Part shown: piece after piece, positions 1 to 21,444 of the stretch
Layout of the letters: every line of letters begins with the position of its first letter
How positions within the stretch are numbered: the first letter of the stretch is position 1
Virus genome (UHGV): UHGV-1982450
Length of the DNA: 21,444 bases
Source of the DNA: a virus
Reading direction: 5' to 3' (one strand)
Program-made: the position numbers and the translations under genes
The notes under the pieces: generated by a model
The model's database searches: none
What the model was told of the DNA's origin: nothing
The model's input: the letters and a program-made list of their open reading frames with translations, nothing else

Positions 1-35
1 AAGGCCTTTGAATAAGACAAAAGGCTGCCTCATCG

Positions 36-218
36 CTAACTTTGCAACAGTGCCCTTTTATCTCTCATAACCACCAGCGTCGATGCCGCCGGAGATTGGT
101 ATTTGAATATTCTGGCCTGCGGTGCTGGCTTTGCCTCAGAGACAGGAATAGGACGAGATTGACATGCAGTGATAAGTAACGCGGAGGCAGCAACCAGAGG
201 AAGTAATACGTGTTTCAT
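36..218 (-). CDS. Small putative lipoprotein. The ORF extends to 254, but an internal Met at 216-218 gives a signal peptide MKHVLLPLVAASALLITAC with lipobox LITAC.
   Basis: Basic n-region, hydrophobic h-region and L-I-T-A-C lipobox read from the translation. The upstream ATG at 252-254 lies inside a GC hairpin and has no Shine-Dalgarno. No recognisable homology. Confidence 0.45.
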   Translation of the reverse strand: MKHVLLPLVAASALLITACQSRPIPVSEAKPAPQARIFKYQSPAASTLVVMRDKRALLQS

Positions 219-277
219 TGTACCGAACAAAATCCTTATCTTTACGAAAATCATGGCGCCTCAAGGCGCCATAATGC

Positions 278-556
278 TCAATCGAGGCGTTTTAGAATAT
301 CGGCCAGATCTTCTTTGGTCATACCCGAGTTTTCGTAAATCTTCATGACCTTTTCACGAGCCTTTGCAGTAGTCTCTAATGACGTAGCTATCTTATCAAA
401 ATCACCCATCGTCATATTGGACAGCACCAGATTGATGATGTCTGCCTTTGACAGTTTTATGCTGCGTTCACGCAGTCGATTCTGAAAGGTCTCTAGTTTA
501 TCGTTTGCTTTTTCGGTTAACTGAACCTGGCAGTGTATAGCGCGTTTCTCGCTCAT
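278..556 (-). CDS. Hypothetical 92-aa protein, possibly a ribbon-helix-helix type DNA-binding protein
   Basis: Its start at 556 lies 3 nt from the helicase stop at 559, suggesting translational coupling. The predicted beta-alpha-alpha pattern is weak evidence only. Confidence 0.4.
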   Translation of the reverse strand: MSEKRAIHCQVQLTEKANDKLETFQNRLRERSIKLSKADIINLVLSNMTMGDFDKIATSLETTAKAREKVMKIYENSGMTKEDLADILKRLD

Positions 557-558
557 GC

Positions 559-2118
559 TTACTCTCTATTCAAAACAGTGAAATCGAATGTGCTGCCAAC
601 CGGCAAGACCCCCTCGGCAAACCCAGGCGTCGTGTCGATAATGTGTTTCCGCTCATATGAATGCGACATGAGGTATTTGTTGCTCACGTCGATGAAGTCG
701 GTAATAAAGCACACGTTAGCCTGATTCTTTTTGGCTCGAAGACCGCGACCCACACGTTGACGCATCTCCACTTCGGCTTTGCCGCCACCACCCAGAATCA
801 CCGCGCCTACGCTTGGAACGTCGACACCAACATCCAGAATGGTTGAACCAATGAGAACATCTATCTTGCCTGCCGCCAGACTATTAAGTTTTGCTTGTCG
901 GGTAGTCTGGTTTGATTCTCCGTAGATGAAATCGACCTTCAGGCCACTCTCTTTCATCATTTCCATCAAGATCTGACCATGACGCTTCAGACGAACCAAT
1001 GTCATACAGTTCAGACCGTGACTCTTGTACATTAGCGCTTCACGCACAATAGCTTCGTTGCGGCCCAGATTATAGACGATGCCTAACTGATAGGCTTTCT
1101 GGTAAGCCGTGCTCATTCCAACCCGAAAATTCAGGTGTTTTGAAGCAAGTTCGGCTCTAATCCGCGCCTCATCTGGAGTGTACGCGATTTTATGATATAA
1201 AAAGTATGGTTTCGCTAAAATACCTCTGTCGATCAAATATTTCTCCGTTACTTTTATCTCGATGCGACCCGCAACGGCCATGAGACGCATATTTGCTTCA
1301 GTCGAGTCCTTCATGAACGGCGTAGCTGTCAGCGCCAGACGGTAGTCGGCATTGATGCACAACCGGGCGATGTCGTAGAAGTTAGAACCAGATGATTCGT
1401 GTGCCTCTTCCAGAATCAGCAGAGAAACGCTGGACAGGAAGCGTTTAACCAGTTCCCGGCGCTTCAGGTGGTACTGTTTTTTCTCCGGTGATGCGTCGCG
1501 CGGTGGCTCTTCGAGAAAACTGGCCAGGGTCTGCACCGTGGCAACGTTGATATGGCGCGAGACCTGGAACTCACCCGATCCAATCACCCCAACTCTCTGA
1601 CCTTTCAGCCACGGCTCGCCATTCTCCGCGCGGTAGTCGATGGATTTCTGGAAGTTCTCTGCCATCTGGAACATCAGAACCGATCGCGTGGTTAAAAACA
1701 GCGTCATACGACCAATGCGAGCAGCAGCCTTACACGCTACGTTCGATTTACCGCCACCCGTCGCAATCTGGGCAATCATCATCCCTTCGCGCACCAGTGT
1801 TTCCACTGTCTGATCCTGATACGCGTAGTCCGGGTTATACGGGAATGGGTTAACCACCGGATTCGGCTTACCCAGCGCGGGAGCTTTTTCCTTGCGAACA
1901 TGCACGCATTTGATGCCAGCTTTCAGAAGATTGGTCGCAACTGGCTTCGCAAACCCAGCCGGGAACGCGTTTTTACTCCAGTTGAACATCGTGCTGGTCC
2001 CTTTCCAGTCACCAGCCTCCACTTCATAGCTCAACATCTCCTGAACAAGCCGTTTCACGTTGTCATCAGCGCCAGAAATCAGCGCATTGACTGCATTTGA
2101 TACAATCCGAACAGTCAT
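559..2118 (-). CDS. Superfamily-2 DEAD/DEAH-box-like ATP-dependent helicase
   Basis: Walker A ATGGGKS, DEAH-like motif II LILEEAHESS, motif III LTATPF, and arginine-finger motif VI RQRVGRGLR in the 519-aa translation. Confidence 0.85.
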   Translation of the reverse strand: MTVRIVSNAVNALISGADDNVKRLVQEMLSYEVEAGDWKGTSTMFNWSKNAFPAGFAKPVATNLLKAGIKCVHVRKEKAPALGKPNPVVNPFPYNPDYAYQDQTVETLVREGMMIAQIATGGGKSNVACKAAARIGRMTLFLTTRSVLMFQMAENFQKSIDYRAENGEPWLKGQRVGVIGSGEFQVSRHINVATVQTLASFLEEPPRDASPEKKQYHLKRRELVKRFLSSVSLLILEEAHESSGSNFYDIARLCINADYRLALTATPFMKDSTEANMRLMAVAGRIEIKVTEKYLIDRGILAKPYFLYHKIAYTPDEARIRAELASKHLNFRVGMSTAYQKAYQLGIVYNLGRNEAIVREALMYKSHGLNCMTLVRLKRHGQILMEMMKESGLKVDFIYGESNQTTRQAKLNSLAAGKIDVLIGSTILDVGVDVPSVGAVILGGGGKAEVEMRQRVGRGLRAKKNQANVCFITDFIDVSNKYLMSHSYERKHIIDTTPGFAEGVLPVGSTFDFTVLNRE

Positions 2119-2182
2119 AAACCTCTTTCCTTCGTGCCTTTTGTATGGTAATTGGCTATTATGTTAAGTAAGTGCTTACACA

Positions 2183-2611
2183 ATGTATCGTATCAAAAAT
2201 ATGGATGTGAAAATTACGATTCTACAGGTGGAAGTCGCGAACCTGCGTCCGAACCCCTGGAATACCAACTCCGTTGGGGCGCAAAACTTCGAAAAACTGA
2301 AAGGTTCCATCGAAAAGTTGGGCTTTTTTAAGCCAATTCTGGCGCGAGAGCTGGACGGCGGCATTTTTGAGATTCTCGGTGGCGAACATCGCTGGCGTGC
2401 CGCGATGGAGCAGGGCATTTCAACGGTTCCCGTCATCTCCGTGGGCAAAATTAACGACCTGGTGGCCAAACAGATGTTCCTCGTCGACAACGAGCGCTAC
2501 GGCGAAGACGATCAGGTCGCTTTGCAGCGCTTAATCGAAGAAATCCAGTCTGAAATCGACTACCGGTTACCCGAAACTGCTGCTGGCGCCTCGCCATCGC
2601 ATGTTTCCTAA
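2183..2611 (+). CDS. ParB-like nuclease domain (ParB/Srx fold) protein
   Basis: ParB N-terminal domain signature FEILGGEHRWRAA with the surrounding conserved hydrophobic pattern. Confidence 0.75.
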   Translation: MYRIKNMDVKITILQVEVANLRPNPWNTNSVGAQNFEKLKGSIEKLGFFKPILARELDGGIFEILGGEHRWRAAMEQGISTVPVISVGKINDLVAKQMFLVDNERYGEDDQVALQRLIEEIQSEIDYRLPETAAGASPSHVS

Positions 2612-3251
2612 GCTGAAGCCAACCACCAATACCACCGTGGCCAACCAGTATTGGGGGCGGTACGTGAACAACAACTTTGCGGTGATCAGCCGTTCCGTTG
2701 TGGACACTCAGTACCGCGGTGTCGGCGTCTCCTATCGAATGATTAACCTGGTTAGCAGGATGCACGACCGGCCAATCATCGAGATCCAGTCGTCGATGAG
2801 CAAATACAACCCGTTCGCCATGAAAGCAGGGTTCCAGTTCATCCGTCCGGAGCGTCCGAAGAGCTATGAGAGTGCGTTGCGCGTCTTCCAGCGTCATTTC
2901 CGTTCCGACCCTGGCGACAACGAAGCGATCGTCAAAGAGCTGTTTGCCATGAGTGAGTCTCGCCGTCGTCGTGCGCTGCGTGATCTGGTCGCTGACTACC
3001 ACAAGAACAGTTCCCTGGCCAAAGCCGGGCGTAATCGTGGCACGACGATTCAGGACATTGCCGACAGCCTGGTGGACGAGGCCAGCATCGTGAAGCTGCT
3101 CAAGGACATTCACAACCTGAGCTTCACGTCTCCGCTGTATGGCGTGTACCGAAACCCGGACTTTGGTCGTCAGCTGCCGGACACGCTGCCACTGCTGGCA
3201 TTCGACAAACAGCCTTTGAATAAACCTCTTGAAATTGCATTACCGGCATAA
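2601..3251 (+). CDS. Hypothetical protein; the N-terminal part carries a GNAT-like motif A/B pattern (QYRGVGVSYRMINLV ... NPFAMKAGFQF)
   Basis: 216-aa ORF overlapping the ParB-like ORF by 11 nt in a different frame. Frame 0 is open only from 2535, so it cannot extend further upstream. No good Shine-Dalgarno before 2601. Confidence 0.5.
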   Translation: MFPKLKPTTNTTVANQYWGRYVNNNFAVISRSVVDTQYRGVGVSYRMINLVSRMHDRPIIEIQSSMSKYNPFAMKAGFQFIRPERPKSYESALRVFQRHFRSDPGDNEAIVKELFAMSESRRRRALRDLVADYHKNSSLAKAGRNRGTTIQDIADSLVDEASIVKLLKDIHNLSFTSPLYGVYRNPDFGRQLPDTLPLLAFDKQPLNKPLEIALPA

Positions 3252-3260
3252 GGATTTGCC

Positions 3261-3527
3261 ATGACGTTGACCGACAAACAAAAAGACATCATCAAAACCA
3301 TCAATTTAGGCCATGAGCGTGGGCATCTGCTCGATCTGGACGAGCTGCTTGAAGTGCTGCCGTACAAAACGACCAAACAGAGTATGCAGTTCTCTATCCG
3401 CGCACTGGTGAAAAAGGGGCTGGTGGAGAAAGGAATGTGCCGCCAGCGCGGTGATTCCGGCTACCACCGTCGCACGCTGGGACTGACCACGTTAGGTCGT
3501 GCCAGAGCCAAATTACTGGTGATGTAA
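3261..3527 (+). CDS. Hypothetical small protein, possible winged-helix DNA-binding protein
   Basis: Shine-Dalgarno AAGGA 6-7 nt upstream of the ATG. Helix-turn-wing pattern LVKKGLVEK; weak. Confidence 0.45.
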   Translation: MTLTDKQKDIIKTINLGHERGHLLDLDELLEVLPYKTTKQSMQFSIRALVKKGLVEKGMCRQRGDSGYHRRTLGLTTLGRARAKLLVM

Positions 3528-3548
3528 GTCGGTCTGGGAGCCAGTTTG

Positions 3549-3611
3549 AGAGCCTGCTTCCGTATATATAAATACTAAGTGACTTATTAAATATATACGG
3601 AAGCAGGCTCT
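3549..3611. repeat. Perfect 21-bp inverted repeat (arms 3549-3569 and 3591-3611) around a 21-nt AT-rich spacer; a degenerate copy lies at 11519-11570
   Basis: AGAGCCTGCTTCCGTATATAT ... ATATATACGGAAGCAGGCTCT read directly. Intergenic, upstream of the terminase small subunit gene. No downstream U-tract. Confidence 0.8.
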
Positions 3612-3641
3612 GAATACTCCCCAGCCCGGTTTTAAACACCC

Positions 3642-3682
3642 AGAAAACAAATTGGTTAGGCACTGAATTAAACAAGTTGTTT
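3642..3682. promoter_or_regulatory. Two adjacent copies of a dyad motif AGAAAACAA(A/G)TTG(T/G)TT (3642-3657 and 3668-3682), 41 bp upstream of terS
   Basis: AAACAA-N-TTGTTT palindrome; the same motif recurs upstream of the parA-like and DnaB-like genes. Confidence 0.4.
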
Positions 3683-3722
3683 AGGAGCGCAAGGATGCGC
3701 TCTGAGTGTTTTAGAGGGATCT

Positions 3723-4364
3723 ATGACTATAGAAAAAGACGAGAGCAAAACTCGCCTGACACCAGCTGAGTGGGCAGAAGCCGAAGCGAAGTGGACTTCC
3801 GGCGAATACACACTCTCCAAGCTGGAGGAAGAGTACGGCATTCGTCGTGAAACGCTCTCCAGACATTTCAAAAAGCGTGGATTAGAGAAAGGCGCGGACT
3901 CCGTTGGGAAGATGGTGCGCGAGTCGCTCAAATCCGACGCAGAGCTGCGTGCGAAGGCGCGTGCAGAGAAAATCGAAGAGCGCCGGACTCGTTACGACGA
4001 TTGGGCGTTCGCACTCGGTCGTATGGTGATGCATGAGGTGGCCATAGCCAAGAAGGACGGCAGGCCACTGGCAGCCATCGAAGATGACCTGAAGAGTCTC
4101 CAGCGTGCCAGCGGCACACTCGCTAAGTGCTTCGAAATATCGTCGAAAGCGCTCGGTATGGATCGCGTGGAGAACGAGGACGACGAAATCCCGAACCTGG
4201 TATTTGGCGAACTTACGCCTTCCCAGGTGGCGCAGCTGCGTAAGGAAGATGATGAGCCGGATCTGATTGATGACGATCTGCTTGAGTCACTCGAAGAGGA
4301 AGCACTGAGCGAAGCTGAGGGCGATTCTGAAGCGTCTGGTGATGAAAGTGATGGGAGCGTCTGA
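3723..4364 (+). CDS. terS: Terminase small subunit (putative)
   Basis: Lies immediately upstream of the terminase large subunit with a 2-nt gap. HTH-like N-terminus, central helical region and strongly acidic C-terminal tail. Shine-Dalgarno GAGGG before the ATG. The call rests mainly on position and architecture. Confidence 0.65.
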   Translation: MTIEKDESKTRLTPAEWAEAEAKWTSGEYTLSKLEEEYGIRRETLSRHFKKRGLEKGADSVGKMVRESLKSDAELRAKARAEKIEERRTRYDDWAFALGRMVMHEVAIAKKDGRPLAAIEDDLKSLQRASGTLAKCFEISSKALGMDRVENEDDEIPNLVFGELTPSQVAQLRKEDDEPDLIDDDLLESLEEEALSEAEGDSEASGDESDGSV

Positions 4365-4366
4365 CT

Positions 4367-5623
4367 ATGGCCATCCCGTCGTCTCTGAGTCTCGTACAGC
4401 TGCATTCTGGGCAGATGCAAGTCTTCCAGTCGCCACATCGTTTCAAAGTGGTGTGTGCGGGTCGACGCTGGGGTAAATCCCGGTTGTCGATCTCCACCAT
4501 CATCCGCGCGGCAGCCAAAGAGAAGAAGCAACGTGTCTGGTATGTCGCACCGACTTACCAGATGGCTCGCCAGATCTTGTGGGATGACCTGCAGGAAGTT
4601 CTGCCGCGCAAATGGGTTCGTAAGAAAAACGACACCACGATGACCATCGTGCTGAAGAACGGCTCTGAAATCGCGCTGAAAGGTGCGGATAAGCCCGATA
4701 CGCTTCGTGGTGTGGCACTGCACTTTGTGGTGCTCGATGAATTTCAGGATATGAAGCCTGACACCTGGTACAAGGTACTGCGTCCGACACTGTCCTCCAC
4801 CCGTGGCGGTGCGCTGATCATCGGTACGCCAAAAGGCTTCTCCGAGTTCCACAAGCTGTGGACTATCGGTCAGAACAAAGATTTGCAACGCAAGGGGCAG
4901 TGGAAGAGCTGGCAGTTCGTTACGGCCGATTCTCCGTTCGTACCGAGCGCGGAAATCGAAGCAGCGAAGAACGATATGGACCCTAAATCGTTCGCACAGG
5001 AATACCTGGCCAGCTTCGAAAACATGTCCGGACGCGTTTACTACCCGTTCGACCGCAATGTGCATGTGAAGCCACTCCAGTTCAATCCGAAACTGCCGAT
5101 CTGGGTTGGTCAGGACTTCAACATCGACCCTATGTCATCGGTCATCCTGCAACCGCAGCCAAATGGTGAACTGTGGGCTGTGGACGAATTGGTGTTGTTC
5201 TCTTCTAACACGGCTGAAGTGTGTGACGAGCTGGAGCGTCGATACTGGCGCTGGAAATCTCAGGTCACTATCTTTCCTGACCCGGCAGGTGCGTATCGCC
5301 AGCACGCACGCGGCGAATCTGACGTCGACATCTTCAAAGAGAAAGGTTTCCTTCGAGTCGATTATCCGAAGAAGCACCCGCCGATCGCAGACCGTGTTAA
5401 CGCAGTGAACCGCATGTTGATGAGTGCCTCGGGCGAAACCCGGTTGTACATCGATCCGAAGTGCAAACACCTCATCGACTCGCTGGAGAAGGTGATCTAC
5501 AAGCCAGGCTCACGCGATATGGATAAGACTGGCGGCATCGAACACAGTGCGGATGCGTTGGGTTATCCGGTTCATCGTAGGTATCCGGTGAAAAATCGTG
5601 TTATTCTTGGTGGATCTAGATAG
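4367..5623 (+). CDS. terL: Terminase large subunit (ATPase plus nuclease)
   Basis: Walker A-like VVCAGRRWGKS, Walker B-like FVVLDEFQD, and a C-terminal nuclease region with the VGQDFNIDPMS acidic motif. Confidence 0.9.
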   Translation: MAIPSSLSLVQLHSGQMQVFQSPHRFKVVCAGRRWGKSRLSISTIIRAAAKEKKQRVWYVAPTYQMARQILWDDLQEVLPRKWVRKKNDTTMTIVLKNGSEIALKGADKPDTLRGVALHFVVLDEFQDMKPDTWYKVLRPTLSSTRGGALIIGTPKGFSEFHKLWTIGQNKDLQRKGQWKSWQFVTADSPFVPSAEIEAAKNDMDPKSFAQEYLASFENMSGRVYYPFDRNVHVKPLQFNPKLPIWVGQDFNIDPMSSVILQPQPNGELWAVDELVLFSSNTAEVCDELERRYWRWKSQVTIFPDPAGAYRQHARGESDVDIFKEKGFLRVDYPKKHPPIADRVNAVNRMLMSASGETRLYIDPKCKHLIDSLEKVIYKPGSRDMDKTGGIEHSADALGYPVHRRYPVKNRVILGGSR

Positions 5624-5638
5624 GTAAGTACTTACCTA
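5621..5638. promoter_or_regulatory. 18-bp perfect palindrome TAGGTAAGTACTTACCTA spanning the terL stop codon, 19 nt before the portal start
   Basis: Read directly. A related sequence TAGATAAGTAAGTACATACCTA occurs at 11654-11675 upstream of the ORF starting at 11689. Confidence 0.4.
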
Positions 5639-5656
5639 AGTGGAAAGGAAAATCAA

Positions 5657-7231
5657 ATGGAATTGACTGACAAGCAAATCAAAGACCTTGTGGCACGACG
5701 CCACCCTGAATATGAGAAGAAAAAAGAACATTGGGACTTCCTCGCCAGCACCTACGCTGGCGGGCGTGCCTGGTTCAACGACAATATCTTCCGTTACTTC
5801 AAAGAGGGCGATCAGGAGTTCAAAGAGCGCCTGGAACGCGCTTATCGCTTCAACCATACGCGCGAAGTGGTAAACCTCATCAACAAATACCTCTTCAAAG
5901 AGGTCATTCACCGCAACACTGATGAAGCACCGGAGCAGATCCGCAATTTCTGGAAGCGAGCCACGCGCCAGAACGCCTCCATCGATGCGTTTATGGCGGC
6001 TATCGATCTGCAATCATCCATTTATGGCCGTATCTGGGTTGTCGTGGATAGCACGATGAACGTCGATGTTGAGTCTGTTGCAGACGAGAAGAAAAATGAT
6101 GCGCGTGCCTACGCTTACTGGATTTCGCCGCAGCAGCTGCTTGATGTTGCCTGGGATGAAGACGGCAATATGTTGTGGGCGCTGATTGTTGAAATCGCGC
6201 GCGACGACGAAGATCCGTTCACTTCAACCGGGCAGGAATACCAGCGTTACCGTCTGTGGACGCAAAACGAGTGGTATCTGTTCCGTGAAGAAGTGAAGAA
6301 GGGTTCCGGAAATAGCGGTCGCCGTCAGGCCAAAGTCGTTCTGGAGGATAGCGGCCAGCATAATCTGGGCGTGGTGCCGGTGTTCCCGGTGGATTGCATT
6401 GGTGAAAGCGAGTCTCCGTATTTTAGCCCGTCGTTGATTGACGATATTGCCTATCTTGATCGCGCCGTGGCCAACTACCTGTCGAACCTTGACGCGATTA
6501 TTCAGGATCAGACATTCAGCCAGTTAGCGATTCCGGTTCAGTCCCTGCTGCCGGGCGATGAAAACCACACCAAAGTGCTCGAAATGGGGACAAAACGTGT
6601 CTTCACCTTCGATTCTGAGAGCGGTAATCAGCCATTCTATCTGTCTCCAGACCCGAAACAGGCTCAGATGATCATCACCACGATTAAGACGGTGATTAAT
6701 GAGATCTACCATTCCGTTGGTGTGGCTGGTGAGCGAACCAAGCAGGATAACGCGCAGGGTATCGACAACTCTTCGGGGGCAGCGAAGATGTACGACTTCC
6801 AACGTATTAACAGTCTGTTGGTGACAAAAGCAGAGCGCCTCGAAAGGGCAGAACGCCAAATGATGGAGTTGGCTGCGAAATGGATGGGCATCGAATTGGA
6901 TGAAGACCACTCTCTGATCGCTTACCCGGAGAGTTTCGATATTCGTGGTCTGACTGACGAATTTGCCGTCGCTGAGAAATTGTCGCTGTTACAGGCGCCT
7001 GATTCTGTACGTCGTCATCAGATGGAAATGCTCATAGAAAAGATCTTCCCGAATATTTCCGAAGCGATGCAAAAGGAATTTAAAAAAGATCTCTTGAAAT
7101 TTCCTCTAAAAAATGCTCCTGGCGCCCTTGAAAATAAGTCAGTACTTACTTATGATTGCGATACAGTCCAAGAAAGCGGACAAGATCAACCCCGAGGGAA
7201 TGGGGACTCATCTACTCAAGAGACCGAGTGA
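5657..7231 (+). CDS. Portal protein (putative)
   Basis: 524-aa protein immediately downstream of terL with a strong Shine-Dalgarno (AAAGGAAAA). Size and acidic C-terminus are typical of portals. Called mainly on synteny. Confidence 0.7.
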   Translation: MELTDKQIKDLVARRHPEYEKKKEHWDFLASTYAGGRAWFNDNIFRYFKEGDQEFKERLERAYRFNHTREVVNLINKYLFKEVIHRNTDEAPEQIRNFWKRATRQNASIDAFMAAIDLQSSIYGRIWVVVDSTMNVDVESVADEKKNDARAYAYWISPQQLLDVAWDEDGNMLWALIVEIARDDEDPFTSTGQEYQRYRLWTQNEWYLFREEVKKGSGNSGRRQAKVVLEDSGQHNLGVVPVFPVDCIGESESPYFSPSLIDDIAYLDRAVANYLSNLDAIIQDQTFSQLAIPVQSLLPGDENHTKVLEMGTKRVFTFDSESGNQPFYLSPDPKQAQMIITTIKTVINEIYHSVGVAGERTKQDNAQGIDNSSGAAKMYDFQRINSLLVTKAERLERAERQMMELAAKWMGIELDEDHSLIAYPESFDIRGLTDEFAVAEKLSLLQAPDSVRRHQMEMLIEKIFPNISEAMQKEFKKDLLKFPLKNAPGALENKSVLTYDCDTVQESGQDQPRGNGDSSTQETE

Positions 7232-7253
7232 TAAGTAACGAAAAGGTATTTCT

Positions 7254-8021
7254 ATGAATCTGTGGCAAATGCTTATGGCCCGTCGTGGCCTGATGGATGT
7301 AGCCGAAGCGCATGAGCGCGGCGGCGCTGGTGGCGGTGCTCCTGCTGGAGACAATGAGCAGAGCATTCAAGACCCAGGCAAACAGGGCGAGCAAAAAGAG
7401 CAACCGAAGGGTGACGACGATGAGTATGCCGGTATGACTCAGGAAGAGTTGCTGGCAGAACTGCGTAAGTCTAAGAAAGCCGGTGCTGATCTGTTGAAAG
7501 AGAACATGAAGCGCAAGGAGAAAGAGCGCACATTGGCCGATCAGCTGGCTCAGTACGGTGATATTGACCCGACGCGTGCTCGTCAGCTTCTCGAAGCTGA
7601 ACAAGCCGCAGAAACCGCACGTCGGGAGGCGGAGCAGGCTGAACTGGAACGTCGTGGTGAGTTCGATGCTGTGAAAAAGCAGATGATCGAAGCACACCAG
7701 ACTGAACTGGCACAGCGCGACGAACGCTACTCCGCTCTGGAGAGCGAGAACGCCGCACTGAAGGCTCAACTGGTCGAAATGACTGTTGGTGTTTCCTTCA
7801 GCAGTTCTGCTTTCCTGCGTGACAAAGTTCTGATGACTCCGGCTATTGGCCTTGCACAAATTGCTGACGTTATGCCTCAAGTTTCTGCCGCAATGGATAA
7901 AGCGCAAGGCAATATCTCCAGTGGAGATACGGTACGCATCATCTTTGGCGTAGCTACCATTCTTGTGGCAGCATTCATTGCCTGGTCCCAGGTTCGCAAG
8001 CACCAGAAAGGATTAGTGTAA
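7254..8021 (+). CDS. Coiled-coil protein with a C-terminal transmembrane anchor (possibly scaffold- or lysis-related; function unknown)
   Basis: Long charged heptad-rich helical region (EAEQAAETARREAEQAELERR) and a C-terminal hydrophobic helix IIFGVATILVAAFIAW. Confidence 0.5.
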   Translation: MNLWQMLMARRGLMDVAEAHERGGAGGGAPAGDNEQSIQDPGKQGEQKEQPKGDDDEYAGMTQEELLAELRKSKKAGADLLKENMKRKEKERTLADQLAQYGDIDPTRARQLLEAEQAAETARREAEQAELERRGEFDAVKKQMIEAHQTELAQRDERYSALESENAALKAQLVEMTVGVSFSSSAFLRDKVLMTPAIGLAQIADVMPQVSAAMDKAQGNISSGDTVRIIFGVATILVAAFIAWSQVRKHQKGLV

Positions 8022-8023
8022 GT

Positions 8024-8275
8024 ATGTTCGACGGCCTGTTGTTCAAAATGAAATCCGCTTTGTTCACTCTGGCCGCCGTCATTCTAGTCCTTGTCGGCGC
8101 ATACTCCTATGGCGGGTATATGGCCAGACGCAGTATGGAAGAGAAAGAACGGCGGGAAGATAACAAGCGTCTTCAAAGCACAGTGGAAGTGGTGAATGAG
8201 ACGAACAGTGAAATACGTCAGAAAGATGCTTCTGCCATTCATCGTGAGCTGCATGATAAGTGGGTGCGTAATTAA
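8024..8275 (+). CDS. Putative i-spanin-like protein (Rz-like: N-terminal TM helix plus short periplasmic coiled coil)
   Basis: N-terminal TM helix ALFTLAAVILVLVGAY followed by a charged helical segment. Its 3' end overlaps a lipoprotein ORF in another frame. Confidence 0.4.
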   Translation: MFDGLLFKMKSALFTLAAVILVLVGAYSYGGYMARRSMEEKERREDNKRLQSTVEVVNETNSEIRQKDASAIHRELHDKWVRN

Positions 8276-8411
8276 GCCACAGACCACCAGCGTGTTGTTC
8301 TGCGATGGCGCTGAACCTATTTATATCAGCAATGACGATGTAATGACCGAAGAAACCGAACGCCAAATCCTTTTTCACAATACGATGGGAGAGAGAGTTT
8401 GCGGTTGGTGA
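8196..8411 (+). CDS. Putative o-spanin-like outer-membrane lipoprotein (Rz1-like), overlapping the preceding gene out of frame
   Basis: Signal peptide MRRTVKYVRKMLLPFIVSCMISGC with lipobox ISGC. The short mature domain carries extra cysteines. An alternative start lies at 8226. Confidence 0.4.
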   Translation: MRRTVKYVRKMLLPFIVSCMISGCVIKPQTTSVLFCDGAEPIYISNDDVMTEETERQILFHNTMGERVCGW

Positions 8412-8421
8412 TGTCGAAGTT

Positions 8422-8437
8422 CCCCTCAAATGAGGGG
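8422..8437. terminator. Candidate hairpin (CCCCTC-AAAT-GAGGGG) between the convergent spanin-like and GNAT toxin genes
   Basis: 6-bp GC stem with a 4-nt loop, followed on the plus strand by a moderately U-rich stretch ACAUUAUUCUU. Confidence 0.35.
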
Positions 8438-8443
8438 GACACA

Positions 8444-8965
8444 TTATTCTTCGAACAATTTTTCGATAGATTTTGTTGGATAGAACAAAGAACGATCGTT
8501 GTTACCAACCAGCTGGATAAAGCCCAAACTTTTATAAAACGCCCTGGCTTTATCGTTCAACGCCTCAACGAAAAGCCCATGAATGCCTACCGCAAGAGAT
8601 GCATTGTACACAACACGCATTGCGTGAGTTACAAGCATTGAGCCAAGCCCCTGACCTTGAAGAGATTTGTCCAAAGCCAGTCTGCCTAAAGTGATACTTG
8701 GGACATGCCGATAAGGCACTTTCTTTTGCTGACTCTTTGAAGGTAAGGTTTCTTTCTCAAAGCAGCTGCCTGACAAAGTGTAATAACCTAATACCTTTGG
8801 TATTTCTTCTTTAGTGCAAAGCACATAAGCGCGAAGAATTTTTCCTTCATGCTGTCTTTTTAAGTGGTTGGTCAAAAATGCGTTTAGCGACTCTTCGCCG
8901 CAATCAAAACCGTTTAGATCATAATCTTTCTCTCCAGAGAAAATCTCGATCGTCGTATTGCTCAC
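8444..8965 (-). CDS. GNAT-family acetyltransferase toxin of the TacT/AtaT/KacT type (aminoacyl-tRNA acetylating toxin family)
   Basis: Family-typical motifs FDCG, LGRLALDKSLQGQGLG and YKSLGF. Lies immediately downstream of, and co-oriented with, a DUF1778-type antitoxin gene. Confidence 0.9.
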   Translation of the reverse strand: MSNTTIEIFSGEKDYDLNGFDCGEESLNAFLTNHLKRQHEGKILRAYVLCTKEEIPKVLGYYTLSGSCFEKETLPSKSQQKKVPYRHVPSITLGRLALDKSLQGQGLGSMLVTHAMRVVYNASLAVGIHGLFVEALNDKARAFYKSLGFIQLVGNNDRSLFYPTKSIEKLFEE

Positions 8966-8972
8966 GAGTAAA

Positions 8973-9242
8973 TTACTCCATGCTTTTCAGACGATTGGCA
9001 GCTCGTTTCAGCTTGTCGTTCGGTGCCGGAGGATTGCTTATAGCATCCATAACCAGATTCCAGGACTCTTCACTTAGAACCAGTCTACGGTGTTGCTCTA
9101 TCACCTTCACGGCACGTTCGGATGCACTGCTAACCATGAACTGGGTAATGCTCTGGTTAGACATTGCGGCAGCTTCCTCGATGATGCTTTTATCGTCATC
9201 GGTTAATCTCAAATCGATGCGCTGCTTTTTCAGTGCGGACAT
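8973..9242 (-). CDS. DUF1778-family antitoxin (TacA-like RHH antitoxin)
   Basis: 89-aa protein whose N-terminal RHH region (RIDLRLTDDDKSIIEEAAAMSNQSITQFMV) and C-terminal toxin-binding helix match the DUF1778 pattern. Separated by 7 nt from the GNAT toxin gene. Confidence 0.85.
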   Translation of the reverse strand: MSALKKQRIDLRLTDDDKSIIEEAAAMSNQSITQFMVSSASERAVKVIEQHRRLVLSEESWNLVMDAISNPPAPNDKLKRAANRLKSME

Positions 9243-9510
9243 GTGTACCCCCTGATGGCCGGTGATGTAGGAAGGCCATCATTGCTCTCTATTTAAACTG
9301 AGTTTTCGACTCAAAGGTTATTTAACTGGGCTATAGCCCATTGCGTATGTGTCATCAAATTGTGTACGGCAATTTACCGTACTCGTAATATAGAGGTGAT
9401 TGTCACTTTTTTCAACAGACAAATGAAAACAGTTACTAGCAATAGGCAATAACAACCTACTAAATAACCTTTACACCGCAGCCGTAGGCATTTAGGCTAT
9501 ATCGCATATA

Positions 9511-9526
9511 AGAAAACAAGTTGTTT
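9511..9526. promoter_or_regulatory. Dyad motif AGAAAACAAGTTGTTT, 36 bp upstream of the parA-like start
   Basis: Same AAACAA-N-TTGTTT palindrome as at 3668-3682 and 12440-12455. Confidence 0.4.
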
Positions 9527-9561
9527 CATACGACAATAATTCACGCAAAGGAAACTCACCA

Positions 9562-10227
9562 ATGACCAAGATCATTGTGGTTGGCGGCACAAAAGGCGGC
9601 CCAGGCAAATCTACCGTTGCCCAGCAAATTGCGGTATGTCTCAAAGTTAAAAAGAAAAAGAAGGTTCACGTCACCGATATCGATATCCAGCGCACCACGA
9701 CCAGCTGGTGTGAAGACCGTCGCCAGAACGAAGATCTTGAACTGATCCCGTTCGCTTATGTGCAGGACGACATCGTCAAACATCTTAAATCGCTTCAGGG
9801 GCGAACTGATTATGTAGTGGTAGATGCTGGTGGCTTTGACTCCGAAATTCAGCGTCTGGCGATGCTTATGGCTGATGTAATCATCATCCCGCTGCGCCCT
9901 AAACGTCGTGATTTGAAATCTCTGCGTGATATCGACCCGATTATCGACAACGTTCGCAATGTGAACGAGAAAGTTAAGATCCGCGCGGTAATAAACCAGT
10001 GTCCGTCATTGCCTTCCCAGGTATCACGTATTCTGGCCGCGAAGGAAATTGTCGAAACTTTCGGCATCGAGGCTGCGCCGGTTAACCTGTACAACCGTAA
10101 CGTTTATGACGATGCGGAAGAGGCAGGTCGTTCTATCTTTGAAATGACTGGCGCTGAACGCGATAAGAAGGCAGAAGCCGAGTTCGAAGAGTTTGTAGAT
10201 TACATCTTGAGTCTGGAGGAAGAATAA
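9562..10227 (+). CDS. parA: ParA/ParF-type partition ATPase (small deviant Walker-A ATPase)
   Basis: Deviant Walker A GGTKGGPGKST at the N-terminus, size of about 221 aa typical of type Ib ParA/ParF, and a coupled downstream small RHH gene. Confidence 0.9.
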   Translation: MTKIIVVGGTKGGPGKSTVAQQIAVCLKVKKKKKVHVTDIDIQRTTTSWCEDRRQNEDLELIPFAYVQDDIVKHLKSLQGRTDYVVVDAGGFDSEIQRLAMLMADVIIIPLRPKRRDLKSLRDIDPIIDNVRNVNEKVKIRAVINQCPSLPSQVSRILAAKEIVETFGIEAAPVNLYNRNVYDDAEEAGRSIFEMTGAERDKKAEAEFEEFVDYILSLEEE

Positions 10228-10586
10228 TGTCCATGAGAATGGGAGACCTTGCAAAGCGCAATGAGCCTAAAGAACCGGCCAAAAGCAGCACTCCACTGCG
10301 CCAGCCAGTCAGACCGCAGGGGCGTCCGACTCGTGGCAAAGAGAAAATTAAAAGTCGCACAATGTCACTGGAAGACGAATACTTCGAACTGCTGGAGATG
10401 ATGAAGTTCATCCCTCGTTTCGAGAAGTTCACCCGTTCTGACGTGATTCGCGCTGCTATTTTCCATCTGGCAGAGAAGTCACCGCAGGAAATCGAGGACA
10501 TCGTGAAACTTAACGAGGCGATCACAGCTGCCGATGTCACGATGCGTACCGATGAAATCAAACGAGAGTTGATGAAGAAAGGTTAA
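10227..10586 (+). CDS. ParG-like centromere-binding protein (basic disordered N-tail plus C-terminal RHH)
   Basis: Start overlaps the parA stop (TAATG). Basic N-terminal tail and C-terminal RHH pattern SLEDEYFELLEMM ... RSDVIRAAIFHL. Confidence 0.6.
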   Translation: MSMRMGDLAKRNEPKEPAKSSTPLRQPVRPQGRPTRGKEKIKSRTMSLEDEYFELLEMMKFIPRFEKFTRSDVIRAAIFHLAEKSPQEIEDIVKLNEAITAADVTMRTDEIKRELMKKG

Positions 10587-10590
10587 AAAT

Positions 10591-10623
10591 TATGCATTGG
10601 CGCAATGTACGCGCCAATGCATA
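10591..10623. terminator. Bidirectional terminator candidate: 13-bp perfect stem (TATGCATTGGCGC / GCGCCAATGCATA) with a 7-nt loop, between convergent genes
   Basis: Read directly. An A/T tract (AAAAATT) flanks it on the left, which gives a U-tract for the minus-strand transcript. Confidence 0.5.
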
Positions 10624-10638
10624 AGTACAGTGTCAGCT

Positions 10639-11406
10639 TTATGCCGCGCTAACACTATGTTCATTCCTAACCACCCCAACCTTCACAAAAGGGCTGCCGT
10701 AGCTTGGTGGCTTCTTGATTAATTTGCCTACATACAGTTTTCTAATATGCTCATCGGCTATTCTGCCAACAAATTCATAACGTTTTGTGTCGGGGCCAAG
10801 AGCTATATCCCTTGTAAAGTACTGCTGAGAACCGGCTTTGACCCAGCATTCAATCTGATAAACTTCCATTATCAGGCCCCCATATGTAGCGTAGGCATAT
10901 TTGAGATTCTCGTCTCTTGGAACCTTTGCCCATACGCCACGCGTAGCTTCATATAATGCCAGAGCGGACATTCCTGACTTGTAGGTGCTGTTTAGCAGGA
11001 AGGCAAGACCGGCGTGCTCAGGAGCAATTTCAGTTTCCTCTTGCAGCACTAAGTGATGGTAGGCGTCCAGTGATATTCTGCCCATCATGGAACCACTTCC
11101 TCGTACCTTATTCGTAAGCTCTCCGACCCCCATAAGGTCGATGCATGTCGCCTCAACAAGTTTGGCTGTGGTTTCATCCATACCATGACGAAGAATATCT
11201 ATGCCTAATTTTTTATTAGCCAAAAGTTCTTTGATCCGCATGGATTTGGGAGAGTCATCGGGATACTTGATGTGATCGAGACAACGAGTCGATTTGCCTT
11301 TTCCTATGTAAAACGGTCTTTTCATCTTGTCTTCTGTATCATAGAGACAGTAAACATAGTATTTAGCCTTATCCAATGATCTCGCGTATACCGATAAATC
11401 GTCCAT
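10639..11406 (-). CDS. GIY-YIG nuclease domain protein with an uncharacterised C-terminal domain of about 150 aa
   Basis: N-terminal GIY-YIG motif YYVYCLYD ... PFYIGKGKSTRCLDH. The C-terminal half has no motif I recognise. Confidence 0.7.
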   Translation of the reverse strand: MDDLSVYARSLDKAKYYVYCLYDTEDKMKRPFYIGKGKSTRCLDHIKYPDDSPKSMRIKELLANKKLGIDILRHGMDETTAKLVEATCIDLMGVGELTNKVRGSGSMMGRISLDAYHHLVLQEETEIAPEHAGLAFLLNSTYKSGMSALALYEATRGVWAKVPRDENLKYAYATYGGLIMEVYQIECWVKAGSQQYFTRDIALGPDTKRYEFVGRIADEHIRKLYVGKLIKKPPSYGSPFVKVGVVRNEHSVSAA

Positions 11407-11518
11407 TATTGCATCTCTTAGCTACTGACTAATGCGTTCTATTTTACACATAAGTTTTTAATCAATTTTACAGGCTCAAAGTGTAGAGCTTCTGGGTGTC
11501 TAAGACGACAAGTTATGC

Positions 11519-11583
11519 CTGTTTCTGTATATAAATAATAAGTAACTTATTAAATATATACGGAAGCAGGTCTTTTAAAAGAC
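11519..11583. repeat. Degenerate copy of the 3549-3611 inverted repeat (shared core TATATAAATA-TAAGT-ACTTATTAAATATATACGGAAGCAGG) immediately followed by a 14-bp perfect palindrome GTCTTTTAAAAGAC (11570-11583)
   Basis: Read directly. Intergenic, between the divergent GIY-YIG gene and the ORF starting at 11689. Confidence 0.7.
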
Positions 11584-11688
11584 ACCCACCAGAACAACTC
11601 CCTTCCGTTTCCACTTCCCAAAAATATCTCCAGTCGCTATGATTCGCTCACTTAGATAAGTAAGTACATACCTATTAAAGGGAATCAT

Positions 11689-12414
11689 GTGAGCCAGATC
11701 TTCTTCAACACTATCGACAATGACCAGTACGATTTCATGACAGAGTGGAACACCGCAGTCATGGATAAGTGGGTAGCGGAGAACATTGGCCTGTCACGTT
11801 GCAAGGACGAGGCGGAACTGTTCGAAACCAAATGGTTTGACTATCGCGATATGCACCCGCTCATGGCCACATGCCTTTTCACTGAGGCATACAAGCGCCA
11901 GTACTCATACATCATGCTGTCGCATGGTCGTGAACACTATGAGACGGCTCCATTCACAACCGGTCTGAAGCGTGTGCCATATCAGGAGTTGTCGACTGCC
12001 AATAAAACGTCTCTATGGAAAGCACGCCAGTTTGCTGACCGCTATTGCTGCTCATACGACTACTTTATCTCCACCGTTCTTTCCGCAGCTGCACGACGGC
12101 TGTGGGACAAATTACCGCGCCCCCAGCATCTCTGGCAGCCCGAGTTGATCGATATATTCGAAGAGAAGTTAGCCAAACGCGCTGTAACCCGTCTGGATGA
12201 CTCTCTGGTGAGTTTTAAGCATCTTGGAGACATGCAGCGTGACCCGATTCAGGAACGCTATTTTGAGTGGATTCTGGAGCGTCTGCGTGGCATTACCCGA
12301 GATAAACGCATCCGTATCATCTTCTCCGCTGTCTGGTTGATGGAAATCGTGCCTGAGCGTGTGATTTACGCGCACTTCCCGGAAGAACTGGAAGAAGCAC
12401 GGCGATTCTGTTGA
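11689..12414 (+). CDS. Hypothetical protein (241 aa, GTG start)
   Basis: Long ORF with Shine-Dalgarno AAAGGG 7 nt upstream of the GTG. No recognisable motifs. Confidence 0.55.
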   Translation: MSQIFFNTIDNDQYDFMTEWNTAVMDKWVAENIGLSRCKDEAELFETKWFDYRDMHPLMATCLFTEAYKRQYSYIMLSHGREHYETAPFTTGLKRVPYQELSTANKTSLWKARQFADRYCCSYDYFISTVLSAAARRLWDKLPRPQHLWQPELIDIFEEKLAKRAVTRLDDSLVSFKHLGDMQRDPIQERYFEWILERLRGITRDKRIRIIFSAVWLMEIVPERVIYAHFPEELEEARRFC

Positions 12415-12439
12415 TCCCCTATCTGGCTTTTTTAGTATT

Positions 12440-12455
12440 AGAAAACAAATTGTTT
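12440..12455. promoter_or_regulatory. Dyad motif AGAAAACAAATTGTTT, 20 bp upstream of the DnaB-like helicase start
   Basis: Same palindrome family as at 3642-3682 and 9511-9526. Confidence 0.4.
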
Positions 12456-12474
12456 AAGCACCAAAGGAAAGCAC

Positions 12475-13815
12475 ATGACCGAACTTTGCCACACAGGACG
12501 AGGGTTGTCTGAAGAGTTCGACGACGACTTCCAGAATAGACTCGCTGCCTACTTCTGTCGCGACCATGAGTTTCTGACTCGCGCAGGCGATCTGGTTGCC
12601 CCAAACCAGTTCTCTAATGCGGCTAACTCCATTCTGGTTAACATGGTGTCGGGCTACTACAGAATGTATAAGAGCGCACCATCATCATCAGCCATCCTCG
12701 ACATGCTCAAACGCGCCAAACGCGATAAGACGATCCGCGAAGAGCTGTTCCCTGACGTTGTTGAGGCGTTTAAGCGCATTCTCGCTGAGAAGCTGTCAGA
12801 TACGGCGTACATGGTCGACCAGGTCGCGACATTTGCTAAAAGCGTAGCGTTCGACGATGCGCTAATTAAAGCGGCTGAGATGAAAGAGAAGGGCGATTTC
12901 CAGGGCGCGATGGCAATCATGGCTAAGGTCCAGCAAATTGGCTCTAACGAAGCGACCGGCATTTACGATTACTTCGCAGAATCAGCGGAGCGTTACAAGG
13001 CCCGTGAGTACGAAGCGTCCGACGATTACGTGCCAAACAGCATCACTACCGGCCTCCCGCTGCTCGACAAACTGCTTTACCAGAAAGGCTGGGCAAAGCG
13101 TGAAATGGTGCTGTTTATGGGCTTCGCTAAGTCTGGTAAATCGACGGCGATGGGGGAGTTTTCCATCAACGCCACGCTTGCCGGTTACAACGTCCTGTAT
13201 CTGTCGCTGGAAGTTCACACCTCCATTCTGTCAGATCGCTTTGACGCCCGTCTGTCTGAGACCGAAATGTCCAGGCTGGTGGAACGTCGCGATGACGTCC
13301 ATCGCAAACTGGCGGAGCTGGGTGCGACGAAAGGCGTGGGAAGTTTGTGGATTGTTGAACGACCGTCCGGAAGCATGTCGCCCGCAGATCTGGATCGTAT
13401 GTTGGGCAGCATGAAAGCCAACGGCATGGTCCCCGATATGGTTGTGGTCGACTACGCTGACCTGATGCGTGCCAGCTACGACCTCCGCGACGACCGCGCT
13501 AACATTCGCAGCATCTACACTGACCTGCGTGCGCTGTACGACAAACACAACGTTGCCGGCATCACGGCATCGCAGACTAACAGAGAAGGTGGCGCTTCTG
13601 AGGTGGCTACAATGATGCACGCAGCGGACAACATCGAGAAGGTGCGTATCGCTGACCTCGTTATCACTATCAACAAAACGGAAGAAGAAGAAGCGAAAGG
13701 CGAAGCGCGTCTTTACTTCGCTGGTTCACGTAACCAGAAAGGCGGCGTAAGCATCCGCGTTAAGCAGAACCTCGAACAAATGCGATTCATCGAACGCATT
13801 ATGGACGTCCTCTAA
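12475..13815 (+). CDS. DnaB-like replicative helicase (RecA-fold C-terminal domain)
   Basis: Walker A GFAKSGKST followed by the DnaB-family pattern LYLSLEV ... VVVDYADLM ... ITASQTNREG. Shine-Dalgarno AAGGA before the ATG. Confidence 0.85.
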   Translation: MTELCHTGRGLSEEFDDDFQNRLAAYFCRDHEFLTRAGDLVAPNQFSNAANSILVNMVSGYYRMYKSAPSSSAILDMLKRAKRDKTIREELFPDVVEAFKRILAEKLSDTAYMVDQVATFAKSVAFDDALIKAAEMKEKGDFQGAMAIMAKVQQIGSNEATGIYDYFAESAERYKAREYEASDDYVPNSITTGLPLLDKLLYQKGWAKREMVLFMGFAKSGKSTAMGEFSINATLAGYNVLYLSLEVHTSILSDRFDARLSETEMSRLVERRDDVHRKLAELGATKGVGSLWIVERPSGSMSPADLDRMLGSMKANGMVPDMVVVDYADLMRASYDLRDDRANIRSIYTDLRALYDKHNVAGITASQTNREGGASEVATMMHAADNIEKVRIADLVITINKTEEEEAKGEARLYFAGSRNQKGGVSIRVKQNLEQMRFIERIMDVL

Positions 13816-13875
13816 AAAAGAAGGCGTGGGGAAACACTCTCCACGCCTGTCTCCAGAAGAGAACAAATTTCTCTT

Positions 13876-15087
13876 TTGCCAAAACCACAAAAGAAAAAAC
13901 ACATGAGCCTTTATGGTATTCAAATACCGAGGCTTATCAAGATATTACCTGCAAAAAATAGGGGTAAGAACGTGAGCGACTTGAAAGAATTACTGACCGA
14001 GCTGGATTTTGAGCAATGGCTCGATATGGAAGGGATCATCTACCGTCGTGGTGGAGTCAGTACTCGCGGACGAGAGGTCAACATTAAAGAGTGTCCGGTA
14101 TGCGGCAGCTCAAACTGGAAGGTTTATTTCAACCTGACCAGTGGTGTCGGCAAATGCTTTGCAGGCGATCATCCCGAAGAGATTCAGTTCAACAAGCTGG
14201 TCTTCCTAAAGCATTACAGCGGCAAATCTCGTCGCGATTTTGAAGAGTACGTCCAGAACGCGCTGATCTCACAAGGATGGGCACCGAAGAAGGAAGAGAT
14301 CGTACTGGCCAGCAAGGTTGAACTGGAAGGACCGGTAGCTCTCCCGCGCCATTACGAACTCCCCATTGACGGTCGTCTTCCTGATTATCTGGTGGAGCGC
14401 CAGATTTCCCCGGAGCTGGCCAAATACTTTGATCTGCGTTACTGCGTCGAAGGCAAGCACGCATACGTCGATCCGTACACAGACCAGGTCAAAGGACAGG
14501 TATTCGATATGCGAATACTGATACCGGTTTACGATCTGGATGGCGTGATGAAGACCTTCCAGGGTCGTGACATTACCGGTGCAGCAGAACGCCGGTATCT
14601 GTTCCCCATGCAGCTGCCAGCATCGGGTAAATTTCTCTACAACGGCCACAATGCAGTCGGCAAACAGACTGTAGTTGTCTGTGAGGGGGCGTTCGATGTT
14701 ATGGGGGTTAAACGAGCTATTTTTGATGAAGAAACATTACGCGATTACGTGGAACCGATAGGAACGTTCGGGATGCATCTATCTGGTAACACCACTCAGG
14801 ATGCAGAAGATCAGTTGGGCGCGTTCCTGACGCTCAAGGCGCGTGGATTACGTAATGTGATTATGATGTGGGATAGTGAAAAGCAAGCTATACGCAACAC
14901 GATGGCCGCAGCCAGGCGACTGACTAGTATCGGTCTTAATGTCAAAGTAGCGTGTTTGGGCGAGGAAGGACTCGACCCCGGCGATGCGACACCGGGGCAG
15001 ATTATCAAAGCCTACTATTGCGCAAAACCTTATTCACGACAGCTTGAACTTTTAAGCAAGGTAAAAGGCATAGCTGCATTAGTTTGA
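13876..15087 (+). CDS. DNA primase (zinc-ribbon plus TOPRIM); the true start is probably downstream of 13876
   Basis: Zinc-ribbon CPVCGSS ... KCFAGDH resembling the T7 gp4-type primase zinc-binding domain, and a TOPRIM-like acidic motif VVVCEGAFDVMG. Alternative starts at 13903 (ATG) or 13972 (GTG with a GGGG Shine-Dalgarno). Confidence 0.8.
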   Translation: MPKPQKKKHMSLYGIQIPRLIKILPAKNRGKNVSDLKELLTELDFEQWLDMEGIIYRRGGVSTRGREVNIKECPVCGSSNWKVYFNLTSGVGKCFAGDHPEEIQFNKLVFLKHYSGKSRRDFEEYVQNALISQGWAPKKEEIVLASKVELEGPVALPRHYELPIDGRLPDYLVERQISPELAKYFDLRYCVEGKHAYVDPYTDQVKGQVFDMRILIPVYDLDGVMKTFQGRDITGAAERRYLFPMQLPASGKFLYNGHNAVGKQTVVVCEGAFDVMGVKRAIFDEETLRDYVEPIGTFGMHLSGNTTQDAEDQLGAFLTLKARGLRNVIMMWDSEKQAIRNTMAAARRLTSIGLNVKVACLGEEGLDPGDATPGQIIKAYYCAKPYSRQLELLSKVKGIAALV

Positions 15088-15229
15088 ACCAGTATTATCA
15101 ACGGCTCGGTAGTGTCTAAATTATCCGTGGCGATTCAGTTCTTTTCGTGGGTATGTCTACTTATAGATATTTGTTTGTGTTGTGTTCTTGGTCGAATACA
15201 ATTAATCTGCATGGTTAATGGACTAAAAA

Positions 15230-16216
15230 TTGTCGTTCTTTGGGGGAGAAGTGAACATTGTAGATGCTCTTGTTCTCAAGAAGTTAATGAGCGTTGGTGA
15301 TGAAACTGTTCTGTCAATCTTAAAGTTTTCAGCGTACAGCGGAGTGTCAACACTCGAAGAACTGGTAGTTAACTCCTCCAATCTGAAAATCTCAAATGGT
15401 AAATCTCGAGCAACTCTCGAAAGTTTCTTCGACGCTGCGAACTTCCAGGCTCTCAGGGACGAAGTAAAAACAGAGATTGATTCGTTCAAAAATAAAGGAG
15501 TTGAGATTGTTATCTTCGGTTCGAAAAACTATCCAATTTCGTTATATGATCTCCCGAAACCTCCACCCTTTCTTTACTGTAAAGGCAATCTAAATCTCTT
15601 AGAGAATAGGCTTTCATTAGCTGTTGTAGGAACTCGTGAAAACACCCCCAAGGGTGAAACCCTAACGATTAAAACTATTCAAAAGTTTGCGACTTATGGC
15701 TTCACGATAGTCAGTGGACTTGCACTGGGTATCGATACAATTGCTCATCGCGCGGCATTAGATGCCAAAACACCAACGATTTCTGTTCTTGTCGATGTGG
15801 AGTCTATTTCTCCCGCAAGTAATCGGGAACTCGCTAAGGAAATATTGGACGAGGGCGGACTTCTAGTTGCAGAGAATGCACCAGGAACCAAAGCAATACC
15901 TGCGTTCTTTGCTAAGCGAGACAGGATACAAGCAGGTTTATCTACTGCCGTCTTTGCTATTGAAACTTCGATAGATGGTGGGACGATGCACGCAGTCAAA
16001 TCTGCTATCTCTATGATGCGTCCTGTCTTCGTTCCTGACGTACATAAAGCTAAGTATCCAGATCTTACTATCAAGGCAATTTCAGGAACTCAACAGCTAG
16101 TTAACGAAGGGAGGGCGATACCATACACGAGCGAATCTTATGAAGATATTCGTCTTCAATTAGAAGATATCGCGAGTTCATTTGGGTCGTTGAAAGCAAA
16201 AGGTGGCCTGCTGTGA
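15230..16216 (+). CDS. DprA/Smf-like (SLOG-type Rossmann) protein; candidate antitoxin or partner of the downstream PRTase fusion protein
   Basis: DprA signature LAVVGTR ... GFTIVSGLALGIDTIAHRAAL ... FAKRDRIQAGLSTAVFAIETSIDGGTMHA. Its stop overlaps the start of the next gene (GTGA). Start may be TTG at 15230 or GTG at 15251 (GGGGGAG Shine-Dalgarno). Confidence 0.85.
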   Translation: MSFFGGEVNIVDALVLKKLMSVGDETVLSILKFSAYSGVSTLEELVVNSSNLKISNGKSRATLESFFDAANFQALRDEVKTEIDSFKNKGVEIVIFGSKNYPISLYDLPKPPPFLYCKGNLNLLENRLSLAVVGTRENTPKGETLTIKTIQKFATYGFTIVSGLALGIDTIAHRAALDAKTPTISVLVDVESISPASNRELAKEILDEGGLLVAENAPGTKAIPAFFAKRDRIQAGLSTAVFAIETSIDGGTMHAVKSAISMMRPVFVPDVHKAKYPDLTIKAISGTQQLVNEGRAIPYTSESYEDIRLQLEDIASSFGSLKAKGGLL

Positions 16217-19200
16217 TAAAGGTCATCGTCCTCGATCTTGATGACACGCTTATTGATACATCAAGCCTCGAACCACTTCGGTTAGCTGGCCGATGGAGAG
16301 ACATACCCAGGTACTTTAATGGTTGTGTCATCAATCAGGACGTTGTCGGCCTTGTTACAACGGCTCGGTCGGTTGGAATCAAGGTTGCTATCTTCTCGAA
16401 TGCGCCTTCGAACTACGTTCAGGGGCTACTCAAACACTTCAGTATCACTGTTGATTATGTAGTAGCCTACCATGATGTAACGCAGCATAAGCCGAGCCCT
16501 GAGGGCGTTACTCGTATTCTCGAGTACTTCGGTGTTAGCGCCGACGAGTCAATTTATTTAGGAGATAGTAACCTAGATCGAGACGCTGCTTCCAATGCAG
16601 GAGTTGAGTTTTTCTCAGTAGATTGGGGTTCTGCCTCGGAGATCGATTCGTCACATAAGGGAATAAGCGGTCTCTCCGAGCTTATTGGAAAAAACTCGAC
16701 GCGGAGCTCCGCAAGAACTGGACGTTCTGAGTTAATACAATCTGGGAATAAACTTCATCTGGGATTCTATTTAGATGGTATCAAACAGGAAGTTTGGTCT
16801 TTCAAGGATAACAAGAATACTTCTGTTCGCCGCTGGGTTAACAAGACTGTTGAGCTAGCTTCTTCATTCCCAGCCATAGATATAGTTGTTCGAGCGTTAG
16901 GTCACGCTGAGCTTAGGGCTGAAGATGGCGATAAAGCATTAGATACCTTGGGCAAATCGCTGGCTGTTGCTTTAGGGGCTTCTTACCAACCTAAGATATT
17001 AGAGAAAGATCACGTATTAGATAAATCGACTAATTGCACTGCAGCACAAAGACTCCACCAGGTCAGAGGTGCCTATAAAGCCGATTTTGATTCAATAGAA
17101 GCTAATTCAAATCCGACATTTCTGATCATTGACGACGTATTAACTTCGGGGGCTACAACTGATGAGATAACACGCTGTCTATCTCAAGCTTTTCCGAATT
17201 CAAGTATTTACATTTTTACGTTGGTTAAAACTCTCTATAGATTGGAGCTATGCACTGACAGCCAAGAACAACAACACAATAACCAACTGTTTTCAGATTT
17301 GTACAACCCAATCATCGACTCGCTGGCGGACGAAAGTGAACTATCTAGACATGTCAGGTCGAAGTCTAGTAGCAGGCTTGTAAGCAAGAAGTTTTCTGCT
17401 AACTACGCGAGAACCAACCATAACTTCATTTTCCACAATCTTCTCCAGTATTCTATCTCGTCTGAAGCGGCGTCTGGACAGCTATTTGCAGCAATTCAAG
17501 TTCTTAAGAATATGCTTCAGAGAGGGAAGCCAACAATAGCCTCGCGGAAGCTGAGGAAGGCATTTGGCATTGAACTGGATCAGAACGTTCTTAATACACC
17601 AGCTCAGGCTCTTGTGTCAGATAAGCCGGTTTTTTGGAATAGATTGATTCGAGGCCACAAACAGTCAGGAAACTACCCAGCGAAAAGGTTTTTTGATGAG
17701 CTGATACCGAAGTATTTCGGTAAGTACATTTTTGTAAAACAACTAATGCTCCCTGAAGTCCAGATTTACGATATGACTCAGGTCTACGTTGAACAATTCC
17801 AGAACCGACAGGTAGATTTTTACATTCCTCAAGTTGGTTTAATTATTGAGATAGACGGTCAGCAGCACCAAAATTCTCAGCATTTAGATGAAATGAGGGA
17901 TGCGTTTACCGAAAGCCTGGGACTGAAGACTGTTCGATTCACTGTTCAAGAACTGGCATCTGAGAACCAGTCATTTATCAGTAAGATAAATTCGATTATT
18001 TCTCACATTCAGATCGTTGATGGTCTAGAGCGAAATGGTGTCCTAACGCCTCCTAATGGTATTTCTTTATTGAATTACCAAGAGGCTTACGAAAATGGAG
18101 TCGATGTTACTGACTCGCGATTGAGGCTGACCTCGGCGTTGCGTTTCCAGATACTGTTATTAGAGCTTCTTGAACGCGGTCAGATCAGACTAGGGGAGTT
18201 GAAAAAACTATTCATAGTCAATCGTGATGGAACTGATTTTGCTGAAGCGGCACTGGACGACCTGAACGATTTGTTATCGAATATCTTTCGTCTCATCGGC
18301 ATTGAAGAAAAGCGAATTGAGGTTGCGCTGATCGAATCAGATGAGCTTCCGAGCGAACGGTCTGGTGAAAATATATTCATCGACTTCAGCTTACTGGAGC
18401 GTTATGACGATTCCTTTCAAGTTAACCAAGACGTCATATATTCACGTACGGATTACTTCGATTTCTATCGAAACTTCGAAGATTCTGATGCTGTTTCAAT
18501 AGAAACCAGTCAATTGATTGACTATGACTTTTTTGAGCTTTCATGTAGTAACCCCATTACCTACAAGCTAGATCTTAGCCCAGGCAGCGAGCAGAGAGAG
18601 TCGCTGAGATACTTCCTCAGCAACCTGTTTCTACCATACCTAGAGGATGTAGATTTCAGGGAAGGGCAGGTTGGTATCATAGGATCTGCACTTTCGAAAA
18701 ACGGCACAATAGGATTGCTGCCTACAGGTTCGGGTAAGTCGATTTGTTACCAGCTGTCTGCGGTCCTGCAACCAGCCGTTAGCTTTGTCGTGTGCCCGAT
18801 AAAAAGTTTGATGTATGACCAGAAAGCAGATTTGGATAGCATCGGCTTCACTCGAAGCAATTTTATTACAAGTGATTTGAAGGCAGGAGAGAAGGCCAAA
18901 GTTCAGAGAGATTTCGGACGTGGTAAGTACTTCTTCGTTTTTATATCGCCTGAGCGATTCCAAACCCATGCGTTTAGAAAAGAGATGTTGGCTATCGGAC
19001 TAGATCTCTCATTTGCCTACGCGGTGATCGATGAAGCTCACTGTTTGTCTGAGTGGGGACATGATTTCAGGACTTCTTATCTGAACCTGGCAAATACAAT
19101 CGAACGGTTTGCTCCCAGTGCGAGTTATATAGGTCTAACGGCAACAGCATCAGTTAACGTCCTAAAGGATATTCAAACAGAGTTTGATATCCCAGATGAT

Positions 19201-20889
19201 TTTGTCCGTACCCCCATGGACTTCACTCGCGAGGAACTATCATTCCACGTCATTGACGATAAAGGCCGTAAAGGTGATGCAGTCGTCGAGCTTGTTTCTG
19301 AAATGGAGGGTAAATGGAATTCAGATGGGGAAGACGGCAATAAGGCGGGGATCATATTCACTTCTACCGTCAACGGAGCTAAGGGGTGTTATAGCTTAGC
19401 GGGCCGAATATCAACACTCTTGAAGATGGATGTTAGATATTTTTCGGGGTCGGCTCCGAAAATGGGTGGATTGCAGGGAGAGGCTTTCGATAGATATAAG
19501 CGCCAAGTTCAAGACGATTTTAAAGAAAATAAATACCGCCTACTTACTGCCACTAAGGCATTCGGAATGGGCGTGAATAAGGGAAATATTGCCTATACGG
19601 TTCACTTCGGAATACCTGGGTCGATGGAGGCCTTGTATCAGGAAGCTGGCAGGGCAGGGCGAGATAAAAAACTATTCAAGGAAGTACCCGCAGATTGCTA
19701 TGTGCTTCTCACAAAAGAGCCCAATTCAGCTATTCTCGACAAGATTTGGGACGCTAGCACGAACGTCAAAGATCTGAAGGAGTACGTGAAGTCATTGAGT
19801 CGCGATAGCGACCTGAACACAAATCTATTCCTGATGACAAACGGCTTGGGCACAATCAATGATGAGTTCAAGTTGATGGCAAATGTATACGAATTTTTTA
19901 AGTACAATCAGGAACACAACACGGTGACCATTACTGCCAGGCAGTTTGGTACGGAAAAGTTTAAATTGGAAAAGGCTATCTACCGCCTTTCTCAATTAGG
20001 TATTGTCTCTGACTGGGTAATCGAAGACTTTTTTAATGGAACGCTCTCTGTCGAGTTCCAGTGCCTATCGGAAGAAGGCCTGGAAAAGAAAATTGAGCAT
20101 ACCGTCAGAAAGTATGATCCTGAGTTTAAGCTCGCTGATGTGTTCAGTAGTGATAACCAGTACTACAAAATTCTCTGCGACAAGCTGAGAAAAGGGTCTA
20201 TCGATAAATCGCAATTTATCTTTCTTGTTCTTTTACTTTGGTCCTATGACCATTTTGTCTACAACCGCCGCCAGTCACAGAAGAACGTTTATGAACACTG
20301 TAGTTTATTTGCTGAAGGCAGGATGGATGGTAAAGAATTTAAGGAGAAGTTAGAGGGTTATTTCAGACACGACAAGTCGAGCCAACTTTTGCTCAATATG
20401 GCTGAGAATTCTGTGTCGGTGAAGTTATGGCCATCAGTTTTTTTTGAAACTGATGAAGAAGAGGGCTCGGAACATTTAGTAAGCAGCGAGAAGATGACGA
20501 TCCTACGAGGTCAGATTTCTCGATTCCTAGAGTCATACAAAGATAATGCATTCTTGAACTACTTGAGTGGTGTGCTGCGACTAGCTTCCGATGAGTTTGA
20601 TGATGCAGATGGAGAGCGAAGAATGGCATCGTCATTTGATCGGTTGATCAGTGATAATAGGGATGAAGCACTAGAGCTGGTCCGAAAAACTATGCAGTTA
20701 AAACCAATATTTTCTGAAAATGCGCGAAGTCGCTTTGCTCGTTTGGTCCATGAGAAATTTGAAGATTTGGATTTTCTTGGGGAAGTAAATGAAGAGCTAG
20801 GAGATCCGTTCTCCTATCACACTTTGTTAGCTCCACTGGCAATTAGACTTGAAAAACTTACCAGCCTATACAAGGGGATTAATTGGTGA
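16213..20889 (+). CDS. 1558-aa multidomain protein: N-terminal HAD-like phosphatase, ComF-like PRTase, Vsr/DUF559-like endonuclease-fold module, RecQ-family SF2 helicase core, and an uncharacterised C-terminal region of about 390 aa
   Basis: HAD motifs DLDDTL, FSNA, HKP, GDSNLDRD (aa 1-140). PRTase PRPP loop FLIIDDVLTSGATT (nt 17119-17160). Vsr-like pattern DFYIPQVGLIIEIDGQQH ... TVRF (about nt 17710-17997). RecQ motifs LLPTGSGKS, VVCPIKSLMYDQ, VIDEAHCLSEWGHDFR, LTATA, ATKAFGMGVNK, YQEAGRAGRD (about nt 18610-19692). Confidence 0.9.
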   Translation: MIKVIVLDLDDTLIDTSSLEPLRLAGRWRDIPRYFNGCVINQDVVGLVTTARSVGIKVAIFSNAPSNYVQGLLKHFSITVDYVVAYHDVTQHKPSPEGVTRILEYFGVSADESIYLGDSNLDRDAASNAGVEFFSVDWGSASEIDSSHKGISGLSELIGKNSTRSSARTGRSELIQSGNKLHLGFYLDGIKQEVWSFKDNKNTSVRRWVNKTVELASSFPAIDIVVRALGHAELRAEDGDKALDTLGKSLAVALGASYQPKILEKDHVLDKSTNCTAAQRLHQVRGAYKADFDSIEANSNPTFLIIDDVLTSGATTDEITRCLSQAFPNSSIYIFTLVKTLYRLELCTDSQEQQHNNQLFSDLYNPIIDSLADESELSRHVRSKSSSRLVSKKFSANYARTNHNFIFHNLLQYSISSEAASGQLFAAIQVLKNMLQRGKPTIASRKLRKAFGIELDQNVLNTPAQALVSDKPVFWNRLIRGHKQSGNYPAKRFFDELIPKYFGKYIFVKQLMLPEVQIYDMTQVYVEQFQNRQVDFYIPQVGLIIEIDGQQHQNSQHLDEMRDAFTESLGLKTVRFTVQELASENQSFISKINSIISHIQIVDGLERNGVLTPPNGISLLNYQEAYENGVDVTDSRLRLTSALRFQILLLELLERGQIRLGELKKLFIVNRDGTDFAEAALDDLNDLLSNIFRLIGIEEKRIEVALIESDELPSERSGENIFIDFSLLERYDDSFQVNQDVIYSRTDYFDFYRNFEDSDAVSIETSQLIDYDFFELSCSNPITYKLDLSPGSEQRESLRYFLSNLFLPYLEDVDFREGQVGIIGSALSKNGTIGLLPTGSGKSICYQLSAVLQPAVSFVVCPIKSLMYDQKADLDSIGFTRSNFITSDLKAGEKAKVQRDFGRGKYFFVFISPERFQTHAFRKEMLAIGLDLSFAYAVIDEAHCLSEWGHDFRTSYLNLANTIERFAPSASYIGLTATASVNVLKDIQTEFDIPDDFVRTPMDFTREELSFHVIDDKGRKGDAVVELVSEMEGKWNSDGEDGNKAGIIFTSTVNGAKGCYSLAGRISTLLKMDVRYFSGSAPKMGGLQGEAFDRYKRQVQDDFKENKYRLLTATKAFGMGVNKGNIAYTVHFGIPGSMEALYQEAGRAGRDKKLFKEVPADCYVLLTKEPNSAILDKIWDASTNVKDLKEYVKSLSRDSDLNTNLFLMTNGLGTINDEFKLMANVYEFFKYNQEHNTVTITARQFGTEKFKLEKAIYRLSQLGIVSDWVIEDFFNGTLSVEFQCLSEEGLEKKIEHTVRKYDPEFKLADVFSSDNQYYKILCDKLRKGSIDKSQFIFLVLLLWSYDHFVYNRRQSQKNVYEHCSLFAEGRMDGKEFKEKLEGYFRHDKSSQLLLNMAENSVSVKLWPSVFFETDEEEGSEHLVSSEKMTILRGQISRFLESYKDNAFLNYLSGVLRLASDEFDDADGERRMASSFDRLISDNRDEALELVRKTMQLKPIFSENARSRFARLVHEKFEDLDFLGEVNEELGDPFSYHTLLAPLAIRLEKLTSLYKGINW

Positions 20890-21374
20890 ATGACATACAG
20901 AAACTACACCGGGTAATCGATTCACTCGAAGAGCAATCGACGCAAGTGGCACAGTTTAATGGCCTGTTGAGCGCCGTCAGCGATGCAAGAACTGAGATAG
21001 AGGCTGCGAAATCAACGCTCGTAAATCTAGCTTATGAACACGCTGAATTGTTTACGAAGAACTCGAATAAATTTGAAGAGTTTGACGGCCGCCTTATGTC
21101 ACTAAATGATCTTCTAGGCCAGATCAAAGATGAACAGTTGAAACTAAGGCGTGAGGTTGCAGCCTTGAAGTTTGTAACACCAGAGCAGTTTGAACAAGGC
21201 TGCACAGCAATTGATAGCCGCATTGCTAAACAATTAGCGGAATTGAAAAGCAAGTTAGAGGCGGCGGCGGAGTCTCAGCAAAGATCGATAAGCGGGCTAC
21301 GAACCATAGTTGTTTTAGGTATCTTGGTGTTGGCTGGAGGTGTCGGATTCTTGGCTATGAATATTTTTCTTTAA
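20883..21374 (+). CDS. Coiled-coil protein with a C-terminal transmembrane anchor; possible third component of the DprA-PRTase-helicase locus
   Basis: Start (TTG 20883 or GTG 20886) overlaps the stop of the 1558-aa gene. Heptad-rich helical sequence and a C-terminal TM helix IVVLGILVLAGGVGFLAMNIF. Confidence 0.5.
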   Translation: MVNDIQKLHRVIDSLEEQSTQVAQFNGLLSAVSDARTEIEAAKSTLVNLAYEHAELFTKNSNKFEEFDGRLMSLNDLLGQIKDEQLKLRREVAALKFVTPEQFEQGCTAIDSRIAKQLAELKSKLEAAAESQQRSISGLRTIVVLGILVLAGGVGFLAMNIFL

Positions 21375-21444
21375 TTTTCAGATTGTCATTCAGTTTTTAG
21401 TTGTAATCAATAAGTTGGAATACAGAGGCTTTTTCCTCTGCTGT

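What the first reader, a model, noticed from the sequence alone, without database searches (positions are those of the whole stretch)
3549..3611. 21-bp perfect inverted repeat with a degenerate second copy: candidate processing site, terminator or protein-binding dyad
The arms AGAGCCTGCTTCCGTATATAT and ATATATACGGAAGCAGGCTCT are perfectly complementary around a 21-nt AT-rich spacer. A second copy (11519-11570) shares about 45 nt of core sequence but has two mismatches in the left arm, and is followed by the 14-bp palindrome GTCTTTTAAAAGAC. Both copies are intergenic and upstream of plus-strand operons. A 21-bp RNA duplex would be a good RNase III substrate; there is no U-tract typical of an intrinsic terminator.
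Basis: seen in the sequence. Interest (0 to 1): 0.5.

Follow-up and report, generated by a model that had tools for sequence, protein, structure and literature searches.

The report
Repeated boundary hairpin of SSU5-like phage-plasmids
The 63-bp perfect palindrome is real and is one of three sister copies that sit just after the last gene of an operon in SSU5-like phage-plasmids. It most likely folds in the mRNA into a long hairpin that stops or insulates transcription, which is an ordinary job done by an unusually long, conserved and so far undescribed element.

Summary
Arms 3549-3569 and 3591-3611 are perfectly complementary; none are expected by chance. A second copy lies at 11517-11576.

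The window is a degraded SSU5-like phage-plasmid carried on E. coli IncF plasmids. In about 800 related plasmids and phages the element occupies exactly three conserved positions:
- upstream of terS
- upstream of the replication module
- after a methyltransferase gene

Each copy starts about 21-27 nt after a stop codon and precedes the next operon.

Evidence for an mRNA terminator or insulator hairpin:
- Copies at the second and third positions are followed at once by a conserved T-run.
- Arm mismatches are mostly G·U on the + strand (41 G·U against 10 mismatches; the reverse on the - strand).
- A sister lineage has canonical terminators at all three positions.
- Published RNA-seq of the relative Cyrano shows a 100- to 1000-fold expression drop across the replication-module copy, and only 2- to 6-fold across the terS copy, which lacks a proper U-tract.

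RNase III cleavage is plausible but untested.

Rival readings remain open. The SSU5 GenBank record is opened inside the loop of the terS copy, so it could be a packaging site. The copies also evolve in concert and carry an operator-like centre, so a protein-binding dyad is possible.

The element is known in kind and new as a family member. Interest is modest.

The parts
3549..3611 (+). Copy 1 of the element (the 'class 1', terS-proximal copy). It has 21-bp perfect arms at 3549-3569 and 3591-3611, and a 21-nt A+T spacer containing TAAGTGACTTA.
   Evidence: The copy starts 21 nt after the stop codon of the 88-aa gene 3261-3527 and lies 112 nt before the terS-like gene at 3723. It is conserved at this position in 73 of 75 IMG/VR loci.
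3530..3633 (+). Extended nested dyad around copy 1. The outer arms are GGTCTGGGAG (3531-3540) and CTCCCCAGCCCGG (3617-3629), followed by TTTT at 3630-3633.
   Evidence: RNA fold of -52.5 kcal/mol, z = -8.9. The outer GTCTGGG/CCCAGAC pair recurs around all three classes.
11517..11576 (+). Copy 2 ('class 2', replication-module copy). The hairpin spans 11517-11571 with two G·U pairs in the GC-rich stem base, and is directly followed by the T-run TCTTTT (11571-11576).
   Evidence: At the orthologous copies, 11 of 12 tail variants keep at least 4 T in the first 8 nt. The Cyrano orthologue lies between CYRAN_30 and CYRAN_31, where expression drops 100- to 1000-fold.
11570..11583 (+). Its first half is the T-run of copy 2.
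   Evidence: This tail is one of several variants (TCTTTTTCTATG, TCTTTTACGACC and others) that share only the T-run.
11615..11643 (+). Sigma-70-like promoter candidate TTCCCA-17-TATGAT, downstream of copy 2 and upstream of the first replication-module gene (11689).
   Evidence: a consensus match only. The TATGAT/TATCAT hexamer is conserved across class 2 variants, and a similar CTCCAGNCGCTNTRRAT box follows class 3 in SSU5.
3684..3713 (+). Second, small hairpin GGAGCGCAAGGATGCGCTCT followed by GAGTGTTTTA, about 10 nt before the terS start. It may be a leader terminator or attenuator of the late operon.
   Evidence: -12.6 kcal/mol. The stem is conserved and the loop varies in relatives.

Best explanation
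The palindrome belongs to a family of long hairpin-forming elements that mark the ends of the three large rightward transcription units of SSU5-like phage-plasmids.

Proposed mechanism. When the element is transcribed on the + strand, its GC-rich stem base (CCUGCUUCYG/CGGAAGCAGG) and A+U-rich upper stem fold into a hairpin of about 55-100 nt.
- At the replication-module and methyltransferase copies the stem is followed directly by a U-tract. There the hairpin acts as a strong intrinsic terminator that keeps plasmid-maintenance transcription out of the lytic modules.
- At the terS copy (3549-3611 in this window) the inner stem has no U-tract, and only four U follow the outer stem. There it probably acts as a leaky terminator or 3'-end-protecting hairpin for the upstream operon. 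A perfect 21-bp duplex would also be a natural RNase III target.

Shown here: the anatomy, the conservation, the strand-biased pairing, the conserved T-runs, and the expression drop in a relative.

Inferred: that the hairpin itself causes the drop, that copy 1 is only partly terminating, and any RNase III cleavage.
For: 1. All copies fall into three syntenic positions, each about 21-27 nt after the stop codon of a co-oriented gene and 50-110 nt before the next operon.
2. T-runs directly follow the stem in 11 of 12 class 2 tail variants and 7 of 9 class 3 tail variants, although the sequence after the T-run differs. No class 1 variant has 5 or more T in the first 8 nt.
3. Across 65 unique sequences, the GC-rich arm pairs score WC 534, G·U 41, mismatch 10 on the + strand, but G·U 10, mismatch 41 on the - strand. 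All class 2 deviations are + strand G·U. C-G, U·G and U-A states all occur at one pair.
4. In the pCAV-like lineage (L210) the terS position has a hairpin followed by U8, and the other two positions carry canonical small terminators. Aeromonas has a canonical terminator at the terS position.
5. Published RNA-seq of Cyrano (PMC9928086, supplementary file 2) gives log2(FPKM+5) of about 10.3 for CYRAN_30 and about 2.6 for CYRAN_31. The 193-nt gap between them holds the class 2 palindrome (25-bp stem, -42.4 kcal/mol) followed by UCUUUU. Across class 1 the values are about 5.6 for CYRAN_123 and about 3.8 for CYRAN_1.
6. The centre can change sequence while pairing is kept (Cyrano class 2; L145, L173 and L189).
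Against: - The arms and centre are more conserved in sequence than a plain terminator needs, and copies within a genome evolve in concert.
- Some copies carry C·A, U·C or G·A mismatches; for example SSU5 class 3 is CTTCCG/CAGACG.
- An outer dyad lies beyond the T-run at classes 2 and 3, so it would not be in a terminated RNA.
- In the pCAV-like lineage the loop plus right-arm homologue persists at two positions without a left arm.
- Copy 1 lacks a canonical U-tract in all 39 variants.
- The RNA-seq is gene-level, from a relative rather than this plasmid, and does not map 3' ends.
- The linear SSU5 record ends inside the loop of copy 1.
Confidence: 0.55

Rival explanations
1. Packaging site. 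The terS-proximal copy would be the cos or pac site, or the genome terminus, where terminase cuts in the A+T spacer. The other two copies would be uncut paralogues.
For: - The linear SSU5 record ends at ...GACTTATTA and begins AATATATACGG, which corresponds to window 3589|3590, inside the spacer and 133 nt upstream of terS. This is a lambda-like cos-terS layout.
- The Acinetobacter AB-group relative has a single large palindrome, and it lies upstream of the terS region.
- All class 1 variants lack a U-tract.
Against: - In several genomes the class 1 and class 2 55-nt cores are identical, so the core cannot be a unique cut site.
- The break coincides with the loop/arm boundary, which is also where an assembler would break at an inverted repeat.
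- The Cyrano record's near-identical opening point appears to have been chosen to match SSU5, because Cyrano is a re-annotation of plasmid pLF82.
- The closest TerL relatives, at 25-40% identity, are T5-like, Jersey-like and mycobacteriophage terminases. The best PDB matches are the P74-26 and T4 gp17 ATPase domains. None is a classical cohesive-end family.
- The spacer is A+T-rich, which is unusual for cohesive ends.
- pCAV-like and Aeromonas relatives have terminators, not this palindrome, at the position.
- No paper held in the library reports SSU5 termini.
Confidence: 0.15
2. Double-stranded DNA site for a dimeric or multimeric protein. It could be an operator or roadblock, a dispersed centromere, or a lytic origin, with A+T centre melting or bending between conserved arms.
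For: - Arm sequences are conserved across E. coli, Salmonella, Klebsiella, Enterobacter and Yersinia plasmids (798 records), and the copies evolve in concert.
- The centre (TAAGTGACTTA) resembles a roughly 20-copy family of 20-bp palindromes, ATAGGTAAGTACTTACCTAT. That family is itself conserved as far as Acinetobacter and Aeromonas relatives.
- An outer dyad, GTCTGGG/CCCAGAC, surrounds all three classes.
- A right-arm homologue is retained without a left arm in L210.
- Dispersed palindromic centromeres are known in the phage-plasmid N15 (own knowledge).
Against: - There are no isolated half-sites or arrays anywhere else in SSU5 or the window.
- The left arm is systematically less conserved than the right, in the way G·U tolerance predicts.
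- The conserved T-runs have no role in this model.
- The centre is replaceable.
- The plasmid replication gene repA and the parA gene lie elsewhere.
Confidence: 0.2
3. No selected function. The palindrome would be kept perfect by template-switch (quasipalindrome) correction and spread by gene conversion between copies.
For: - Hybrid arm combinations (alleles CTTCCG, CGTCTG and CTTCTG in all pairings) suggest recombination among copies.
- Cores are identical within some genomes.
- Template switching at quasipalindromes is a known mutational process (own knowledge; PMC3820800, listed).
Against: - The three positions are conserved across hundreds of elements.
- T-runs are conserved while the flanks diverge.
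- Other lineages have functional equivalents (canonical terminators) at the same positions.
- There is a homologue in Acinetobacter.
- Expression drops sharply at the site.
Confidence: 0.05

Closest known systems
Intrinsic (Rho-independent) terminators, such as lambda tR' and T7 T-phi
   Same: - The stem base is GC-rich.
- A U-run lies directly 3' of the stem at copies 2 and 3.
- The element sits just after a stop codon and before the next promoter.
- RNA level drops sharply across the site in a relative.
   Different: - The stem is 17-25 bp with an A+U-rich upper half, and the total structure is 55-100 nt, against the usual 20-35 nt.
- Three paralogous copies share sequence and evolve in concert.
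- Copy 1 has no U-tract next to its inner stem.
- An outer dyad spans the T-run.
Phage RNase III processing sites and retroregulators (T7 R0.3-R18.5 sites, lambda sib)
   Same: - They are intergenic hairpins of about 20 bp or more.
- Several sequence-related copies occur per genome, between transcription units.
- A hairpin left at the mRNA 3' end can stabilise or destabilise the upstream message.
   Different: - T7 sites have characteristic internal loops that direct single cleavage, whereas here the stem is perfect.
- No cleavage data exist.
- Rfam has no matching family.
Lambda-type cos region (cosN dyad, then cosB, then the terS gene)
   Same: A dyad-symmetric site lies 110-180 bp upstream of the small terminase gene. 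The SSU5 record ends lie within it.
   Different: - There are three copies per genome, with identical cores in some genomes.
- The centre is A+T-rich.
- TerL does not belong to a cohesive-end family.
- No end-mapping evidence exists.
Dispersed palindromic centromere sites of the phage-plasmid N15 (own knowledge)
   Same: Several palindromes are scattered over a phage-plasmid genome at the heads of lytic or replication regions.
   Different: - N15 sites are short SopB-binding palindromes.
- Here the elements are 55-100 bp, strand-asymmetric and T-run-associated.
- No cognate ParB specificity is known.

Membership tests
Intrinsic terminator | Stable GC-rich stem-loop in the transcript | tested here: met
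   Copy 1 folds at -52.5 kcal/mol (z = -8.9). Copy 2 folds at -28.2 kcal/mol (z = -6.3). The stem base CCUGCUUCCG/CGGAAGCAGG has 7 G-C pairs out of 10.
Intrinsic terminator | U-tract of about 7-9 nt immediately 3' of the stem | tested here: inconclusive
   Copy 2 has UCUUUU followed by AAAA (4 U). Orthologues have UCUUUUUC or UUUUUU. Copy 1 has no U-tract after the inner stem in any of 39 variants, and only UUUU after the outer stem at 3630-3633. The tool's own scan, which limits loops to 3-8 nt, did not call either copy.
Intrinsic terminator | Lies downstream of a co-oriented gene, at the end of a transcription unit | tested here: met
   The elements start 21-27 nt after stop codons in the window (copy 1), SSU5 (all three copies) and Cyrano. 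In this window, copy 2 instead follows a - strand gene because of a rearrangement.
Intrinsic terminator | Transcripts end at the site | tested here: inconclusive
   Gene-level RNA-seq of the relative Cyrano shows a 100- to 1000-fold drop across class 2 and a 2- to 6-fold drop across class 1. There is no 3'-end mapping and no data for this plasmid.
RNase III processing site | About 20 bp or more of continuous dsRNA | tested here: met
   Copy 1 has 21 perfect pairs, or 24 with one mismatch. The Cyrano class 2 copy has about 25 pairs.
RNase III processing site | RNase III-dependent cleavage products | not testable with these tools
   This needs rnc+ and rnc- RNA end mapping, or in vitro cleavage.
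cos/pac packaging site | Adjacent to the terminase genes | tested here: met
   Copy 1 ends 112 nt upstream of the terS-like gene (phrog_867), which is followed by terL and the portal gene.
cos/pac packaging site | Unique recognition or cut sequence in the genome | tested here: not met
   SSU5-like genomes carry three copies. The class 1 and class 2 55-nt cores are identical in at least four genomes.
cos/pac packaging site | Virion DNA ends map to the site | tested here: inconclusive
   The SSU5 GenBank record is opened at window-equivalent 3589|3590. How those ends were set is not documented in any paper I could read, and an assembly break at the inverted repeat would look the same.
Protein-binding dyad (operator, centromere or origin) | Sequence-specific binding by a cognate protein | not testable with these tools
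   There is only indirect evidence: conserved arms, concerted evolution, and a centre that resembles a genome-wide 20-bp palindrome family.
Any Rfam family | Match at gathering score | tested here: not met
   There were 0 matches in the window at gathering threshold. At relaxed E-value only sub-threshold miRNA-precursor-like hairpin hits appeared.

The most novel reading that the evidence does not exclude
The hairpins may be more than passive terminators.

One possibility is that the apical TAAGT-N-ACTTA motif is a docking site for a conserved phage protein. That protein would also recognise the roughly 20-30 intercistronic 20-bp palindromes found from Acinetobacter to Enterobacteria. This would make the three elements regulated terminators, or gates, that switch the three modules between plasmid and lytic life.

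A second possibility, not exclusive of the first, is that the terS-proximal copy doubles as the terminase cut site that defines the virion DNA ends.
Probability: 0.2. Interest if true: 0.65.

Novelty: new member of a known kind. Interest (0 to 1): 0.35.

Why it matters
SSU5-like phage-plasmids are common in clinical Klebsiella, E. coli, Enterobacter and Salmonella, and include Yersinia pestis pMT1-type plasmids. The element is in 798 PLSDB plasmids and in 260 of 5,426 complete E. coli genomes, always on plasmids and never annotated.

These elements must keep about 70 kb of lytic genes silent while plasmid-maintenance genes and accessory 'moron' genes are highly expressed. Three strong, conserved boundary hairpins would be a simple way to insulate the modules.

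They are also useful landmarks for annotating module borders. They may also be where assemblies break and where modules are exchanged.

If the terS copy also proves to be the packaging site, it would define the still unknown genome ends of this phage group.

Tried and rejected
- Rfam gave nothing at gathering threshold, and only generic hairpin noise at relaxed E-value.
- Seven literature searches and five papers read for SSU5 termini, cos or pac sites, or palindromes in pHCM2/pMT1 found nothing on this element or on SSU5 ends. The SSU5 genome announcement is not held in the library.
- The terS-like protein has no PDB relative. TerL matches only the generic P74-26 and T4 gp17 ATPase domains.
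- Orienting loci by summed ORF length failed: 136 of 198 were ambiguous. I replaced it with tblastx of the flanks against SSU5 and the window.
- My own genome-wide terminator scan was far too permissive, with 218 calls on one strand, so I used it only anecdotally.
- RNAalifold on the mixed alignment captured only the GC-rich arms, because indels in the A+T centre spoil the alignment.
- Protelomerase-type telomere site: rejected, because the plasmid records are circular and no large recombinase gene is present.
- Recombinase (lox/dif-like) site: rejected, because three sites would delete or invert modules.
- Plasmid origin: rejected, because repA and its intergenic region lie elsewhere.
- Sigma-70 promoter inside the palindrome (TTGAGA at -35): rejected, because the hexamer is not conserved in relatives and the scan found none.
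- Checking the record starts of other SSU5-like phage genomes gave no independent end evidence. PhiR41_1 is circular and opened at a gene. vB_KpnS_p4727 is opened at an ATG 120 nt after the class 3 copy.

Full report
**Observation.** The window holds a perfect 21-bp inverted repeat (3549-3569 and 3591-3611) around a 21-nt A+T spacer. With up to three mismatches the arm occurs only at these two places and at 11554 on the minus strand. It occurs in none of 100 dinucleotide-preserving shuffles.

The second copy is as described. Positions 3565-3607 and 11528-11570 are 95% identical. Its left arm carries two C>T changes and one fewer TA. GTCTTTTAAAAGAC follows at 11570-11583.

- At copy 1 the dyad continues outward. 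GGTCTGGGAG (3531-3540) pairs with CTCCCCAGCCCGG (3617-3629), followed by TTTT (3630-3633). This gives a hairpin of about 100 nt at -52.5 kcal/mol, z = -8.9.
- At copy 2 a T-run (TCTTTT, 11571-11576) abuts the stem.

**Context.** The window is 100% identical to segments of E. coli IncF plasmids, and it is a degraded SSU5-like phage-plasmid.
- Copy 1 lies between an 88-aa gene (phrog_900) and the terS-like gene, terL and the portal gene.
- Copy 2 lies upstream of a phrog_2500 gene, a DnaB-like helicase and a primase.
- The head, tail and lysis block has been deleted. This left a scaffold-endolysin fusion ORF.

**A three-copy family.** SSU5 itself has three copies: at the junction of its linear record, at 33.45 kb and at 78.3 kb.

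I collected 75 loci through the terS-like protein and 119 through a two-arm DNA pattern in IMG/VR. Every copy whose flanks could be mapped to SSU5 or the window fell into the same three syntenic classes (one locus had no mappable flank):

| Class | Position | Unique variants |
|---|---|---|
| 1 | Upstream of terS | 39 |
| 2 | Upstream of the replication module | 25 |
| 3 | After the adenine methyltransferase gene | 27 |

Each copy begins about 21-27 nt after the stop codon of a co-oriented gene and is followed within 50-110 nt by promoter-like sequence and the next operon.

The element occurs in 798 PLSDB plasmids, from Klebsiella, Escherichia, Enterobacter, Yersinia, Salmonella and others. 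It also occurs in 260 of 5,426 complete E. coli genomes, only on plasmids and never annotated.

**RNA or DNA?** Several observations point to a + strand transcript structure.
- *T-runs.* A T-run directly follows the stem in 11 of 12 class 2 tail variants and 7 of 9 class 3 tail variants. It persists although the sequence beyond it differs (TCTTTTTCTATG, TCTTTTAAAAGA, TCTTTTACGACC, CTGTTTTGTATC, CTTTTTAAGACG). No class 1 variant has such a run.
- *Strand-biased pairing.* In 65 unique sequences the GC-rich arm pairs are WC 534, G·U 41, mismatch 10 when read on the + strand. Read on the - strand they are G·U 10, mismatch 41. All class 2 deviations are + strand G·U. One pair shows the series C-G, U·G, U-A. 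These counts are not phylogenetically independent.
- *Replaceable centre.* The centre can change while pairing persists, as in L145, L173 and L189 and in Cyrano class 2.
- *Equivalent terminators in other lineages.* In the pCAV-like plasmid L210 the terS position has a hairpin followed by U8, and the other two positions have canonical small terminators. In Aeromonas the terS position has a canonical terminator. The three positions are therefore operon ends.
- *Expression data.* Published gene-level RNA-seq of Cyrano, the SSU5-like phage-plasmid of E. coli LF82 (PMC9928086, supplementary file 2), gives the values below. They are log2(FPKM+5); I infer the pseudocount of 5 from the floor value of 2.32.

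| Site | Upstream gene | Downstream gene | Drop |
|---|---|---|---|
| Class 2 | CYRAN_30: 10.4, 10.2 (B6 samples) | CYRAN_31: 2.6, 2.7 | About 1000-fold (about 100-fold in MB6) |
| Class 1 | CYRAN_123: 5.5-6.6 | CYRAN_1 (terS): 3.7-5.6 | 2- to 6-fold |

The 193-nt gap between CYRAN_30 and CYRAN_31 contains the class 2 palindrome. It has a 25-bp stem (-42.4 kcal/mol) that starts 25 nt after the stop codon and is followed by UCUUUU.

**What does not fit a plain terminator.**
- *Concerted evolution.* Copies within a genome share lineage-specific variants, and the class 1 and 2 cores are identical in several genomes.
- *Hybrid arms.* Three arm alleles (CTTCCG, CGTCTG, CTTCTG) occur in all combinations. 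Some combinations give C·A, U·C or G·A mismatches, which suggests recombination between copies.
- *Outer dyad.* The pair GTCTGGG/CCCAGAC surrounds all three classes and lies beyond the T-run.
- *Operator-like centre.* TAAGTGACTTA resembles a 20-bp palindrome family, ATAGGTAAGTACTTACCTAT. That family has about 22 copies in SSU5, nearly all just after stop codons. A homologous family of about 30 copies occurs in an Acinetobacter phage-plasmid.
- *Acinetobacter relative.* That plasmid has one large three-tier palindrome upstream of its terS region and no T-run.
- *Orphan right arm.* In L210 the loop plus right-arm homologue persists at two positions without a left arm.

**The packaging rival.** The linear SSU5 record ends ...GACTTATTA and starts AATATATACGG. 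This is inside the spacer of copy 1 and 133 nt before terS.

That could mark a cos or pac cut. However:
- The break sits at the loop/arm boundary, where an assembly would also break.
- Cyrano's near-identical opening point appears to have been chosen to match SSU5, so it is not independent evidence.
- Other records are opened elsewhere.
- The core is not unique in the genome.
- TerL is related to T5-like, Jersey-like and T4/P74-26-type terminases rather than to cohesive-end families.
- No paper I could read documents the SSU5 termini.

I keep this rival at about 0.15.

**Conclusion.** The most likely reading (0.55) is a family of long + strand RNA hairpins that terminate or insulate transcription at the three module borders.
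- Copy 2 in this window (11517-11576) is a hairpin-plus-U-run terminator.
- Copy 1 (3549-3611) is the variant without a U-tract. It is probably leaky, and it is backed up by a second small hairpin with a T-run at 3684-3713.
- Its perfect 21-bp duplex makes RNase III processing plausible but unproven.

A double-stranded DNA protein-binding role (0.2) and a packaging role for copy 1 (0.15) remain open, and neither excludes the terminator reading. No Rfam family or publication describes the element. It is a new member of a known kind, of modest interest.

Noticed in passing
window 5620-5638, 7134-7152, 11656-11674 (also about 2164-2183); SSU5 (L006/L007), about 22 sites; Acinetobacter plasmid L204-L207, about 30 sites: A family of 20-bp palindromes with consensus ATAGGTAAGTACTTACCTAT (TAAGCGCTTA core in Acinetobacter, AGTAAGTGTTTACTTA in Aeromonas). 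Nearly all lie 1-40 nt after a stop codon and 15-60 nt before the next start codon. The family is conserved across very distant phage-plasmid lineages. It could be a genome-wide operator or 'stoperator'-like network, or a set of intercistronic RNA hairpins.
   Followed up: partly
window 3645-3660, 3670-3685, about 9513-9528, 12443-12458; 17 sites in SSU5: A second palindromic motif, AAACAANTTGTTTAGG, recurs 30-55 nt upstream of start codons (terS, parA, dnaB-like and many genes at 80-95 kb in SSU5). It looks like an operator or a phage-specific promoter element.
   Followed up: partly
window 3684-3713: A small hairpin, GGAGCGCAAGGATGCGCTCT, followed by GAGTGTTTTA lies about 10 nt before the terS ATG. 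The stem is conserved and the loop varies in relatives. It may be a leader terminator or attenuator of the late operon, which would imply control by antitermination.
   Followed up: partly
window 7254-8275 and 2183-3251: The element is a degraded phage-plasmid. ORF 7254-8021 fuses a scaffold N-terminus (phrog_7069/206) to an endolysin C-terminus (phrog_873) and is followed by an Rz-like gene, so the whole head-tail-lysis block is deleted. The ParB_N ORF (2183-2611) and the ABC-ATPase-like ORF (2601-3251) are truncated relative to SSU5_125-129.
   Followed up: partly
SSU5 record NC_018843, positions 103299|1 (equivalent to window 3589|3590): The linear GenBank record of phage SSU5 is opened inside the spacer of the terS-proximal palindrome, at the loop/right-arm boundary. 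The Cyrano record (OV696614) is opened 1 nt further on. Whether this is a physical end or an assembly artefact is undetermined.
   Followed up: partly
Class 2 copies in IMG/VR loci (e.g. L087-L201); window 11407-11516: The sequence to the left of the class 2 copy is highly variable between genomes (different accessory genes, on either strand), up to about 25 nt before the left arm. Everything to the right is conserved. The element therefore marks a sharp border between the variable accessory region and the replication module.
   Followed up: partly
Cyrano CYRAN_123 (orthologue of window 3261-3527): In published RNA-seq the 88-aa gene just upstream of copy 1 rises to log2 6.6 in macrophage samples, while its upstream neighbour CYRAN_122 stays at about 3. 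This suggests either an internal promoter or a stable 3' fragment protected by the hairpin.
   Followed up: no
window 8444-9242 (- strand) and 16213-20889: A GNAT-toxin/DUF1778-antitoxin pair (KacT-like) lies between the deleted structural block and parA. A 1558-aa ORF (annotated as HAD-family hydrolase plus helicase-related) is interrupted by IS1 in one of the identical plasmids.
   Followed up: no

What the first reader, a model, noticed from the sequence alone, without database searches (positions are those of the whole stretch)
3642..3682. Recurrent dyad motif AGAAAACAA(A/G)TTG(T/G)TT in the leaders of three operons
Near-identical 16-mers occur at 3642-3657, 9511-9526 and 12440-12455, with a further AAACAAGTTGTTT core at 3670-3682. 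They lie 20-45 bp upstream of the terS, parA-like and DnaB-like start codons. The core AAACAA-N-TTGTTT is a perfect 6-1-6 palindrome, as expected for a dimeric regulator. A related dyad AAGAGAA-CAAAT-TTCTCTT sits at 13857-13875 before the primase gene. This points to a common operator or promoter element coordinating packaging, partition and replication.
Basis: seen in the sequence. Interest (0 to 1): 0.55.

Follow-up and report, generated by a model that had tools for sequence, protein, structure and literature searches.

The report
Shared operator motif of SSU5-like phage-plasmids
The repeated 13-base palindrome AAACAA-N-TTGTTT is real: it is an apparently undescribed control site placed at the start of about twenty gene blocks in every SSU5-like phage-plasmid examined (a family that includes the plague plasmid pFra/pMT1 and, by its annotation, Salmonella Typhi pHCM2), but which protein reads it remains unknown.

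Summary
The window has four strong copies of (A)AGAAAACAA-N-TTGTTTA, at 3641, 3666, 9510 and 12439. All are intergenic, lie on the + strand, and sit 19-65 nt before the terS-like, parA and dnaB starts.

The window is a decayed SSU5-like phage-plasmid inside an E. coli IS26/IncF mosaic plasmid. In complete relatives the 13-bp dyad occurs about 20 times per genome. In SSU5, 20 of 20 copies lie in the 11.5% of DNA that is intergenic (0.085 expected). The central base is random. Both half-sites are near-invariant across lineages whose proteins have diverged to 33-90% identity.

Copies lie either 9-11 nt downstream of a GATAAT-type -10 element, or overlapping the -35 region. Some promoters have both, 49-51 bp apart. 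Genes behind the motif are mostly silent in a Cyrano lysogen.

Best reading: a double-stranded DNA operator for a conserved element-encoded dimeric regulator that blocks the promoter. The binder is unresolved. The invariant 88-aa winged-helix protein at 3261-3527 fits best. A FljA-like tandem-Sm protein, absent from this window, is the intriguing RNA-level rival.

The primase "related dyad" does not belong. The motif was not found in the searchable literature.

The parts
3641..3659 (+). Motif copy 1, CAGAAAACAAATTGGTTAG. It is the distal copy before the terS-like gene, and its core 3645-3657 carries one mismatch.
   Evidence: Matrix score 25.7 bits. The same copy is kept in SSU5, Cyrano and Y. 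pestis pFra.
3666..3684 (+). Motif copy 2, AATTAAACAAGTTGTTTAG. The dyad core 3670-3682 is perfect, lies 25 bp centre-to-centre from copy 1, and is followed directly by AGGAG.
   Evidence: Matrix score 24.0 bits. The direct repeat with 25-bp spacing is reported.
9510..9528 (+). Motif copy 3, AAGAAAACAAGTTGTTTCA. The core ends 35 nt before the parA start at 9562.
   Evidence: Matrix score 28.5 bits. Orthologous copies are at SSU5 30449 and Cyrano 29255.
12439..12457 (+). Motif copy 4, TAGAAAACAAATTGTTTAA. The core ends 19 nt before the DnaB-like start at 12475.
   Evidence: Matrix score 28.5 bits. Across 80 related loci the motif is invariant while its central base and its flanks vary.
9470..9498 (+). 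Hand-called promoter for parA: TTTACA (9470-9475), 17-nt spacer, TAGGCT (9493-9498). The motif starts 12 nt after the -10 element.
   Evidence: Read. It matches 8 of 12 consensus positions, so the strict consensus scan does not call it. This is inference.
12411..12438 (+). Hand-called promoter for dnaB: TTGATC (12411-12416), 16-nt spacer, TAGTAT (12433-12438). The -10 element abuts the motif.
   Evidence: Read. The -10 varies as TAGTAT, TACGAT or TAATAC between lineages but keeps TA..A.. The strict scan does not call it. This is inference.
3684..3703 (+). Terminator-like hairpin (GGAGCGCA-AGGA-TGCGCTCT, then GAGTGTTTTA) between motif copy 2 and the terS-like start.
   Evidence: A hairpin with a different sequence sits at the same place in pL3995-2. 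Its role is unknown; it could be an attenuator of the late operon.
3261..3527 (+). 88-aa winged-helix protein (PHROG 900). It is the best-conserved candidate reader of the dyad and ends 115 bp upstream of copy 1.
278..556 (-). 92-aa protein with an RHH-like sequence pattern (PHROG 1466). It was considered as the binder and is disfavoured.
   Evidence: It is 12-fold above background in a Cyrano lysogen. It is only 33% identical in pL3995-2, and its beta-strand residues vary between lineages.

Best explanation
The motif is the operator of a regulon that spans the whole SSU5-like phage-plasmid family.

Its functional core is the 13-bp dyad AAACAA-N-TTGTTT, read on double-stranded DNA by a symmetric dimer of a conserved, element-encoded protein.

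The dyad is built into recurring cassettes. Each cassette has the terminator of the preceding unit, then a GATAAT-type (often TGcGATAAT) -10 element, then the dyad, then the Shine-Dalgarno sequence and the ATG.

The dyad sits in one of two places. In the first it starts 9-11 nt downstream of the -10, at about +3 to +20. In the second it is centred near -38 and covers the -35 region. Some promoters have both copies, 49-51 bp apart.

A protein bound at either place would block RNA polymerase binding or escape. That would keep these units off in the plasmid state.

In this window the dyad marks the heads of the late (terS-like), parA and dnaB units.

Shown: the motif's existence, enrichment, placement, orientation and conservation, and the low mRNA of downstream genes in a lysogen.

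Inferred: the transcription start points, action at the DNA level, repression, and the binder. My best guess for the binder is the invariant 88-aa winged-helix protein at 3261-3527, at about 0.3 on its own.
For: 1. Enrichment and placement. In SSU5, 20 of 20 dyads with up to 1 mismatch lie in the 11.5% of the genome that is intergenic (binomial P about 1.6e-19). Shuffled intergenic DNA gives 0.085. All four window copies are intergenic.
2. Dyad signature. Over 58 pooled sites the central base is random (A14, C16, G14, T14), and both half-sites are equally conserved. Departures from consensus are one-sided and never compensatory. That argues against a hairpin.
3. Orientation independence. The cobT-like site reads AGAAAACAAATTGTTTAA in SSU5. 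In Cyrano it is inverted at the same position before the SD.
4. Copies that cannot all act as RNA. The -35-proximal copies begin in the T-tract of tool-called terminators, for example SSU5 85580-85603 followed by ACAATTTGTT. They recur in pL3995-2 at a fixed distance from GATAAT.
5. Promoter linkage. The alignment of 14 SSU5 sites gives a.T.a.aCcaa.aAGAAAACAA.TTGTTTA with a GATAAT block upstream.
6. Phylogenetic footprint. Upstream of dnaB in 80 loci the motif is invariant while the spacer and flanks diverge. The same motif is found in lineages with 33-90% protein identity and in Y. pestis pFra.
7. Expression. In the Cyrano lysogen, first genes behind the motif are at background: 5.7-12.9 against a median of 9.8. 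The exceptions are parA at 49.8, dnaB at 21 and CYRAN_111 at 25.5 (PMC9928086 S1 table).
8. Candidate reader. The 88-aa protein has a MarR-like winged-helix fold. Its recognition helix is invariant. It is 75-89% identical across lineages.
Against: - No binding or transcription-start data exist.
- The strict sigma-70 consensus scan calls no promoter at the three window sites. It finds no excess of promoters in the SSU5 cluster either: 8 found against 13.3 in shuffles. The promoter positions are therefore hand calls based mainly on the -10 element.
- The motif has asymmetric flanks (AAGA on the 5' side, A on the 3' side) and a strong strand bias: AGAAAACAA occurs 13 times on + and 2 times on - in SSU5. 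It also usually abuts the SD. All of this would equally suit an mRNA-leader element.
- The winged-helix gene is at background in the lysogen (7.8). That is awkward for a lysogenic repressor.
- parA carries a perfect site and is still expressed 5-fold above background.
- The invariance of the motif across deep lineages could also mean that a host factor reads it.
Confidence: 0.55

Rival explanations
1. The motif is an mRNA-leader operator for the FljA-like protein. Transcribed as AAGAAAACAA-N-UUGUUUA at the 5' end of the leader and abutting the SD, it would be bound by the family's FljA homologue (SSU5_121, CYRAN_114). Binding would block ribosome access and speed mRNA decay, as reported for FljA on fliC mRNA. 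The window has lost this gene, so its motif-bearing units would be derepressed.
For: - SSU5_121 matches Pfam PF03614 (Flag1_repress) at E 3e-81.
- The gene is in all 12 SSU5-like phage records and in 831 plasmids. These include plasmids of Klebsiella, which from my own knowledge is non-flagellate, so a role limited to host flagellin seems unlikely.
- Real fliC leaders read ...AACATCAAGTTGTAATTGATAAGGAAAAGATCATG. They share CAAGTTGT with the motif, 19 nt before the ATG. In SSU5 most cores end 12-21 nt before the ATG.
- The motif is co-oriented with genes, 13 to 2, and usually touches the SD.
Against: - Reverse-complement symmetry with a free central base has no rationale for single-strand RNA binding. 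A 5-bp A-U stem with a 3-nt loop is not credible, and no compensatory changes are seen.
- The -35-proximal copies begin in terminator T-tracts, so they would not be fully transcribed.
- The orthologous site is inverted in Cyrano.
- The FljA-like protein is among the fastest-evolving proteins of the family: 34% identity between SSU5 and pL3995-2, while the motif is unchanged.
- The 8-mer shared with fliC could be chance. My own estimate is roughly 0.004-0.01 for a 60-nt leader.
- The mapped FljA operator could not be read, because the primary papers are not held.
Confidence: 0.2
2. The motif has no dedicated element-encoded regulator. It would be an intrinsic part of a duplicated promoter-leader cassette: an initial transcribed region, an A/U-rich translation enhancer, or the site of a conserved host factor. 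Its spread and conservation would come from promoter and ribosome constraints and from cassette duplication.
For: - The motif is invariant across hosts and deep lineages while element regulators diverge. That fits a highly conserved reader such as host machinery.
- The whole 45-bp block (-10, CACCAACAAG, motif, SD) is repeated, not just the dyad.
- Half-sites AAGAAAACAA occur alone next to an SD.
- A/U-rich leaders next to the SD are known translation enhancers (general knowledge, not tested here).
Against: - C4 and G10 are invariant and mirror each other, which goes beyond A/U richness.
- Copies upstream of -35, and the inverted orthologue, are not explained by a leader function.
- From my recall of the E. 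coli transcription-factor consensus sites, which was not tested with any tool, no host factor matches a 6-1-6 AAACAA/TTGTTT dyad.
- In IMG/VR, 103 of 120 loci carrying the exact 18-mer are SSU5-like. The other 17 are single, chance-like hits. A host-factor site would be expected in other phages of the same hosts.
Confidence: 0.15
3. The motif is the operator of the RHH-like protein at 278-556 (SSU5_123, CYRAN_117), acting as the lysogenic repressor.
For: - It is the most highly expressed conserved small gene of the leftward operon in a lysogen: 114 against a median of 9.8.
- Its sequence pattern is RHH-like.
- 13-bp palindromes can be read by RHH proteins, for example MatP on matS and CopG (from my own knowledge).
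Against: - No Pfam or PDB sequence hit supports the fold, and the fold was not modelled.
- It is only 33-58% identical between lineages that share an identical motif.
- The predicted DNA-facing strand residues differ: H,Q,Q in the window and SSU5; Y,Q,A in Cyrano; F,Q,A in the Nissabacter-type element; S,H,K in pL3995-2.
- No dyad lies in its own operon's promoter region 2119-2182.
Confidence: 0.07

Closest known systems
Multi-operator regulons of plasmid prophages and broad-host-range plasmids: the P1 C1 operators, and the RK2 KorB O_B sites (TTTAGCSGCTAAA). Both are cited from my own knowledge.
   Same: One short operator is repeated at many dispersed promoters of a roughly 100-kb extrachromosomal element and ties replication, partition and other modules into one circuit. 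The KorB O_B site is also a 13-bp 6-1-6 palindrome, and some of its copies sit just upstream of the -35.
   Different: The sequence is unrelated. The P1 C1 operators are asymmetric 17-mers. No C1 or KorB homologue has been tied to the motif here. The element's two ParB-like proteins are untested and silent in the lysogen. Most copies here lie downstream of the -10, next to the SD.
FljA and the fliC mRNA operator of Salmonella flagellar phase variation
   Same: A FljA-family protein (PF03614) is encoded by the element family. The target lies between promoter and SD. The fliC leader shares CAAGTTGT with the motif at a similar distance from the ATG.
   Different: fliC is a single chromosomal target, against about 20 sites here. 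The fliC leader has a 5-7-5 dyad (ATCAA...TTGAT), not a 6-1-6 dyad. Some copies here lie outside any leader. Binding was not tested. The gene is absent from this window.
T4 RegA-type global translational repression, and the T4 PeSL (promoter-early stem-loop) cassettes. PMC3014915 appeared for T4 post-transcriptional control; PeSL is from my own knowledge.
   Same: Many early genes each carry a short conserved element next to the ribosome-binding site. Promoter-plus-hairpin cassettes are repeated between small ORFs in a plastic region (SSU5 88-95 kb).
   Different: RegA sites are loose A/U-rich RNA sequences without dyad symmetry. PeSL elements have no shared operator dyad. No RegA homologue was found.
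MarR-family winged-helix repressors and their palindromic operators
   Different: The protein has only the winged-helix core plus one C-terminal helix, without the MarR dimerisation helices. It has no sequence-level family hit. Dimerisation and DNA binding are untested.

Membership tests
Repressor operator on double-stranded DNA (phage or plasmid regulon operator) | The sequence recurs far above chance and is confined to regulatory (intergenic) DNA. | tested here: met
   In the window, 6 matches against 0.98 expected. In SSU5, 20 of 20 dyads are intergenic with 0.085 expected.
Repressor operator on double-stranded DNA (phage or plasmid regulon operator) | Two-fold sequence symmetry with a non-specific centre, kept across relatives without compensatory changes. 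| tested here: met
   The central base is A14, C16, G14, T14, and both halves are at least 90% conserved over 58 sites. Deviations are one-sided. The site is inverted in Cyrano.
Repressor operator on double-stranded DNA (phage or plasmid regulon operator) | The site overlaps the core promoter or the transcription start. | tested here: inconclusive
   A GATAAT or TGcGATAAT block lies 9-11 nt upstream of the motif, or 19 nt downstream of the -35-type copies. The strict sigma-70 scan calls none of them, and no start sites are mapped.
Repressor operator on double-stranded DNA (phage or plasmid regulon operator) | A cognate protein binds the site and the downstream genes respond. | not testable with these tools
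   Only indirect evidence exists. Motif-headed genes are at background in the Cyrano lysogen RNA-seq. Candidate proteins were ranked by conservation.
FljA-type mRNA operator | A FljA-family (PF03614) protein is encoded by the same element. | tested here: not met
   The gene is present in SSU5, Cyrano, pL3995-2 and pFra. It is absent from the window and from its host plasmid NZ_CP086388 (tblastn).
FljA-type mRNA operator | The target lies wholly within the 5'UTR. | tested here: inconclusive
   This is true for the downstream-type copies if the hand-called -10 elements are right. It is not true for the -35-type copies that follow terminators.
FljA-type mRNA operator | The sequence resembles the known fliC operator. 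| tested here: inconclusive
   The 8-mer CAAGTTGT is shared, at a similar distance from the ATG. The mapped operator could not be read because the papers are not held.
Known structured RNA family (Rfam) | A match at gathering score to any Rfam 15 model. | tested here: not met
   There are 0 matches in the whole window on either strand.
Consensus sigma-70 promoter | A -35 and a -10 hexamer matching at least 9 of 12 positions with a 16-18 nt spacer. | tested here: not met
   No + strand call was made upstream of terS, parA or dnaB. The hand calls match 8 of 12.

The most novel reading that the evidence does not exclude
The dyad-bearing leaders are the native targets of the family's FljA-like protein, which the model predicts to be a tandem Sm/Hfq-like fold. 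On this reading an Hfq-like protein encoded by a phage-plasmid silences about 20 transcription units at or just after transcription initiation. Salmonella's phase-variation repressor FljA would then be a domesticated copy of this phage-plasmid regulator, acting on a look-alike site in the fliC leader.
Probability: 0.17. Interest if true: 0.8.

Novelty: new member of a known kind. Interest (0 to 1): 0.52.

Why it matters
SSU5-like phage-plasmids are widespread in Enterobacterales. More than 800 PLSDB plasmids carry the family's marker genes. They include Yersinia pestis pFra/pMT1. By annotation, Salmonella Typhi pHCM2 belongs too: one search returned a hit named 'repressor of fliC' from S. Typhi on a 106.7-kb contig. 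Some members carry resistance genes (PMC9600943, listed).

Their lysis-lysogeny and maintenance control is essentially uncharacterised. A single invariant 13-bp operator at the head of the late, partition, replication and roughly 15 other units gives three things:
- a defined handle for finding the master regulator, by pull-down or ChIP;
- a way to predict transcription units in these elements;
- a way to ask whether decayed derivatives like this window, which have lost candidate regulators, express the remaining phage genes constitutively.

It is a solid, testable regulon motif rather than a new kind of mechanism.

Tried and rejected
- Literature. A search for the five 13-mer variants found 0 papers. 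An earlier search that included GAAAACAA was uninformative. SSU5 and phage-plasmid papers hold nothing on promoters or operators of this family. One preprint with many 'promoter' mentions was not readable. The primary FljA papers are not held.
- Covariation between regulator and motif. The motif is identical in lineages with 33-96% identical FljA-like and RHH-like proteins, so no covariation signal exists.
- Known RNA family. Rfam gives nothing.
- RNA or DNA hairpin. Rejected, because half-site changes are never compensatory.
- Primase dyad as a family member. Rejected.
- The 'CCTTTTC' box as an activator box. It turned out to be the distal stem and T-tract of the preceding unit's terminator.
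- Host transcription-factor sites (IHF, Fis, KdgR, PhoP, 434-type and others). Compared from memory only; none fits the 6-1-6 spacing, and this was not tested with tools.
- Consensus promoter scan. It does not support my hand-called promoters.
- CYRAN_45, SSU5_116 and SSU5_054 as binders. Rejected, because they are not conserved across the family.
- Motif in unrelated phages. Only single, chance-like hits were found.

Full report
**What is in the window.**
- The 16-mer AGAAAACAARTTGKTT with up to 3 mismatches has 6 matches against 0.98 expected, and 0 of 100 shuffles reach 6.
- The dyad AAACAANTTGTTT with up to 2 mismatches has 5 matches against 1.63 expected.
- A weight matrix built from SSU5 sites scores four window positions at 24.0-28.5 of a possible 31.6 bits: 3641, 3666, 9510 and 12439, all on the + strand. 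Nothing else exceeds 15 bits. Shuffled windows give 0-5 hits at 10 bits or more, and none that strong.
- All four copies are intergenic. From core end to start codon they lie 65, 40, 35 and 19 nt upstream of three genes:
  - the terS-like gene at 3723 (PHROG 867, next to TerL);
  - parA at 9562;
  - the DnaB-like gene at 12475.
- The 'related dyad' before the primase gene (13857-13875) exists. It scores below 10 bits, and its inverted repeat is not conserved in SSU5. I exclude it.

**What the window is.** It is 100% identical to part of E. coli mosaic plasmids such as NZ_CP086388.1 and NZ_CP067400.1. It is 82-92% identical to Salmonella phage SSU5 and to other SSU5-like phage-plasmids.
- The host plasmid is an IS26/IncF resistance mosaic that holds only pieces of the phage-plasmid.
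- The window starts at an IS26 end.
- It lacks about 2 kb of the ParB-ABC operon and nearly all structural genes after the portal and scaffold genes. This follows from comparing with SSU5.

**The motif in complete relatives.** In SSU5 (103,299 bp) the dyad with up to 1 mismatch occurs 20 times.
- All 20 lie in annotated intergenic DNA, which is 11.5% of the genome (binomial P about 1.6e-19). Shuffled intergenic sequence gives 0.085 hits, and coding DNA has none.
- The sites precede many genes besides terS, parA and dnaB. These include a cobT-like gene, nrdB, a DNA methylase and a run of small ORFs at 88-95 kb.
- The same sites recur in several other elements:
  - E. coli phage-plasmid Cyrano;
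  - elements whose FljA-like protein is only 52-54% identical to that of SSU5;
  - a deep Klebsiella lineage, pL3995-2;
  - Y. pestis pFra.
- Of 120 IMG/VR loci with the exact 18-mer AAGAAAACAANTTGTTTA, 103 are SSU5-like. The other 17 are single hits, about the number I estimate by chance.
- No paper in the searchable library contains any of the 13-mers. Rfam finds nothing in the window.

**Anatomy.** Aligning 14 co-oriented SSU5 sites gives a.T.a.aCcaa.aAGAAAACAA.TTGTTTA, with a GATAAT-like block 9-11 nt upstream. That block is often TGcGATAAT, an extended -10 by eye.
- The SD and ATG usually follow within 12-21 nt.
- Further upstream, the recurrent 'CCTTTTC' is the distal stem and T-tract of the preceding unit's terminator hairpin.
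- The units are therefore terminator, -10 element, dyad, SD cassettes.
- A second class of copies lies upstream. It reads AAACAAnTTGTTTTCT(G/A)CC, lies 19 nt before GATAAT, and is centred near -38. It is frequent in pL3995-2 and present in SSU5 at 85602, 88319 and 93662.
- Some promoters carry both classes, 49-51 bp centre-to-centre.
- Several upstream copies begin within the T-tract of terminators that the scan tool itself calls, for example SSU5 85580-85603 followed by ACAATTTGTT.
- The strict sigma-70 scan (at least 9 of 12 positions) calls no promoter at the three window sites. It finds no excess in the SSU5 cluster either. My promoter positions are hand calls that rest mainly on the -10 element: parA TTTACA-17-TAGGCT and dnaB TTGATC-16-TAGTAT, each 8 of 12. 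No start sites are mapped.

**DNA or RNA?** Several features point to recognition of double-stranded DNA by a symmetric dimer.
- Over 58 pooled sites the central base is random (A14, C16, G14, T14). Both halves are equally and almost fully conserved, with C4 mirrored by G10.
- Deviations are always one-sided, for example TTGGTT, TAACAA and TTATTT, and they are inherited by orthologues without compensation. That rules out a hairpin.
- The cobT-like site is inverted in Cyrano relative to SSU5 at the same place.
- The -35-type copies would be only partly transcribed, if at all.

Other features fit an mRNA-leader element.
- The motif has asymmetric flanks and a strong strand bias: AGAAAACAA occurs 13 times on + and 2 times on - in SSU5.
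- It usually abuts the SD.

I weigh the DNA-operator reading at 0.55 and the RNA-operator reading at 0.2.

**Expression.** The published LF82 transcriptome lists every Cyrano gene (PMC9928086, S1 table). The median is 9.8.
- First genes behind the motif are at background: terS 7.1, cobT-like 7.8, CYRAN_58 5.7, nrdB 12.9, CYRAN_85 7.0, CYRAN_87 7.1, CYRAN_101 7.5, CYRAN_105 12.8, CYRAN_106 12.2 and CYRAN_110 6.7.
- The exceptions are parA (49.8), dnaB (21.1) and CYRAN_111 (25.5).
- This fits repression in the plasmid state. It does not prove repression, and it does not separate transcriptional from post-transcriptional control.

**Who reads it?** I looked at three candidates.

(a) The 88-aa protein at 3261-3527 ends 115 bp upstream of the terS copies.
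- Its AF2 model is confident (pLDDT 86).
- It is 75-89% identical across lineages. That makes it one of the best-conserved small proteins of the family.
- Its predicted recognition helix TTKQSxQFSxRAL is invariant. This parallels the invariance of the motif.
- Against it, the gene is at background in the lysogen (7.8).

(b) The protein at 278-556 has an RHH-like sequence pattern.
- It is 12-fold above background in the lysogen.
- It has no family hit.
- It is only 33-58% identical between lineages.
- Its predicted DNA-facing strand residues differ between lineages with the same motif. I disfavour it.

(c) SSU5_121 and its homologues belong to the FljA family (PF03614, E 3e-81).
- The gene is in all SSU5-like phage records and in 831 plasmids, including 341 from Klebsiella.
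- It is absent from the window and from its host plasmid. In SSU5 it is the last gene of the leftward operon, and the window keeps only the first two genes of that operon before the IS26 junction.
- Real fliC leaders from Salmonella and Citrobacter read AACATCAAGTTGTAATTGATAAGGAAAAGATCATG. They share CAAGTTGT with the motif at a similar distance from the ATG.
- This link is suggestive. It is weakened by the dyad arguments above and by the protein's fast divergence: 34% identity between SSU5 and pL3995-2 with an unchanged motif.

**Verdict.**
- The element is much broader than 'packaging, partition and replication'. It is the family-wide operator of SSU5-like phage-plasmids, embedded in repeated promoter cassettes.
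- The primase dyad is unrelated.
- The binder and the level of action (DNA or RNA) remain open.
- In kind it resembles the multi-operator regulons of P1 (C1) and RK2 (KorB). In sequence, and probably in its reader, it is new.

Noticed in passing
window 3546-3614: A 24-nt inverted repeat, TTGAGAGCCTGCTTCCGTATATAT / ATATATACGGAAGCAGGCTCTGAA, is 96% complementary with 21 nt between the arms. It lies just upstream of the terS motif pair. The deposited linear SSU5 and Cyrano records begin inside it: SSU5 position 1 corresponds to window position ~3590. It could be a packaging or terminus site, or a strong bidirectional terminator.
   Followed up: partly
window 3684-3703: A terminator-like hairpin followed by GAGTGTTTTA lies between the second terS dyad and the terS SD. 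pL3995-2 has a hairpin of different sequence at the same position. This hints at attenuation or antitermination control of the late operon.
   Followed up: partly
window 1-61, 2183-3251 and 8275-8444: The element is decayed. There is an IS26 end at 1-61. The ParB-like gene is truncated to its N-terminal domain and fused near an ABC-type gene that lacks its first ~80 residues, so about 2 kb is missing relative to SSU5 99817-102961. The capsid-to-lysis genes are missing after the scaffold-like and Rz-like ORFs. It can no longer be a functional phage.
   Followed up: partly
SSU5 96897-97424 (L005:46897-47424, minus strand); not in the window: Proteins of the FljA family (PF03614), including the homologue in these phage-plasmids, are predicted to be tandem Sm/Hfq-like domains with no HTH. 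I do not know whether this has been reported before.
   Followed up: yes
SSU5 about 88,000-88,040 (L005 ~38,000-38,040), upstream of SSU5_103: A perfect LexA-box-like sequence, CTGTTTATATATACAG, follows a TATAAT in the divergent region that also holds a dyad. It may be the SOS entry point of the induction circuit. Cyrano is reported to be induced by ciprofloxacin (PMC9928086).
   Followed up: no
window 2168-2179: A perfect 5-2-5 palindrome, GTAAGTGCTTAC, lies in the 64-bp divergent region between the DEAD-box helicase operon (which includes the RHH-like gene) and the ParB-like operon. It could be the operator of a different regulator.
   Followed up: no
Cyrano 43103-43121 against SSU5 42725-42743: The orthologous cobT-like site is present in opposite orientation in the two genomes, at the same distance from the SD.
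   Followed up: yes
window 16213-20889: A 1558-aa ORF is intact here. In NZ_CP086388 it is split by IS1 into a 'HAD-IA hydrolase' and a 'helicase-related protein'. SSU5 has a different, reverse-strand gene at the corresponding place.
   Followed up: no
L021 (IMGVR_UViG_3300014963_000005, a 149-kb contig): This contig has no blastn similarity to SSU5-like genomes. It nevertheless carries the full module ...ttattgAAGAAAACAATTTGTTTAaggagtagtttATG. It may be a distant relative that uses the same operator.
   Followed up: no

What the first reader, a model, noticed from the sequence alone, without database searches (positions are those of the whole stretch)
5621..5638. 18-bp perfect palindrome at the terL-portal junction and a related TAAGTAAGTAC motif upstream of other genes
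TAGGTAAGTACTTACCTA begins at the terL stop codon and ends 19 nt before the portal start. A similar TAGATAAGTAAGTACATACCTA lies just upstream of the ORF at 11689, and GTTAAGTAAGTGCTTAC lies in the divergent region before the ParB-like gene (2163-2180). This may be a second class of leader element, such as a translational operator or promoter core, distinct from the AAACAA dyad.
Basis: seen in the sequence. Interest (0 to 1): 0.4.

Follow-up and report, generated by a model that had tools for sequence, protein, structure and literature searches.

The report
Dispersed regulatory palindrome of SSU5 phage-plasmids
The 18-bp palindrome between the terminase and portal genes is one copy of a conserved protein-binding DNA box that occurs about 25 times, almost always between genes, in SSU5-like phage-plasmids, and it most likely marks the control sites of the phage's lytic genes rather than an RNA leader.

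Summary
TAGGTAAGTACTTACCTA is at 5621-5638, with related copies at 2165-2182 and 11657-11674 and an unreported fourth copy at 7135-7152 inside the portal gene. A weight matrix finds 4 copies against 0.015 expected.

The window is a deletion remnant of an SSU5-like phage-plasmid. Intact relatives (SSU5, Cyrano, pJN2-26, Y. pestis pMT1) carry 20-26 copies at the same gene junctions. In SSU5, 23 of 25 are intergenic in an 88% coding genome.

The box has a 7-4-7 layout: TA(A/G)GT(A/G)(A/G), four free bases, then the mirror half. Orthologous copies are 77-100% identical while flanks are about 50%.

- The two halves vary independently (no covariation).
- RNA folds are weak in three of the four window copies.
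- Diverged lineages keep the layout with changed half-sites (Morganella, Massilia, Paraburkholderia).

This points to a site for a dimeric DNA-binding protein, not an RNA operator. Its position relative to conserved sigma-70-like elements varies. "MCP stop – box – terminator" is conserved across lineages and unexplained.

No P1 Lpa or C1 homologue exists. A winged-helix ORF (3261-3527) directly upstream of terS is a candidate binder. Whether the box activates, represses or both is unresolved.

The parts
5621..5638 (.). Perfect 18-bp copy of the box (TAGGTAA-GTAC-TTACCTA) at the terL stop / portal start junction
   Evidence: 28.5 bits. An orthologous copy sits at the same junction in SSU5, Cyrano, pJN2-26, pMT1, Morganella, the L020 type and about 75 IMG/VR genomes.
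7135..7152 (.). Copy of the box inside the portal ORF (TAAGTCAGTACTTACTTA), lying in the spacer of a sigma-70-like promoter
   Evidence: 25.3 bits. Identical in SSU5, Cyrano, pJN2-26 and pMT1. Its only deviation from consensus avoids an in-frame stop.
7128..7156 (+). Sigma-70-like promoter TTGAAA-N17-TATGAT enclosing the 7135-7152 box, upstream of the gene at 7254
   Evidence: Best + strand promoter-like match in the window, 10 of 12. The -35 (TTGAAA/TTGATA) and -10 (TATGAT/TATCAT) are kept in all lineages while the spacer carries each lineage's own palindrome.
11657..11674 (.). Copy of the box (TAAGTAAGTACATACCTA) 14 nt upstream of the GTG start of the 241-aa ORF (11689-12414)
   Evidence: 26.0 bits. 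Orthologous copies in SSU5 33601, Cyrano 31297 and pJN2-26 74984.
11615..11643 (+). Sigma-70-like TTCCCA-N17-TATGAT. It places the 11657 box at about +8 to +25 of the predicted transcript.
   Evidence: 9 of 12. The TATGAT/TATCAT hexamer and upstream block are conserved in three genomes.
2165..2182 (.). Weaker copy of the box (TAAGTAAGTGCTTACACA) in the 64-bp divergent region between the helicase gene (559-2118, -) and the truncated ParB-N gene
   Evidence: 16.9 bits. Orthologues at SSU5 99799, Cyrano 105108, pJN2-26 34780 and L020 2140.
2160..2165 (+). -10-like hexamer TATGTT ending on the first T of the 2165 box (TATAGT in SSU5, TATAAT in Cyrano). It would place the box at about -7 to +11.
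   Evidence: Inference from conservation; no transcription-start data.
3261..3527 (+). 88-aa winged-helix ORF directly upstream of terS. Candidate (unproven) binder of the box.
   Evidence: AlphaFold pLDDT 85.8; Foldseek matches to AF1382, MexR, MarR and MepR at TM 0.73-0.76. Specific to SSU5-type elements (phrog_900, function unknown). Orthologues occur in every lineage that has a box of this layout.
3577..3585 (.). Related short palindrome AAGTGACTT in the centre of the large dyad 3546-3614 upstream of terS. Identical to the P1 late-promoter '-22 box'.
   Evidence: A related motif, not a member of the 18-bp class.
11540..11548 (.). Second copy of the short palindrome (AAGTAACTT), in the centre of the large dyad 11518-11570
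4367..5623 (+). terL (large terminase), whose stop codon is part of the 5621 box
5657..7231 (+). Portal gene

Best explanation
The palindrome is a DNA box with a 7-4-7 layout: TA(A/G)GT(A/G)(A/G), four free bases, then the mirror half. I propose that a dimeric, phage-encoded DNA-binding protein recognises it. It belongs to a family-wide set of about 25 such sites in SSU5-like phage-plasmids that control transcription of the lytic genes (morphogenesis, lysis, DNA metabolism).

My preferred mechanism is position-dependent control at host sigma-70 promoters:
- Positive control where the box fills positions -29 to -12 and supplies TA of a TAnnnT -10. This resembles P1 Lpa boxes or a lambda Q binding element, and includes the copies that immediately precede terminators.
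- Negative control where the box covers the start site or early transcribed region, such as the 2165 and 11657 copies.

The 88-aa winged-helix protein encoded at 3261-3527, directly upstream of terS, is the leading candidate binder.

Shown: the motif family, its intergenic bias, purifying selection on it, half-site independence and lineage-specific half-sites. Inferred: that a protein binds it, which protein, and the sign of regulation.

In this window the copies are relics. The element has lost its head, tail and lysis genes.
For: Abundance and location:
- SSU5 has 23 distinct copies at <=4 mismatches against 0.17 expected. Nearly all are intergenic.
- 21 and 23 copies lie at the same junctions in Cyrano and pJN2-26.

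Selection:
- Over 16 orthologous triples, identity is 0.77-1.0 inside the box against about 0.5 in the flanks.
- It is highest in TAnGTAA and TTACnTA and lower in the centre, as expected for two half-sites about one helical turn apart.

DNA rather than RNA:
- No covariation of mirrored positions.
- Weak RNA folds.
- A free central tetranucleotide.

Concerted lineage changes:
- TAGGTAT..ATACCTA in Morganella, TAGGT(G/A)G..CTACCTA in the L020 type, TAAGTCA..TGACTTA in Massilia and ATAGTCA..TGACTAT in Paraburkholderia.
- In each lineage the copies share these half-sites, and most lie at the corresponding junctions.

Link to transcription:
- The portal-internal copy sits in a conserved TTGAAA-N17-TATGAT promoter in every lineage.
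- SSU5 55696 and Cyrano 57447 have the same arrangement.
- Massilia has two copies abutting TTGACA-N17-TAnnGT.
- The pre-dam copy keeps TTGCCA-N17-AAAAAT in three genomes.
- Copies are absent from the parA, repA and lysogeny regions and from the early region, where the AAACAA class dominates.

Precedent: P1 has 11 late promoters with a 9-bp inverted repeat (PMC10695390). The box is AAGTGACTT, followed by 4 nt and then the -10. LPmat also has a -35, so its box lies in the spacer.

Candidate binder: ORF88 has a winged-helix fold. It lies in the gene position that lpa holds in P1, immediately upstream of the small terminase gene.
Against: - No binding or transcription data exist.
- The register of the box relative to promoter-like hexamers is not fixed. 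It lies in the spacer, at -7 to +11, at +8 to +25, or upstream of TGTAAGAAT/TATAAGAT. A pure repressor operator would explain this more simply.
- The flanks are symmetric, so the TAnnnT hexamers may simply be part of the palindrome.
- Seven to nine SSU5 copies lie between a stop codon and a terminator, where neither a promoter nor an operator is expected.
- Several copies lie 0-18 nt from the next start codon, too close for a downstream transcription start.
- The putative recognition helix of ORF88 is almost invariant between lineages whose half-sites differ.
- Virulent phage nickie has a remote ORF88 homologue but no such box.
- The total count of promoter-like matches in the window is not above chance (13 against 15.8).
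Confidence: 0.4

Rival explanations
1. Pure repressor operator. The box is the dispersed operator of a global repressor that keeps the lytic genes silent in the plasmid-prophage state, as the many C1 operators do in P1, or that shuts genes off during the lytic cycle. Copies away from promoters would act as roadblocks or looping partners.
For: The box sits in variable registers over core promoter elements: spacer, start site and early transcribed region. This matches the variable placement of annotated C1 operators in the P1 record. The portal-internal promoter has an optimal 17-bp spacer and good hexamers, so it should be active without an activator. The lytic genes of the relative Cyrano are silent in lysogens and are induced by ciprofloxacin (PMC9928086). 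No such box was found in the virulent relative nickie. One copy lies at the promoter of the operon that encodes the candidate binder, which would allow autoregulation.
Against: Strong early sigma-70 promoters carry the other motif class (AAACAA dyad) just downstream of their -10. That dyad is the more obvious prophage operator. Most boxes have no recognisable -35/-10 pair to block. No C1 homologue exists. The conserved stop-box-terminator arrangement is not explained.
Confidence: 0.3
2. Loading or centromere-like sites for the ParB-N-domain proteins encoded next to the 2165 copy. This would resemble KorB OB sites of RK2 or the dispersed centromeres of N15, coupling genome organisation or partition to gene silencing.
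For: Two ParB_N proteins are encoded directly downstream of a box in all relatives. The sites are palindromic, dispersed and of 16-18 bp. This matches the known behaviour of KorB and N15 SopB (my own knowledge, not tested here).
Against: Only the ParB N-terminal domain is detected. No ParB helix-turn-helix or partition-family model reaches its cut-off. The element has a separate ParA system with its own upstream region. Nickie keeps a ParB-like gene at the same position but has no box. About 25 sites spread over only the lytic modules is unlike a centromere.
Confidence: 0.1
3. RNA-level element. The transcribed palindrome would form a hairpin that is bound or cleaved to regulate translation, processing or stability.
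For: The perfect copy folds to -8.1 kcal/mol (z = -1.8). Several copies lie 0-18 nt from a start codon or directly after a stop codon. In the L020 type the G6/T13 mismatch recurs and would be a G-U pair in RNA. The family encodes a FljA-like protein, and FljA is known to act on mRNA (my own knowledge).
Against: No covariation, and G:T is about as frequent as A:C. The other three window copies fold at -1.4 to -3.2 kcal/mol with z about 0. Sequence rather than pairing is conserved. Copies occur in divergent promoter regions and within promoter spacers. There is no Rfam match.
Confidence: 0.07
4. Non-regulatory repeat. The box would be a selfish or recombination-promoting intergenic palindrome (REP-like, or like the T4 PeSL cassettes) that marks module boundaries.
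For: Location is intergenic, often at gene ends. Perfect TAAGTAAGTACTTACTTA also occurs in unrelated IMG/VR contigs as part of longer (TAAG)n(CTTA)n hairpins.
Against: Positions are orthologous and stable across genomes with about 80% nucleotide identity, and across lineages with 54-68% portal identity. One copy is maintained inside a coding sequence with the minimal change needed to stay in frame. Half-sites change in concert within a lineage. The window's two deletion breakpoints (about 2570 and 7845) do not lie at a box.
Confidence: 0.05

Closest known systems
Bacteriophage P1 late promoters (Lpa box at -22 plus a -10 hexamer)
   Same: Both are in a phage-plasmid of enterobacteria. P1 has about 11 dispersed sites with a short inverted repeat and no -35, upstream of morphogenesis and lysis operons. 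The P1 box AAGTGACTT is built from the same AAGT/ACTT arms. The identical 9-mer occurs at window 3577-3585. At P1 LPmat the box lies in the spacer of a -35/-10 promoter, as at window 7128-7156. The activator gene lpa lies directly upstream of the small terminase gene, as ORF88 does here.
   Different: The box here is 18 bp (7-4-7), not 9 bp. Its centre would lie at about -19.5, not -21/-22. Its register relative to promoter elements is not fixed. It also precedes DNA-metabolism genes and terminators. No Lpa (PF25716) homologue exists in SSU5, Cyrano, pJN2-26 or the window.
Bacteriophage P1 C1 repressor operators
   Same: Many monovalent operators are dispersed over a phage-plasmid genome. They overlap promoters in variable registers and silence lytic functions (P1 record annotation).
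   Different: C1 operators are asymmetric 17-mers of unrelated sequence. No C1 homologue exists. Many boxes here have no overlapping promoter.
KorB operators (OB) of IncP plasmid RK2, and the dispersed N15 centromeres
   Same: Palindromic sites scattered over a replicon and bound by a ParB-family protein that also controls transcription. ParB_N genes sit next to one copy of the box here.
   Different: The sequences are unrelated. Only the ParB N-terminal domain is detectable. Binding is untested. The comparison rests on my knowledge of those systems.
Lambda Q binding element at PR' followed by tR'
   Same: A DNA site for the regulator lies between -35 and -10, with an intrinsic terminator shortly downstream that only modified polymerase reads through. 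This layout resembles the conserved stop-box-terminator copies.
   Different: Lambda has a single site. No Q-like protein has been identified here and no pause element was examined. This is purely an analogy of layout.
MarR/PadR-type winged-helix regulators and their 16-20 bp palindromic operators
   Same: The ORF88 model superposes on MarR, MexR and MepR winged-helix domains (TM 0.73-0.76). Half-sites about one helical turn apart suit such dimers.
   Different: ORF88 is only 88 aa and lacks the MarR dimerisation helices. It has no Pfam or NCBIfam match. The link between this protein and the box is circumstantial.

Membership tests
P1 Lpa-dependent late promoter | 9-bp inverted repeat AAGTGACTT-like box centred at about -22 | tested here: not met
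   The box here is an 18-bp 7-4-7 palindrome. Its centre AAGTACTT lacks the middle base. The exact P1-type 9-mer occurs only in the separate large dyads (3577-3585, 11540-11548).
P1 Lpa-dependent late promoter | -10 hexamer at a fixed 4-nt distance downstream of the box, with no -35 | tested here: inconclusive
   TAnnnT overlapping the last TA of the box is present in 56-70% of copies. The flanks are symmetric, and other registers occur.
P1 Lpa-dependent late promoter | Element encodes an Lpa protein (PF25716) | tested here: not met
   tblastn found nothing below E = 0.9. An Lpa HMM run against all six-frame ORFs of SSU5, Cyrano and pJN2-26 gave a best E of 0.19.
P1 C1 operator regulon | Asymmetric 17-bp operator and a C1 repressor homologue | tested here: not met
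   The motif is symmetric and unrelated in sequence. There is no C1 hit (best E = 5.5).
P1 C1 operator regulon | Many dispersed operators overlapping promoters in variable positions | tested here: inconclusive
   Dispersal is met. Overlap with convincing promoter elements is seen for only a minority of copies.
ParB/KorB parS or OB site | Palindrome bound by a ParB protein carrying an HTH DNA-binding domain | not testable with these tools
   The adjacent proteins match only ParB_N, and partition-family models score below their cut-offs.
Intrinsic (rho-independent) terminator | G+C-rich stem followed by a T run | tested here: not met
   The stem is A+T-rich and has no T run. The scan does not list it. 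Separate terminators lie next to some copies.
RNA hairpin operator or structured RNA family | Base pairing maintained by covariation, stable fold, or an Rfam match | tested here: not met
   Watson-Crick counts equal the shuffle expectation. Three of 4 window copies fold no better than shuffles. There is no Rfam hit.
MarR-type winged-helix operator | Palindromic operator bound by a winged-helix dimer encoded nearby | tested here: inconclusive
   A winged-helix fold is predicted for ORF88 and the box geometry is compatible. Binding was not tested, and the helix does not co-vary with the half-site.

The most novel reading that the evidence does not exclude
The box is a multi-copy loading site for a DNA-bound antitermination or late-control factor, possibly the 88-aa winged-helix protein. 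The factor would modify RNA polymerase as it starts at or passes the box, making the intrinsic terminator that follows 5-15 nt downstream conditional. It would amount to a Q-like switch repeated along the late region. The arrangement 'major capsid gene stop – box – terminator' is conserved from enterobacterial SSU5-like phage-plasmids to Massilia and Paraburkholderia elements, even though the box sequence has changed.
Probability: 0.12. Interest if true: 0.7.

Novelty: new member of a known kind. Interest (0 to 1): 0.45.

Why it matters
SSU5/pHCM2/pMT1-type phage-plasmids are common in Escherichia, Salmonella, Klebsiella and Yersinia, and they carry resistance genes. Searches of the literature held here found nothing on how they regulate their lytic genes.

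A conserved box of about 25 sites, with defined half-sites and lineage-specific variants, gives a concrete handle:
- It predicts the regulon.
- It nominates a small winged-helix protein as a regulator to test.
- It gives annotators a marker for transcription-unit boundaries.
- It allows remnants such as this window to be recognised as pieces of the phage-plasmid.

The conserved stop-box-terminator arrangement could point to a less ordinary mechanism.

Tried and rejected
- **RNA hairpin or translational operator.** Rejected on covariation, G:T versus A:C counts, fold energies and Rfam.
- **Terminator.** Rejected: no G+C-rich stem or T run.
- **Membership of the P1 Lpa or C1 systems.** Rejected: no protein homologues.
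- **Simple fixed-geometry promoter.** Profiles of -10 and -35 scores around 25 SSU5 copies show -10-like hexamers abutting both ends of the box (each in about half of the copies) but no -35 at a fixed distance, and the flank base counts are symmetric. The order of box and terminator is also variable.
- **Analogue in the virulent relative, Pseudomonas phage nickie.** None was found by k-mer, palindrome or relaxed-pattern searches.
- **Identifying the binder by co-variation of ORF88 with half-sites.** Not feasible. The IMG/VR scan returned only relatives at >=80% identity. The few diverged orthologues have a nearly invariant helix.
- **Literature.** No paper in the held library contains the motif string or describes SSU5 or pHCM2 regulation. 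One 2026 preprint on an SSU5-like phage-plasmid could not be opened.
- **Host-factor sites recalled from memory (LexA, TrpR, SlmA, MqsA).** They do not match the half-sites. This was not tested further.
Full report
**What is in the window.** The sequence TAGGTAAGTACTTACCTA lies at 5621-5638. Its first three bases are the stop codon of the large terminase ORF (4367-5623). The portal ORF starts at 5657. A fourth copy, TAAGTCAGTACTTACTTA, lies at 7135-7152 inside the 3' part of the portal ORF. A 14-nt core pattern with up to 3 mismatches gives 5 matches against 0.38 expected. A weight matrix gives 4 hits at >=16 bits against 0.015 expected. Three of the four copies are intergenic in a 92.8% coding window.

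**Origin of the window.** The window is 100% identical to parts of E. coli IncF plasmids. It is a piece of an SSU5-like (pHCM2/pMT1-type) phage-plasmid. Positions 55-7845 and 9465-15062 align with Salmonella phage SSU5 at 91-99% identity. Two deletions are visible: SSU5 100208 to 102277, and SSU5 4255 to 28407. The second removes all head, tail and lysis genes beyond the portal. The 'ParB-like gene' after the 2165 copy is therefore a truncated ParB_N fragment. It is followed by the C-terminal remnant of an ATPase gene at 2601-3251. The motif copies here are relics of a once complete element.

**The motif is family-wide.** SSU5 has 23 distinct copies with at most 4 mismatches to TAAGTAAGTACTTACTTA, against 0.17 expected. 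Weight-matrix refinement gives about 25 solid copies. Twenty-three of the 25 are intergenic although 88% of the genome is coding (P = 8e-20). Escherichia phage Cyrano has 21 copies and Klebsiella phage pJN2-26 has 23, at the same gene junctions. Y. pestis pMT1 and about 75 IMG/VR genomes carry it at the terL/portal junction.

Over 16 orthologous triples, identity is 0.77-1.0 within the box and about 0.45-0.55 in the flanks. The best conserved positions are TAnGTAA (1-7) and TTACnTA (12-18), and the centre is weaker. The portal-internal copy is identical in four genomes. Its one departure from consensus (TCA for TAA) is exactly what keeps the portal frame open.

**DNA site, not RNA structure.**
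- Across the copies of each of three genomes, the number of Watson-Crick mirrored pairs equals the column-shuffle expectation (z = 0.04, -0.87, 0.31).
- G:T and A:C mismatches are about equally frequent.
- Only the perfect copy folds noticeably as RNA (-8.1 kcal/mol). The other three window copies fold at -1.4 to -3.2 kcal/mol, no better than shuffles.
- Rfam gives no match.
- In the L020-type lineage the central four bases vary freely (TTAA, TTAG, TTGG, TCAC, TCGC, TTGC, TTAC) while the outer heptamers stay constant.

This pattern fits two half-sites read by a protein dimer.

**Lineage variants.** Diverged relatives keep the same 7-4-7 layout, mostly at the corresponding junctions, but with changed half-sites:

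| Lineage | Box | Portal identity |
|---|---|---|
| Morganella | TAGGTAT-TTAA-ATACCTA | 68% |
| L020 type | TAGGT(G/A)G-N4-CTACCTA | 79% |
| Massilia | TAAGTCA-N4-TGACTTA | 54% |
| Paraburkholderia | ATAGTCA-AAAC-TGACTAT | 54% |

A 103-kb IMG/VR relative with only 55% portal identity keeps the E. coli-type box. The virulent, syntenic Pseudomonas phage nickie has no such box. Changes that are concerted across all copies of a lineage are what co-evolution with one binding protein predicts.

**Relation to transcription signals.** The portal-internal copy lies in the 17-bp spacer of TTGAAA-N17-TATGAT (7128-7156). This is the best + strand promoter-like match in the window. The hexamers are retained in every lineage while the spacer carries that lineage's palindrome. 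SSU5 55696 and Cyrano 57447 have the same layout. Other copies sit in different registers:
- The 2165 copy starts at the last base of a conserved -10-like hexamer (TATGTT, TATAGT or TATAAT).
- The pre-dam copy follows TTGCCA-N17-AAAAAT in three genomes.
- The 11657 copy lies 13 nt downstream of a conserved TATGAT (11615-11643).
- Others lie upstream of TGTAAGAAT or TATAAGAT.
- Two Massilia copies abut TTGACA-N17-TAnnGT.

The last two bases of the box plus four downstream bases form TAnnnT in 56-70% of copies. The flanks are symmetric, so this may simply be part of the palindrome.

In SSU5, 7-9 copies lie between a stop codon and an intrinsic terminator, and 4-6 lie after a terminator. The arrangement 'major capsid stop – box – terminator' is conserved from SSU5 to Massilia and Paraburkholderia. 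I cannot explain this with a simple promoter or operator model.

**Distribution in the genome.** Copies occur in the morphogenesis, lysis and DNA-metabolism modules. They are absent from the parA, repA and lysogeny regions. It dominates the early region at 80-95 kb. The two classes therefore look like two tiers of control. In Cyrano lysogens the lytic genes are silent and the phage is induced by ciprofloxacin (PMC9928086).

**Comparison with known systems.** P1 is the best-studied phage-plasmid. [quoted passage not shown] In the annotated P1 record the boxes are AAGTGACTT, AAGTGACTA, AAGTGATTT, AAGTTACTT and ATGTGACTT, mostly followed by 4 nt and a -10. At LPmat a TTGACA -35 puts the box in the spacer. 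The arms AAGT/ACTT are the same as here. The exact 9-mer AAGTGACTT sits at window 3577-3585, in the centre of the large dyad upstream of terS.

The 18-bp box nevertheless differs in length and geometry. No Lpa or C1 homologue exists in SSU5, Cyrano, pJN2-26 or the window. So it works like such a box but is not a member of that family. P1 C1 operators share the dispersed, variable-register behaviour, but they are asymmetric and unrelated in sequence. KorB/OB-type sites are a further analogy because two ParB_N genes follow the 2165 copy. Only the ParB N-terminal domain is detectable in those proteins.

**Candidate binder.** The 88-aa ORF at 3261-3527 is the last gene before terS, the position that lpa holds in P1. 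Evidence for it:
- It is specific to this phage group (phrog_900, unknown function).
- It is predicted with pLDDT 85.8 to be a winged helix.
- It matches AF1382, MexR, MarR and MepR at TM 0.73-0.76.
- It has orthologues in every lineage that has a box.

Evidence against it:
- Its putative recognition helix hardly changes between lineages with different half-sites.
- Nickie has a remote homologue (hhalign 98%) without a box.

**Verdict.** The element is real, conserved and most likely a protein-binding DNA box that controls transcription of lytic genes. The RNA-operator reading is disfavoured. Whether the box activates, represses, or does both depending on position is not settled. I favour position-dependent control with a positive role at late genes (0.4) over a pure repressor operator (0.3). 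I found no description of this motif in the literature available here. It is a new member of a known kind of system: dispersed regulator boxes of phage-plasmids.

Noticed in passing
window 3642-3672, 9510-9527, 12440-12470; SSU5 (L001/L003/L004), about 20 copies: A second repeated palindrome, GAAAACAAnTTGTTTAA, lies about 11 nt downstream of GATAAT/TATTAT -10-like hexamers and 10-30 nt upstream of start codons. It is concentrated in the SSU5 early region (80-95 kb) and also lies upstream of parA, dnaB, cobT and nrdB. It looks like an operator or leader of early sigma-70 promoters.
   Followed up: partly
window 3546-3614 and 11518-11570: Two copies of a large dyad (17-24 bp arms) have a centre carrying AAGTGACTT / AAGTAACTT, the same 9-mer type as the P1 late-promoter box. 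They lie upstream of terS and upstream of the 241-aa ORF/dnaB. Dyads at the same two positions exist in the distant virulent phage nickie, with different sequence.
   Followed up: partly
window ~2570 and 7845: The window is a defective SSU5-like element. A 2-kb deletion fuses a ParB_N fragment to the tail of an ATPase gene. A 24-kb deletion removes all head, tail and lysis genes after the portal. In related plasmids the segment is bounded by IS26, and an IS1 interrupts the large ORF 16213-20889.
   Followed up: yes
window 2183 vs 2201: The ATG at 2183 abuts the box with no ribosome-binding site. The alignment with Cyrano and SSU5 suggests the real start of the ParB_N gene is the second ATG at 2201.
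   Followed up: no
window 8444-9242 (- strand): A GNAT-toxin / DUF1778-antitoxin pair (KacAT/TacAT type) sits next to the type Ib ParA gene (9562-10227). Its Cyrano counterparts are among the few genes expressed in lysogens.
   Followed up: no
window 10590-10624 and 10639-11406 (- strand): A 15-bp-stem terminator follows a minus-strand ORF that has a LEM-3-like GIY-YIG nuclease domain. The ORF has no SSU5 counterpart at this position.
   Followed up: no
SSU5 96897-97343 (L004 26897-27343, - strand), just outside the window: The family encodes a close homologue of FljA, the repressor of phase-1 flagellin (PF03614, E = 3e-81). It lies in the lysogeny-side gene cluster and is a possible binder of one of the two motif classes.
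   Followed up: no
Pseudomonas phage nickie (L011-L013), e.g. 41950, 47574, 52088, 71542, 87442: Intergenic regions of this virulent relative carry G+C-rich hairpins whose loops look like -10 hexamers (GCGCTC-TATAAAC-TGAGCGC, GCGCTC-TTACAA-TGAGCGC, AGCGC-TATCATT-AGCGCT). A separate early-region repeat, TTGCAAGCGTTTAC, is also present.
   Followed up: no
IMG/VR loci L026, L028, L040, L063, L071, L085, L093, L096 and others: The perfect TAAGTAAGTACTTACTTA also occurs in about 28 contigs unrelated to SSU5. There it forms the centre of longer (TAAG)n(CTTA)n palindromes such as ctttactaagTAAGTAAGTACTTACTTActtagtaaag.
   Followed up: no
window 11687-11691: Relative to SSU5 (ATGAGCCAG) the start region of the 241-aa ORF reads ATGTGAGCCAG. 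The ATG is followed at once by a stop, and the ORF must start at the overlapping GTG at 11689.
   Followed up: no

What the first reader, a model, noticed from the sequence alone, without database searches (positions are those of the whole stretch)
8444..9242. TacA/TacT-type (DUF1778 plus GNAT) toxin-antitoxin module on a mobile backbone
The antitoxin-then-toxin order, the short 7-nt gap and the GNAT toxin motifs match the family whose toxins acetylate aminoacyl-tRNA. The module sits next to the partition genes and is divergently transcribed from parA, consistent with a plasmid-type addiction or abortive-infection role. Dyads in the leader (GGGCTATAGCCC at 9328-9339 and TGATGGCC ... GGCCATCA at 9253-9281) are candidate autoregulatory operators.
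Basis: partly seen in the sequence, partly recalled or inferred. Interest (0 to 1): 0.45.

Follow-up and report, generated by a model that had tools for sequence, protein, structure and literature searches.

The report
AtaRT/KacAT-type toxin-antitoxin on a phage-plasmid
This is an intact but ordinary toxin-antitoxin pair of the well-studied AtaR-AtaT/KacA-KacT family, whose toxin acetylates charged tRNAs, carried as accessory cargo beside the partition genes of an SSU5-like phage-plasmid of E. coli.

Summary
An 89-aa DUF1778/TacA1 antitoxin (8973-9242, minus) lies 7 nt upstream of a 173-aa GNAT toxin (8444-8965, minus), and the pair is divergent from parA.

The closest relatives are not Salmonella TacAT. 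They are the crystallised E. coli AtaR-AtaT pair (75% and 68% identity, gapless) and the K. pneumoniae KacA-KacT pair. The acetyl-CoA glycine G108, the catalytic Y144 and the antitoxin DNA-reading residues R8, D10 and R12 are all kept. dN/dS against the phage Cyrano allele is about 0.05.

The published KacAT/AtaRT operator motif GTACGG-N7-CCGTAC occurs once in the window, at 9364-9382, 4 nt after a -10 box.

The module is a roughly 1.07-kb cassette in a variable slot between the lysis genes and parA of an SSU5-like phage-plasmid. This copy of the phage-plasmid has lost about 27 kb of capsid, tail and lysis genes.

The orthologue in phage Cyrano is already published as an expressed "KacT" moron. 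I score the finding as already known and of low interest. Plasmid addiction is the likeliest role but is untested.

The parts
8973..9242 (-). Antitoxin gene (AtaR/KacA-like), 89 aa, with an N-terminal ribbon-helix-helix and a C-terminal toxin-binding region.
   Evidence: Pfam TacA1/DUF1778 E 3.5e-26. PDB matches KacA 5zgn_A E 2.5e-41 and AtaR 6ajm_C E 5e-40, full length. Identity is 75% to AtaR and 79% to KacA; R8, D10 and R12 are identical.
8444..8965 (-). Toxin gene (AtaT/KacT-like GNAT acetyltransferase), 173 aa, GTG start.
   Evidence: Pfam GNAT. PDB matches AtaT 6gts_A E 5.6e-78, residues 1-172 to 1-172 without gaps, and KacT 5zgn_C E 3e-75. Identity to AtaT is 68%; G108 and Y144 are kept. 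dN/dS is 0.058 against Cyrano.
8966..8979 (-). The 7-nt intercistronic gap plus a GGAG ribosome-binding site (8976-8979) embedded in the end of the antitoxin gene. This suggests coupled translation.
   Evidence: Read directly from the sequence.
9387..9415 (-). Predicted sigma-70 promoter of the operon: -35 TTGAAA (9415-9410), 17-nt spacer, -10 TATATT (9392-9387).
   Evidence: Consensus scan, 10 of 12 matches. Invariant in the Cyrano allele. The same -35/17/-10/4-nt/operator layout is found upstream of the p4422IncF and ataRT homologues.
9364..9382 (.). Probable operator: palindrome GTACGG-N7-CCGTAC, starting 4 nt after the -10 box and spanning the expected transcription start.
   Evidence: It is the only match in the window, with 0.01 expected by chance. 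It has the same half-sites and spacing as the crystallised KacAT operator AAATGTACGGTTATTAACCGTACATGA (PMC6698736) and as the ataRT, p4422IncF and Cyrano upstream regions. The half-sites are invariant against Cyrano while the spacer differs at 3 of 7 positions.
9243..9363 (-). Long 5' leader (about 138 nt from the predicted start site). It holds three short hairpin-forming dyads and the Shine-Dalgarno GGGGG (9248-9252). The dyads are 9328-9339 GGGCTATAGCCC, 9299-9313 TGAGT-N5-ACTCA and 9253-9281 TGATGGCC-N13-GGCCATCA.
   Evidence: The dyads are confirmed. All three form in the RNA fold, but the overall z-score is only -1.1. The stems are conserved in the Cyrano allele and the last loop is shorter by 1 nt. 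No function has been shown.
8419..8440 (.). G+C-rich hairpin between the convergent ends of Rz1 and the toxin gene, 4 nt beyond the toxin stop codon. It is terminator-like.
   Evidence: Terminator scan. It lies inside the segment that has no SSU5 counterpart.
8394..9464 (.). Extent of the accessory cassette: the segment with no counterpart in phage SSU5, whose homology stops at 8393 and resumes at 9465.
   Evidence: Local blastn of the window against the SSU5 locus. SSU5 carries SSU5_031/032 here and pJN2-26 carries another unrelated gene.
9562..10227 (+). Divergent neighbour parA (partition ATPase). It is context and not part of the module.
   Evidence: NCBIfam ParA_partition E 3.7e-34, which at 118 bits is below that model's curated cut-off of 180. 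Also Pfam MipZ/AAA_31/CbiA and PHROG 164.

Best explanation
This is a functional type II toxin-antitoxin operon of the AtaR-AtaT/KacA-KacT group (GNAT clade A). It is carried as an accessory cassette (about 8394-9464) in the variable slot between the lysis genes and parA of an SSU5-like phage-plasmid.

Proposed mechanism:
- Transcription starts from the promoter at 9415-9387 on the minus strand.
- An antitoxin4-toxin2 complex represses it by binding the GTACGG-N7-CCGTAC palindrome at 9364-9382 over the start site. The antitoxin ribbon-helix-helix residues R8, D10 and R12 read the half-sites.
- One mRNA gives antitoxin first, then toxin.
- The free toxin dimer uses acetyl-CoA (G108 loop, catalytic Y144) to acetylate the alpha-amino group of charged tRNAs. 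For AtaT and KacT these are Gly-tRNA and hydrophobic aminoacyl-tRNAs, including initiator Met-tRNA. This stops translation.
- The C-terminal half of the antitoxin wraps the toxin and blocks it.
- In cells that lose the element, the labile antitoxin decays and the toxin arrests growth. The module therefore backs up ParA-based partition as a post-segregational addiction device.

What is shown here: gene content, family placement, conserved residues, the operator motif and its position, purifying selection and genomic context.

What is inferred from characterised homologues: toxicity, tRNA targets, hexamer formation, repression, antitoxin lability and the addiction role.
For: - Family placement: full-length, gapless, 68% identity to crystallised AtaT and a comparable score to KacT. 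The antitoxin is 75% identical to AtaR and 79% to KacA.
- Residues: G108 and Y144 are kept, as are 15 of 20 AtaT residues that PMC7595197 describes as contacting the tRNA, lining the aminoacyl pocket or reducing toxicity when mutated. KacA R8, D10 and R12, shown to be needed for operator binding, are identical.
- Operator: the motif is unique in the window and matches the crystallised KacAT operator and four other homologous loci with the same promoter-operator spacing.
- Selection: dN/dS is 0.058 for the toxin and 0.038 for the antitoxin against the Cyrano allele.
- Expression: the Cyrano orthologue (93% and 98% aa identity) is transcribed 35-fold and 60-fold above local background in the lysogen and is listed as the KacT-CYRAN27 moron (PMC9928086).
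- tRNA targets: clade A toxins AtaT and KacT acetylate Gly- and hydrophobic aa-tRNAs in vivo (PMC9177977).
- Precedent: a GNAT toxin-antitoxin pair (GmvAT) promotes vertical transmission of Shigella pINV (PMC6519299).
- Distribution: about 143 PLSDB plasmids carry the module, mostly non-mobilizable elements of around 105-115 kb.
Against: - Nothing here tests toxicity, neutralisation, tRNA acetylation or plasmid stabilisation for this allele.
- Five tRNA-contact or pocket residues differ from AtaT (A26S, R40E, N41G, R71K, K79Q), so target preference could differ.
- The promoter is a consensus match only. The scan found no more promoter-like sites in this region than in shuffled sequence. The transcription start is not mapped.
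- About 30% of complete E. coli genomes carry chromosomal ataRT, and strain 1585m1 carries both copies. If chromosomal AtaR cross-neutralises the plasmid toxin, addiction would be weakened in those hosts.
- The roughly 138-nt leader with conserved hairpins is not explained by the model.
Confidence: 0.8

Rival explanations
1. The module is mainly an anti-phage abortive-infection or defence moron of the phage-plasmid. Infection by another phage would deplete the antitoxin or release the toxin, and translation arrest would abort the infection. Plasmid addiction would be secondary.
For: It sits in a variable cargo slot whose occupant differs between SSU5, pJN2-26 and this lineage. A neighbouring accessory gene (10639-11406, minus) matches the PD-T4-3 defence model at E 1.3e-23. 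The orthologue is expressed in the lysogenic state.
Against: No PADLOC model matches either protein. None of the papers retrieved here report phage defence by AtaRT, KacAT or TacAT homologues. Its position directly next to parA and the precedent of GmvAT fit addiction at least as well. The two roles do not exclude each other.
Confidence: 0.15
2. The reader's dyads (9253-9281 and 9328-9339) are the autoregulatory operators bound by the antitoxin.
For: Both are perfect dyads and their stems are conserved in the 83%-identical Cyrano leader.
Against: Neither resembles the GTACGG half-site read by R8, D10 and R12 in the KacAT-DNA structure, and those residues are identical here. They lie 40-125 nt downstream of the predicted start site, not over the promoter. 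Each occurs in about 8-9% of shuffles. The ataRT and p4422IncF homologues lack them but keep the GTACGG-N7-CCGTAC site.
Confidence: 0.07
3. It is a decayed or domesticated remnant: either the toxin is inactive, or the GNAT is an ordinary acetyltransferase with an unrelated small regulator.
For: The surrounding element is itself defective, with a 27-kb deletion. PGAP labels the genes only generically.
Against: Both ORFs are full length. The catalytic and cofactor residues are intact. dN/dS is about 0.05 for both genes. The toxin has 68% gapless identity to a proven toxin.
Confidence: 0.03

Closest known systems
AtaR-AtaT of E. coli O157:H7 (PDB 6GTS, 6AJM, 6GTQ; chromosomal, between livJ and panM)
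   Same: Same two-gene order and sizes, with a 6-7-nt gap. The toxin is 68% and the antitoxin 75% identical, with gapless alignments. G108, Y144, R8, D10 and R12 are identical. The operator has the same GTACGG-N7-CCGTAC form, 4 nt after a -10 box.
   Different: This copy is on a phage-plasmid, not the chromosome. Its leader is about 138 nt with three hairpins, against about 24 nt between operator and ATG in ataRT. Five tRNA-contact or pocket residues differ.
KacA-KacT of Klebsiella pneumoniae HS11286 (PDB 5ZGN with operator DNA, 5XUN)
   Same: The antitoxin is 79% identical over 87 residues. The toxin matches at E 3e-75, full length. The operator half-sites and spacing match the crystallised 27-mer. 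KacAT is regulated by conditional cooperativity through a KacT-KacA2-KacA2-KacT hexamer.
   Different: The 7-nt operator spacer differs. KacA Q70 and R77 are N70 and K77 here, as in AtaR. The host and replicon also differ.
CYRAN_26/CYRAN_27 of Escherichia phage Cyrano (the SSU5-like phage-plasmid of E. coli LF82)
   Same: It is the orthologue in the same slot between Rz1 and parA. Amino-acid identity is 93% and 98%, with the same promoter, operator and leader hairpins. It is published as an expressed KacT-type moron.
   Different: The leader is about 83% identical. The Cyrano record starts the antitoxin 12 codons further upstream, at an ATG that is out of frame in this window. Cyrano is an intact, virion-producing phage, whereas this element has lost its structural genes.
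TacA-TacT (and TacAT2/3) of Salmonella Typhimurium, and ItaRT, AtaT2 and GmvAT
   Same: Same superfamily architecture (DUF1778 RHH antitoxin plus GNAT toxin) and the same chemistry, acetylation of aminoacyl-tRNA. GmvAT is a plasmid-maintenance module.
   Different: They are much more distant (E 1e-21 to 1e-12 against 1e-78). They fall in different clades with different tRNA preferences (PMC9177977).

Membership tests
GNAT/DUF1778 (TacAT-superfamily) type II toxin-antitoxin systems | The antitoxin carries the DUF1778/TacA1 ribbon-helix-helix domain. | tested here: met
   Pfam PF08681 E 3.5e-26, 91 bits against a cut-off of 21, covering 8-86 of 89 aa.
GNAT/DUF1778 (TacAT-superfamily) type II toxin-antitoxin systems | The toxin is a GNAT-fold acetyltransferase with an acetyl-CoA loop and a catalytic tyrosine. 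| tested here: met
   Pfam Acetyltransf_1 and Acetyltransf_7 are above their cut-offs. The Q-G-Q-G-x-G loop with G108 and Y144 align gaplessly to AtaT.
GNAT/DUF1778 (TacAT-superfamily) type II toxin-antitoxin systems | Adjacent, co-oriented genes with the antitoxin first and a short gap. | tested here: met
   7-nt gap, same strand, with the ribosome-binding site inside the end of the antitoxin gene.
GNAT/DUF1778 (TacAT-superfamily) type II toxin-antitoxin systems | The toxin arrests growth and the cognate antitoxin neutralises it. The toxin acetylates aminoacyl-tRNA. | not testable with these tools
   This needs expression assays and LC-MS of aa-tRNA. It is inferred from 68% identity to AtaT.
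AtaRT/KacAT subgroup (GNAT clade A) | Close full-length similarity of both proteins to AtaT/AtaR and KacT/KacA, better than to other GNAT toxin groups. | tested here: met
   AtaT scores E 5.6e-78 and KacT 3e-75, against 5e-21 or weaker for TacT-type chains. KacA scores 2.5e-41 and AtaR 5e-40.
AtaRT/KacAT subgroup (GNAT clade A) | Operator is a GTACGG-N7-CCGTAC pseudo-palindrome at the transcription start, read by antitoxin residues R8, D10 and R12. | tested here: met
   The motif occurs once, at 9364-9382, 4 nt after the -10 box. The residues are identical. It matches the operators of KacAT and ataRT. Binding itself was not tested.
AtaRT/KacAT subgroup (GNAT clade A) | tRNA acceptor-stem contact residues and aminoacyl pocket as in AtaT, which set the broad Gly and hydrophobic specificity. 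| tested here: inconclusive
   15 of 20 listed residues are identical. A26S, R40E, N41G, R71K and K79Q differ. The effect on specificity is unknown.
Salmonella TacAT proper (TacT, TacT2, TacT3) | Orthology-level similarity to TacT-type chains. | tested here: not met
   Only E 5e-21 to 7e-12 to the TacT-group structures (6g96, 7ak7, 5fvj). That is about 55 or more orders of magnitude weaker than the match to AtaT.
Plasmid addiction (post-segregational killing) modules | Located on a low-copy extrachromosomal replicon, and loss of the replicon leads to toxin-mediated arrest. | not testable with these tools
   The location criterion is met: SSU5-like phage-plasmids, next to parA. Killing after loss was not tested. 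GmvAT is a precedent.
Catalogued anti-phage defence systems (PADLOC-DB 2.0.0) | Either protein matches a defence-system model. | tested here: not met
   No families at E <= 0.01 for either protein.

The most novel reading that the evidence does not exclude
The phage-plasmid copy may be more than a plain addiction module. Its roughly 138-nt leader carries three conserved hairpins. Chromosomal ataRT lacks this leader, although an IncF plasmid homologue also has a long one. The leader could add post-transcriptional control tied to the element's lifestyle. The module could also interact with the chromosomal ataRT found in about 30% of E. coli, through anti-addiction or exclusion, or it could act in phage defence.
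Probability: 0.1. Interest if true: 0.4.

Novelty: already known. Interest (0 to 1): 0.1.

Why it matters
It matters little as a discovery. The family is structurally and biochemically well characterised, and the orthologue in an SSU5-like phage-plasmid is already published as an expressed KacT-type moron.

There are three practical points:
- RefSeq labels these genes only as "GNAT family N-acetyltransferase" and "DUF1778 domain-containing protein". They can be named AtaT/KacT-like toxin and AtaR/KacA-like antitoxin.
- The operator can be placed at 9364-9382, so binding assays should use that fragment.
- The module probably helps a defective, resistance-plasmid-fused remnant of a phage-plasmid persist by vertical inheritance.

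Tried and rejected
- Rfam scan of the whole window: no family reached threshold, so the leader is not a known RNA element.
- RNA folding of the leader: the hairpins form, but stability is not unusual (z -1.1 for the window, -0.5 for Cyrano). I did not claim a structured regulatory RNA.
- Covariation could not be tested. Only two leader alleles exist (about 100% and about 83% identity groups), and the stems are invariant between them.
- PADLOC scan for a defence role: nothing for either toxin-antitoxin protein.
- Pfam on the alternative occupants of the slot (SSU5_031, SSU5_032, pJN226_0081): no hits, so the slot's other cargo stays uncharacterised.
- A large phage-plasmid survey preprint (10.1101/2025.09.12.675607) mentions toxin-antitoxin systems only for P1-like elements and says nothing on this module.
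- I did not run the large protein-database searches or a structure prediction. Solved structures at 68-79% identity already answer the family question.

Full report
**Observation**

The antitoxin is 8973..9242 on the minus strand (ATG start, 89 aa). The toxin is 8444..8965 on the minus strand (GTG start, 173 aa). They are separated by 7 nt (8966-8972), and a GGAG ribosome-binding site lies inside the last antitoxin codons.

The antitoxin matches Pfam TacA1/DUF1778 at E 3.5e-26. The toxin matches several GNAT models above their curated cut-offs. parA (9562..10227, plus strand) is divergent across a 319-bp spacer.

In 3000 mononucleotide shuffles of the spacer, a palindrome with arms of at least 6 nt appears in 9% of shuffles, and a perfect 8-nt inverted repeat with a 3-20-nt loop appears in 8%. 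The dyads are real but individually only mildly unusual.

**Which family**

Against all PDB sequences, the toxin aligns residue 1-172 to residue 1-172, without gaps, to E. coli O157:H7 AtaT (6gts_A, E 5.6e-78). It aligns almost as well to K. pneumoniae KacT (5zgn_C, E 3.1e-75). The TacT-type chains score only E 5e-21 to 7e-12. The antitoxin matches KacA (E 2.5e-41) and AtaR (E 5e-40) over its full length.

Measured identities:

| Protein | Compared with | Identity |
|---|---|---|
| Toxin | AtaT | 68% |
| Antitoxin | AtaR | 75% |
| Antitoxin | KacA | 79% |

The module therefore belongs to the AtaRT/KacAT group. This is clade A of Bikmetov et al., whose toxins acetylate Gly-tRNA and hydrophobic aminoacyl-tRNAs in vivo (PMC9177977). 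It is not Salmonella TacAT proper.

Because the alignment is gapless, AtaT numbering applies directly. G108 (G108D blocks acetyl-CoA binding) and the catalytic Y144 are kept. So are L27, F30, H34, R37, S76, K77, S78, K81, K82, Y85, R95, L136 and K165. PMC7595197 describes these as tRNA contacts, as aminoacyl-pocket residues or as sites where mutation reduces toxicity. Five positions differ: A26S, R40E, N41G, R71K and K79Q.

In the antitoxin, R8, D10 and R12 are identical. KacA uses these residues to read operator bases, and their mutation abolishes or weakens binding.

Against the allele in phage Cyrano, dN/dS is 0.058 for the toxin (dS 0.50) and 0.038 for the antitoxin. The module is not degenerate.

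**Regulation**

The KacAT hexamer was crystallised on 5'-AAATGTACGGTTATTAACCGTACATGA-3', a pseudo-palindrome that spans the kacAT transcription start (PMC6698736).

The pattern GTACGG-N7-CCGTAC occurs once in the 21.4-kb window, at 9364-9382, with 0.01 matches expected by chance. On the minus strand it begins 4 nt after a promoter-like site: -35 TTGAAA at 9415-9410, a 17-nt spacer, and -10 TATATT at 9392-9387.

Three other loci share the same layout of -35, 17 nt, -10, 4 nt and then GTACGG-N7-CCGTAC. They are chromosomal ataRT, an IncF plasmid homologue and phage Cyrano. Apart from Cyrano, their flanking sequence is unrelated to this window's.

Between the window and Cyrano, the hexamers and half-sites are invariant while 3 of the 7 spacer bases differ. 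This is the best operator candidate.

They form hairpins in RNA folds, together with a third hairpin (9299-9313), but the leader is not unusually stable, with z-scores of -1.1 and -0.5. Their stems are conserved in the Cyrano allele. With only two leader alleles in the databases, covariation cannot be assessed. Rfam finds nothing. I treat them as unexplained 5'-UTR features, not operators.

**Context**

The locus is 100% identical in several E. coli and Shigella plasmids. It is 90% identical in Escherichia phage Cyrano, where the genes are annotated "KacT Acetyltransferase-type toxin" and "putative antitoxin".

Phage SSU5 shares the flanks but not the module. Homology stops at window 8393 (the end of the Rz/Rz1 spanin genes) and resumes at 9465 (upstream of parA). 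SSU5 carries two unrelated genes in between, and Klebsiella phage pJN2-26 carries yet another. The module is therefore a cassette of about 1.07 kb in a variable cargo slot of SSU5-like phage-plasmids.

About 143 of 656 PLSDB plasmids that match this region carry the full module. In LF82, the Cyrano orthologue is transcribed 35-fold (toxin) and 60-fold (antitoxin) above the prophage background and is listed among the element's morons (PMC9928086).

**Most likely function**

[quoted passage not shown] The antitoxin neutralises it and, as an A4T2 hexamer, represses the operon. Loss of the element would free the toxin.

The module sits next to parA on a low-copy, non-mobilizable replicon. A GNAT toxin-antitoxin pair (GmvAT) is known to promote vertical transmission of Shigella pINV (PMC6519299). 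Post-segregational addiction is therefore the best-supported role, at roughly 60% for this role specifically.

A defence or abortive-infection role is not excluded but has no direct support, since there is no PADLOC match.

One caveat concerns cross-talk. About 1627 chromosomal ataRT copies occur in 5426 complete E. coli genomes. Strain 1585m1 carries both the plasmid module and chromosomal ataRT. Cross-neutralisation between chromosomal and plasmid GNAT/RHH pairs has been seen in Klebsiella (PMC9431474), so addiction may be blunted in such hosts.

**Novelty**

The family, its structures, its operator and its chemistry are all published. The orthologue in the same slot of the same kind of element has been described and shown to be expressed. 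Identical proteins are in RefSeq under generic names. The finding is correct but ordinary.

Noticed in passing
window 7254-8021 (+), breakpoint at about 7844/7845: This 255-aa ORF is a fusion. Its N-terminal part is a head scaffolding protein (PHROG 7069/206; DUF6651 in relatives) and its C-terminal roughly 60 aa is the end of the endolysin. Left of 7845 the window matches the packaging module of SSU5-like phages, and right of 7844 it matches the lysis-parA region. Relative to Klebsiella phage pJN2-26, about 27.5 kb is missing, covering the capsid, tail, tape measure, tail fibres, holin and most of the endolysin. Only 5 PLSDB plasmids carry this junction. The element is therefore a defective phage-plasmid that can only persist as a plasmid.
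   Followed up: partly
window 10639-11406 (-): This 255-aa protein has a GIY-YIG domain (Pfam LEM-3_GIY-YIG, E 5.5e-7). It matches the PADLOC model for the single-gene anti-phage system PD-T4-3 (E 1.3e-23, near full length). It looks like a second accessory, defence-like gene just beyond the partition genes.
   Followed up: no
window 1-54: The IS26 terminal inverted repeat GGCACTGTTGCAAA lies at 41-54 on the minus strand, so the window begins at the edge of an IS26 copy. The plasmids that match the window at 100% are 113-170 kb and typed IncFIA/IncFIB. This suggests the phage-plasmid remnant is fused with F-type plasmid sequence.
   Followed up: partly
L001 (phage Cyrano) 9674-9979 against window 9243-9281: The Cyrano record starts the antitoxin 12 codons upstream (MAFLHHGHQEEY-MSALKK...), at an ATG inside the TGATGGCC dyad. 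In this window a 1-nt difference in the hairpin loop puts that ATG out of frame. AtaR and KacA also start at MSA/MPA. The Cyrano start is probably mis-annotated.
   Followed up: yes
window 10227-10586 (+): This 119-aa ORF sits in the parB position, immediately after parA. Its Cyrano counterpart is annotated "RelE/ParE putative toxin", but it has no Pfam match here and only insignificant NCBIfam and PADLOC hits. It is more likely a small centromere-binding partner of ParA than a toxin.
   Followed up: no
L006 (E. coli 1585m1 chromosome) and L003 (its plasmid p1585m1_B): The same strain carries chromosomal ataRT (between livJ and panM) and the plasmid module identical to the window. The two are 65% identical at the DNA level and share operator half-sites. 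Cross-repression or cross-neutralisation is conceivable.
   Followed up: no
window 9243-9363; L005 about 2890-3001: The phage-plasmid copy and an IncF plasmid homologue (p4422IncF) both have leaders of about 115-140 nt between operator and start codon. Chromosomal ataRT has only about 24 nt. The phage-plasmid leader has three short hairpins with invariant stems in both known alleles. Their function is unknown.
   Followed up: partly
L002 4787-5943 (SSU5_031/032); L007 30505-31062 (pJN226_0081): The slot between Rz1 and parA holds different, uncharacterised genes in SSU5 and pJN2-26, with no Pfam match. This marks it as a cargo hotspot of SSU5-like phage-plasmids.
   Followed up: partly

What the first reader, a model, noticed from the sequence alone, without database searches (positions are those of the whole stretch)
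9562..10586. ParF/ParG-like partition cassette next to phage packaging and replication genes suggests a phage-plasmid lifestyle
A small deviant Walker-A ATPase plus a coupled RHH protein is a plasmid segregation module. Together with terminase, portal, DnaB-like helicase and primase, and with no integrase in the window, this favours an extrachromosomally maintained prophage (phage-plasmid). The ParA-like protein has an unusual lysine run (KVKKKKKV, encoded by an A-rich tract at about 9648-9665).
Basis: inference. Interest (0 to 1): 0.4.

Follow-up and report, generated by a model that had tools for sequence, protein, structure and literature searches.

The report
SSU5-type phage-plasmid partition cassette
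This is the ordinary plasmid-segregation gene pair (a small ParA ATPase plus a small DNA-binding adaptor) of the well-known SSU5 family of phage-plasmids, but the copy in this window sits in a decayed remnant that has lost its virus-particle genes and now lives only as part of a resistance plasmid.

Summary
ORF 9562-10227 encodes a 221-aa ParA with an intact deviant Walker A; its best solved relative is ParF of TP228. ORF 10227-10586 overlaps it (TAATG) and encodes a 119-aa protein with a disordered basic tail and a probable ribbon-helix-helix core.

The cassette is the known ParA locus of SSU5-type phage-plasmids (93.8% identical to SSU5 genes 033/034). In 5,426 complete E. coli genomes it occurs 265 times, always on plasmids.

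Three corrections:
1. The small protein is not a ParG-family member: profile comparison gives 0.1% probability. It belongs to a tiny unannotated family that always follows this ParA.
2. No repeat-array centromere lies nearby. Instead a ~70-bp non-coding block upstream is almost invariant, and it contains a 13-bp palindrome that recurs 14 times across SSU5.
3. This copy is not in a working phage-plasmid. About 24 kb of capsid, tail and lysis genes are deleted, the ParB-N genes are truncated, and an IS26 end bounds the segment. Identical sequence lies in multi-replicon resistance plasmids.

The lysine run is lineage-specific and maintained at the protein level.

Verdict: a new member of a known kind, of low to moderate interest.

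The parts
9562..10227 (+). parA: small (221 aa) deviant-Walker-A partition ATPase, type Ib, ParF-like
   Evidence: ORF. Pfam AAA_31, MipZ, CbiA and ParA. NCBIfam ParA_partition 118 bits, full length but below the 180-bit cut-off. Best PDB match ParF 4dzz, E 5e-12. Catalytic residues invariant in relatives.
9649..9663 (+). Codons for K30-K34, the lysine run, in the loop between the Walker-A helix and strand 2
   Evidence: Aligns with ParF 'RSGYN'. Relatives have KKKKK, KKKKT, KKTKS, KAGKK or RGHN. Lys codons differ synonymously between relatives, so selection acts on the protein and not on an A-tract.
10227..10586 (+). Gene for the 119-aa partner protein, the candidate centromere-binding adaptor; alternative start at 10233 is used by RefSeq
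   Evidence: Translationally coupled to parA (TAATG). PHROG 5111, function unknown. Always directly downstream of a 221-229-aa ParA, down to 27-39% identity. Only 18 representatives among 1.8 billion proteins.
10239..10259 (+). Conserved N-terminal motif MGDLAKR, the candidate ParA-contacting and ATPase-stimulating peptide (inferred)
   Evidence: M5-K10 invariant in close relatives. The pattern [MFL]-G/A-[GD]-L-x-K is kept in distant ones. It lies in a segment with pLDDT below 50.
10347..10478 (+). Probable ribbon-helix-helix core, residues 41-84: IKSRTMSLE strand, helix 48-60, helix 70-84
   Evidence: Helices predicted at 48-60 and 70-84. aCcr1 hits in 9 of 13 members. RHH_1 at 20.8 and 17.1 bits for cores of two family members. 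Invariant R44, S47, E49, R70, D72, R75.
9463..9533 (+). Near-invariant non-coding block: candidate promoter (TTTACA 9470-9475, 17 nt, TAGGCT 9493-9498), operator and possibly the centromere
   Evidence: Alignment A2. Positions -100 to -30 are 96-97% identical to Klebsiella relatives, where parA third codon positions are 53-55% identical and -30 to -1 is 70%. Contains the palindrome GCCGTAGGC at 9481-9489. No Rfam match.
9514..9526 (.). 13-bp palindrome AAACAAGTTGTTT, one copy of a phage-wide motif
   Evidence: Six matches in the window against 0.97 expected. Fourteen exact copies in SSU5 against 0.13 expected. At least 8 copies sit in the same frame: -10, about 13 nt, palindrome, Shine-Dalgarno, ATG.
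10590..10624 (-). Perfect 14-bp-arm hairpin between the convergent cassette and the GIY-YIG-like gene; terminator-like, with the T-run on the minus strand
   Evidence: Absent from SSU5, whose homology ends at 10584.
8444..9242 (-). Adjacent maintenance module, divergent from parA: GNAT toxin (8444-8965) and TacA/DUF1778 antitoxin (8973-9242)
   Evidence: Pfam Acetyltransf_1 and TacA1, E 3.5e-26. Same arrangement in phage Cyrano, absent in SSU5.
7844..7845 (.). Junction of the ~24-kb deletion of the virion and lysis module, inside the in-frame fusion ORF 7254-8021
   Evidence: Window 3590-7845 matches SSU5 1-4255, and window 7844-8393 matches SSU5 28407-28955. The fusion ORF hits a scaffold-type PHROG at its N-terminus and an endolysin PHROG at its C-terminus.

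Best explanation
The cassette is the type Ib active-partition module of the SSU5-type phage-plasmid backbone.

Proposed mechanism (inferred from the family):
- ParA-ATP dimers coat the nucleoid.
- The 119-aa protein dimerises through a ribbon-helix-helix core and binds the plasmid. The binding site is probably in the near-invariant 70-bp block just upstream, which overlaps the operon's promoter, so the protein would also autoregulate.
- Its disordered basic N-terminal tail, with the conserved MGDLAKR motif, contacts ParA and stimulates ATP hydrolysis.
- The resulting ParA gradient spaces plasmid copies apart, so each daughter cell inherits one.

Shown here: gene pair, motifs, homology, coupling, synteny, exclusively plasmid location, constrained upstream block.

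Inferred: DNA-binding site, ATPase stimulation, autoregulation, actual stabilisation.

In this window the module survives in a virion-less, IS26-bounded remnant inside composite resistance plasmids. There it serves, at most, plasmid maintenance only.
For: ParA:
- Full-length match to ParF and to NCBIfam ParA_partition.
- Intact, family-invariant Walker A, A' and B residues.
- No N-terminal DNA-binding domain at 221 aa, which makes it type Ib.

Partner protein:
- Stop/start overlap with parA.
- Strict ParA-then-partner adjacency in five independent lineages, down to 27-39% identity, all in SSU5-like contexts.
- Disordered tail followed by helices where an RHH should be.
- RHH_1 and aCcr1 hits in family members.

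Location and context:
- 265 of 265 E. coli places are on plasmids and none on chromosomes.
- 736 PLSDB plasmids carry it, 702 of them non-mobilizable.
- SSU5 has no other ParA annotated in the 100 kb examined.
- The cassette is retained together with RepA and DnaB/primase in a remnant that lost all structural genes. That fits a plasmid-maintenance role.
- The upstream block is under much stronger constraint than synonymous sites.
Against: - No iterated or tandem repeat array, the usual type Ib centromere, was found up- or downstream.
- No motif shared by all five lineages stood out above shuffles.
- The window protein itself has no Pfam RHH hit.
- Foldseek on the monomer models found nothing.
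- ParA scores below the curated NCBIfam cut-off.
- No experimental study of this cassette turned up in the literature searches.
- In the matching plasmid p1585m1_B a complete SopAB system is also present, so the cassette may be redundant there.
Confidence: 0.75

Rival explanations
1. The 119-aa RHH protein is mainly a phage-wide regulator and/or uses dispersed centromeres. It would bind the 13-bp palindrome AAACAAGTTGTTT found at the parA promoter and at at least 13 other SSU5 promoters. Partition and gene control would then be coupled, as with omega of pSM19035, KorB of RK2 or SopB of N15.
For: - No local repeat array exists.
- The palindrome lies just after the -10 of the par promoter and of the packaging and dnaB-primase operons.
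- SSU5 has 14 copies against 0.13 expected, in a common promoter frame.
- The palindrome is kept at the parA and dnaB promoters in a lineage whose partner protein is only 31% identical.
- AAACAA half-sites are enriched upstream of parA in all five lineages: 8 observed against roughly 1 expected. This count is post hoc.
- A 13-bp pseudo-symmetric site fits what I recall of RHH operators such as CopG (from memory).
Against: - Three of the five lineages (L012, L015, L016) lack the palindrome at the parA promoter, although the predicted DNA-reading strand S-R-T-x-S is conserved.
- pMT1 lacks the cassette entirely yet keeps four palindromes at homologous promoters.
- A classical prophage repressor or the ParB-N proteins are equally good candidate binders.
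Confidence: 0.12
2. In this particular element the cassette is a vestigial passenger. The composite plasmid is segregated by its F-type SopAB system and held by multiple toxin-antitoxin modules, and the SSU5 cassette contributes nothing.
For: - p1585m1_B carries sopA/sopB with an IncFIA RepB, IncFII remnants, and VapBC, PemIK, HigB, YafO and GNAT/TacA modules.
- The SSU5 backbone is heavily eroded.
Against: - Both ORFs, the promoter block and all catalytic residues are intact and 100% identical across at least five plasmids.
- The SSU5-type RepA replicon is retained with them.
- Another full match, pXJW9B263-1, is typed IncFIB only.
Confidence: 0.2
3. The true centromere-binding partner of this ParA is one of the ParB-N-domain proteins encoded next to the terminase genes (the SSU5 'parB' marker). 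The 119-aa protein would then be only a transcriptional regulator.
For: - A ParB_N protein is encoded at 2183-2611, and it hits PHROG 723 'ParB-like partition protein'.
- SSU5_125 is annotated as ParB-like, and parB is used as an SSU5 typing marker.
Against: - These genes lie about 34 kb from parA in SSU5.
- pMT1 keeps both ParB-N genes yet lacks this ParA and uses a separately annotated ParA/ParB pair: a 401-aa AAA ATPase plus a ParB family protein.
- In the window one ParB-N gene is truncated at residue 133 and the other is deleted, while the cassette is intact.
- The 119-aa gene, not a ParB-N gene, is the one that is always coupled to parA.
Confidence: 0.05
4. The 119-aa protein is a RelE/ParE-type toxin, as annotated in phage Cyrano.
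For: The annotation 'RelE/ParE putative toxin' for the homologue CYRAN_29.
Against: - No RelE/ParE hit in Pfam, NCBIfam or PHROGs.
- The only toxin-antitoxin-type hit is a single ParD antitoxin match at E 0.12 in one member.
- The predicted structure is a disordered tail plus four helices.
- The gene is coupled to a ParA ATPase and not to an antitoxin.
Confidence: 0.01

Closest known systems
SSU5_033 / SSU5_034 of Salmonella phage SSU5, and the same locus in pHCM2-, pSLy3- and pKpn-type phage-plasmids
   Same: Orthologous locus. It is 93.8% nucleotide identity over window 9465-10584, with the same order (promoter block, parA, small gene) and the same position between the lysis genes and the dnaB-primase operon.
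   Different: In SSU5 the small gene is annotated shorter and as hypothetical. SSU5 lacks the GNAT/TacA module upstream and the GIY-YIG-like gene downstream. SSU5 is a complete phage, whereas the window's element has lost the virion module.
ParF-ParG-parH of Salmonella Newport plasmid TP228 (type Ib partition)
   Same: A small Walker-type ATPase aligns full length with ParF. It is followed by a small protein with a flexible N-terminal tail and a C-terminal RHH-type fold. The likely regulatory and centromere region is upstream.
   Different: The 119-aa family shows no profile similarity to ParG, PF09274 (hhalign probability 0.1%). It is 43 residues longer, with two extra C-terminal helices. No array of short repeats like parH was found. 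ParA is below the NCBIfam ParA_partition cut-off.
Delta/omega of pSM19035, IncC/KorB of RK2 and SopAB of N15 (partition adaptors that double as global regulators with dispersed sites; from established knowledge)
   Same: A possible analogy only: a short palindrome at the par promoter recurs at many other promoters of the element.
   Different: Nothing shows that the 119-aa protein binds these sites, and the lineage comparison argues against it.
P1/P7-family ParAB of pMT1 (type Ia)
   Same: It serves partition in a sister branch of the SSU5 supergroup.
   Different: Unrelated architecture: a 401-aa ParA and a ParB family protein. pMT1 has no homologue of the window cassette.

Membership tests
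Type Ib (ParF-like) partition ATPase | Deviant Walker A KGGxxGK[ST] with signature lysine, plus Walker A' and Walker B aspartates | tested here: met
   K11-G-G-P-G-K16-S17-T18, D39/D41 and D88 are present and invariant in relatives down to 41% identity.
Type Ib (ParF-like) partition ATPase | Small size (about 200-230 aa) with no N-terminal DNA-binding domain, and homology to ParF over the full length | tested here: met
   221 aa. Residues 3-200 align with ParF 2-190, E 5e-12, the best PDB match.
Type Ib (ParF-like) partition ATPase | Passes the curated NCBIfam equivalog model ParA_partition (NF041546) | tested here: not met
   118.1 bits over model positions 1-202 of 203, against a cut-off of 180 bits. 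It is a divergent relative, not an equivalog.
Type Ib (ParF-like) partition ATPase | ATP-dependent dimerisation, nucleoid binding, and partner-stimulated ATPase activity | not testable with these tools
   Needs biochemistry.
ParG (Pfam PF09274) | Sequence or profile homology to ParG | tested here: not met
   hhalign of the 13-member family profile against a 19-member ParG profile gives probability 0.1% and E 0.5. No PF09274 hit, even at E up to 10.
Ribbon-helix-helix centromere-binding proteins (type Ib/II adaptors in general) | RHH (strand-helix-helix) DNA-binding core | tested here: inconclusive
   For: the core of family member P0027 scores 20.8 bits on RHH_1 (cut-off 20.5) and P0035 scores 17.1 bits; aCcr1 hits in 9 of 13 members; helices at 48-60 and 70-84. 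Against: the window protein itself has no hit, and Foldseek on the monomer models gave nothing. A dimer model could not be run.
Ribbon-helix-helix centromere-binding proteins (type Ib/II adaptors in general) | Flexible N-terminal tail preceding the fold | tested here: met
   Residues 1-47 have no secondary structure, and pLDDT is below 50 for 1-25. The linker is variable, flanked by the conserved MGDLAKR motif and a basic tract.
Ribbon-helix-helix centromere-binding proteins (type Ib/II adaptors in general) | Encoded immediately downstream of, and co-expressed with, the ParA gene | tested here: met
   TAATG overlap. The same adjacency occurs in SSU5, pJN2-26, Cyrano and PhiR41_1, and in four of four distant lineages.
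Ribbon-helix-helix centromere-binding proteins (type Ib/II adaptors in general) | Adjacent centromere made of iterated short repeats | tested here: not met
   No tandem or direct-repeat array in 8900-11700 or in the upstream regions of five lineages. There is only an invariant 70-bp block with two short palindromes.
SSU5-supergroup phage-plasmid | Backbone homology and synteny with SSU5 | tested here: met
   Window 55-2366, 3590-7845, 7844-8393, 9465-10584 and 11518-15062 match SSU5 at 75-97% identity, in order.
SSU5-supergroup phage-plasmid | Extrachromosomal maintenance | tested here: met
   All 265 places in 264 complete E. coli genomes are on plasmids. The exact matches are circular plasmids.
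SSU5-supergroup phage-plasmid | Complete virion, packaging and lysis gene set, meaning it is able to form phage particles | tested here: not met
   SSU5 4256-28406 is absent from the window and from the whole of p1585m1_B, with 0 bases matched.

The most novel reading that the evidence does not exclude
The orphan 119-aa RHH protein is both the partition adaptor and a phage-wide regulator. It would bind the 13-bp palindrome AAACAAGTTGTTT that sits just downstream of the -10 box at the par promoter and at a dozen or more other SSU5 promoters, including those of the packaging and dnaB-primase operons. The palindromes would then act as dispersed centromeres and operators, tying segregation of the plasmid prophage to control of its gene expression. 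That would be an omega/KorB/N15-SopB-like logic in a new protein family.
Probability: 0.1. Interest if true: 0.6.

Novelty: new member of a known kind. Interest (0 to 1): 0.25.

Why it matters
SSU5-type phage-plasmids are common. This cassette is in about 5% of complete E. coli genomes and in 736 PLSDB plasmids from Klebsiella, Escherichia, Enterobacter, Salmonella and other genera. The literature links the SSU5 group to multidrug-resistant lineages of S. Typhi and Shigella sonnei, and the plasmids matching this window carry resistance genes, including a carbapenemase.

How these elements are segregated has not, as far as I could find, been studied.

Three results bear on that question:
- The partner protein is an unannotated RHH-type family.
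- There is no obvious centromere array.
- A strongly constrained 70-bp block is a concrete candidate for the centromere.

Together these define a simple stabilisation and incompatibility experiment.

The window also gives a clean example of a phage-plasmid decaying into a pure plasmid. It has kept its replication and partition genes while losing its virion genes, and it has fused with IncF and resistance modules.

Tried and rejected
- **Structure search for the partner.** Foldseek of two AlphaFold monomer models (pLDDT 65 and 67) against PDB and BFVD gave no hit with E below 1. An RHH only folds as an intertwined dimer, so this result is uninformative.
- **Sequence searches for the partner.** phmmer and profile searches against PDB sequences gave only noise.
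- **ParG membership.** I rebuilt ParG from a TP228-type parF locus and compared profiles. There was no relationship.
- **Centromere search.** Direct and inverted repeats, TRF, and per-lineage repeat scans found no array.
- **Shared motif.** An exhaustive search for 6-8-mers shared among five divergent upstream regions gave nothing convincingly above shuffles.
- **GCCGTAGGC palindrome.** It is not enriched in the window: 3 matches against 2.7 expected.
- **RNA element in the leader.** No Rfam match.
- **A-tract slippage reading of the lysine run.** Rejected. The longest A run is 5, and Lys codons vary synonymously between relatives.
- **Toxin annotation from phage Cyrano.** Rejected.
- **Literature.** No paper holds the palindrome sequence. 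No experimental work on this cassette was found. Gilcrease and Casjens 2018 is not held in the library.
Full report
**1. What is there**

Two co-directional ORFs occupy exactly the stated interval. The first, 9562-10227, encodes 221 aa and begins MTKIIVVGGTKGGPGKST. The second, 10227-10586, encodes 119 aa. Its ATG shares a base with the TAA of the first (TAATG).

The first protein hits Pfam AAA_31, MipZ, CbiA and ParA and PHROG 164 'ParA-like partition protein' at E 9e-53. It also hits NCBIfam ParA_partition over the whole model, at 118 bits, which is below the 180-bit equivalog cut-off.

Among all solved structures its best match is ParF of TP228 (4dzz/5u1g, E 5e-12), aligned over residues 3-200. 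The signature lysine K11, P-loop K16/S17, D39/D41 and Walker B D88 are invariant in relatives down to 41% identity. It is therefore a small, apparently active, type Ib ParA.

**2. The partner protein**

The 119-aa protein has no Pfam family and belongs to PHROG 5111, function unknown. A profile search of 1.8 billion representative proteins found only 18 relatives, so the family is small and lineage-restricted.

Its conservation pattern is informative:
- an N-terminal motif MGDLAKR
- a variable linker
- an invariant basic tract (PVRPQGRPTRGK..IKSRTMS.EDE)
- FTRSDVIRAAI

AlphaFold models (pLDDT 65 and 67) give a disordered stretch at residues 1-47 and helices at 48-60, 70-84, 86-98 and 101-118. 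This is the layout expected for a ribbon-helix-helix protein whose strand only forms in the dimer, with two extra C-terminal helices.

Direct support for the fold is marginal but consistent:
- Nine of 13 family members give weak hits to the aCcr1 model, which I recall from memory to be an RHH family.
- The isolated core of member P0027 reaches Pfam RHH_1 at 20.8 bits, against a cut-off of 20.5.
- The core of P0035 reaches 17.1 bits.

Foldseek on the monomer models found nothing, and a dimer model could not be run.

I tested ParG membership explicitly. I recovered ParG from a TP228-type parF locus, built a 19-member ParG profile and compared it with the family profile. The result was probability 0.1%. 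'ParG-like' is therefore correct for architecture and probable fold, but wrong for family membership.

**3. Are the two genes a functional pair?**

Yes, by conserved synteny. In SSU5, pJN2-26, Cyrano and PhiR41_1 the small gene directly follows parA. The same holds in four more distant lineages, whose partner is only 27-39% identical (L012, L013/14, L015, L016). There it sits 0-10 nt away from, or overlaps, a 221-229-aa ParA. Three of the four are in an SSU5-like setting, with a tail-fibre gene upstream and, in L013/L014, dnaB downstream.

**4. Context and identity of the element**

The cassette is 93.8% identical to SSU5 genes 033 and 034 and 81-89% identical to E. coli and Klebsiella SSU5-type phage-plasmids. 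SSU5, pHCM2, pSLy3, pKpn and pMT1 form the best-known phage-plasmid supergroup after P1.

The cassette occurs in 736 PLSDB plasmids, 702 of them non-mobilizable. It also occurs in 264 of 5,426 complete E. coli genomes, at 265 places, all on plasmids and none on a chromosome. The 'phage-plasmid family' inference is right, and it is already known.

**5. This copy is not in a functional phage-plasmid**

Several results show that the element has decayed:
- Window 3590-7845 equals SSU5 1-4255, and window 7844-8393 equals SSU5 28407-28955. That means 24,151 bp are missing: major capsid, connector, tail, tape measure, tail fibres, Cor, holin and three quarters of endolysin.
- The deletion leaves an in-frame fusion ORF at 7254-8021, with a scaffold-type N-terminus and an endolysin C-terminus.
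- A second deletion of about 2 kb truncates one ParB-N gene at residue 133 and removes the other.
- Window 1-54 is an IS26 end.
- The window is 100% identical to three composite plasmids.

One of those plasmids, p1585m1_B (113 kb), is typed IncFIA/IncFIB. It carries sopAB, IncFII remnants, several toxin-antitoxin modules and a class 1 integron with blaIMP-4. It retains only about 30 kb of SSU5 backbone and none of the structural region.

What survives includes RepA, DnaB/primase and this cassette. That is what one would expect if the cassette serves plasmid maintenance.

**6. The centromere question**

Type Ib systems normally have an array of short repeats next to the operon. None is present here.

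Instead, the roughly 70 bp from 9463 to 9533 are almost invariant. Positions -100 to -30 are 96-97% identical to Klebsiella relatives. In the same comparison, parA third codon positions are 53-55% identical and the last 30 nt before the ATG are 70% identical.

The block contains:
- a plausible promoter, TTTACA-17 nt-TAGGCT, which also appears in the distant L012
- the palindrome GCCGTAGGC
- the 13-bp palindrome AAACAAGTTGTTT

This block is my best candidate for a combined operator and centromere, but that is inference.

**7. The 13-bp palindrome**

The palindrome is not specific to the par operon. The window has three exact copies (AAACA-N3-TGTTT): upstream of the packaging operon, upstream of parA and upstream of dnaB. 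With near-matches that makes 6, against 0.97 expected.

SSU5 has 14 exact copies against 0.13 expected. At least eight of them share one frame: -35, 16-17 nt, GATAAT, about 13 nt, palindrome, Shine-Dalgarno, ATG. The motif therefore looks like the operator of a phage-wide regulator.

Could the 119-aa protein be that regulator, as omega, KorB or N15 SopB are in their elements?

For:
- There is no local repeat array.
- The site persists at parA and dnaB in L013.
- AAACAA half-sites are enriched upstream of parA in all five lineages, although this count is post hoc.

Against:
- L012, L015 and L016 lack the palindrome at the par promoter despite a conserved predicted DNA-reading strand.
- pMT1 lacks the cassette but keeps four palindromes.

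I rate this reading at about 10%. No paper in the library holds the sequence.

**8. The lysine run**

K30-K34 lie in the loop between the Walker-A helix and strand 2, where ParF has RSGYN. More distant relatives have RGHN, KAGKK, KKTKS or KKKKT at this position. The run is therefore a stepwise, lineage-specific enrichment of an already basic surface loop.

Lys codons differ synonymously between relatives, and no A run exceeds 5. Selection acts on the protein, and slippage is unlikely. A contribution to non-specific DNA binding is possible but untested.

**9. Rivals considered**

- **ParB-N proteins as the real partner: unlikely.** They are distant from parA, they are retained in pMT1 without this ParA, and they are disrupted here while the cassette is intact.
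- **Toxin annotation from Cyrano: rejected**.
- **Vestigial passenger in a SopAB-bearing composite plasmid: possible for this copy.** However, all parts are intact and identical in several plasmids.

**10. Verdict**

The cassette is a type Ib partition module of the known SSU5 phage-plasmid backbone. Its adaptor belongs to an unannotated, probably RHH family that is not ParG, and its centromere has not been identified. In this window it lies in a virion-less remnant inside resistance plasmids.

Novelty: a new member of a known kind. Interest: 0.25.

Noticed in passing
window 3670-3682, 9514-9526, 12443-12455 (near-copy at 3645-3657); SSU5 loci L006/L011: The 13-bp palindrome AAACAAGTTGTTT recurs upstream of the packaging, par and dnaB-primase operons. 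SSU5 has 14 exact copies against 0.13 expected. Most follow a GATAAT -10 box by about 13 nt and precede a Shine-Dalgarno sequence and ATG. It looks like the operator of an unidentified phage-wide regulator, and no paper in the library contains the sequence.
   Followed up: partly
window 7844-7845 (fusion ORF 7254-8021): A deletion of 24,151 bp relative to SSU5 (SSU5 4256-28406) removes capsid, tail, tail-fibre and holin genes and most of endolysin. It leaves an in-frame scaffold-endolysin fusion ORF. The element is a virion-less remnant of a phage-plasmid.
   Followed up: yes
window about 2567-2575 (ORF 2183-2611): A second deletion of about 2 kb relative to pMT1 truncates one ParB-N-domain gene at residue 133. 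It also removes the second ParB-N gene and an ABC-ATPase-like gene.
   Followed up: partly
window 1-54: The window starts inside the terminal inverted repeat end of IS26 (...TTTGCAACAGTGCC). The SSU5-type backbone begins at position 55, so the segment is IS26-bounded, as in the matching resistance plasmids.
   Followed up: partly
window 8444-9242 (- strand): A GNAT acetyltransferase toxin and a TacA/DUF1778 antitoxin pair is transcribed divergently from parA. It is present in phage Cyrano but absent from SSU5. With the par cassette it forms a small maintenance island.
   Followed up: partly
window 10590-11406: The slot after the cassette is variable. Here it holds a 255-aa LEM-3-like GIY-YIG protein on the minus strand (PHROG 5356, function unknown), ended by a perfect 14-bp-arm hairpin terminator. 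SSU5 has three unrelated genes in this position.
   Followed up: no
window 16213-20889: A single 1,558-aa ORF combines HAD hydrolase, DUF559/PvuRts1I-like endonuclease and DEAD/Helicase_C domains. In p1585m1_B it is interrupted by IS1. A DprA homologue (15230-16216) lies just upstream.
   Followed up: no
L008 (phage Cyrano) 2431-2790: The Cyrano homologue of the 119-aa protein is annotated 'RelE/ParE putative toxin'. No family search supports this, so it is probably a misannotation.
   Followed up: partly
L016 about 1500-1560: In one distant lineage, sequence resembling a tRNA 3' end (GGTTCGAGTCCCGCTGCCTGCTCCA) lies about 200 nt upstream of parA.
   Followed up: no
L004 7557-8660; L020 39462-40565: The complete plasmids that match the window carry a site-specific integrase next to a YafO toxin, about 6 kb beyond the window's right end, inside the SSU5-type backbone. 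pMT1 also has an annotated site-specific integrase next to its porphyrin-biosynthesis gene. SSU5 has a tRNA-Asn gene at that position instead.
   Followed up: no

What the first reader, a model, noticed from the sequence alone, without database searches (positions are those of the whole stretch)
10639..11406. Stand-alone GIY-YIG nuclease with an unknown C-terminal domain between the partition and replication genes
The N-terminal GIY-YIG motif is clear, and the C-terminal 150 aa has no motif I recognise. The gene is oppositely oriented to both neighbours, AT-rich, and bounded by a strong bidirectional terminator (10591-10623) and a repeat-rich intergenic region (11407-11688). Candidate roles are homing endonuclease, modification-dependent restriction-like nuclease or other defence nuclease.
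Basis: partly seen in the sequence, partly recalled or inferred. Interest (0 to 1): 0.5.

Follow-up and report, generated by a model that had tools for sequence, protein, structure and literature searches.

The report
Phage-plasmid-borne PD-T4-3/CMoRE-like restriction nuclease
The gene is a divergent member of a recently solved family of single-protein restriction enzymes (PD-T4-3, also called CMoRE) that cut phage DNA carrying modified cytosines, and it sits as swappable cargo in a variable slot of an SSU5-like phage-plasmid, so it is a sensible but largely already-explained defence gene.

Summary
The 255-aa ORF at 10639-11406 (- strand) is real and strongly conserved. Its N-terminal half is a GIY-YIG nuclease with all catalytic residues present.

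The "unknown" C-terminal half is homologous to the modification-sensing domain of PD-T4-3/CMoRE. That family is a single-gene type IV restriction endonuclease, and its E. coli members degrade 5hmC/5ghmC DNA (crystal structures 9U75/9U7U, Nat Commun 2026). The supporting results are:
- PADLOC PD-T4-3 HMM: E = 1.3e-23.
- PDB sequence hit: E = 2e-15 across both domains.
- hhalign: 99.4% probability.

The window protein is a distant branch, about 26-32% identical. It has a shorter alpha2-alpha3 loop that lacks the four-acidic autoinhibitory run. No member of this branch has been tested.

The window is an E. coli SSU5-like phage-plasmid. The gene, its terminator hairpin and about 110 bp of upstream sequence form a ~930-bp cassette in a hotspot between the parB-like gene and the rep-like gene. 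In relatives this hotspot is empty or holds unrelated cargo.

A homing-endonuclease role is unlikely. A published survey already lists PD-T4-3 in SSU5-group phage-plasmids. The gene is a new member of a known kind, and interest is low to moderate.

The parts
10587..11517 (-). Accessory cassette of about 930 bp: terminator hairpin, GIY-YIG gene and about 110 bp of upstream sequence. It lies between the stop codon of the parB-like gene and the backbone palindrome.
   Evidence: Homology to SSU5 and Cyrano stops at 10584 and resumes at 11508-11518. Alignment with an empty-site relative (NZ_CP027369) shows 31 bp in place of the cassette. The cassette is 98-99% identical to phage PhiR41_1, while the flanking backbone is 80-85% identical.
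10639..11406 (-). [quoted passage not shown]
11095..11373 (-). [quoted passage not shown]
10672..11085 (-). C-terminal domain (aa about 108-245), homologous to the CMoRE modification-sensing domain. Conserved R156, W159, W188, F212 and G214.
10590..10624 (-). Intrinsic terminator hairpin of the GIY-YIG gene: 14-15 bp perfect stem followed by TTTTT on the - strand. It lies at the convergent junction with the parB-like gene.
   Evidence: It is part of the cassette and is absent from the empty site.
11407..11517 (-). Cassette-specific upstream region. It is inferred to hold the gene's promoter. It contains a -10-like TAAAAT at 11441-11446 and direct repeats TCTATTTTACA/TCAATTTTACA at 11438-11472.
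   Evidence: It travels with the gene at 98% identity. No consensus sigma-70 promoter was found. Repeats.
11518..11570 (.). 26-nt-arm AT-rich palindrome of the backbone, forming the right boundary of the hotspot. It is not part of the cassette.
   Evidence: z = -8. Conserved in SSU5, Cyrano, PhiR41_1 and the empty-site plasmid.
9562..10586 (+). Left flank of the hotspot: ParA ATPase (9562-10227) and a 119-aa parB-like partner (10227-10586).
   Evidence: Pfam MipZ/CbiA/ParA and phrog_164; phrog_5111.
11689..13815 (+). Right flank of the hotspot: a 241-aa rep-like gene of unknown function (phrog_2500) and a DnaB-like replicative helicase (12475-13815).

Best explanation
[quoted passage not shown] It is carried as accessory cargo by an SSU5-like phage-plasmid of E. 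coli.

**Proposed mechanism, inferred from the characterised homologues**
1. The C-terminal domain binds DNA bearing a bulky base modification. The most likely targets are 5-hydroxymethyl- or glucosyl-hydroxymethyl-cytosine of T-even-type phages.
2. The protein works as an oligomer.
3. The N-terminal GIY-YIG domain (Y17, Y19, Y33, R41, E85, N99) then makes Mg2+-dependent double-strand breaks. The incoming phage genome is destroyed while unmodified host and phage-plasmid DNA is spared.
4. This is direct immunity, not abortive infection. It benefits the lysogen and therefore the phage-plasmid.

**Shown here**
- Homology over both domains.
- An intact catalytic set.
- The fold match to the solved CMoRE structures.
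- The cassette structure, the hotspot, and recent exchange between diverged backbones.

**Inferred**
- Modification dependence.
- The identity of the modification.
- The oligomeric state.
- How the nuclease is kept off unmodified DNA, given that the acidic lid of E. coli CMoRE is shortened here.
For: **Homology to PD-T4-3/CMoRE**
- The PADLOC PD-T4-3 model matches aa 11-231 to profile positions 11-238 of 256, E = 1.3e-23.
- phmmer against the PDB finds only the CMoRE chains 9u7u and 9u75, E = 2e-15, over aa 12-230.
- hhalign of the 40-sequence family profile against an O157-type CMoRE gives 99.4% probability over 212 columns, spanning both domains.

**Catalytic and sensor residues**
- The GIYxY-YIG tyrosines and the catalytic R, E and N are invariant.
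- The C-terminal residues R156, W159, W188, F212 and G214 are conserved across the superfamily, including CMoRE.

**Experimental record for the family**
- Activity on 5hmC/5ghmC DNA, protection against T2/T4/T6, and direct rather than abortive defence (PMC12923530).
- Modification-dependent activity of a 48%-identical Capnocytophaga homologue (PMC12366544).
- Activity in a native E. coli host (bioRxiv 10.1101/2024.12.20.629700).

**Genomic context**
- The gene stands alone with its own terminator. In Providencia, Shewanella and other chromosomes it is also a solitary gene.
- In other SSU5-like elements the same slot holds PADLOC candidate defence genes: DUF2971/PDC-S31 and KAP NTPase/PDC-S49.
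- DefenseFinder already reports PD-T4-3 in SSU5-group phage-plasmids of E. coli and Shigella.
Against: - Identity to the characterised enzymes is only 26-32%.
- The PD-T4-3 HMM score is low: 82 bits, against 464 for genuine CMoRE and 255 for a jumbo-phage homologue.
- No member of this branch has been tested.
- The alpha2-alpha3 loop is about 8 residues shorter. It carries only D50 and D51 in place of the DDDE/DDDD run. Mutating that run made CMoRE toxic and less specific, so specificity control must differ or be weaker here.
- The 5hmC contact in CMoRE is a main-chain carbonyl (Y127). Its equivalent here (about V120) cannot be judged from sequence.
- No consensus promoter was found.
Confidence: 0.75

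Rival explanations
1. It is a free-standing GIY-YIG homing endonuclease of the Seg/MobE type. On this view it cuts cassette-less SSU5-like genomes near the parB-like/rep-like junction and spreads by recombinational repair.
For: - It is intergenic and intermittently present. About 135 of roughly 740 related plasmid records carry it at 99% identity or more.
- The cassette is 98-99% identical between backbones that are only 80-85% identical. The high-identity tract extends about 220 bp into the parB-like gene and about 55 bp into the backbone palindrome, which looks like co-conversion.
- Relatives in jumbo phages are annotated as homing nucleases.
Against: - The C-terminal half is homologous to a modified-base sensor. 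It is not a NUMOD, zinc-finger or HTH homing module.
- The same slot is occupied by several unrelated genes or is empty. That marks it as a general recombination hotspot rather than a homing site specific to this endonuclease.
- Homologues sit as solitary genes at unrelated chromosomal sites.
- Characterised family members show modification-dependent cleavage without strict sequence dependence.
- Exchange tracts that end in flanking homology are equally expected from ordinary homologous recombination.
Confidence: 0.07
2. It is a defence nuclease of the same fold, but with a different trigger from E. coli CMoRE. The trigger could be another hypermodified base, such as arabinosyl-hmC, Mom-type N6-carbamoylmethyl-adenine, deazaguanines or hmU derivatives. 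Alternatively it could be a broader activity restrained by low expression.
For: - It is a divergent branch: 82 bits on the PD-T4-3 HMM and 26-32% identity.
- The acidic lid is shortened.
- PD-T4-3Capno also degrades Mu DNA carrying modified adenine.
- CMoRE shows graded activity on arabinosylated hmC.
- The ligand binds at an edge rather than in a pocket, which allows plasticity.
Against: - All tested family members act on T-even hmC/ghmC DNA.
- Core sensor-domain residues are conserved.
- E. coli, the host here, is heavily exposed to T-even phages.
Confidence: 0.13
3. It is a nuclease used by the phage-plasmid for its own life cycle or for competition. Examples would be host or rival-plasmid DNA degradation, or exclusion of related phage-plasmids, rather than anti-lytic-phage defence.
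For: - It is located beside the partition and replication genes.
- It is carried by a temperate element.
- Lytic jumbo phages carry PD-T4-3-like genes, which shows the family is also used by phages.
Against: - The gene is dispensable. Most SSU5-like elements lack it, and one relative has an empty site.
- Its orientation and terminator isolate it from the par and rep operons.
Confidence: 0.05

Closest known systems
PD-T4-3 / CMoRE (E. coli ECOR68, APEC O1, O157:H7; K. pneumoniae NJST258_2; PDB 9U7U, 9U7Z, 9U75, 9U8D; Liu et al. Nat Commun 2026, PMC12923530; first found by the E. coli pangenome selection cited there)
   Same: - A single gene of about 250 aa.
- An N-terminal GIY-YIG domain with the extra tyrosine (GIYxY-YIG) and the catalytic R, E and N.
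- A homologous C-terminal sensor domain.
- The best sequence, profile and fold match over both domains.
   Different: - 26-32% identity, and a PD-T4-3 HMM score of 82 bits against 464.
- The alpha2-alpha3 loop is 12 residues rather than 20, with no four-acidic run.
- It is carried by a phage-plasmid hotspot. The 98%-identical O157-type copy I fetched lies on a 64-kb plasmid record beside phage tail-fibre genes.
- It is untested.
PD-T4-3Capno (Capnocytophaga homologue from metagenomic selections, PMC12366544)
   Same: It belongs to the same family. It is a modification-dependent nuclease whose catalytic-site mutants lose defence.
   Different: It is 48% identical to PD-T4-3, so it lies closer to the type member than the window protein does. 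It was shown to cut Mu DNA as well.
Modified-base reader plus nuclease fusions among type IV enzymes (VcaM4I EVE-HNH, PvuRts1I/AbaSI SRA-like, McrB N-terminal domains)
   Different: - The nuclease fold differs: GIY-YIG rather than HNH or PD-(D/E)XK.
- Fold similarity is marginal and there is no sequence similarity.
- The CMoRE authors report no structural homologue for the sensor domain.
Free-standing GIY-YIG homing endonucleases (I-TevI, T4 Seg proteins)
   Different: - There is no homing-type DNA-binding module.
- The slot is shared with unrelated cargo.
- The family's activity depends on DNA modification, not on a specific sequence.

Membership tests
PD-T4-3 / CMoRE type IV restriction endonucleases | Single-component system: one protein of about 250 aa with an N-terminal GIY-YIG domain and a C-terminal sensor domain. 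| tested here: met
   255-aa solitary ORF with its own terminator. Both domains align to CMoRE. Homologues are solitary in chromosomes too.
PD-T4-3 / CMoRE type IV restriction endonucleases | 'GIYxY-YIG' motif (three tyrosines) plus the catalytic Arg and Glu. | tested here: met
   Y17, Y19, Y33, R41 and E85 (plus N99) align with CMoRE Y17, Y19, Y31, R39 and E93 (plus N105). They are invariant.
PD-T4-3 / CMoRE type IV restriction endonucleases | Inserted, negatively charged autoinhibitory loop between alpha2 and alpha3, with four consecutive acidic residues. The authors say 'most' members have it. | tested here: not met
   The loop is IKYPDDSPKSMR (12 aa, 2 acidic) against MRGEVAATDDDELLSNKLKQ (20 aa, run of 4). 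The short loop is the commonest state, seen in 71 of 113 sampled representatives, usually with 2-4 scattered acidic residues.
PD-T4-3 / CMoRE type IV restriction endonucleases | C-terminal modification-sensing domain homologous to that of 9U75/9U7U. | tested here: met
   [not shown]
PD-T4-3 / CMoRE type IV restriction endonucleases | Match to the family profile used by defence-system finders. | tested here: met
   PADLOC PDLC04031: E = 1.3e-23, 82 bits, near-full-length. This is much weaker than genuine members at 464 and 255 bits. DefenseFinder itself was not run, but a survey reports PD-T4-3 calls in SSU5-group phage-plasmids.
PD-T4-3 / CMoRE type IV restriction endonucleases | Homotetramer (dimer of dimers) required for function. 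| not tested
   Only a monomer was modelled. The interface positions V92 and L96 correspond to V84 and C88 here, which is not informative on its own.
PD-T4-3 / CMoRE type IV restriction endonucleases | Cleavage of 5hmC/5ghmC DNA but not C or 5mC DNA, and protection against T-even phages. | not testable with these tools
   This needs plaque assays and nuclease assays. It is known only for homologues.
Free-standing GIY-YIG homing endonucleases | C-terminal sequence-tolerant DNA-binding module (NUMOD, zinc finger or HTH) attached to the GIY-YIG domain. | tested here: not met
   No such Pfam domain at E <= 0.1. The C-terminal fold matches the CMoRE sensor and PUA-like readers instead.
Free-standing GIY-YIG homing endonucleases | Presence/absence polymorphism at one cognate site, with co-conversion of the flanks. 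| tested here: inconclusive
   The polymorphism and a 1.2-kb high-identity tract exist. However, the site also holds unrelated cargo, as expected for a general hotspot.
Type II GIY-YIG restriction-modification systems (Eco29kI, Hpy188I) | An adjacent cognate DNA methyltransferase. | tested here: not met
   The neighbours are parA, the parB-like gene, the rep-like gene and the DnaB-like gene. No methyltransferase lies in the cassette.
PUA-like (EVE/YTH/ASCH/SRA) modified-base reader domains | PUA-like beta-barrel fold of the reader domain. | tested here: inconclusive
   [not shown]

The most novel reading that the evidence does not exclude
The short-loop branch to which this protein belongs is the commonest loop state among the relatives sampled here, a set biased towards this protein (71 of 113 representatives). 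It may be a functionally distinct type IV enzyme in two ways: it may have a different modification range, or it may avoid self-damage by some means other than the acidic lid described for E. coli CMoRE.

Separately, the parB-like/rep-like slot of SSU5-like phage-plasmids may be a dedicated defence hotspot. If so, its uncharacterised occupants (a 352-aa protein and sets of 2-3 small proteins) would be new antiphage genes. A minor addition is that the CMoRE sensor domain may be a diverged PUA-like reader rather than a new fold.
Probability: 0.25. Interest if true: 0.45.

Novelty: new member of a known kind. Interest (0 to 1): 0.25.

Why it matters
SSU5-like phage-plasmids are common in E. coli, Shigella, Salmonella and Klebsiella, including clinically important lineages. 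A type IV restriction gene on such an element can change which lytic phages a strain resists, and it can move between strains with the element.

The practical value here has three parts:
- It gives a functional name to a widespread 'hypothetical protein'. At least 135 plasmid records carry it at 99% identity or more.
- It defines a cargo slot whose other occupants are candidates for defence genes.
- It flags that the autoinhibitory lid described for CMoRE is not general in the family.

None of this overturns current understanding.

Tried and rejected
**Searches that found nothing**
- NCBIfam: no family at E <= 1.
- Pfam for the C-terminal half: nothing at E <= 0.1.
- Sigma-70 promoter scans, both the tool and my own relaxed scan: no convincing promoter for the gene.
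- Literature search for a described SSU5 defence hotspot at this position: nothing specific. Only antibiotic-resistance hotspots elsewhere and general surveys turned up.

**Ideas rejected**
- Bidirectional terminator: rejected in the strict sense, because no T-run follows the hairpin on the + strand.
- Transposition as the route of insertion: no target duplication or terminal repeats at the cassette ends. Recombination within flanking homology fits better.
- Type II restriction-modification system: no methyltransferase nearby.
- Homing endonuclease: rejected for the reasons given under the rival explanations.

**Not attempted**

Full report
**1. The observation**

The ORF exists exactly as described: 10639-11406, - strand, ATG start, 255 aa. 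It is convergent with a 119-aa parB-like gene (10227-10586) that follows a ParA ATPase (9562-10227). It is divergent from a 241-aa rep-like gene (11689-12414), which is followed by a DnaB-like helicase.

The gene has somewhat lower GC than its neighbours: 44.7% GC with GC3 0.445, against GC3 0.53-0.64 next door.

A perfect 14-15 bp hairpin lies at 10590-10624, with a free energy of -23 to -24.5 kcal/mol and z-scores of -4.3 and -5.8. Only the - strand has the following T-run. It is therefore the GIY-YIG gene's own intrinsic terminator, and it does not score as a bidirectional one.

The 282-bp upstream intergenic region is 35% GC. Its dominant feature is a 26-nt-arm palindrome at 11518-11570 (z = -8). 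There are also a pair of 11-nt direct repeats at 11438-11472 and a weaker palindrome in front of the rep-like gene.

**2. What the protein is**

*Family assignment.*
- Pfam sees only a LEM-3-like GIY-YIG domain at aa 32-104. NCBIfam sees nothing. PHROGs places the protein in phrog_5356, of unknown function.
- The PADLOC library matches it over nearly its whole length to PD-T4-3, E = 1.3e-23.
- A sequence search of the PDB returns only two distinct sequences, both PD-T4-3 proteins (9u7u/9u7z and 9u75/9u8d). The match is E = 2e-15 and aligns aa 12-230 to residues 17-243.
- A profile of 40 homologues (A1) aligns to an O157-type CMoRE sequence with 99.4% hhalign probability over 212 columns, covering both domains. 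I recovered that CMoRE sequence from plasmid NZ_CP146678, where it is about 98% identical to 9u75.

*Structure.*
- An AlphaFold2 model has mean pLDDT 86.4 and pTM 0.81. Its top four Foldseek PDB hits are the four PD-T4-3 entries, labelled '5hmC specific restriction endonuclease', at E = 1.5e-11 to 2.9e-10 and 26-28% identity. The UvrC GIY-YIG domains follow.

**3. What is known about that family**

PD-T4-3 was characterised and renamed CMoRE (Liu et al., Nat Commun 2026, PMC12923530). The main findings are:
- It is a single-component type IV modification-dependent endonuclease.
- It protects against T2, T4 and T6 by direct defence rather than abortive infection.
- It binds and degrades 5hmC and 5ghmC DNA, but not C or 5mC DNA.
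- It cuts with CN11/N9G geometry, and the crystal structures and oligomerisation mutants show a functional tetramer.
- It carries a 'GIYxY-YIG' motif: Y17, Y19 and Y31, plus a catalytic Arg and Glu.
- It has a 15-residue acidic loop between alpha2 and alpha3. The authors propose this loop autoinhibits the active site. Neutralising it makes the enzyme toxic and able to cut ordinary DNA.
- Its C-terminal domain binds 5hm-dCTP.

Two independent studies support this picture. A Capnocytophaga homologue is a modification-dependent nuclease that also degrades Mom-modified Mu DNA (PMC12366544). In a clinical E. coli isolate, PD-T4-3 is one of only two defence systems found active in the native host (bioRxiv 10.1101/2024.12.20.629700).

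**4. How the window protein compares**

*Features that are present.*
- The three tyrosines (Y17, Y19, Y33), R41, E85 and N99 are all there. They are invariant in close homologues and in about 110 of 113 superfamily representatives.
- Sensor-domain residues R156, W159, W188, F212 and G214 are likewise conserved across the superfamily, including CMoRE.

*Differences.*
- Identity to CMoRE is only 26-32%.
- The PD-T4-3 HMM score is 82 bits. Genuine CMoRE scores 464 bits and a jumbo-phage homologue scores 255 bits. Members of the window's own branch score 90-98 bits.
- The alpha2-alpha3 loop is 12 residues (IKYPDDSPKSMR, two acidic) instead of 20 (MRGEVAATDDDELLSNKLKQ, a run of four acidic).

*How typical the short loop is.* In my sample of superfamily representatives, 71 of 113 have the short 12-residue loop, usually with 2-4 scattered acidic residues. 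Only the CMoRE sequence has a run of four. That sample is biased towards relatives of the window protein.

*Size of the superfamily.* It has 1,782 representatives of 50%-identity clusters at E <= 1e-3, 632 at E <= 1e-10 and 58 at E <= 1e-30. Most are two-domain proteins of about 245-260 aa.

The window protein is therefore one lineage of a large, star-like family whose tested members all lie in other lineages.

**5. Genomic setting**

*The element.* The window is an E. coli SSU5-like phage-plasmid.
- It is 99.97% identical and collinear with plasmid NZ_CP086388, apart from an IS1 in that record.
- About 740 plasmid records and 11 phage records share the par/rep backbone. These include SSU5, Cyrano, PhiR41_1 and the Klebsiella phage-plasmids.

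*Distribution of the gene.*
- Only 124 plasmid records cover at least 80% of 9500-12500.
- By tblastn, 179 plasmid records carry a homologue. In 135 of them it is at least 99% identical, and almost all of these are Escherichia.

*The cassette.*
- Homology to SSU5 and Cyrano stops at 10584 and resumes at 11508-11518.
- An empty-site relative, NZ_CP027369, has 31 bp there.
- The cassette is therefore about 10587-11517: the hairpin, the gene, and about 110 bp of upstream sequence.

*Other occupants of the slot.* In other elements the same slot holds:
- a DUF2971 protein matching PADLOC candidate PDC-S31 (SSU5, Cyrano);
- a KAP-family NTPase matching PDC-S49;
- a 352-aa unknown protein on the - strand;
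- two or three small unknown proteins.

*Evidence of recent exchange.* Between the window and phage PhiR41_1, the gene and its upstream region are 98-99% identical. parA, the rep-like gene and dnaB are 80-85% identical. The high-identity tract runs from about 10370 to about 11570 and ends inside backbone sequence on both sides. There are no target duplications or terminal repeats. This is the signature of recent cassette exchange by homologous recombination at a hotspot.

*Chromosomal homologues.* In Providencia, Shewanella and an uncultured gammaproteobacterium, homologues are solitary genes among unrelated genes, sometimes next to integrase or IS remnants.

**6. Mechanism proposed**

The protein is a modification-dependent restriction endonuclease. 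It protects the phage-plasmid's host from phages with hypermodified DNA, most probably hmC or glucosyl-hmC T-even phages. The C-terminal sensor recognises the modified bases and the GIY-YIG domain cuts.

What is shown is the two-domain homology, the intact catalytic set, the fold match, and the cassette and hotspot structure. What is inferred is the substrate, the oligomeric state, and how self-DNA is spared without the long acidic lid. Possible answers to the last point are the weaker acidic loop, low expression (no consensus promoter was found), or intrinsic affinity differences.

**7. Rivals**

- *Free-standing homing endonuclease.* This would also give an intergenic, intermittently present cassette that is better conserved than its flanks. 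However, the C-terminal domain is a modified-base sensor homologue and not a homing DNA-binding module. The slot also carries unrelated cargo, and the family occurs at unrelated chromosomal sites.
- *A different modification specificity.* This is a live possibility, given the divergence and the plasticity documented for the family.
- *A role in the element's own replication or competition.* This is unlikely because the gene is dispensable in most relatives.

**8. Novelty**

Four things are already known: the family, its mechanism, its structure, and the presence of PD-T4-3 calls in SSU5-group phage-plasmids of E. coli and Shigella (bioRxiv 10.1101/2025.09.12.675607). Public records still label this protein 'hypothetical' or 'LEM-3-like GIY-YIG domain-containing'.

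Three things are added here:
- The protein is placed in a divergent, untested, short-loop branch.
- The cassette and the parB-like/rep-like hotspot are delimited, and the alternative cargo is listed.
- A weak but consistent structural link is found between the sensor domain and PUA-like readers, which the CMoRE authors did not find.

The verdict is a new member of a known kind, of low to moderate interest.

Noticed in passing
window 10604-10610 versus L003 (PhiR41_1) 2596-2628: The 7-nt loop of the terminator hairpin is AATGTAC in the window and its reverse complement, GTACATT, in PhiR41_1. The stems are identical. The palindrome appears to have flipped between otherwise 98-99% identical cassettes.
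   Followed up: no
slot equivalent to window 10587-11517 in L001, L002, L005, L006, L007, L008, L009: The slot between the parB-like and rep-like genes of SSU5-like phage-plasmids is a cargo hotspot. It is empty in NZ_CP027369. Elsewhere it holds a DUF2971 protein (PADLOC PDC-S31), a KAP NTPase (PDC-S49), a 352-aa unknown protein on the - strand, or two to three small unknown proteins. The unknowns are candidate defence genes.
   Followed up: partly
window 11518-11570: A conserved AT-rich palindrome with 26-nt arms (-27.6 kcal/mol, z = -8) followed by TCTTTT. In the empty-site relative it lies 31 bp after the parB-like stop codon. It could be the par-operon terminator, a centromere or an operator. 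This was not resolved.
   Followed up: partly
window about 8444-9242, - strand: A TacA-like (DUF1778) antitoxin at 8973-9242 (Pfam E = 3.5e-26), with a GNAT-family acetyltransferase toxin gene just downstream. This TacAT/KacAT-type toxin-antitoxin pair lies directly beside parA.
   Followed up: no
L011 1468-2232 (Serratia phage Moabite gp009) and the other jumbo phages listed: Lytic jumbo phages of Serratia and Pectobacterium encode two-domain proteins that match the PD-T4-3 HMM strongly (255 bits for Moabite gp009). Some are annotated as GIY-YIG or homing endonucleases. This suggests phages themselves use this type IV enzyme family, perhaps against competing phages with modified DNA.
   Followed up: partly
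window 19456-19467: The otherwise 99.97% identical plasmid NZ_CP086388 carries an IS1 insertion at this point, inside or next to the large 'HAD-IA family hydrolase' gene. It also has an IS26 at the window's left end. The window lacks the IS1.
   Followed up: no
window 11686-11691: The rep-like gene starts with GTG in the window (ATCATGTGAGCC). PhiR41_1 and the empty-site plasmid have an ATG start at the same codon (CACATGAGCC).
   Followed up: no
[not shown]
   Followed up: partly

What the first reader, a model, noticed from the sequence alone, without database searches (positions are those of the whole stretch)
15088..21444. Compositional shift: the right-hand 6 kb looks AT-richer than the replication and packaging backbone
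By eye, 15.1-21.4 kb has markedly more A/T-rich codons and runs than the packaging and replication genes, with an AT-rich leader at 15088-15229. The TA module (8.4-9.3 kb) and the GIY-YIG gene (10.6-11.4 kb) look similar. This suggests accessory cargo of different origin inserted into a GC-balanced backbone. I did not compute numbers.
Basis: seen in the sequence. Interest (0 to 1): 0.4.

Follow-up and report, generated by a model that had tools for sequence, protein, structure and literature searches.

The report
AT-rich defence cassette in a phage-plasmid
The AT-rich right-hand 6 kb is real: it is a horizontally transferred three-gene cassette, related to the ShosTA anti-phage toxin-antitoxin system but with the toxin fused to a nuclease-helicase, sitting in a variable hotspot of an SSU5-like phage-plasmid.

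Summary
Observation confirmed. GC falls from 0.499 (1-15000) to 0.431 (15001-21444). The best change point is at 15000, and no 500-bp block shuffle out of 1000 reaches its score. Synonymous codon usage differs strongly from the backbone (chi2 394, df 41), while two backbone halves do not differ (p 0.16). The TacAT and GIY-YIG islands have the same composition (GC 0.43).

Interpretation supported. The window is a defective SSU5-like phage-plasmid segment carried on E. coli plasmids. The block lies in a hotspot downstream of the primase gene. That site is empty in phage Cyrano and holds other AT-rich cargo in SSU5, pJH51-3 and pLAO59. The left edge (15087/15101-15137) is the end of an IS3-family element.

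The same 6.3-kb unit occurs at 94-97% nucleotide identity in SXT/R391-like conjugative elements of marine bacteria, in E. coli chromosomal defence islands and in Klebsiella IncF plasmids.

It encodes three proteins:
- a DprA-like protein whose best solved match is ShosA;
- a 1558-aa fusion of a HAD and phosphoribosyltransferase module (best fold match ShosT), a DUF559 nuclease, a RecQ-like helicase and an unmatched C-terminal domain;
- a small coiled-coil membrane protein.

I read it as an untested fused variant of the ShosTA/PsyrTA defence family. The compositional finding itself is ordinary; the cassette is moderately interesting.

The parts
15087..15137 (+). 3' end (right inverted repeat, IRR, ...GTGTCTAAATTATCCGTGGCGATTCA) of an IS3-family insertion sequence. 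It marks the left edge of the cargo. The first 14 bp (AACCAGTATTA...) overlap the phage-plasmid backbone by microhomology.
   Evidence: Matches the 3' end of a full-length 1229-bp IS3-family element (L022 2884-2934). Homology to pJH51-3 stops at 15100 and to pLAO59 at 15137.
15138..15229 (+). An 8-bp junction, then the cassette's own AT-rich upstream region, which travels with the cassette from about 15140-15149.
   Evidence: 94-97% identical in ICE, chromosomal and plasmid copies from 15140/15149 onward. GC of 15088-15229 is 0.366. No consensus sigma-70 promoter was found on the + strand.
15230..16216 (+). DprA-like protein, ShosA/PsyrA-type putative antitoxin or sensor (328 aa from TTG 15230). 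Alternative starts are GTG 15251 and ATG 15287.
   Evidence: Pfam DNA_processg_A 1.9e-53. PADLOC ShosA 1.5e-67 and PsyrA 1.7e-28. Best solved structures are ShosA 8zva/9vzo at 6e-34, against canonical DprA at 1e-20. RefSeq uses three different starts.
16213..20889 (+). 1558-aa multidomain protein. Domains:
- HAD phosphatase, aa 1-~146;
- phosphoribosyltransferase (PRTase), aa ~175-345;
- DUF559/Vsr-like nuclease, aa ~513-600;
- RecQ-like helicase core, aa 813-1153;
- conserved C-terminal domain, aa 1153-1558.
Its start overlaps the dprA stop by 4 nt.
   Evidence: Pfam HAD_2, DUF559, DEAD and Helicase_C. PADLOC DpdF PDLC02868 3e-112 (aa 471-1471), PsyrT 8e-61, ShosT 1.4e-7. N-terminal 470-aa model: best Foldseek PDB match is ShosT 8zvd at 1e-13. 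RecQ structures 4e-41. TIGR00614 RecQ family 223.6 bits against a cut-off of 219.8. Catalytic residues are conserved in at least 30 of 33 aligned proteins (this one plus 32 homologues).
20883..21374 (+). Small protein (162-163 aa; ATG at 20886) with an N-terminal coiled coil and a C-terminal transmembrane helix. Its reading frame overlaps the end of the 1558-aa gene.
   Evidence: The same position and architecture are seen in homologous operons at 51%, 45% and 36% identity of the large protein, including the short form that lacks DprA and PRTase. No Pfam or NCBIfam family.
21427..21444 (.). Sequence beyond the point where this copy of the cassette is truncated. Other copies continue for at least 73 bp more.
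   Evidence: Alignment of right ends.
8394..9464 (-). AT-rich island 1: TacT/KacT-type GNAT toxin (8444-8965) and TacA antitoxin (8973-9242).
   Evidence: Pfam Acetyltransf_1 and TacA1 3.5e-26. No SSU5 homology at this position. GC 0.432.
10585..11517 (-). AT-rich island 2: GIY-YIG protein (10639-11406), similar to the single-gene defence system PD-T4-3.
   Evidence: PADLOC PD-T4-3 1.3e-23. Pfam LEM-3_GIY-YIG 5.5e-7. No SSU5 homology here. GC 0.434.
559..15087 (.). SSU5-like phage-plasmid backbone, GC about 0.50-0.52 outside the islands. Genes: DEAD-box helicase, ParB, small and large terminase, portal, ParA, DnaB-like helicase, primase.
   Evidence: 81-92% nucleotide identity to SSU5, Cyrano, pJN2-26 and CMS-2020a. 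Pfam. Synteny.

Best explanation
The AT-rich block (window about 15138 to the end; cassette homology 15140-21426) is horizontally acquired cargo. It occupies a recombination hotspot downstream of the primase gene of an SSU5-like phage-plasmid. It was captured between two copies of an IS3-family element, of which only the inner ends remain.

The cargo is a self-contained three-gene operon that moves between mobile elements: SXT/R391-like ICEs, IncF plasmids, chromosomal defence islands and phage-plasmids. Its ~43% GC and its use of codons rare in E. coli reflect a donor of lower GC than E. coli and recent transfer.

Functionally I take it to be an anti-phage, abortive-infection type toxin-antitoxin system of the ShosTA/PsyrTA (RqlHI) kind. 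The proposed mechanism is as follows.
- The DprA-like protein binds ssDNA and RecA and keeps the toxin harmless in uninfected cells.
- On infection (phage ssDNA or replication intermediates, or host shut-off) this restraint is lost.
- The ShosT-like HAD and PRTase module then consumes PRPP and perturbs nucleotide metabolism and DNA replication.
- The covalently linked Vsr-like nuclease and 3'-5' RecQ-like helicase act on DNA.
- The small coiled-coil membrane protein is a conserved partner of the helicase-nuclease half.

Shown here: composition, hotspot polymorphism, IS ends, identity of the unit across elements, domain identities, conservation of catalytic residues, operon conservation, and defence-island neighbourhoods. 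Inferred: toxicity, neutralisation, trigger and anti-phage activity.
For: Foreign origin:
- Composition and codon statistics.
- Alternative occupants and an empty site at the same locus.
- 4 of 549 primase-bearing plasmids carry the cassette.
- The same unit is 94-97% identical in Advenella, Pseudoalteromonas, Maribrevibacterium, Marinomonas and Vibrio genomes. In Pseudoalteromonas, Maribrevibacterium and Vibrio it lies between traU-traN and a DNase I-like gene, ssb, bet and exo.
- It is also found in E. coli chromosomes and Klebsiella/Raoultella plasmids.
- IS3-family ends were verified against a full-length copy.

Function:
- ShosA is the best PADLOC and PDB match of gene 1.
- ShosT is the best structural match of the N-terminal two-domain module.
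- PsyrT and RecQ match the helicase core.
- HAD (D8, D10, T12, K93, D118, D122), PRTase (D307, D308, T311, G313, T315), nuclease (D535, E546, D548) and helicase (K842, DEAH 940-943, R1147, R1150) residues are conserved across homologues of 41-95% identity.
- The DprA, ~1555-aa, ~160-aa operon is conserved at 45-51% identity.
- Neighbours are type I R-M, MZA, Hhe, DUF262, Zorya, BrxR, nSTAND and McrBC.
- ShosTA and RqlHI biology is taken from PMC11961720, PMC12961424 and PMC4670107.
Against: - No experiment exists on this fused architecture.
- The PADLOC ShosT profile matches only weakly (1.4e-7, partial). A sequence profile of the N-terminal region reaches ShosT at only 1e-5, over 48 residues.
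- The global TM-score to ShosT is low (0.30-0.34). I attribute this to a different relative orientation of the two domains in the model, which was not checked domain by domain.
- The donor lineage is not identified. The cassette GC (0.43) is below the flanks of three ICE copies (0.44-0.49), so the ICE is a vehicle, not the source.
- How two unrelated cargos came to lie between identical truncated IS remnants is unexplained. There is no target-site duplication, and no empty abutted junction was found.
- In the sister plasmid p1585m1_B the large gene is split by IS1, so the cassette is dispensable.
Confidence: 0.8

Rival explanations
1. The block is native phage-plasmid DNA. Its AT-richness only reflects low expression, or relaxed or different codon selection, in accessory genes, not a different origin.
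For: GC2 of the block genes (0.34-0.40) is similar to the backbone; the difference is mainly at GC3. Every occupant of this hotspot and both other islands are AT-rich (0.41-0.44). That could indicate a local mutational or selective regime.
Against: The site is empty in Cyrano and differently occupied in SSU5, pJH51-3 and pLAO59. The unit is 94-97% identical in ICEs of marine bacteria, in chromosomes and in IncF plasmids, with the same composition everywhere (0.429-0.434). It is bounded by IS ends.
Confidence: 0.03
2. The cassette is a DNA-uptake, recombination or repair module (DprA plus RecQ) that helps the mobile element or host process incoming DNA. An earlier ICE paper interpreted it this way. 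On this view it is not an immune system.
For: DprA loads RecA on ssDNA, RecQ helicases act in recombination, and ComF-type PRTases are competence proteins. NCBIfam GntX 1.4e-7 and Foldseek ComF 7p0h 7e-5. In ICEs it lies next to ssb-bet-exo. ICEValHN396 dprA and recQ were read as transformation genes in PMC4857294.
Against: Gene 1 is much closer to ShosA than to canonical DprA (6e-34 vs 1e-20) and scores below the NCBIfam dprA cut-off (159.7 vs 191). The N-terminal module is ShosT-like, and ShosT is a proven toxin. The protein also carries a Vsr/DUF559 nuclease. Neighbourhoods are defence islands in four unrelated contexts. [quoted passage not shown]
Confidence: 0.1
3. The cassette is primarily an addiction (post-segregational killing) module that stabilises whichever mobile element carries it. 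Any anti-phage effect would be incidental.
For: It always rides on mobile elements: phage-plasmid, IncF plasmids, ICE. ShosTA and RqlHI behave as toxin-antitoxin pairs with an unstable antitoxin (PMC11961720, PMC4670107). The same phage-plasmid hotspot holds Phd/Doc in other members.
Against: This reading is not exclusive of defence. ShosTA gives a 10^6-fold reduction of T7 plating (PMC11961720). Chromosomal copies sit among restriction and other defence genes. A 6.3-kb module with a helicase, a nuclease and a membrane protein is large for mere addiction.
Confidence: 0.15
4. The large protein belongs to a Dpd-like DNA-modification and restriction system (DpdF-type helicase), or itself phosphoribosylates DNA.
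For: The best PADLOC profile is DpdF (PDLC02868, 3e-112, aa 471-1471). The nuclease region resembles modification-dependent restriction enzymes (PADLOC mREase_II 7.5e-9, Pfam PvuRts1I-like 2.9e-4). Russell and Mulvey speculated that RqlH might add PRPP to DNA (PMC4670107).
Against: NCBIfam DpdF scores 139 bits against a cut-off of 550. No DpdA/TGT, DpdB, DpdC or other dpd gene is present in any of the contexts examined.
Confidence: 0.05

Closest known systems
ShosTA (type IV toxin-antitoxin anti-phage system; E. coli APEC O1; PDB 8zva-8zvd, 9vzo, 9w2p)
   Same: The DprA-like partner is the best PADLOC and PDB match of gene 1. The N-terminal module of gene 2 has the ShosT two-domain layout (HAD-like hydrolase followed by PRTase), and ShosT is its best structural match. 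The PRPP-loop aspartates essential for ShosT toxicity are conserved (D307/D308).
   Different: ShosT is a free-standing protein of about 424 aa. Here the module is the first ~360-470 residues of a 1558-aa protein that also carries a DUF559 nuclease, a RecQ-like helicase and a 400-aa C-terminal domain. A third gene (membrane coiled-coil protein) is present. Sequence similarity to ShosT is marginal (1e-5 to 1e-7).
PsyrTA / RqlHI (RecQ-like helicase with PRTase toxin, plus DprA-like antitoxin)
   Same: It combines a RecQ-like helicase and a PRTase in one polypeptide, next to a DprA-like gene. PADLOC PsyrT 8e-61 and PsyrA 1.7e-28.
   Different: RqlH is 690 aa with the helicase N-terminal and the PRTase C-terminal. 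Here the order is reversed and HAD, DUF559 and a large C-terminal domain are added. RqlI is encoded downstream of rqlH; here the DprA-like gene is upstream. RqlI also carries a C-terminal HTH, whose presence or absence here I did not test; this protein is only 328 aa.
Short two-gene form (DUF559 and RecQ-like helicase of about 1160-1200 aa, plus a ~156-aa membrane protein), matched by PADLOC 'DpdF' profile PDLC02868
   Same: The C-terminal ~1090 aa of the window protein and the downstream small protein are homologous to this pair (36-44% identity). It is also found next to McrBC and other defence genes.
   Different: The short form has no DprA-like gene and no HAD and PRTase module. The window system looks like this pair fused to a ShosTA pair.
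SXT/R391 ICE variable region between traN and the nuclease-ssb-bet-exo genes (hotspot HS4), e.g. the ICEValHN396 'dprA and recQ' genes
   Same: The same cassette (94-97% nucleotide identity) lies between traN and the DNase I-like, ssb, bet and exo genes in Pseudoalteromonas, Maribrevibacterium and Vibrio genomes. A 2016 paper lists dprA and recQ among the variable genes of ICEValHN396, whose HS4 is 7.5 kb.
   Different: Here the vehicle is a phage-plasmid, and the flanks are IS3-family remnants rather than ICE backbone.
Variable accessory regions of SSU5-group phage-plasmids (Pfeifer et al. 2021, PMC7969092)
   Same: A conserved phage and replication backbone with variable accessory genes between conserved operons.
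   Different: This particular hotspot (primase to 270-aa gene) and this cargo were not, to my knowledge, described. I did not read that paper in full.

Membership tests
ShosTA | DprA-like antitoxin (ShosA) | tested here: met
   PADLOC ShosA PDLC03961 1.5e-67 (aa 40-283 of 328). Best PDB sequences are ShosA 8zva/9vzo at 6e-34.
ShosTA | Toxin with an N-terminal HAD-like pyrophosphatase domain followed by a PRTase domain with an intact PRPP loop | tested here: met
   The AF2 model of aa 1-470 has ShosT 8zvd/8zvb/8zvc as top Foldseek PDB matches (E 1e-13 to 6e-12, 380-458 aligned columns). D307, D308, T311, G313 and T315 are invariant, and the HAD motifs are conserved.
ShosTA | Toxin is a free-standing two-domain protein of about 420-430 aa in a two-gene system | tested here: not met
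   The module is the N-terminus of a 1558-aa protein with nuclease, helicase and C-terminal domains. The operon has three genes, and this holds in about 100 homologue clusters.
ShosTA | Toxicity neutralised by the partner; protection against phage | not testable with these tools
   Needs cloning, toxicity assays and plaque assays.
PsyrTA / RqlHI | RecQ-like helicase and PRTase in one toxin polypeptide | tested here: met
   PADLOC PsyrT 8e-61 (aa 813-1153). PRTase at aa ~175-345.
PsyrTA / RqlHI | Domain order: helicase N-terminal, PRTase C-terminal, about 690 aa | tested here: not met
   The order here is HAD, PRTase, DUF559, helicase, C-terminal domain, 1558 aa in all. The RqlH architecture is taken from PMC4670107.
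PsyrTA / RqlHI | DprA-like antitoxin with a C-terminal HTH, encoded downstream of the toxin gene | tested here: inconclusive
   A DprA-like domain is present (PsyrA 1.7e-28, covering profile positions 82-292 of 398). The protein is 328 aa and is encoded upstream. An HTH was not tested.
Dpd (7-deazaguanine DNA modification/restriction), DpdF | DpdF equivalog score | tested here: not met
   NCBIfam NF041063 DpdF scores 139.4 bits against a cut-off of 550. PADLOC DpdF profile PDLC02868 does match (3e-112).
Dpd (7-deazaguanine DNA modification/restriction), DpdF | Neighbouring dpdA (TGT-like), dpdB, dpdC and further dpd genes | tested here: not met
   None is present in the window or in nine other neighbourhoods of the cassette or its homologues.
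RecQ family helicases | RecQ helicase core with Walker A, DEAH and motif VI | tested here: met
   TIGR00614 223.6 bits (cut-off 219.8). E. coli RecQ 1oyw 7e-41. K842, D940-E941-A942-H943 and Q1143...R1147...R1150 are conserved.
RecQ family helicases | RecQ equivalog with a RecQ C-terminal region | tested here: not met
   TIGR01389 recQ scores 240 bits against a cut-off of 640. The match to RecQ structures ends at aa 1152-1167. The AF2 model of aa 1153-1558 (pLDDT 86.5) has no PDB match with E below 0.05.
SSU5-like phage-plasmid (the backbone) | Synteny and nucleotide similarity of packaging, partition and replication genes with SSU5 and its relatives | tested here: met
   81-92% identity to SSU5, Cyrano, pJN2-26 and CMS-2020a. 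Same gene order from ParA to primase to ligase.
SSU5-like phage-plasmid (the backbone) | Complete virion module (capsid, tail, fibres) | tested here: not met
   The window jumps at 7844/7845 from the gene after portal into the 3' end of the lysis gene. An IS26 end lies at 1-55. The host records are IncF cointegrate plasmids.
SXT/R391 ICE hotspot cargo | Cassette located between traN and the nuclease-ssb-bet-exo genes of an SXT/R391-type ICE | tested here: met
   L016: TraU and TraN (NF011458, 3.8e-299), then the cassette, then DNase I-like, SSB, Bet and lambda-Exo. The flanks are shared with L015 and L018. Naming this interval HS4 rests on my knowledge of SXT gene order.

The most novel reading that the evidence does not exclude
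The cassette is a distinct, experimentally untested defence system. In it, a ShosT-type nucleotide-metabolic toxin is physically fused to a modification-dependent-type nuclease and a RecQ-like translocase, and is paired with a membrane coiled-coil protein. DNA sensing or translocation on phage DNA would then directly gate PRPP-dependent toxicity, or the PRTase would act on DNA itself. The same cassette is being exchanged almost unchanged between ICEs of marine bacteria and enterobacterial phage-plasmids, plasmids and chromosomes, through hotspots and IS-bracketed sites.
Probability: 0.35. Interest if true: 0.6.

Novelty: new variant of a known kind. Interest (0 to 1): 0.42.

Why it matters
The compositional shift is a textbook sign of horizontally acquired cargo and is not surprising in itself. 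What it marks is more useful.

1. It marks a defined hotspot in SSU5-group phage-plasmids, just after the primase gene. That site collects AT-rich conflict, addiction and adhesion modules. Two further small islands, TacAT and a PD-T4-3-like GIY-YIG gene, behave the same way.

2. It marks a conserved three-gene system that joins the ShosTA and PsyrTA/RqlHI families in one polypeptide and adds a nuclease and a membrane partner. The physiological substrate of the ShosT PRTase, and the reason RqlH needs both helicase and PRTase, are open questions in the cited papers. A natural fusion of all these activities is a good handle on them.

3. Copies 94-97% identical occur in marine Vibrio, Pseudoalteromonas and Marinomonas ICEs and in E. 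coli and Klebsiella elements. This documents recent traffic of a defence cassette across very different mobile-element types and habitats.

Tried and rejected
- Xer/dif-like or integron attC-like site for the 25-bp inverted repeat around the cargo. Rejected: the repeats are the two ends of an IS3-family element, verified against a full-length 1229-bp copy.

- An abutted IRR-IRL junction acting as a landing pad that captures circular DNA through transposase supplied in trans. Not supported: there is no 3-4 bp direct repeat at the cargo ends, and no plasmid in PLSDB has the empty abutted junction.

- A sigma-70 promoter or terminator in the leader. Only one weak minus-strand promoter-like match and no terminator.

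- Sequence-level proof that the N-terminal module is ShosT. phmmer found no ShosT hit. A 13-sequence profile reached ShosT only at 1e-5, over 48 residues. The fold comparison was needed.

- Identifying the C-terminal 406 aa by fold. The model is confident, but the best Foldseek PDB E-value is 0.05, to helical-repeat proteins, which is meaningless.

- Identifying the donor from composition. The Marinomonas MAG flanks (0.42-0.43) and one Advenella flank (0.428) match the cassette GC. Three ICE copies have flanks of 0.44-0.49 apart from the right flank of the Pseudoalteromonas copy (0.36). This is not decisive.

- Search for an operator-like motif, TAAGTA-N(1-9)-TACTTA, in the window: no exact match.

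- First mafft run on 96 full-length homologues timed out. It was repeated on 32.

- Pfam on the IS orfA remnant failed because the remnant is frameshifted. I read the translation directly instead.

Full report
**1. The observation**

The window has 47.9% GC overall. Positions 1-15087 have 0.498, positions 15088-21444 have 0.432, and the 142-bp leader 15088-15229 has 0.366 (profile). A maximum-likelihood single change point falls at 15000 with a log-likelihood ratio (LLR) of 42. The lowest-GC 6357-bp window in the whole sequence starts at 15078. Non-overlapping 500-bp windows differ between the two sides (0.499 vs 0.432, Mann-Whitney p 2.5e-5).

An LLR of 42 is never reached in 300 base shuffles (maximum 8.0) or in 1000 shuffles of 500-bp blocks. 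It is reached in 18 of 1000 shuffles of 1500-bp blocks. So the shift is more than gene-scale heterogeneity.

The difference sits mainly at third codon positions. GC3 is 0.52-0.70 in backbone genes and 0.37-0.45 in the three right-hand genes. Synonymous codon usage differs strongly (chi2 394, df 41, p 3e-59), while two halves of the backbone do not differ (p 0.16). The block uses codons that are rare in E. coli:
- AGA+AGG: 40% of Arg vs 8% in the backbone;
- ATA: 28% of Ile vs 7%;
- CTA: 17% of Leu vs 2%.

Tetranucleotide usage correlates at 0.70-0.78 within the backbone and 0.40-0.64 between backbone and block.

Finer segmentation gives 7777-11190 at 0.464 and 11191-11738 at 0.367. The two stretches with no SSU5 homology, 8394-9464 and 10585-11517, have GC 0.432 and 0.434. 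Their codon usage is close to the right block (p 0.04) and far from the backbone (p 2e-11).

**2. What the window is**

The backbone is an SSU5-group phage-plasmid. It encodes a DEAD-box helicase, ParB, small and large terminase, portal, ParA, a DnaB-like helicase and a primase. It is 81-92% identical at the nucleotide level to Salmonella phage SSU5, Escherichia phages Cyrano and CMS-2020a and Klebsiella phage pJN2-26.

The window is 100% identical to E. coli plasmids NZ_CP067400, NZ_CP086388 and NZ_MG516909. It is a defective copy:
- an IS26 end lies at 1-55;
- at 7844/7845 the sequence jumps from the gene after portal into the 3' end of a lysis gene, so the head and tail genes are missing.

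**3. The block is a variable occupant of one hotspot**

Homology to other SSU5-like elements stops just after the primase stop codon (15087). It stops at 15062 for SSU5, 15100 for pJH51-3 and 15137 for pLAO59. It resumes, beyond the window's end, upstream of a conserved 270-aa gene that precedes the DNA ligase gene.

The states of that interval are:

| Element | Content between primase and the 270-aa gene | GC of the interval |
|---|---|---|
| Phage Cyrano | empty (75 bp) | - |
| SSU5 | one 966-nt minus-strand ORF | 0.416 |
| pJH51-3 | Sel1/TPR gene plus a small ORF | 0.408 |
| pLAO59, pYY76-1-1 | Phd/Doc plus a Yeh-type fimbrial operon | 0.439 |
| pLAO18 and the window's plasmids | this cassette | 0.432 |

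In PLSDB, 549 plasmids carry the primase gene. The cassette is found in 12 plasmids, and only 4 of them (all E. coli) are in the phage-plasmid context.

**4. The edges are insertion-sequence ends**

The cargo is flanked by an imperfect 25-26-bp inverted repeat:
- left, in the window: ...GTGTCTAAATTATCCGTGGCGATTCA, ending at 15137;
- right, in pLAO18 and pLAO59: TGAATCGCCACAGGTTTAAYAGACAC...

The right copy is followed by a frameshifted IS3-family orfA fragment, which RefSeq annotates as 'transposase'. A full-length 1229-bp IS3-family element on an Enterobacter plasmid has exactly these two ends. Its last ~50 bp match window 15087-15137.

So the cargo sits between the inner ends of two directly oriented IS copies (IRR ... 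cargo ... IRL), both now truncated. In the window's own plasmid the right remnant has been further deleted and the cassette is cut at 21426. Other copies continue for at least 73 bp more.

The 'AT-rich leader' is therefore composite: primase tail, IS end, an 8-bp junction, and the cassette's own upstream region.

Unresolved: the DprA cassette and the Phd/Doc-fimbrial cargo lie between identical truncated remnants. I found no target-site duplication and no empty abutted junction in PLSDB.

**5. The same unit elsewhere**

Window 15140/15149-21426 recurs as one block in several places:
- at 97% identity in three E. coli chromosomes;
- at 97% identity in Klebsiella and Raoultella plasmids;
- at 94-97% identity in genomes of Advenella mandrilli, Pseudoalteromonas atlantica, Maribrevibacterium harenarium, a Marinomonas MAG and Vibrio thalassae.

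In the E. coli chromosome it lies between a type I R-M system with IS1 on one side and a PD-(D/E)XK nuclease, a restriction endonuclease and the MZA system on the other. In the Klebsiella IncF plasmid it lies between a type I R-M subunit and Hhe and DUF262 genes.

In Pseudoalteromonas, Maribrevibacterium and Vibrio the flanks are shared. They encode TraU and TraN on one side and a DNase I-like protein, SSB, Bet and lambda-Exo on the other. From my knowledge of SXT/R391 gene order, this is the traN-s063 variable region (hotspot HS4) of an SXT/R391-type ICE.

A 2016 paper lists 'dprA and accessory gene recQ' among the variable genes of ICEValHN396, whose HS4 is 7.5 kb, and read them as transformation genes (PMC4857294).

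The cassette GC is 0.429-0.434 in every host. Three ICE copies have flanks of 0.44-0.49, apart from the right flank of the Pseudoalteromonas copy (0.36), and E. coli flanks are 0.47. The Marinomonas MAG flanks are 0.42-0.43. The vehicles are thus not the compositional source. A gammaproteobacterial donor of about 43% GC is plausible but unproven.

The left terminus of the unit is the same in ICE, chromosome/plasmid and phage-plasmid contexts, although the unit encodes no recombinase. I cannot explain this.

**6. What the cassette encodes**

*Gene 1 (15230-16216).* A DprA-like protein: Pfam 1.9e-53, PADLOC ShosA 1.5e-67, PsyrA 1.7e-28. Its best solved relatives are ShosA (8zva/9vzo, 6e-34), well ahead of canonical DprA (1e-20). 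It is below the NCBIfam dprA cut-off.

*Gene 2 (16213-20889, 1558 aa).* It overlaps gene 1 by 4 nt. Its parts are:
- a HAD hydrolase domain;
- a PRTase domain (FLIIDDVLTSGATT);
- a DUF559/Vsr-like nuclease (aa ~513-600), also similar to modification-dependent restriction enzymes;
- a RecQ-type helicase core (aa 813-1153), with E. coli RecQ at 7e-41, PADLOC PsyrT at 8e-61 and TIGR00614 just above cut-off;
- a conserved 400-aa C-terminal region.

An AlphaFold model of aa 1-470 (pLDDT 77) has the ShosT crystal structures as its best PDB matches. These span both domains (E 1e-13 to 6e-12), ahead of generic HAD phosphatases. ComF and APRT appear for the PRTase part.

A model of aa 1153-1558 (pLDDT 86.5) shows a winged-helix-like unit and a helical domain. 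It has no PDB match better than E 0.05.

*Gene 3 (20883-21374).* It overlaps the end of gene 2 and encodes a 163-aa coiled-coil protein with a C-terminal hydrophobic helix.

**7. The family**

About 100 clusters (at 90% identity) of 1500-1600-aa proteins with the same domain string exist at 41-95% identity, in diverse bacteria and metagenomes. A shorter form of about 1130-1200 aa lacks the HAD and PRTase module.

In a 33-sequence alignment (this protein plus 32 homologues) the catalytic residues of all four enzymatic domains are conserved:
- HAD: D8, D10, T12, K93, D118, D122;
- PRTase: D307, D308, T311, G313, T315;
- nuclease: D535, E546, D548;
- helicase: K842, DEAH 940-943, R1147, R1150.

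Operons at 51% and 45% identity keep the order DprA-like, ~1555 aa, ~160-195 aa. They lie next to integrase, SSB and reverse-transcriptase genes, or next to nSTAND, BrxR and Zorya genes.

The short form is followed by the same kind of small membrane protein, has no DprA, and lies next to McrBC. The window system therefore looks like a ShosTA pair merged with a two-gene nuclease-helicase and membrane-protein pair.

**8. How it most likely works**

Published work shows the following for the related systems.
- ShosT (HAD-like pyrophosphatase plus PRTase) is toxic through PRPP binding and perturbs purine metabolism and DNA replication.
- ShosA is a DprA-like dimer that binds ssDNA and RecA and neutralises ShosT without binding it.
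- Triggers proposed for ShosTA are T7 Gp0.7 shut-off and phage ssDNA (PMC11961720, PMC12961424).
- In RqlHI (PsyrTA), the PRTase domain of a RecQ-like helicase is genotoxic unless the DprA-like RqlI is present, and the two proteins interact (PMC4670107).

By analogy, I propose the following sequence.
1. The DprA-like protein restrains the large protein in uninfected cells.
2. Infection removes that restraint.
3. The PRTase and HAD module poisons nucleotide metabolism and replication.
4. The attached helicase and nuclease engage DNA.
5. The membrane protein partners the helicase-nuclease half.

All of these functional steps are inference. What is shown here is the anatomy, the conservation and the genomic company.

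**9. Comparison and novelty**

The system works like ShosTA and PsyrTA, but it fails the architectural definition of each:
- ShosT is free-standing and ~424 aa;
- RqlH is 690 aa with the opposite domain order.

It is not a Dpd system either. It falls below the DpdF equivalog cut-off, and no other dpd genes are present. I found no paper in the searchable library describing this fused architecture as a defence system. The searches returned only the ShosTA papers and the P2/P4 hotspot paper.

I therefore file the cassette as a new variant of a known kind. The compositional observation itself is an ordinary, correctly read signature of acquired cargo.

**10. Verdict**

- Observation: confirmed.
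- Interpretation: supported.
- Interest: modest for the finding as written, somewhat higher for the cassette and the hotspot it reveals.

Noticed in passing
window 1-61: The end of IS26 (98-100% identical to IS26 in many records). The phage-plasmid segment is embedded in IS26-bounded cointegrate plasmids.
   Followed up: partly
window 7844-7845 (ORF 7254-8021): Deletion junction. Homology to intact SSU5-like elements switches here from the gene after portal to the 3' end of a 693-nt lysis or membrane-protein gene. All head and tail genes are therefore missing, and ORF 7254-8021 is a fusion. The element cannot make virions on its own.
   Followed up: partly
window 11518-11570 and 11639-11688; also L002 ~23075-23110, L012 ~32850-32880, L013 ~19140-19170: A 53-bp near-perfect palindrome (core AATAAGTAACTTATT) lies exactly where SSU5 homology resumes after the GIY-YIG island. 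A related ATAAGTA...TACTTAT motif lies upstream of the 241-aa gene and upstream of the conserved 270-aa gene that closes the primase hotspot. It is a candidate operator or promoter element marking the right edge of two islands. The surrounding region, 11191-11738, has GC 0.367.
   Followed up: partly
window 10639-11406 (-): The GIY-YIG protein matches the single-gene defence system PD-T4-3 (PADLOC 1.3e-23, aa 11-231). With TacAT (8444-9242), all three AT-rich islands are conflict or addiction modules.
   Followed up: partly
L001 28322-29019 (plasmid p1585m1_B; equivalent to window ~19480): In two sister plasmids the 1558-aa gene is split by an IS1 insertion. RefSeq annotates the halves as 'HAD-IA family hydrolase' and 'helicase-related protein'. 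The window copy is intact.
   Followed up: partly
L002 22628-23010; L004 26514-26919; window 15087-15137: Two unrelated cargos lie between the same truncated IS3-family remnants, in IRR...IRL order: the DprA cassette, and Phd/Doc plus fimbriae. There is no target duplication, and no empty junction exists in PLSDB. The mechanism of exchange is unknown.
   Followed up: yes
window ~15140-15149; L005 ~9996; L014-L016 ~4929: The cassette has the same left terminus in three unrelated flanking contexts (ICE, chromosome/IncF plasmid, phage-plasmid), although it encodes no recombinase.
   Followed up: partly
window 19669-20886 (aa 1153-1558 of the large protein): A conserved 400-aa C-terminal domain is predicted with confidence (pLDDT 86.5; a winged-helix-like unit plus a helical bundle). 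It has no match among solved structures (best E 0.05).
   Followed up: yes
L010 8001-11958: A two-gene short form (DUF559 and RecQ-like helicase of 1161 aa, plus a 156-aa membrane protein) without DprA or PRTase lies next to McrBC. It is possibly an independent defence pair. PADLOC models it under the name DpdF.
   Followed up: partly
window 15230 / 15251 / 15287: Three in-frame candidate starts for the DprA-like gene (TTG, GTG, ATG). RefSeq records use all three (328, 321 and 309 aa).
   Followed up: no

What the first reader, a model, noticed from the sequence alone, without database searches (positions are those of the whole stretch)
15230..20889. DprA-like gene coupled to a giant HAD-PRTase-nuclease-RecQ protein: candidate ShosTA-related defence system with an expanded effector
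A DprA/Smf-like protein (328 aa) is translationally coupled (GTGA overlap at 16213-16216) to a 1558-aa protein with a clear type I PRTase PRPP loop (FLIIDDVLTSGATT). From memory, and not verified here, a PRTase toxin paired with a DprA-like antitoxin is the defining architecture of ShosTA-type toxin-antitoxin/anti-phage systems. Here the PRTase is embedded in a much larger protein that also carries HAD phosphatase, Vsr/DUF559-like nuclease and complete RecQ helicase modules. I do not recall that combination as described; it suggests a nucleic-acid-sensing module fused to a nucleotide-targeting effector. The locus sits in an AT-richer block of a mobile element, typical of defence cargo.
Basis: partly seen in the sequence, partly recalled or inferred. 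Interest (0 to 1): 0.9.

Follow-up and report, generated by a model that had tools for sequence, protein, structure and literature searches.

The report
ShosTA toxin fused to nuclease-helicase
A rare, horizontally mobile three-gene cassette on an E. coli phage-plasmid joins a known toxin-antitoxin anti-phage pair (ShosTA) to a nuclease-helicase and a small membrane protein; this fusion appears undescribed and could help show what this class of toxin actually attacks.

Summary
Window 15251-16216 encodes a DprA-like protein. Its stop overlaps (GTGA) the start of a 1558-aa protein with HAD, PRTase, DUF559/Vsr-type nuclease and RecQ-type helicase modules, and all catalytic motifs are conserved in 96 homologues.

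- HAD+PRTase is not an expansion. It is the whole known ShosT toxin. ShosT is the top structural match, hhalign probability is 95.8%, and the toxicity-essential DD pair aligns.
- A RecQ-like helicase plus PRTase with a DprA-like antitoxin is already known as PsyrTA/RqlHI, in a different domain order.
- The operon has a third, translationally coupled gene (20886-21374) for a tail-anchored coiled-coil membrane protein.

Residues 403-1558 plus the small protein also occur as a separate two-gene module in defence islands. Across loci, DprA is present in 14 of 14 PRTase-bearing forms and 0 of 20 PRTase-less forms.

The 6.28-kb cassette fills a variable site of an SSU5-like phage-plasmid. It recurs at 93-97% DNA identity in E. 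coli chromosomal defence islands, Klebsiella plasmids, Advenella and Vibrio.

It is best read as a composite ShosTA-type abortive-infection system. Function is inferred, not tested. Verdict: a new variant of a known kind.

The parts
15146..21426 (.). Mobile 6.28-kb cassette: promoter region, three coupled genes and a short 3' tail.
   Evidence: The same end points (15140/15146 and 21426) are seen in blastn matches to five other contexts. These are the E. coli chromosome L013 at 97.1%, Advenella mandrilli L016 at 97.1%, Klebsiella plasmid L014 at 96.2%, and Vibrio thalassae L018 and Maribrevibacterium L017 at 93-95%. GC is 43.2% against 49.8% for the backbone. Only 8 of 206 related plasmids carry it.
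15251..16216 (+). ShosA-like DprA-family protein, the presumed antitoxin. 321 aa from GTG 15251; an alternative TTG start at 15230 gives 328 aa.
   Evidence: Pfam PF02481 1.9e-53. PADLOC ShosA PDLC03961 1.5e-67, against PsyrA 1.7e-28. Below the NCBIfam dprA equivalog cutoff (159.7 vs 191). Best solved-structure relatives are ShosA 8zva/9vzo at 6e-34. 37% identical to canonical E. coli ShosA, E 2e-42.
16213..20889 (+). 1558-aa fusion protein: a ShosT-like toxin module joined to a DpdF/RecQ-like nuclease-helicase.
   Evidence: About 100 clusters of ~1560-aa homologues at 41-95% identity. PHROG phrog_33220, function unknown.
16213..16692 (+). HAD-type hydrolase domain (residues 1-160), the counterpart of the ShosT pyrophosphatase domain.
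   Evidence: Pfam HAD_2 2.8e-17. D8, D10, T12, K93, G117 and D122 are invariant and D118 nearly invariant. AlphaFold pLDDT is about 90. Aligned with ShosT residues 3-150 by hhalign.
16720..17307 (+). Type I PRTase domain (residues ~170-365) with PRPP loop FLIIDDVLTSGATT (303-316), the presumed toxic activity.
   Evidence: PADLOC ShosT 1.4e-7 and NCBIfam GntX/ComF 1.4e-7. Foldseek top hits are ShosT 8zvd/8zvc/8zvb, E 9e-12 to 3e-11, across both domains. hhalign against canonical ShosT gives 95.8% probability, and D307/D308 align with ShosT D331/D332. The D331A/D332A mutant loses toxicity (PMC11961720).
17419..18627 (+). Start of the 'core' shared with the stand-alone ~1170-aa form (residue 403 onward). 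It includes the DUF559/Vsr-type endonuclease (residues ~515-600, nt 17755-18012).
   Evidence: Short-form homologues begin at 'KKYSANY..TNHNF', which matches query residue ~392-405. Pfam DUF559 1.1e-9 and PvuRts1I-like_N 2.9e-4. The motif VDF..P...IIEIDG.QH is conserved at >=90%.
18628..19710 (+). RecQ-type superfamily-2 helicase core (residues ~806-1166).
   Evidence: TIGR00614 recQ_fam 223.6 bits (cutoff 219.8) and recQ equivalog 240 bits (cutoff 640). Solved RecQ/BLM/RECQ1 structures match at ~1e-41 to 1e-38. Walker A GLLPTGSGKS, DEAH-CLSEWGHDFR and QEAGRAGR are conserved.
19705..20886 (+). C-terminal region (residues 1165-1558): a winged-helix domain (about residues 1234-1284) followed by a family-specific helical domain with motifs WSYDHFVYNRRQS and SRFLESY.
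20886..21374 (+). 162-aa tail-anchored coiled-coil membrane protein, the third gene. Its GTG start overlaps the stop of the fusion gene. The TM helix is at residues 140-158 (nt 21303-21359).
   Evidence: 34% identical to the Marinobacterium partner, E 9e-29. A small downstream ORF is found in 25 of 30 species-representative loci, each with a strongly hydrophobic C-terminal segment, and accompanies both long and short forms. PHROG phrog_28492, function unknown.

Best explanation
The locus is a three-gene anti-phage / toxin-antitoxin cassette formed by fusing two modules.

- Module 1 is a ShosTA pair. A DprA-like ShosA antitoxin gene is followed by a ShosT toxin (HAD-type pyrophosphatase plus PRPP-dependent PRTase).
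- Module 2 is a separately occurring pair. A DpdF/RecQ-like protein (Vsr-type endonuclease, RecQ helicase core, winged helix, novel helical domain) is followed by a tail-anchored coiled-coil membrane protein.
- In this family the 3' end of shosT has been joined in frame to the helicase gene.

Proposed mechanism (inferred, not shown):
- In uninfected cells the PRTase is held in check by the DprA-like protein through ssDNA/RecA, as published for ShosA.
- The attached helicase probably also restrains it, as published for RqlH, where helicase-dead mutants are more toxic.
- During infection, phage ssDNA or replication intermediates engage the DprA-like protein and the helicase.
- This releases PRPP-consuming PRTase activity, with pyrophosphate removed by the HAD domain, and Vsr-type nicking.
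- Nucleotide metabolism and DNA are damaged and phage replication stops.
- The membrane partner positions or regulates the nuclease-helicase half.

What is shown: domain identities, motif conservation, operon conservation, strict DprA/PRTase co-occurrence, cassette mobility and defence-island context. What is inferred: toxicity, antitoxin role, trigger, and the roles of the helicase, nuclease and membrane protein.
For: ShosA identity:
- PADLOC ShosA 1.5e-67.
- Best solved relatives are ShosA.
- 37% identical to canonical ShosA.

ShosT identity of residues 1-370:
- Foldseek top three PDB hits are ShosT, E ~1e-11, over ~400 columns.
- hhalign 95.8%, E 7e-9, 315 columns, with the catalytic DD aligned.
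- The published ShosT architecture is HAD-like PPase plus PRTase (PMC11961720).

Gene order and coupling:
- The order is the same as in canonical E. coli shosA->shosT.
- A stand-alone relative also has DprA overlapping the toxin gene by 4 nt.

Module 2 exists alone:
- ~1170-aa proteins start at query residue ~403 and are followed by the small TM protein.

Co-variation:
- DprA is directly upstream in 14/14 PRTase-bearing loci and absent from 0/20 PRTase-less loci, Fisher p = 7e-10.

Purifying selection:
- All catalytic motifs are conserved in 96 homologues.

Defence context:
- Zorya, BrxR and nSTAND3.
- Type I R-M and MZA in the E. coli chromosome.
- McrBC, AIPR, Tiamat/Mokosh-like.
- Among 123 neighbouring ORFs: MADS, SoFic, AbiE, type I R-M, type IV REase, Menshen, PD-T4-2.

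Variable cargo:
- 8 of 206 related plasmids and 7 of 5426 E. coli genomes carry it.
- Other SSU5-like plasmids carry phd/doc plus a fimbrial operon at the same site.

Precedent for helicase control of a PRTase toxin with a DprA-like antitoxin: RqlHI (PMC4670107).
Against: - There are no experimental data for this cassette or any family member.
- Sequence similarity to the crystallised ShosT is remote. Pairwise BLASTP covers only the HAD part at E 2e-5, and the PADLOC ShosT hit is 29.6 bits over less than half of the model.
- ShosT's physiological substrate is itself unknown (PMC11961720, PMC12961424), so the effector chemistry is extrapolated.
- The nuclease-helicase half works without PRTase or DprA in many genomes. 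The fusion may therefore be two systems sharing an operon rather than one integrated machine.
- Defence-island association is qualitative. No background rate was computed.
- The scan found no consensus promoter upstream of the DprA-like gene.
Confidence: 0.68

Rival explanations
1. The cassette is mainly a plasmid-addiction (post-segregational killing) module that stabilises the phage-plasmid. A stable PRTase toxin and an unstable DprA-like antitoxin would kill plasmid-free segregants, and phage defence would be absent or incidental.
For: - The window is a low-copy SSU5-like phage-plasmid.
- In sister plasmids the same insertion site holds a phd/doc addiction module.
- A TacA/GNAT toxin-antitoxin pair lies 6 kb upstream.
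- ShosA is reported to be intrinsically unstable (PMC11961720).
Against: - The same cassette sits in chromosomes inside defence islands and in distant bacteria next to Zorya and other defence systems.
- Addiction would not explain conservation of an active nuclease, helicase and membrane partner.
- Canonical ShosTA protects against T7 (PMC11961720).
- The two roles are not mutually exclusive.
Confidence: 0.15
2. The genes are replication, recombination or repair functions of the phage-plasmid. A DprA/RecQ pair would support recombination-dependent replication next to the DnaB-like helicase and primase.
For: - The cassette lies immediately downstream of the DnaB-like helicase (12475-13815) and primase (13876-15087) genes.
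- RefSeq names the genes 'DNA-processing protein DprA' and 'RecQ family ATP-dependent DNA helicase'.
- SSB genes lie next to the cassette in two unrelated loci.
Against: - It is absent from phage SSU5 and every record in the phage collection, and from 198 of 206 related plasmids, so it is not core.
- Both proteins score below the NCBIfam equivalog cutoffs for dprA and recQ.
- It moves as a discrete 6.28-kb unit between unrelated backbones.
- IS-disrupted copies persist on otherwise intact plasmids.
- The HAD-PRTase toxin module has no place in a replication role.
Confidence: 0.05
3. It is a membrane-tethered ssDNA-handling machine modelled on the competence proteins ComFA (helicase), ComFC (PRTase-like) and DprA. 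It would intercept incoming foreign ssDNA, for example conjugative DNA, at the membrane. The PRTase fold would serve as a DNA-binding or adaptor domain rather than a metabolic toxin.
For: - The PRTase region matches the GntX/ComF model, and the H. pylori ComF structure 7p0h is among the fold hits at E 4e-5.
- NCBI names a fragment of this gene 'ComF family protein'.
- The conserved partner is membrane-anchored.
- Russell and Mulvey noted the ComF/DprA parallel for RqlHI (PMC4670107).
Against: - ShosT is a far better structural match than ComF (1e-11 vs 4e-5) and includes the HAD domain, which ComFC lacks.
- PRPP-loop residues needed for catalysis and toxicity are invariant.
- The membrane partner accompanies the PRTase-less form too, so it is linked to the helicase rather than to a ComF-like function.
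Confidence: 0.07

Closest known systems
ShosTA (ShosA DprA-like antitoxin plus ShosT HAD-PPase/PRTase toxin; E. coli; PMC11961720, PMC12961424, PMC9122126)
   Same: - The DprA-like first gene is of ShosA type.
- The toxin N-terminus has the same two-domain HAD+PRTase fold, with the PRPP-loop DD aligned.
- Gene order is the same, antitoxin then toxin, with the two genes directly adjacent (2-nt gap in the canonical pair).
- Both are carried in hotspots of temperate mobile elements.
   Different: - The toxin continues for another ~1150 residues (Vsr-type nuclease, RecQ-type helicase, winged helix, novel helical domain).
- There is a third gene for a membrane protein.
- Sequence identity to the crystallised ShosT is only ~20%.
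PsyrTA / RqlHI (RecQ-like helicase-PRTase toxin plus DprA-like antitoxin; PMC4670107; bioRxiv 10.1101/2022.05.11.491447)
   Same: - One polypeptide combines a RecQ-like helicase with a PRTase and is partnered with a DprA-like protein.
- The PADLOC PsyrT model matches the helicase core at 8e-61.
- In RqlH the helicase and RqlI jointly restrain PRTase genotoxicity, which is the best available model for this fusion.
   Different: - Domain order is reversed: PRTase is C-terminal in PsyrT and N-terminal here.
- PsyrT has no HAD or DUF559 domain and is ~690 aa.
- Only positions 20-337 of the 689-position PsyrT model match.
- The partner here scores as ShosA (226 bits), not PsyrA (98 bits), and lacks the C-terminal HTH extension.
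- In rqlHI the toxin gene is upstream, whereas here the DprA gene is upstream.
- PsyrTA has no membrane partner.
DpdF helicase of the Dpd 7-deazaguanine DNA-modification/restriction system
   Same: PADLOC DpdF model PDLC02868 aligns over residues 471-1471 (3.2e-112), covering the nuclease, the helicase and most of the C-terminal region. The stand-alone short form scores the same.
   Different: - The NCBIfam DpdF equivalog scores 139 bits against a cutoff of 550.
- No dpdA/B/C or other dpd genes are present in the window or in any related locus examined.
ComFA / ComFC / DprA natural-transformation proteins
   Same: The combination of helicase, PRTase-fold protein and DprA-family protein is shared, along with weak GntX/ComF sequence and fold matches.
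   Different: - The HAD domain, nuclease and RecQ-type (not ComFA-type) helicase are not part of the competence set.
- The cassette is not in a competence operon.
- The DprA-like protein is below the dprA equivalog cutoff.
Housekeeping RecQ
   Same: The helicase core carries all the motifs, including the aromatic-rich loop, and reaches the RecQ-family subfamily threshold.
   Different: - It scores 240 bits against the 640 cutoff of the recQ equivalog.
- No HRDC domain or Zn-binding module was detected.
- It is embedded in a 1558-aa multi-enzyme protein on mobile cargo.

Membership tests
ShosTA | Antitoxin is a DprA-like protein of the ShosA type (SAM plus Rossmann fold, ~315-330 aa). | tested here: met
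   PADLOC ShosA 1.5e-67. Best PDB relatives are ShosA 8zva/9vzo. 37% identical to canonical ShosA, E 2e-42. Length is 321 aa.
ShosTA | [quoted passage not shown] | tested here: met
   Foldseek top hits are ShosT 8zvd/8zvc/8zvb, E ~1e-11. hhalign gives 95.8% over 315 columns with DD307/308 aligned to ShosT D331/D332. Motifs are invariant in the family.
ShosTA | Two-gene system with a stand-alone toxin of ~424 aa. | tested here: not met
   The toxin module is fused to ~1150 further residues, and a third coupled gene is conserved.
ShosTA | PRTase-dependent toxicity neutralised by the DprA-like partner; protection against phage. | not testable with these tools
   Only indirect support is available: DprA is present in 14/14 PRTase-bearing loci and 0/20 PRTase-less loci.
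PsyrTA / RqlHI | Toxin is an N-terminal RecQ-like helicase with a C-terminal PRTase (~690 aa). | tested here: not met
   Both domains are present but in reverse order, with HAD and DUF559 added. The PADLOC PsyrT match covers only model positions 20-337 of 689.
PsyrTA / RqlHI | Antitoxin PsyrA/RqlI is DprA-like with a C-terminal HTH (~400 aa) and is encoded downstream of the toxin. | tested here: not met
   PsyrA scores 1.7e-28, weaker than ShosA at 1.5e-67. The partner is 321 aa and encoded upstream.
Dpd system (DpdF) | Reaches the DpdF equivalog score. | tested here: not met
   NF041063 scores 139.4 bits against a cutoff of 550. One broader PADLOC DpdF model (PDLC02868) does match at 3.2e-112.
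Dpd system (DpdF) | Encoded within a dpd cluster alongside other dpd genes (dpdA/B/C modification genes and further dpd restriction genes). | tested here: not met
   No such neighbours were seen in the window, in L001, or in any of the related loci whose gene tables were read.
RecQ family helicases | RecQ-type SF2 core with Walker A, DEAH, aromatic-rich loop and motif VI. | tested here: met
   TIGR00614 scores 223.6 bits against a cutoff of 219.8. The motifs are conserved. PDB RecQ matches at 4e-41.
RecQ (housekeeping orthologue) | Reaches the recQ equivalog score and has full RecQ architecture (Zn-binding/RQC and HRDC). | tested here: not met
   TIGR01389 scores 240 bits against a cutoff of 640. 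The C-terminal region shows only a winged helix plus an unmatched helical domain.
DprA (competence orthologue) | Reaches the dprA equivalog score. | tested here: not met
   TIGR00732 scores 159.7 bits against a cutoff of 191.15, and PRK10736 scores 130 against 495.

The most novel reading that the evidence does not exclude
PRTase toxins of the ShosT/PsyrT class may act on DNA itself, or on nucleobases at the DNA, rather than on the free nucleotide pool.

In this reading the fusion is a single DNA-modifying and DNA-cutting machine. The RecQ-type helicase exposes single strands. The PRTase phosphoribosylates a base using PRPP, with the HAD domain removing pyrophosphate. The Vsr-type endonuclease nicks at the lesion. 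The DprA-like protein with RecA repairs self DNA.

The evidence behind this is the recurrence of PRTase-helicase fusions in at least two domain orders. PsyrT has helicase then PRTase. This family has PRTase, nuclease, then helicase, including a divergent HAD-less 1664-aa branch. That recurrence would then reflect substrate channelling rather than mere regulation.
Probability: 0.15. Interest if true: 0.9.

Novelty: new variant of a known kind. Interest (0 to 1): 0.62.

Why it matters
Both recent structural papers on ShosTA leave the toxin's physiological substrate, and the way phage infection triggers it, as open questions (PMC11961720, PMC12961424).

- A natural in-frame fusion of the whole ShosT module to a DNA nuclease-helicase, always accompanied by the ShosA-like gene, argues that the PRTase works in close association with DNA.
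- The fusion links ShosTA and PsyrTA/RqlHI into one functional class: a PRTase toxin, a DNA helicase and a DprA-like antitoxin.
- It offers a tractable E. coli test case, a 6.3-kb cassette with obvious point mutants.
- It brings out an undescribed two-gene candidate defence module, a DUF559-RecQ-like protein plus a tail-anchored membrane protein, found mostly in Bacteroidota.
- The ShosT module appears to be a portable effector. It is also fused to Hsp70-like and HEAT-repeat proteins.
- The result adds to the picture of phage-plasmids as carriers of defence cargo.

Tried and rejected
- Pfam Pribosyltran did not hit the window protein. The PRTase call therefore rests on PADLOC, NCBIfam, structure and hhalign.
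- phmmer of the N-terminus against PDB sequences did not find ShosT even at E 10. Only the profile (2e-6), the fold search and hhalign did.
- Fold searches of the C-terminal 394 residues gave no informative match beyond a generic winged helix. Its function remains unknown.
- Searches for flanking direct or inverted repeats that could explain cassette mobility found only short matches, probably due to chance. The ends are not integron attC-like.
- The promoter and terminator scans were at background level and found no consensus promoter upstream of gene 1.
- The word-indexed homologue search with the N-terminal profile returned mostly fragments of the same family. Only one stand-alone relative could be placed in genomic context.
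- The Dpd-system reading was rejected: no dpd neighbours were found and the equivalog score is far below cutoff.
- A link to the YprA-helicase defence families was checked in PMC12458937. That paper contains none of the terms RecQ, PRTase, DprA or DpdF.
- Literature searches for a described fusion of ShosT with a helicase found none. Subscription-only papers are not covered.

Full report
**Setting**

The window is part of an SSU5-like phage-plasmid of E. coli.
- Its large terminase is 99.5% identical to that of Salmonella phage SSU5.
- The nearly identical plasmid pXJW9B263-1 carries terminase, DnaB-like helicase, primase, ligase and partition genes around the locus.
- The finding lies directly after the primase gene (13876-15087).

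**Observation**

Gene 1 (GTG 15251 per RefSeq, or TTG 15230, to 16216) is a DprA-family protein (Pfam 1.9e-53).

Gene 2 (16213-20889, 1558 aa) has these matches:
- HAD_2 at 2.8e-17.
- DUF559 at 1.1e-9.
- DEAD and Helicase_C.
- RecQ-family TIGR00614 just above its cutoff, 223.6 against 219.8 bits.
- Pfam's Pribosyltran model did not hit. The region around the PRPP loop (FLIIDDVLTSGATT, residues 303-316) does match PADLOC ShosT and NCBIfam GntX/ComF, both at 1.4e-7.

In a MAFFT alignment with 96 full-length homologues (41-95% identity), the HAD motifs are conserved at >=90%. So are the PRPP loop, the DUF559 motif VDF..P...IIEIDG.QH, and the RecQ Walker A, DEAH-CLSEWGHDFR and QEAGRAGR motifs. The reading frame and all four activities are therefore under selection.

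**The N-terminal 400 residues are a complete ShosT**

Published crystal structures show that ShosT is an N-terminal HAD-like pyrophosphatase (1-164) plus a C-terminal PRTase (165-424). D331A/D332A abolishes its toxicity (PMC11961720, read).
- An AlphaFold model of residues 1-405 (pLDDT 84) has ShosT entries 8zvd, 8zvc and 8zvb as its three best Foldseek matches. E is 9e-12 to 3e-11 over ~400 columns across both domains. Generic HAD phosphatases and H. pylori ComF follow.
- I recovered canonical E. coli shosA-shosT from a P2-like prophage hotspot, with the ShosA fragment 100% identical to the crystallised protein.
- A family profile aligns to that ShosT with hhalign probability 95.8% and E 7e-9 over 315 columns. 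D307/D308 fall on ShosT's DD.
- Plain BLASTP sees only the HAD part, so the relationship is remote at about 20% identity.

The DprA-like protein is of ShosA type.
- PADLOC ShosA scores 1.5e-67 and PsyrA 1.7e-28.
- The best solved relatives are ShosA 8zva/9vzo.
- It is 37% identical to canonical ShosA.
- It falls below NCBI's dprA equivalog cutoff.
- Gene order, antitoxin then toxin, matches canonical ShosTA.
- A stand-alone 392-aa HAD-PRTase relative is also overlapped by 4 nt by a ShosA-like gene.

**The remaining 1150 residues are a module that also exists alone**

About fifteen homologue clusters are ~1170 aa and start at the position matching query residue ~403, the KK(F/Y)SANY..TNHNF motif.
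- PADLOC's DpdF model PDLC02868 covers residues 471-1471 at 3.2e-112 and scores the short form equally.
- The NCBIfam DpdF equivalog is far below cutoff (139 against 550).
- No dpd genes are nearby in any locus.
- The helicase core is about equally similar to RecQ (PDB 4e-41), to PsyrT (8e-61) and to other DpdF models.

**A third gene belongs to the system**

GTG 20886 overlaps the stop codon of gene 2 in a second GTGA and opens a 162-aa ORF. The product has a conserved N-terminal motif, a coiled coil and a C-terminal transmembrane helix.
- It is 34% identical (E 9e-29) to the gene in the same position in Marinobacterium.
- It is recognisably related to the partner of the short form.
- In a census of 31 loci from 100,044 species representatives, a small downstream ORF was found in 25 of 30 cases. 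Each has a strongly hydrophobic C-terminal segment, and it follows both long and short forms.

**Operon conservation and co-variation**

The three genes, with overlapping stop and start codons, recur in several settings:
- A Marinobacterium conjugative element.
- A metagenomic defence island with nSTAND3, BrxR and Zorya.
- Loci next to SSB, reverse transcriptase and Xre/ParS-type genes.
- Further loci. The locus is a variant without the HAD domain that still has the DprA gene.

Counts across all loci:
- Every PRTase-bearing form has a DprA-like gene directly upstream (14 of 14).
- No PRTase-less form has one within the sequence available, up to 8 kb on each side (0 of 20). Fisher's exact test gives p = 7e-10.
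- The DprA-like and fusion proteins diverge in parallel, 43% and 45% identity to the L009 copies.

This is the strongest computational evidence that the DprA-like protein serves the PRTase module and that the membrane protein serves the helicase module.

**Mobility and context**

The cassette has fixed ends at window 15140/15146 and 21426. Its GC content is 43.2% against 49.8% for the backbone.

Copies elsewhere:

| Host or replicon | DNA identity |
|---|---|
| Three E. coli chromosomes | 97% |
| Advenella mandrilli | 97% |
| Klebsiella plasmids | 96% |
| Vibrio thalassae, Maribrevibacterium | 93-95% |

- In the E. coli chromosomes it sits between a type I R-M system and a PD-(D/E)XK nuclease, a restriction endonuclease and the MZA system.
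- It is present in 8 of 206 related plasmids and 7 of 5426 complete E. coli genomes. It is absent from the phage collection, SSU5 included.
- Sister plasmids carry phd/doc and a fimbrial operon at the same site.
- Short-form loci neighbour McrBC, AIPR and Tiamat/Mokosh-like genes.
- Among 123 neighbouring ORFs, strong PADLOC hits include MADS, SoFic, AbiE, type I R-M, a type IV enzyme, Menshen and PD-T4-2.
- Several copies are damaged. There is IS1 in the helicase domain, IS5, an IS-associated truncation at about residue 568 and a ~600-bp insertion in Vibrio.

**Comparison with known systems**

ShosTA shares the antitoxin type, the toxin fold and the gene order, but not the two-gene, stand-alone-toxin layout.

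PsyrTA/RqlHI already combines a RecQ-like helicase, a PRTase and a DprA-like antitoxin (PMC4670107). The differences here are a reversed domain order, added HAD and Vsr-type nuclease domains, a ShosA-type rather than PsyrA-type partner encoded upstream, and a membrane protein.

In RqlH, PRTase mutations remove toxicity. Helicase-dead mutants are more toxic and RqlI does not rescue them. That result is the basis for proposing that the helicase here restrains the PRTase.

Searches of the available literature found no description of this fusion. PHROGs lists all three proteins as of unknown function.

**Wider pattern**

An exhaustive profile search found the ~1560-aa architecture in only about six 50%-identity clusters. 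The same HAD-PRTase module also occurs:
- alone, as many proteins of 400-500 aa;
- fused to an Hsp70-like ATPase;
- fused to HEAT repeats;
- fused to unknown domains.

A collinear, HAD-less 1664-aa branch has PRTase, a restriction-endonuclease fold and a RecQ-like helicase.

**Verdict**

This is a real, conserved, horizontally mobile three-gene cassette. It is best explained as a composite ShosTA-type toxin-antitoxin and anti-phage system whose toxin is fused to a DpdF/RecQ-like nuclease-helicase that brings its own membrane partner.
- Classification as a defence/TA cassette: confidence about 0.7.
- The specific mechanism is inferred.
- Novelty: a new variant of a known kind.

Noticed in passing
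window 8444-9242 (minus strand): A TacA-like antitoxin (8973-9242, Pfam TacA1 3.5e-26) sits next to a GNAT acetyltransferase (8444-8965). This is a TacAT-type toxin-antitoxin pair on the phage-plasmid backbone, conserved in sister plasmids.
   Followed up: partly
L002 9139-16600 (pYY76-1-1), equivalent to the window site after 15087: The site downstream of the primase gene is a cargo hotspot. Here a sister plasmid carries phd/doc and a complete chaperone-usher fimbrial operon instead of the cassette.
   Followed up: partly
L015 5981-6678; L014 6752 onward; L018 2473-3078; hit H27: Several copies of the fusion gene are disrupted. There is IS1 in the helicase domain, a truncation next to IS elements at about residue 568, a ~600-bp insertion between the HAD and PRTase domains in Vibrio thalassae, and IS5 in another E. 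coli plasmid. In the three copies whose left end was examined the DprA-like gene stays intact, as expected if the large protein is costly.
   Followed up: partly
proteins P0135, P0130, P0129, P0134, P0143 (no loci): The ShosT-like HAD-PRTase module is also fused to an Hsp70-like ATPase (1177 aa), HEAT repeats (667 aa) and unknown C-terminal domains. This suggests a portable effector attached to different partner domains.
   Followed up: partly
L004, L006, L007, L024-L046: A two-gene module consists of a ~1170-aa DUF559 plus RecQ-like protein and a ~160-180-aa tail-anchored coiled-coil protein. It occurs mostly in Bacteroidota and Gastranaerophilales, often beside known defence genes. Apart from the DpdF-model hit it matches no PADLOC system, and it may be an undescribed defence system in its own right.
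   Followed up: partly
L003 12480-12980; L010 11202-11612: An SSB gene lies within about 2 kb of the cassette in two unrelated loci, directly after the third gene in one case. Phage SSB mutations let phages escape canonical ShosTA (PMC12961424), so this may be more than coincidence.
   Followed up: no
L016 and L013, right of the cassette: Advenella mandrilli and the E. coli chromosome share identical sequence beyond the right end of the cassette but differ on the left. Advenella and Vibrio thalassae share the left flank. The cassette therefore travels within mosaic islands.
   Followed up: no
window 10639-11406 (minus) and 559-2118 (minus): The backbone encodes a LEM-3-like GIY-YIG domain protein and a separate DEAD/ResIII helicase of 519 aa. 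The functions of both are uncharacterised.
   Followed up: no
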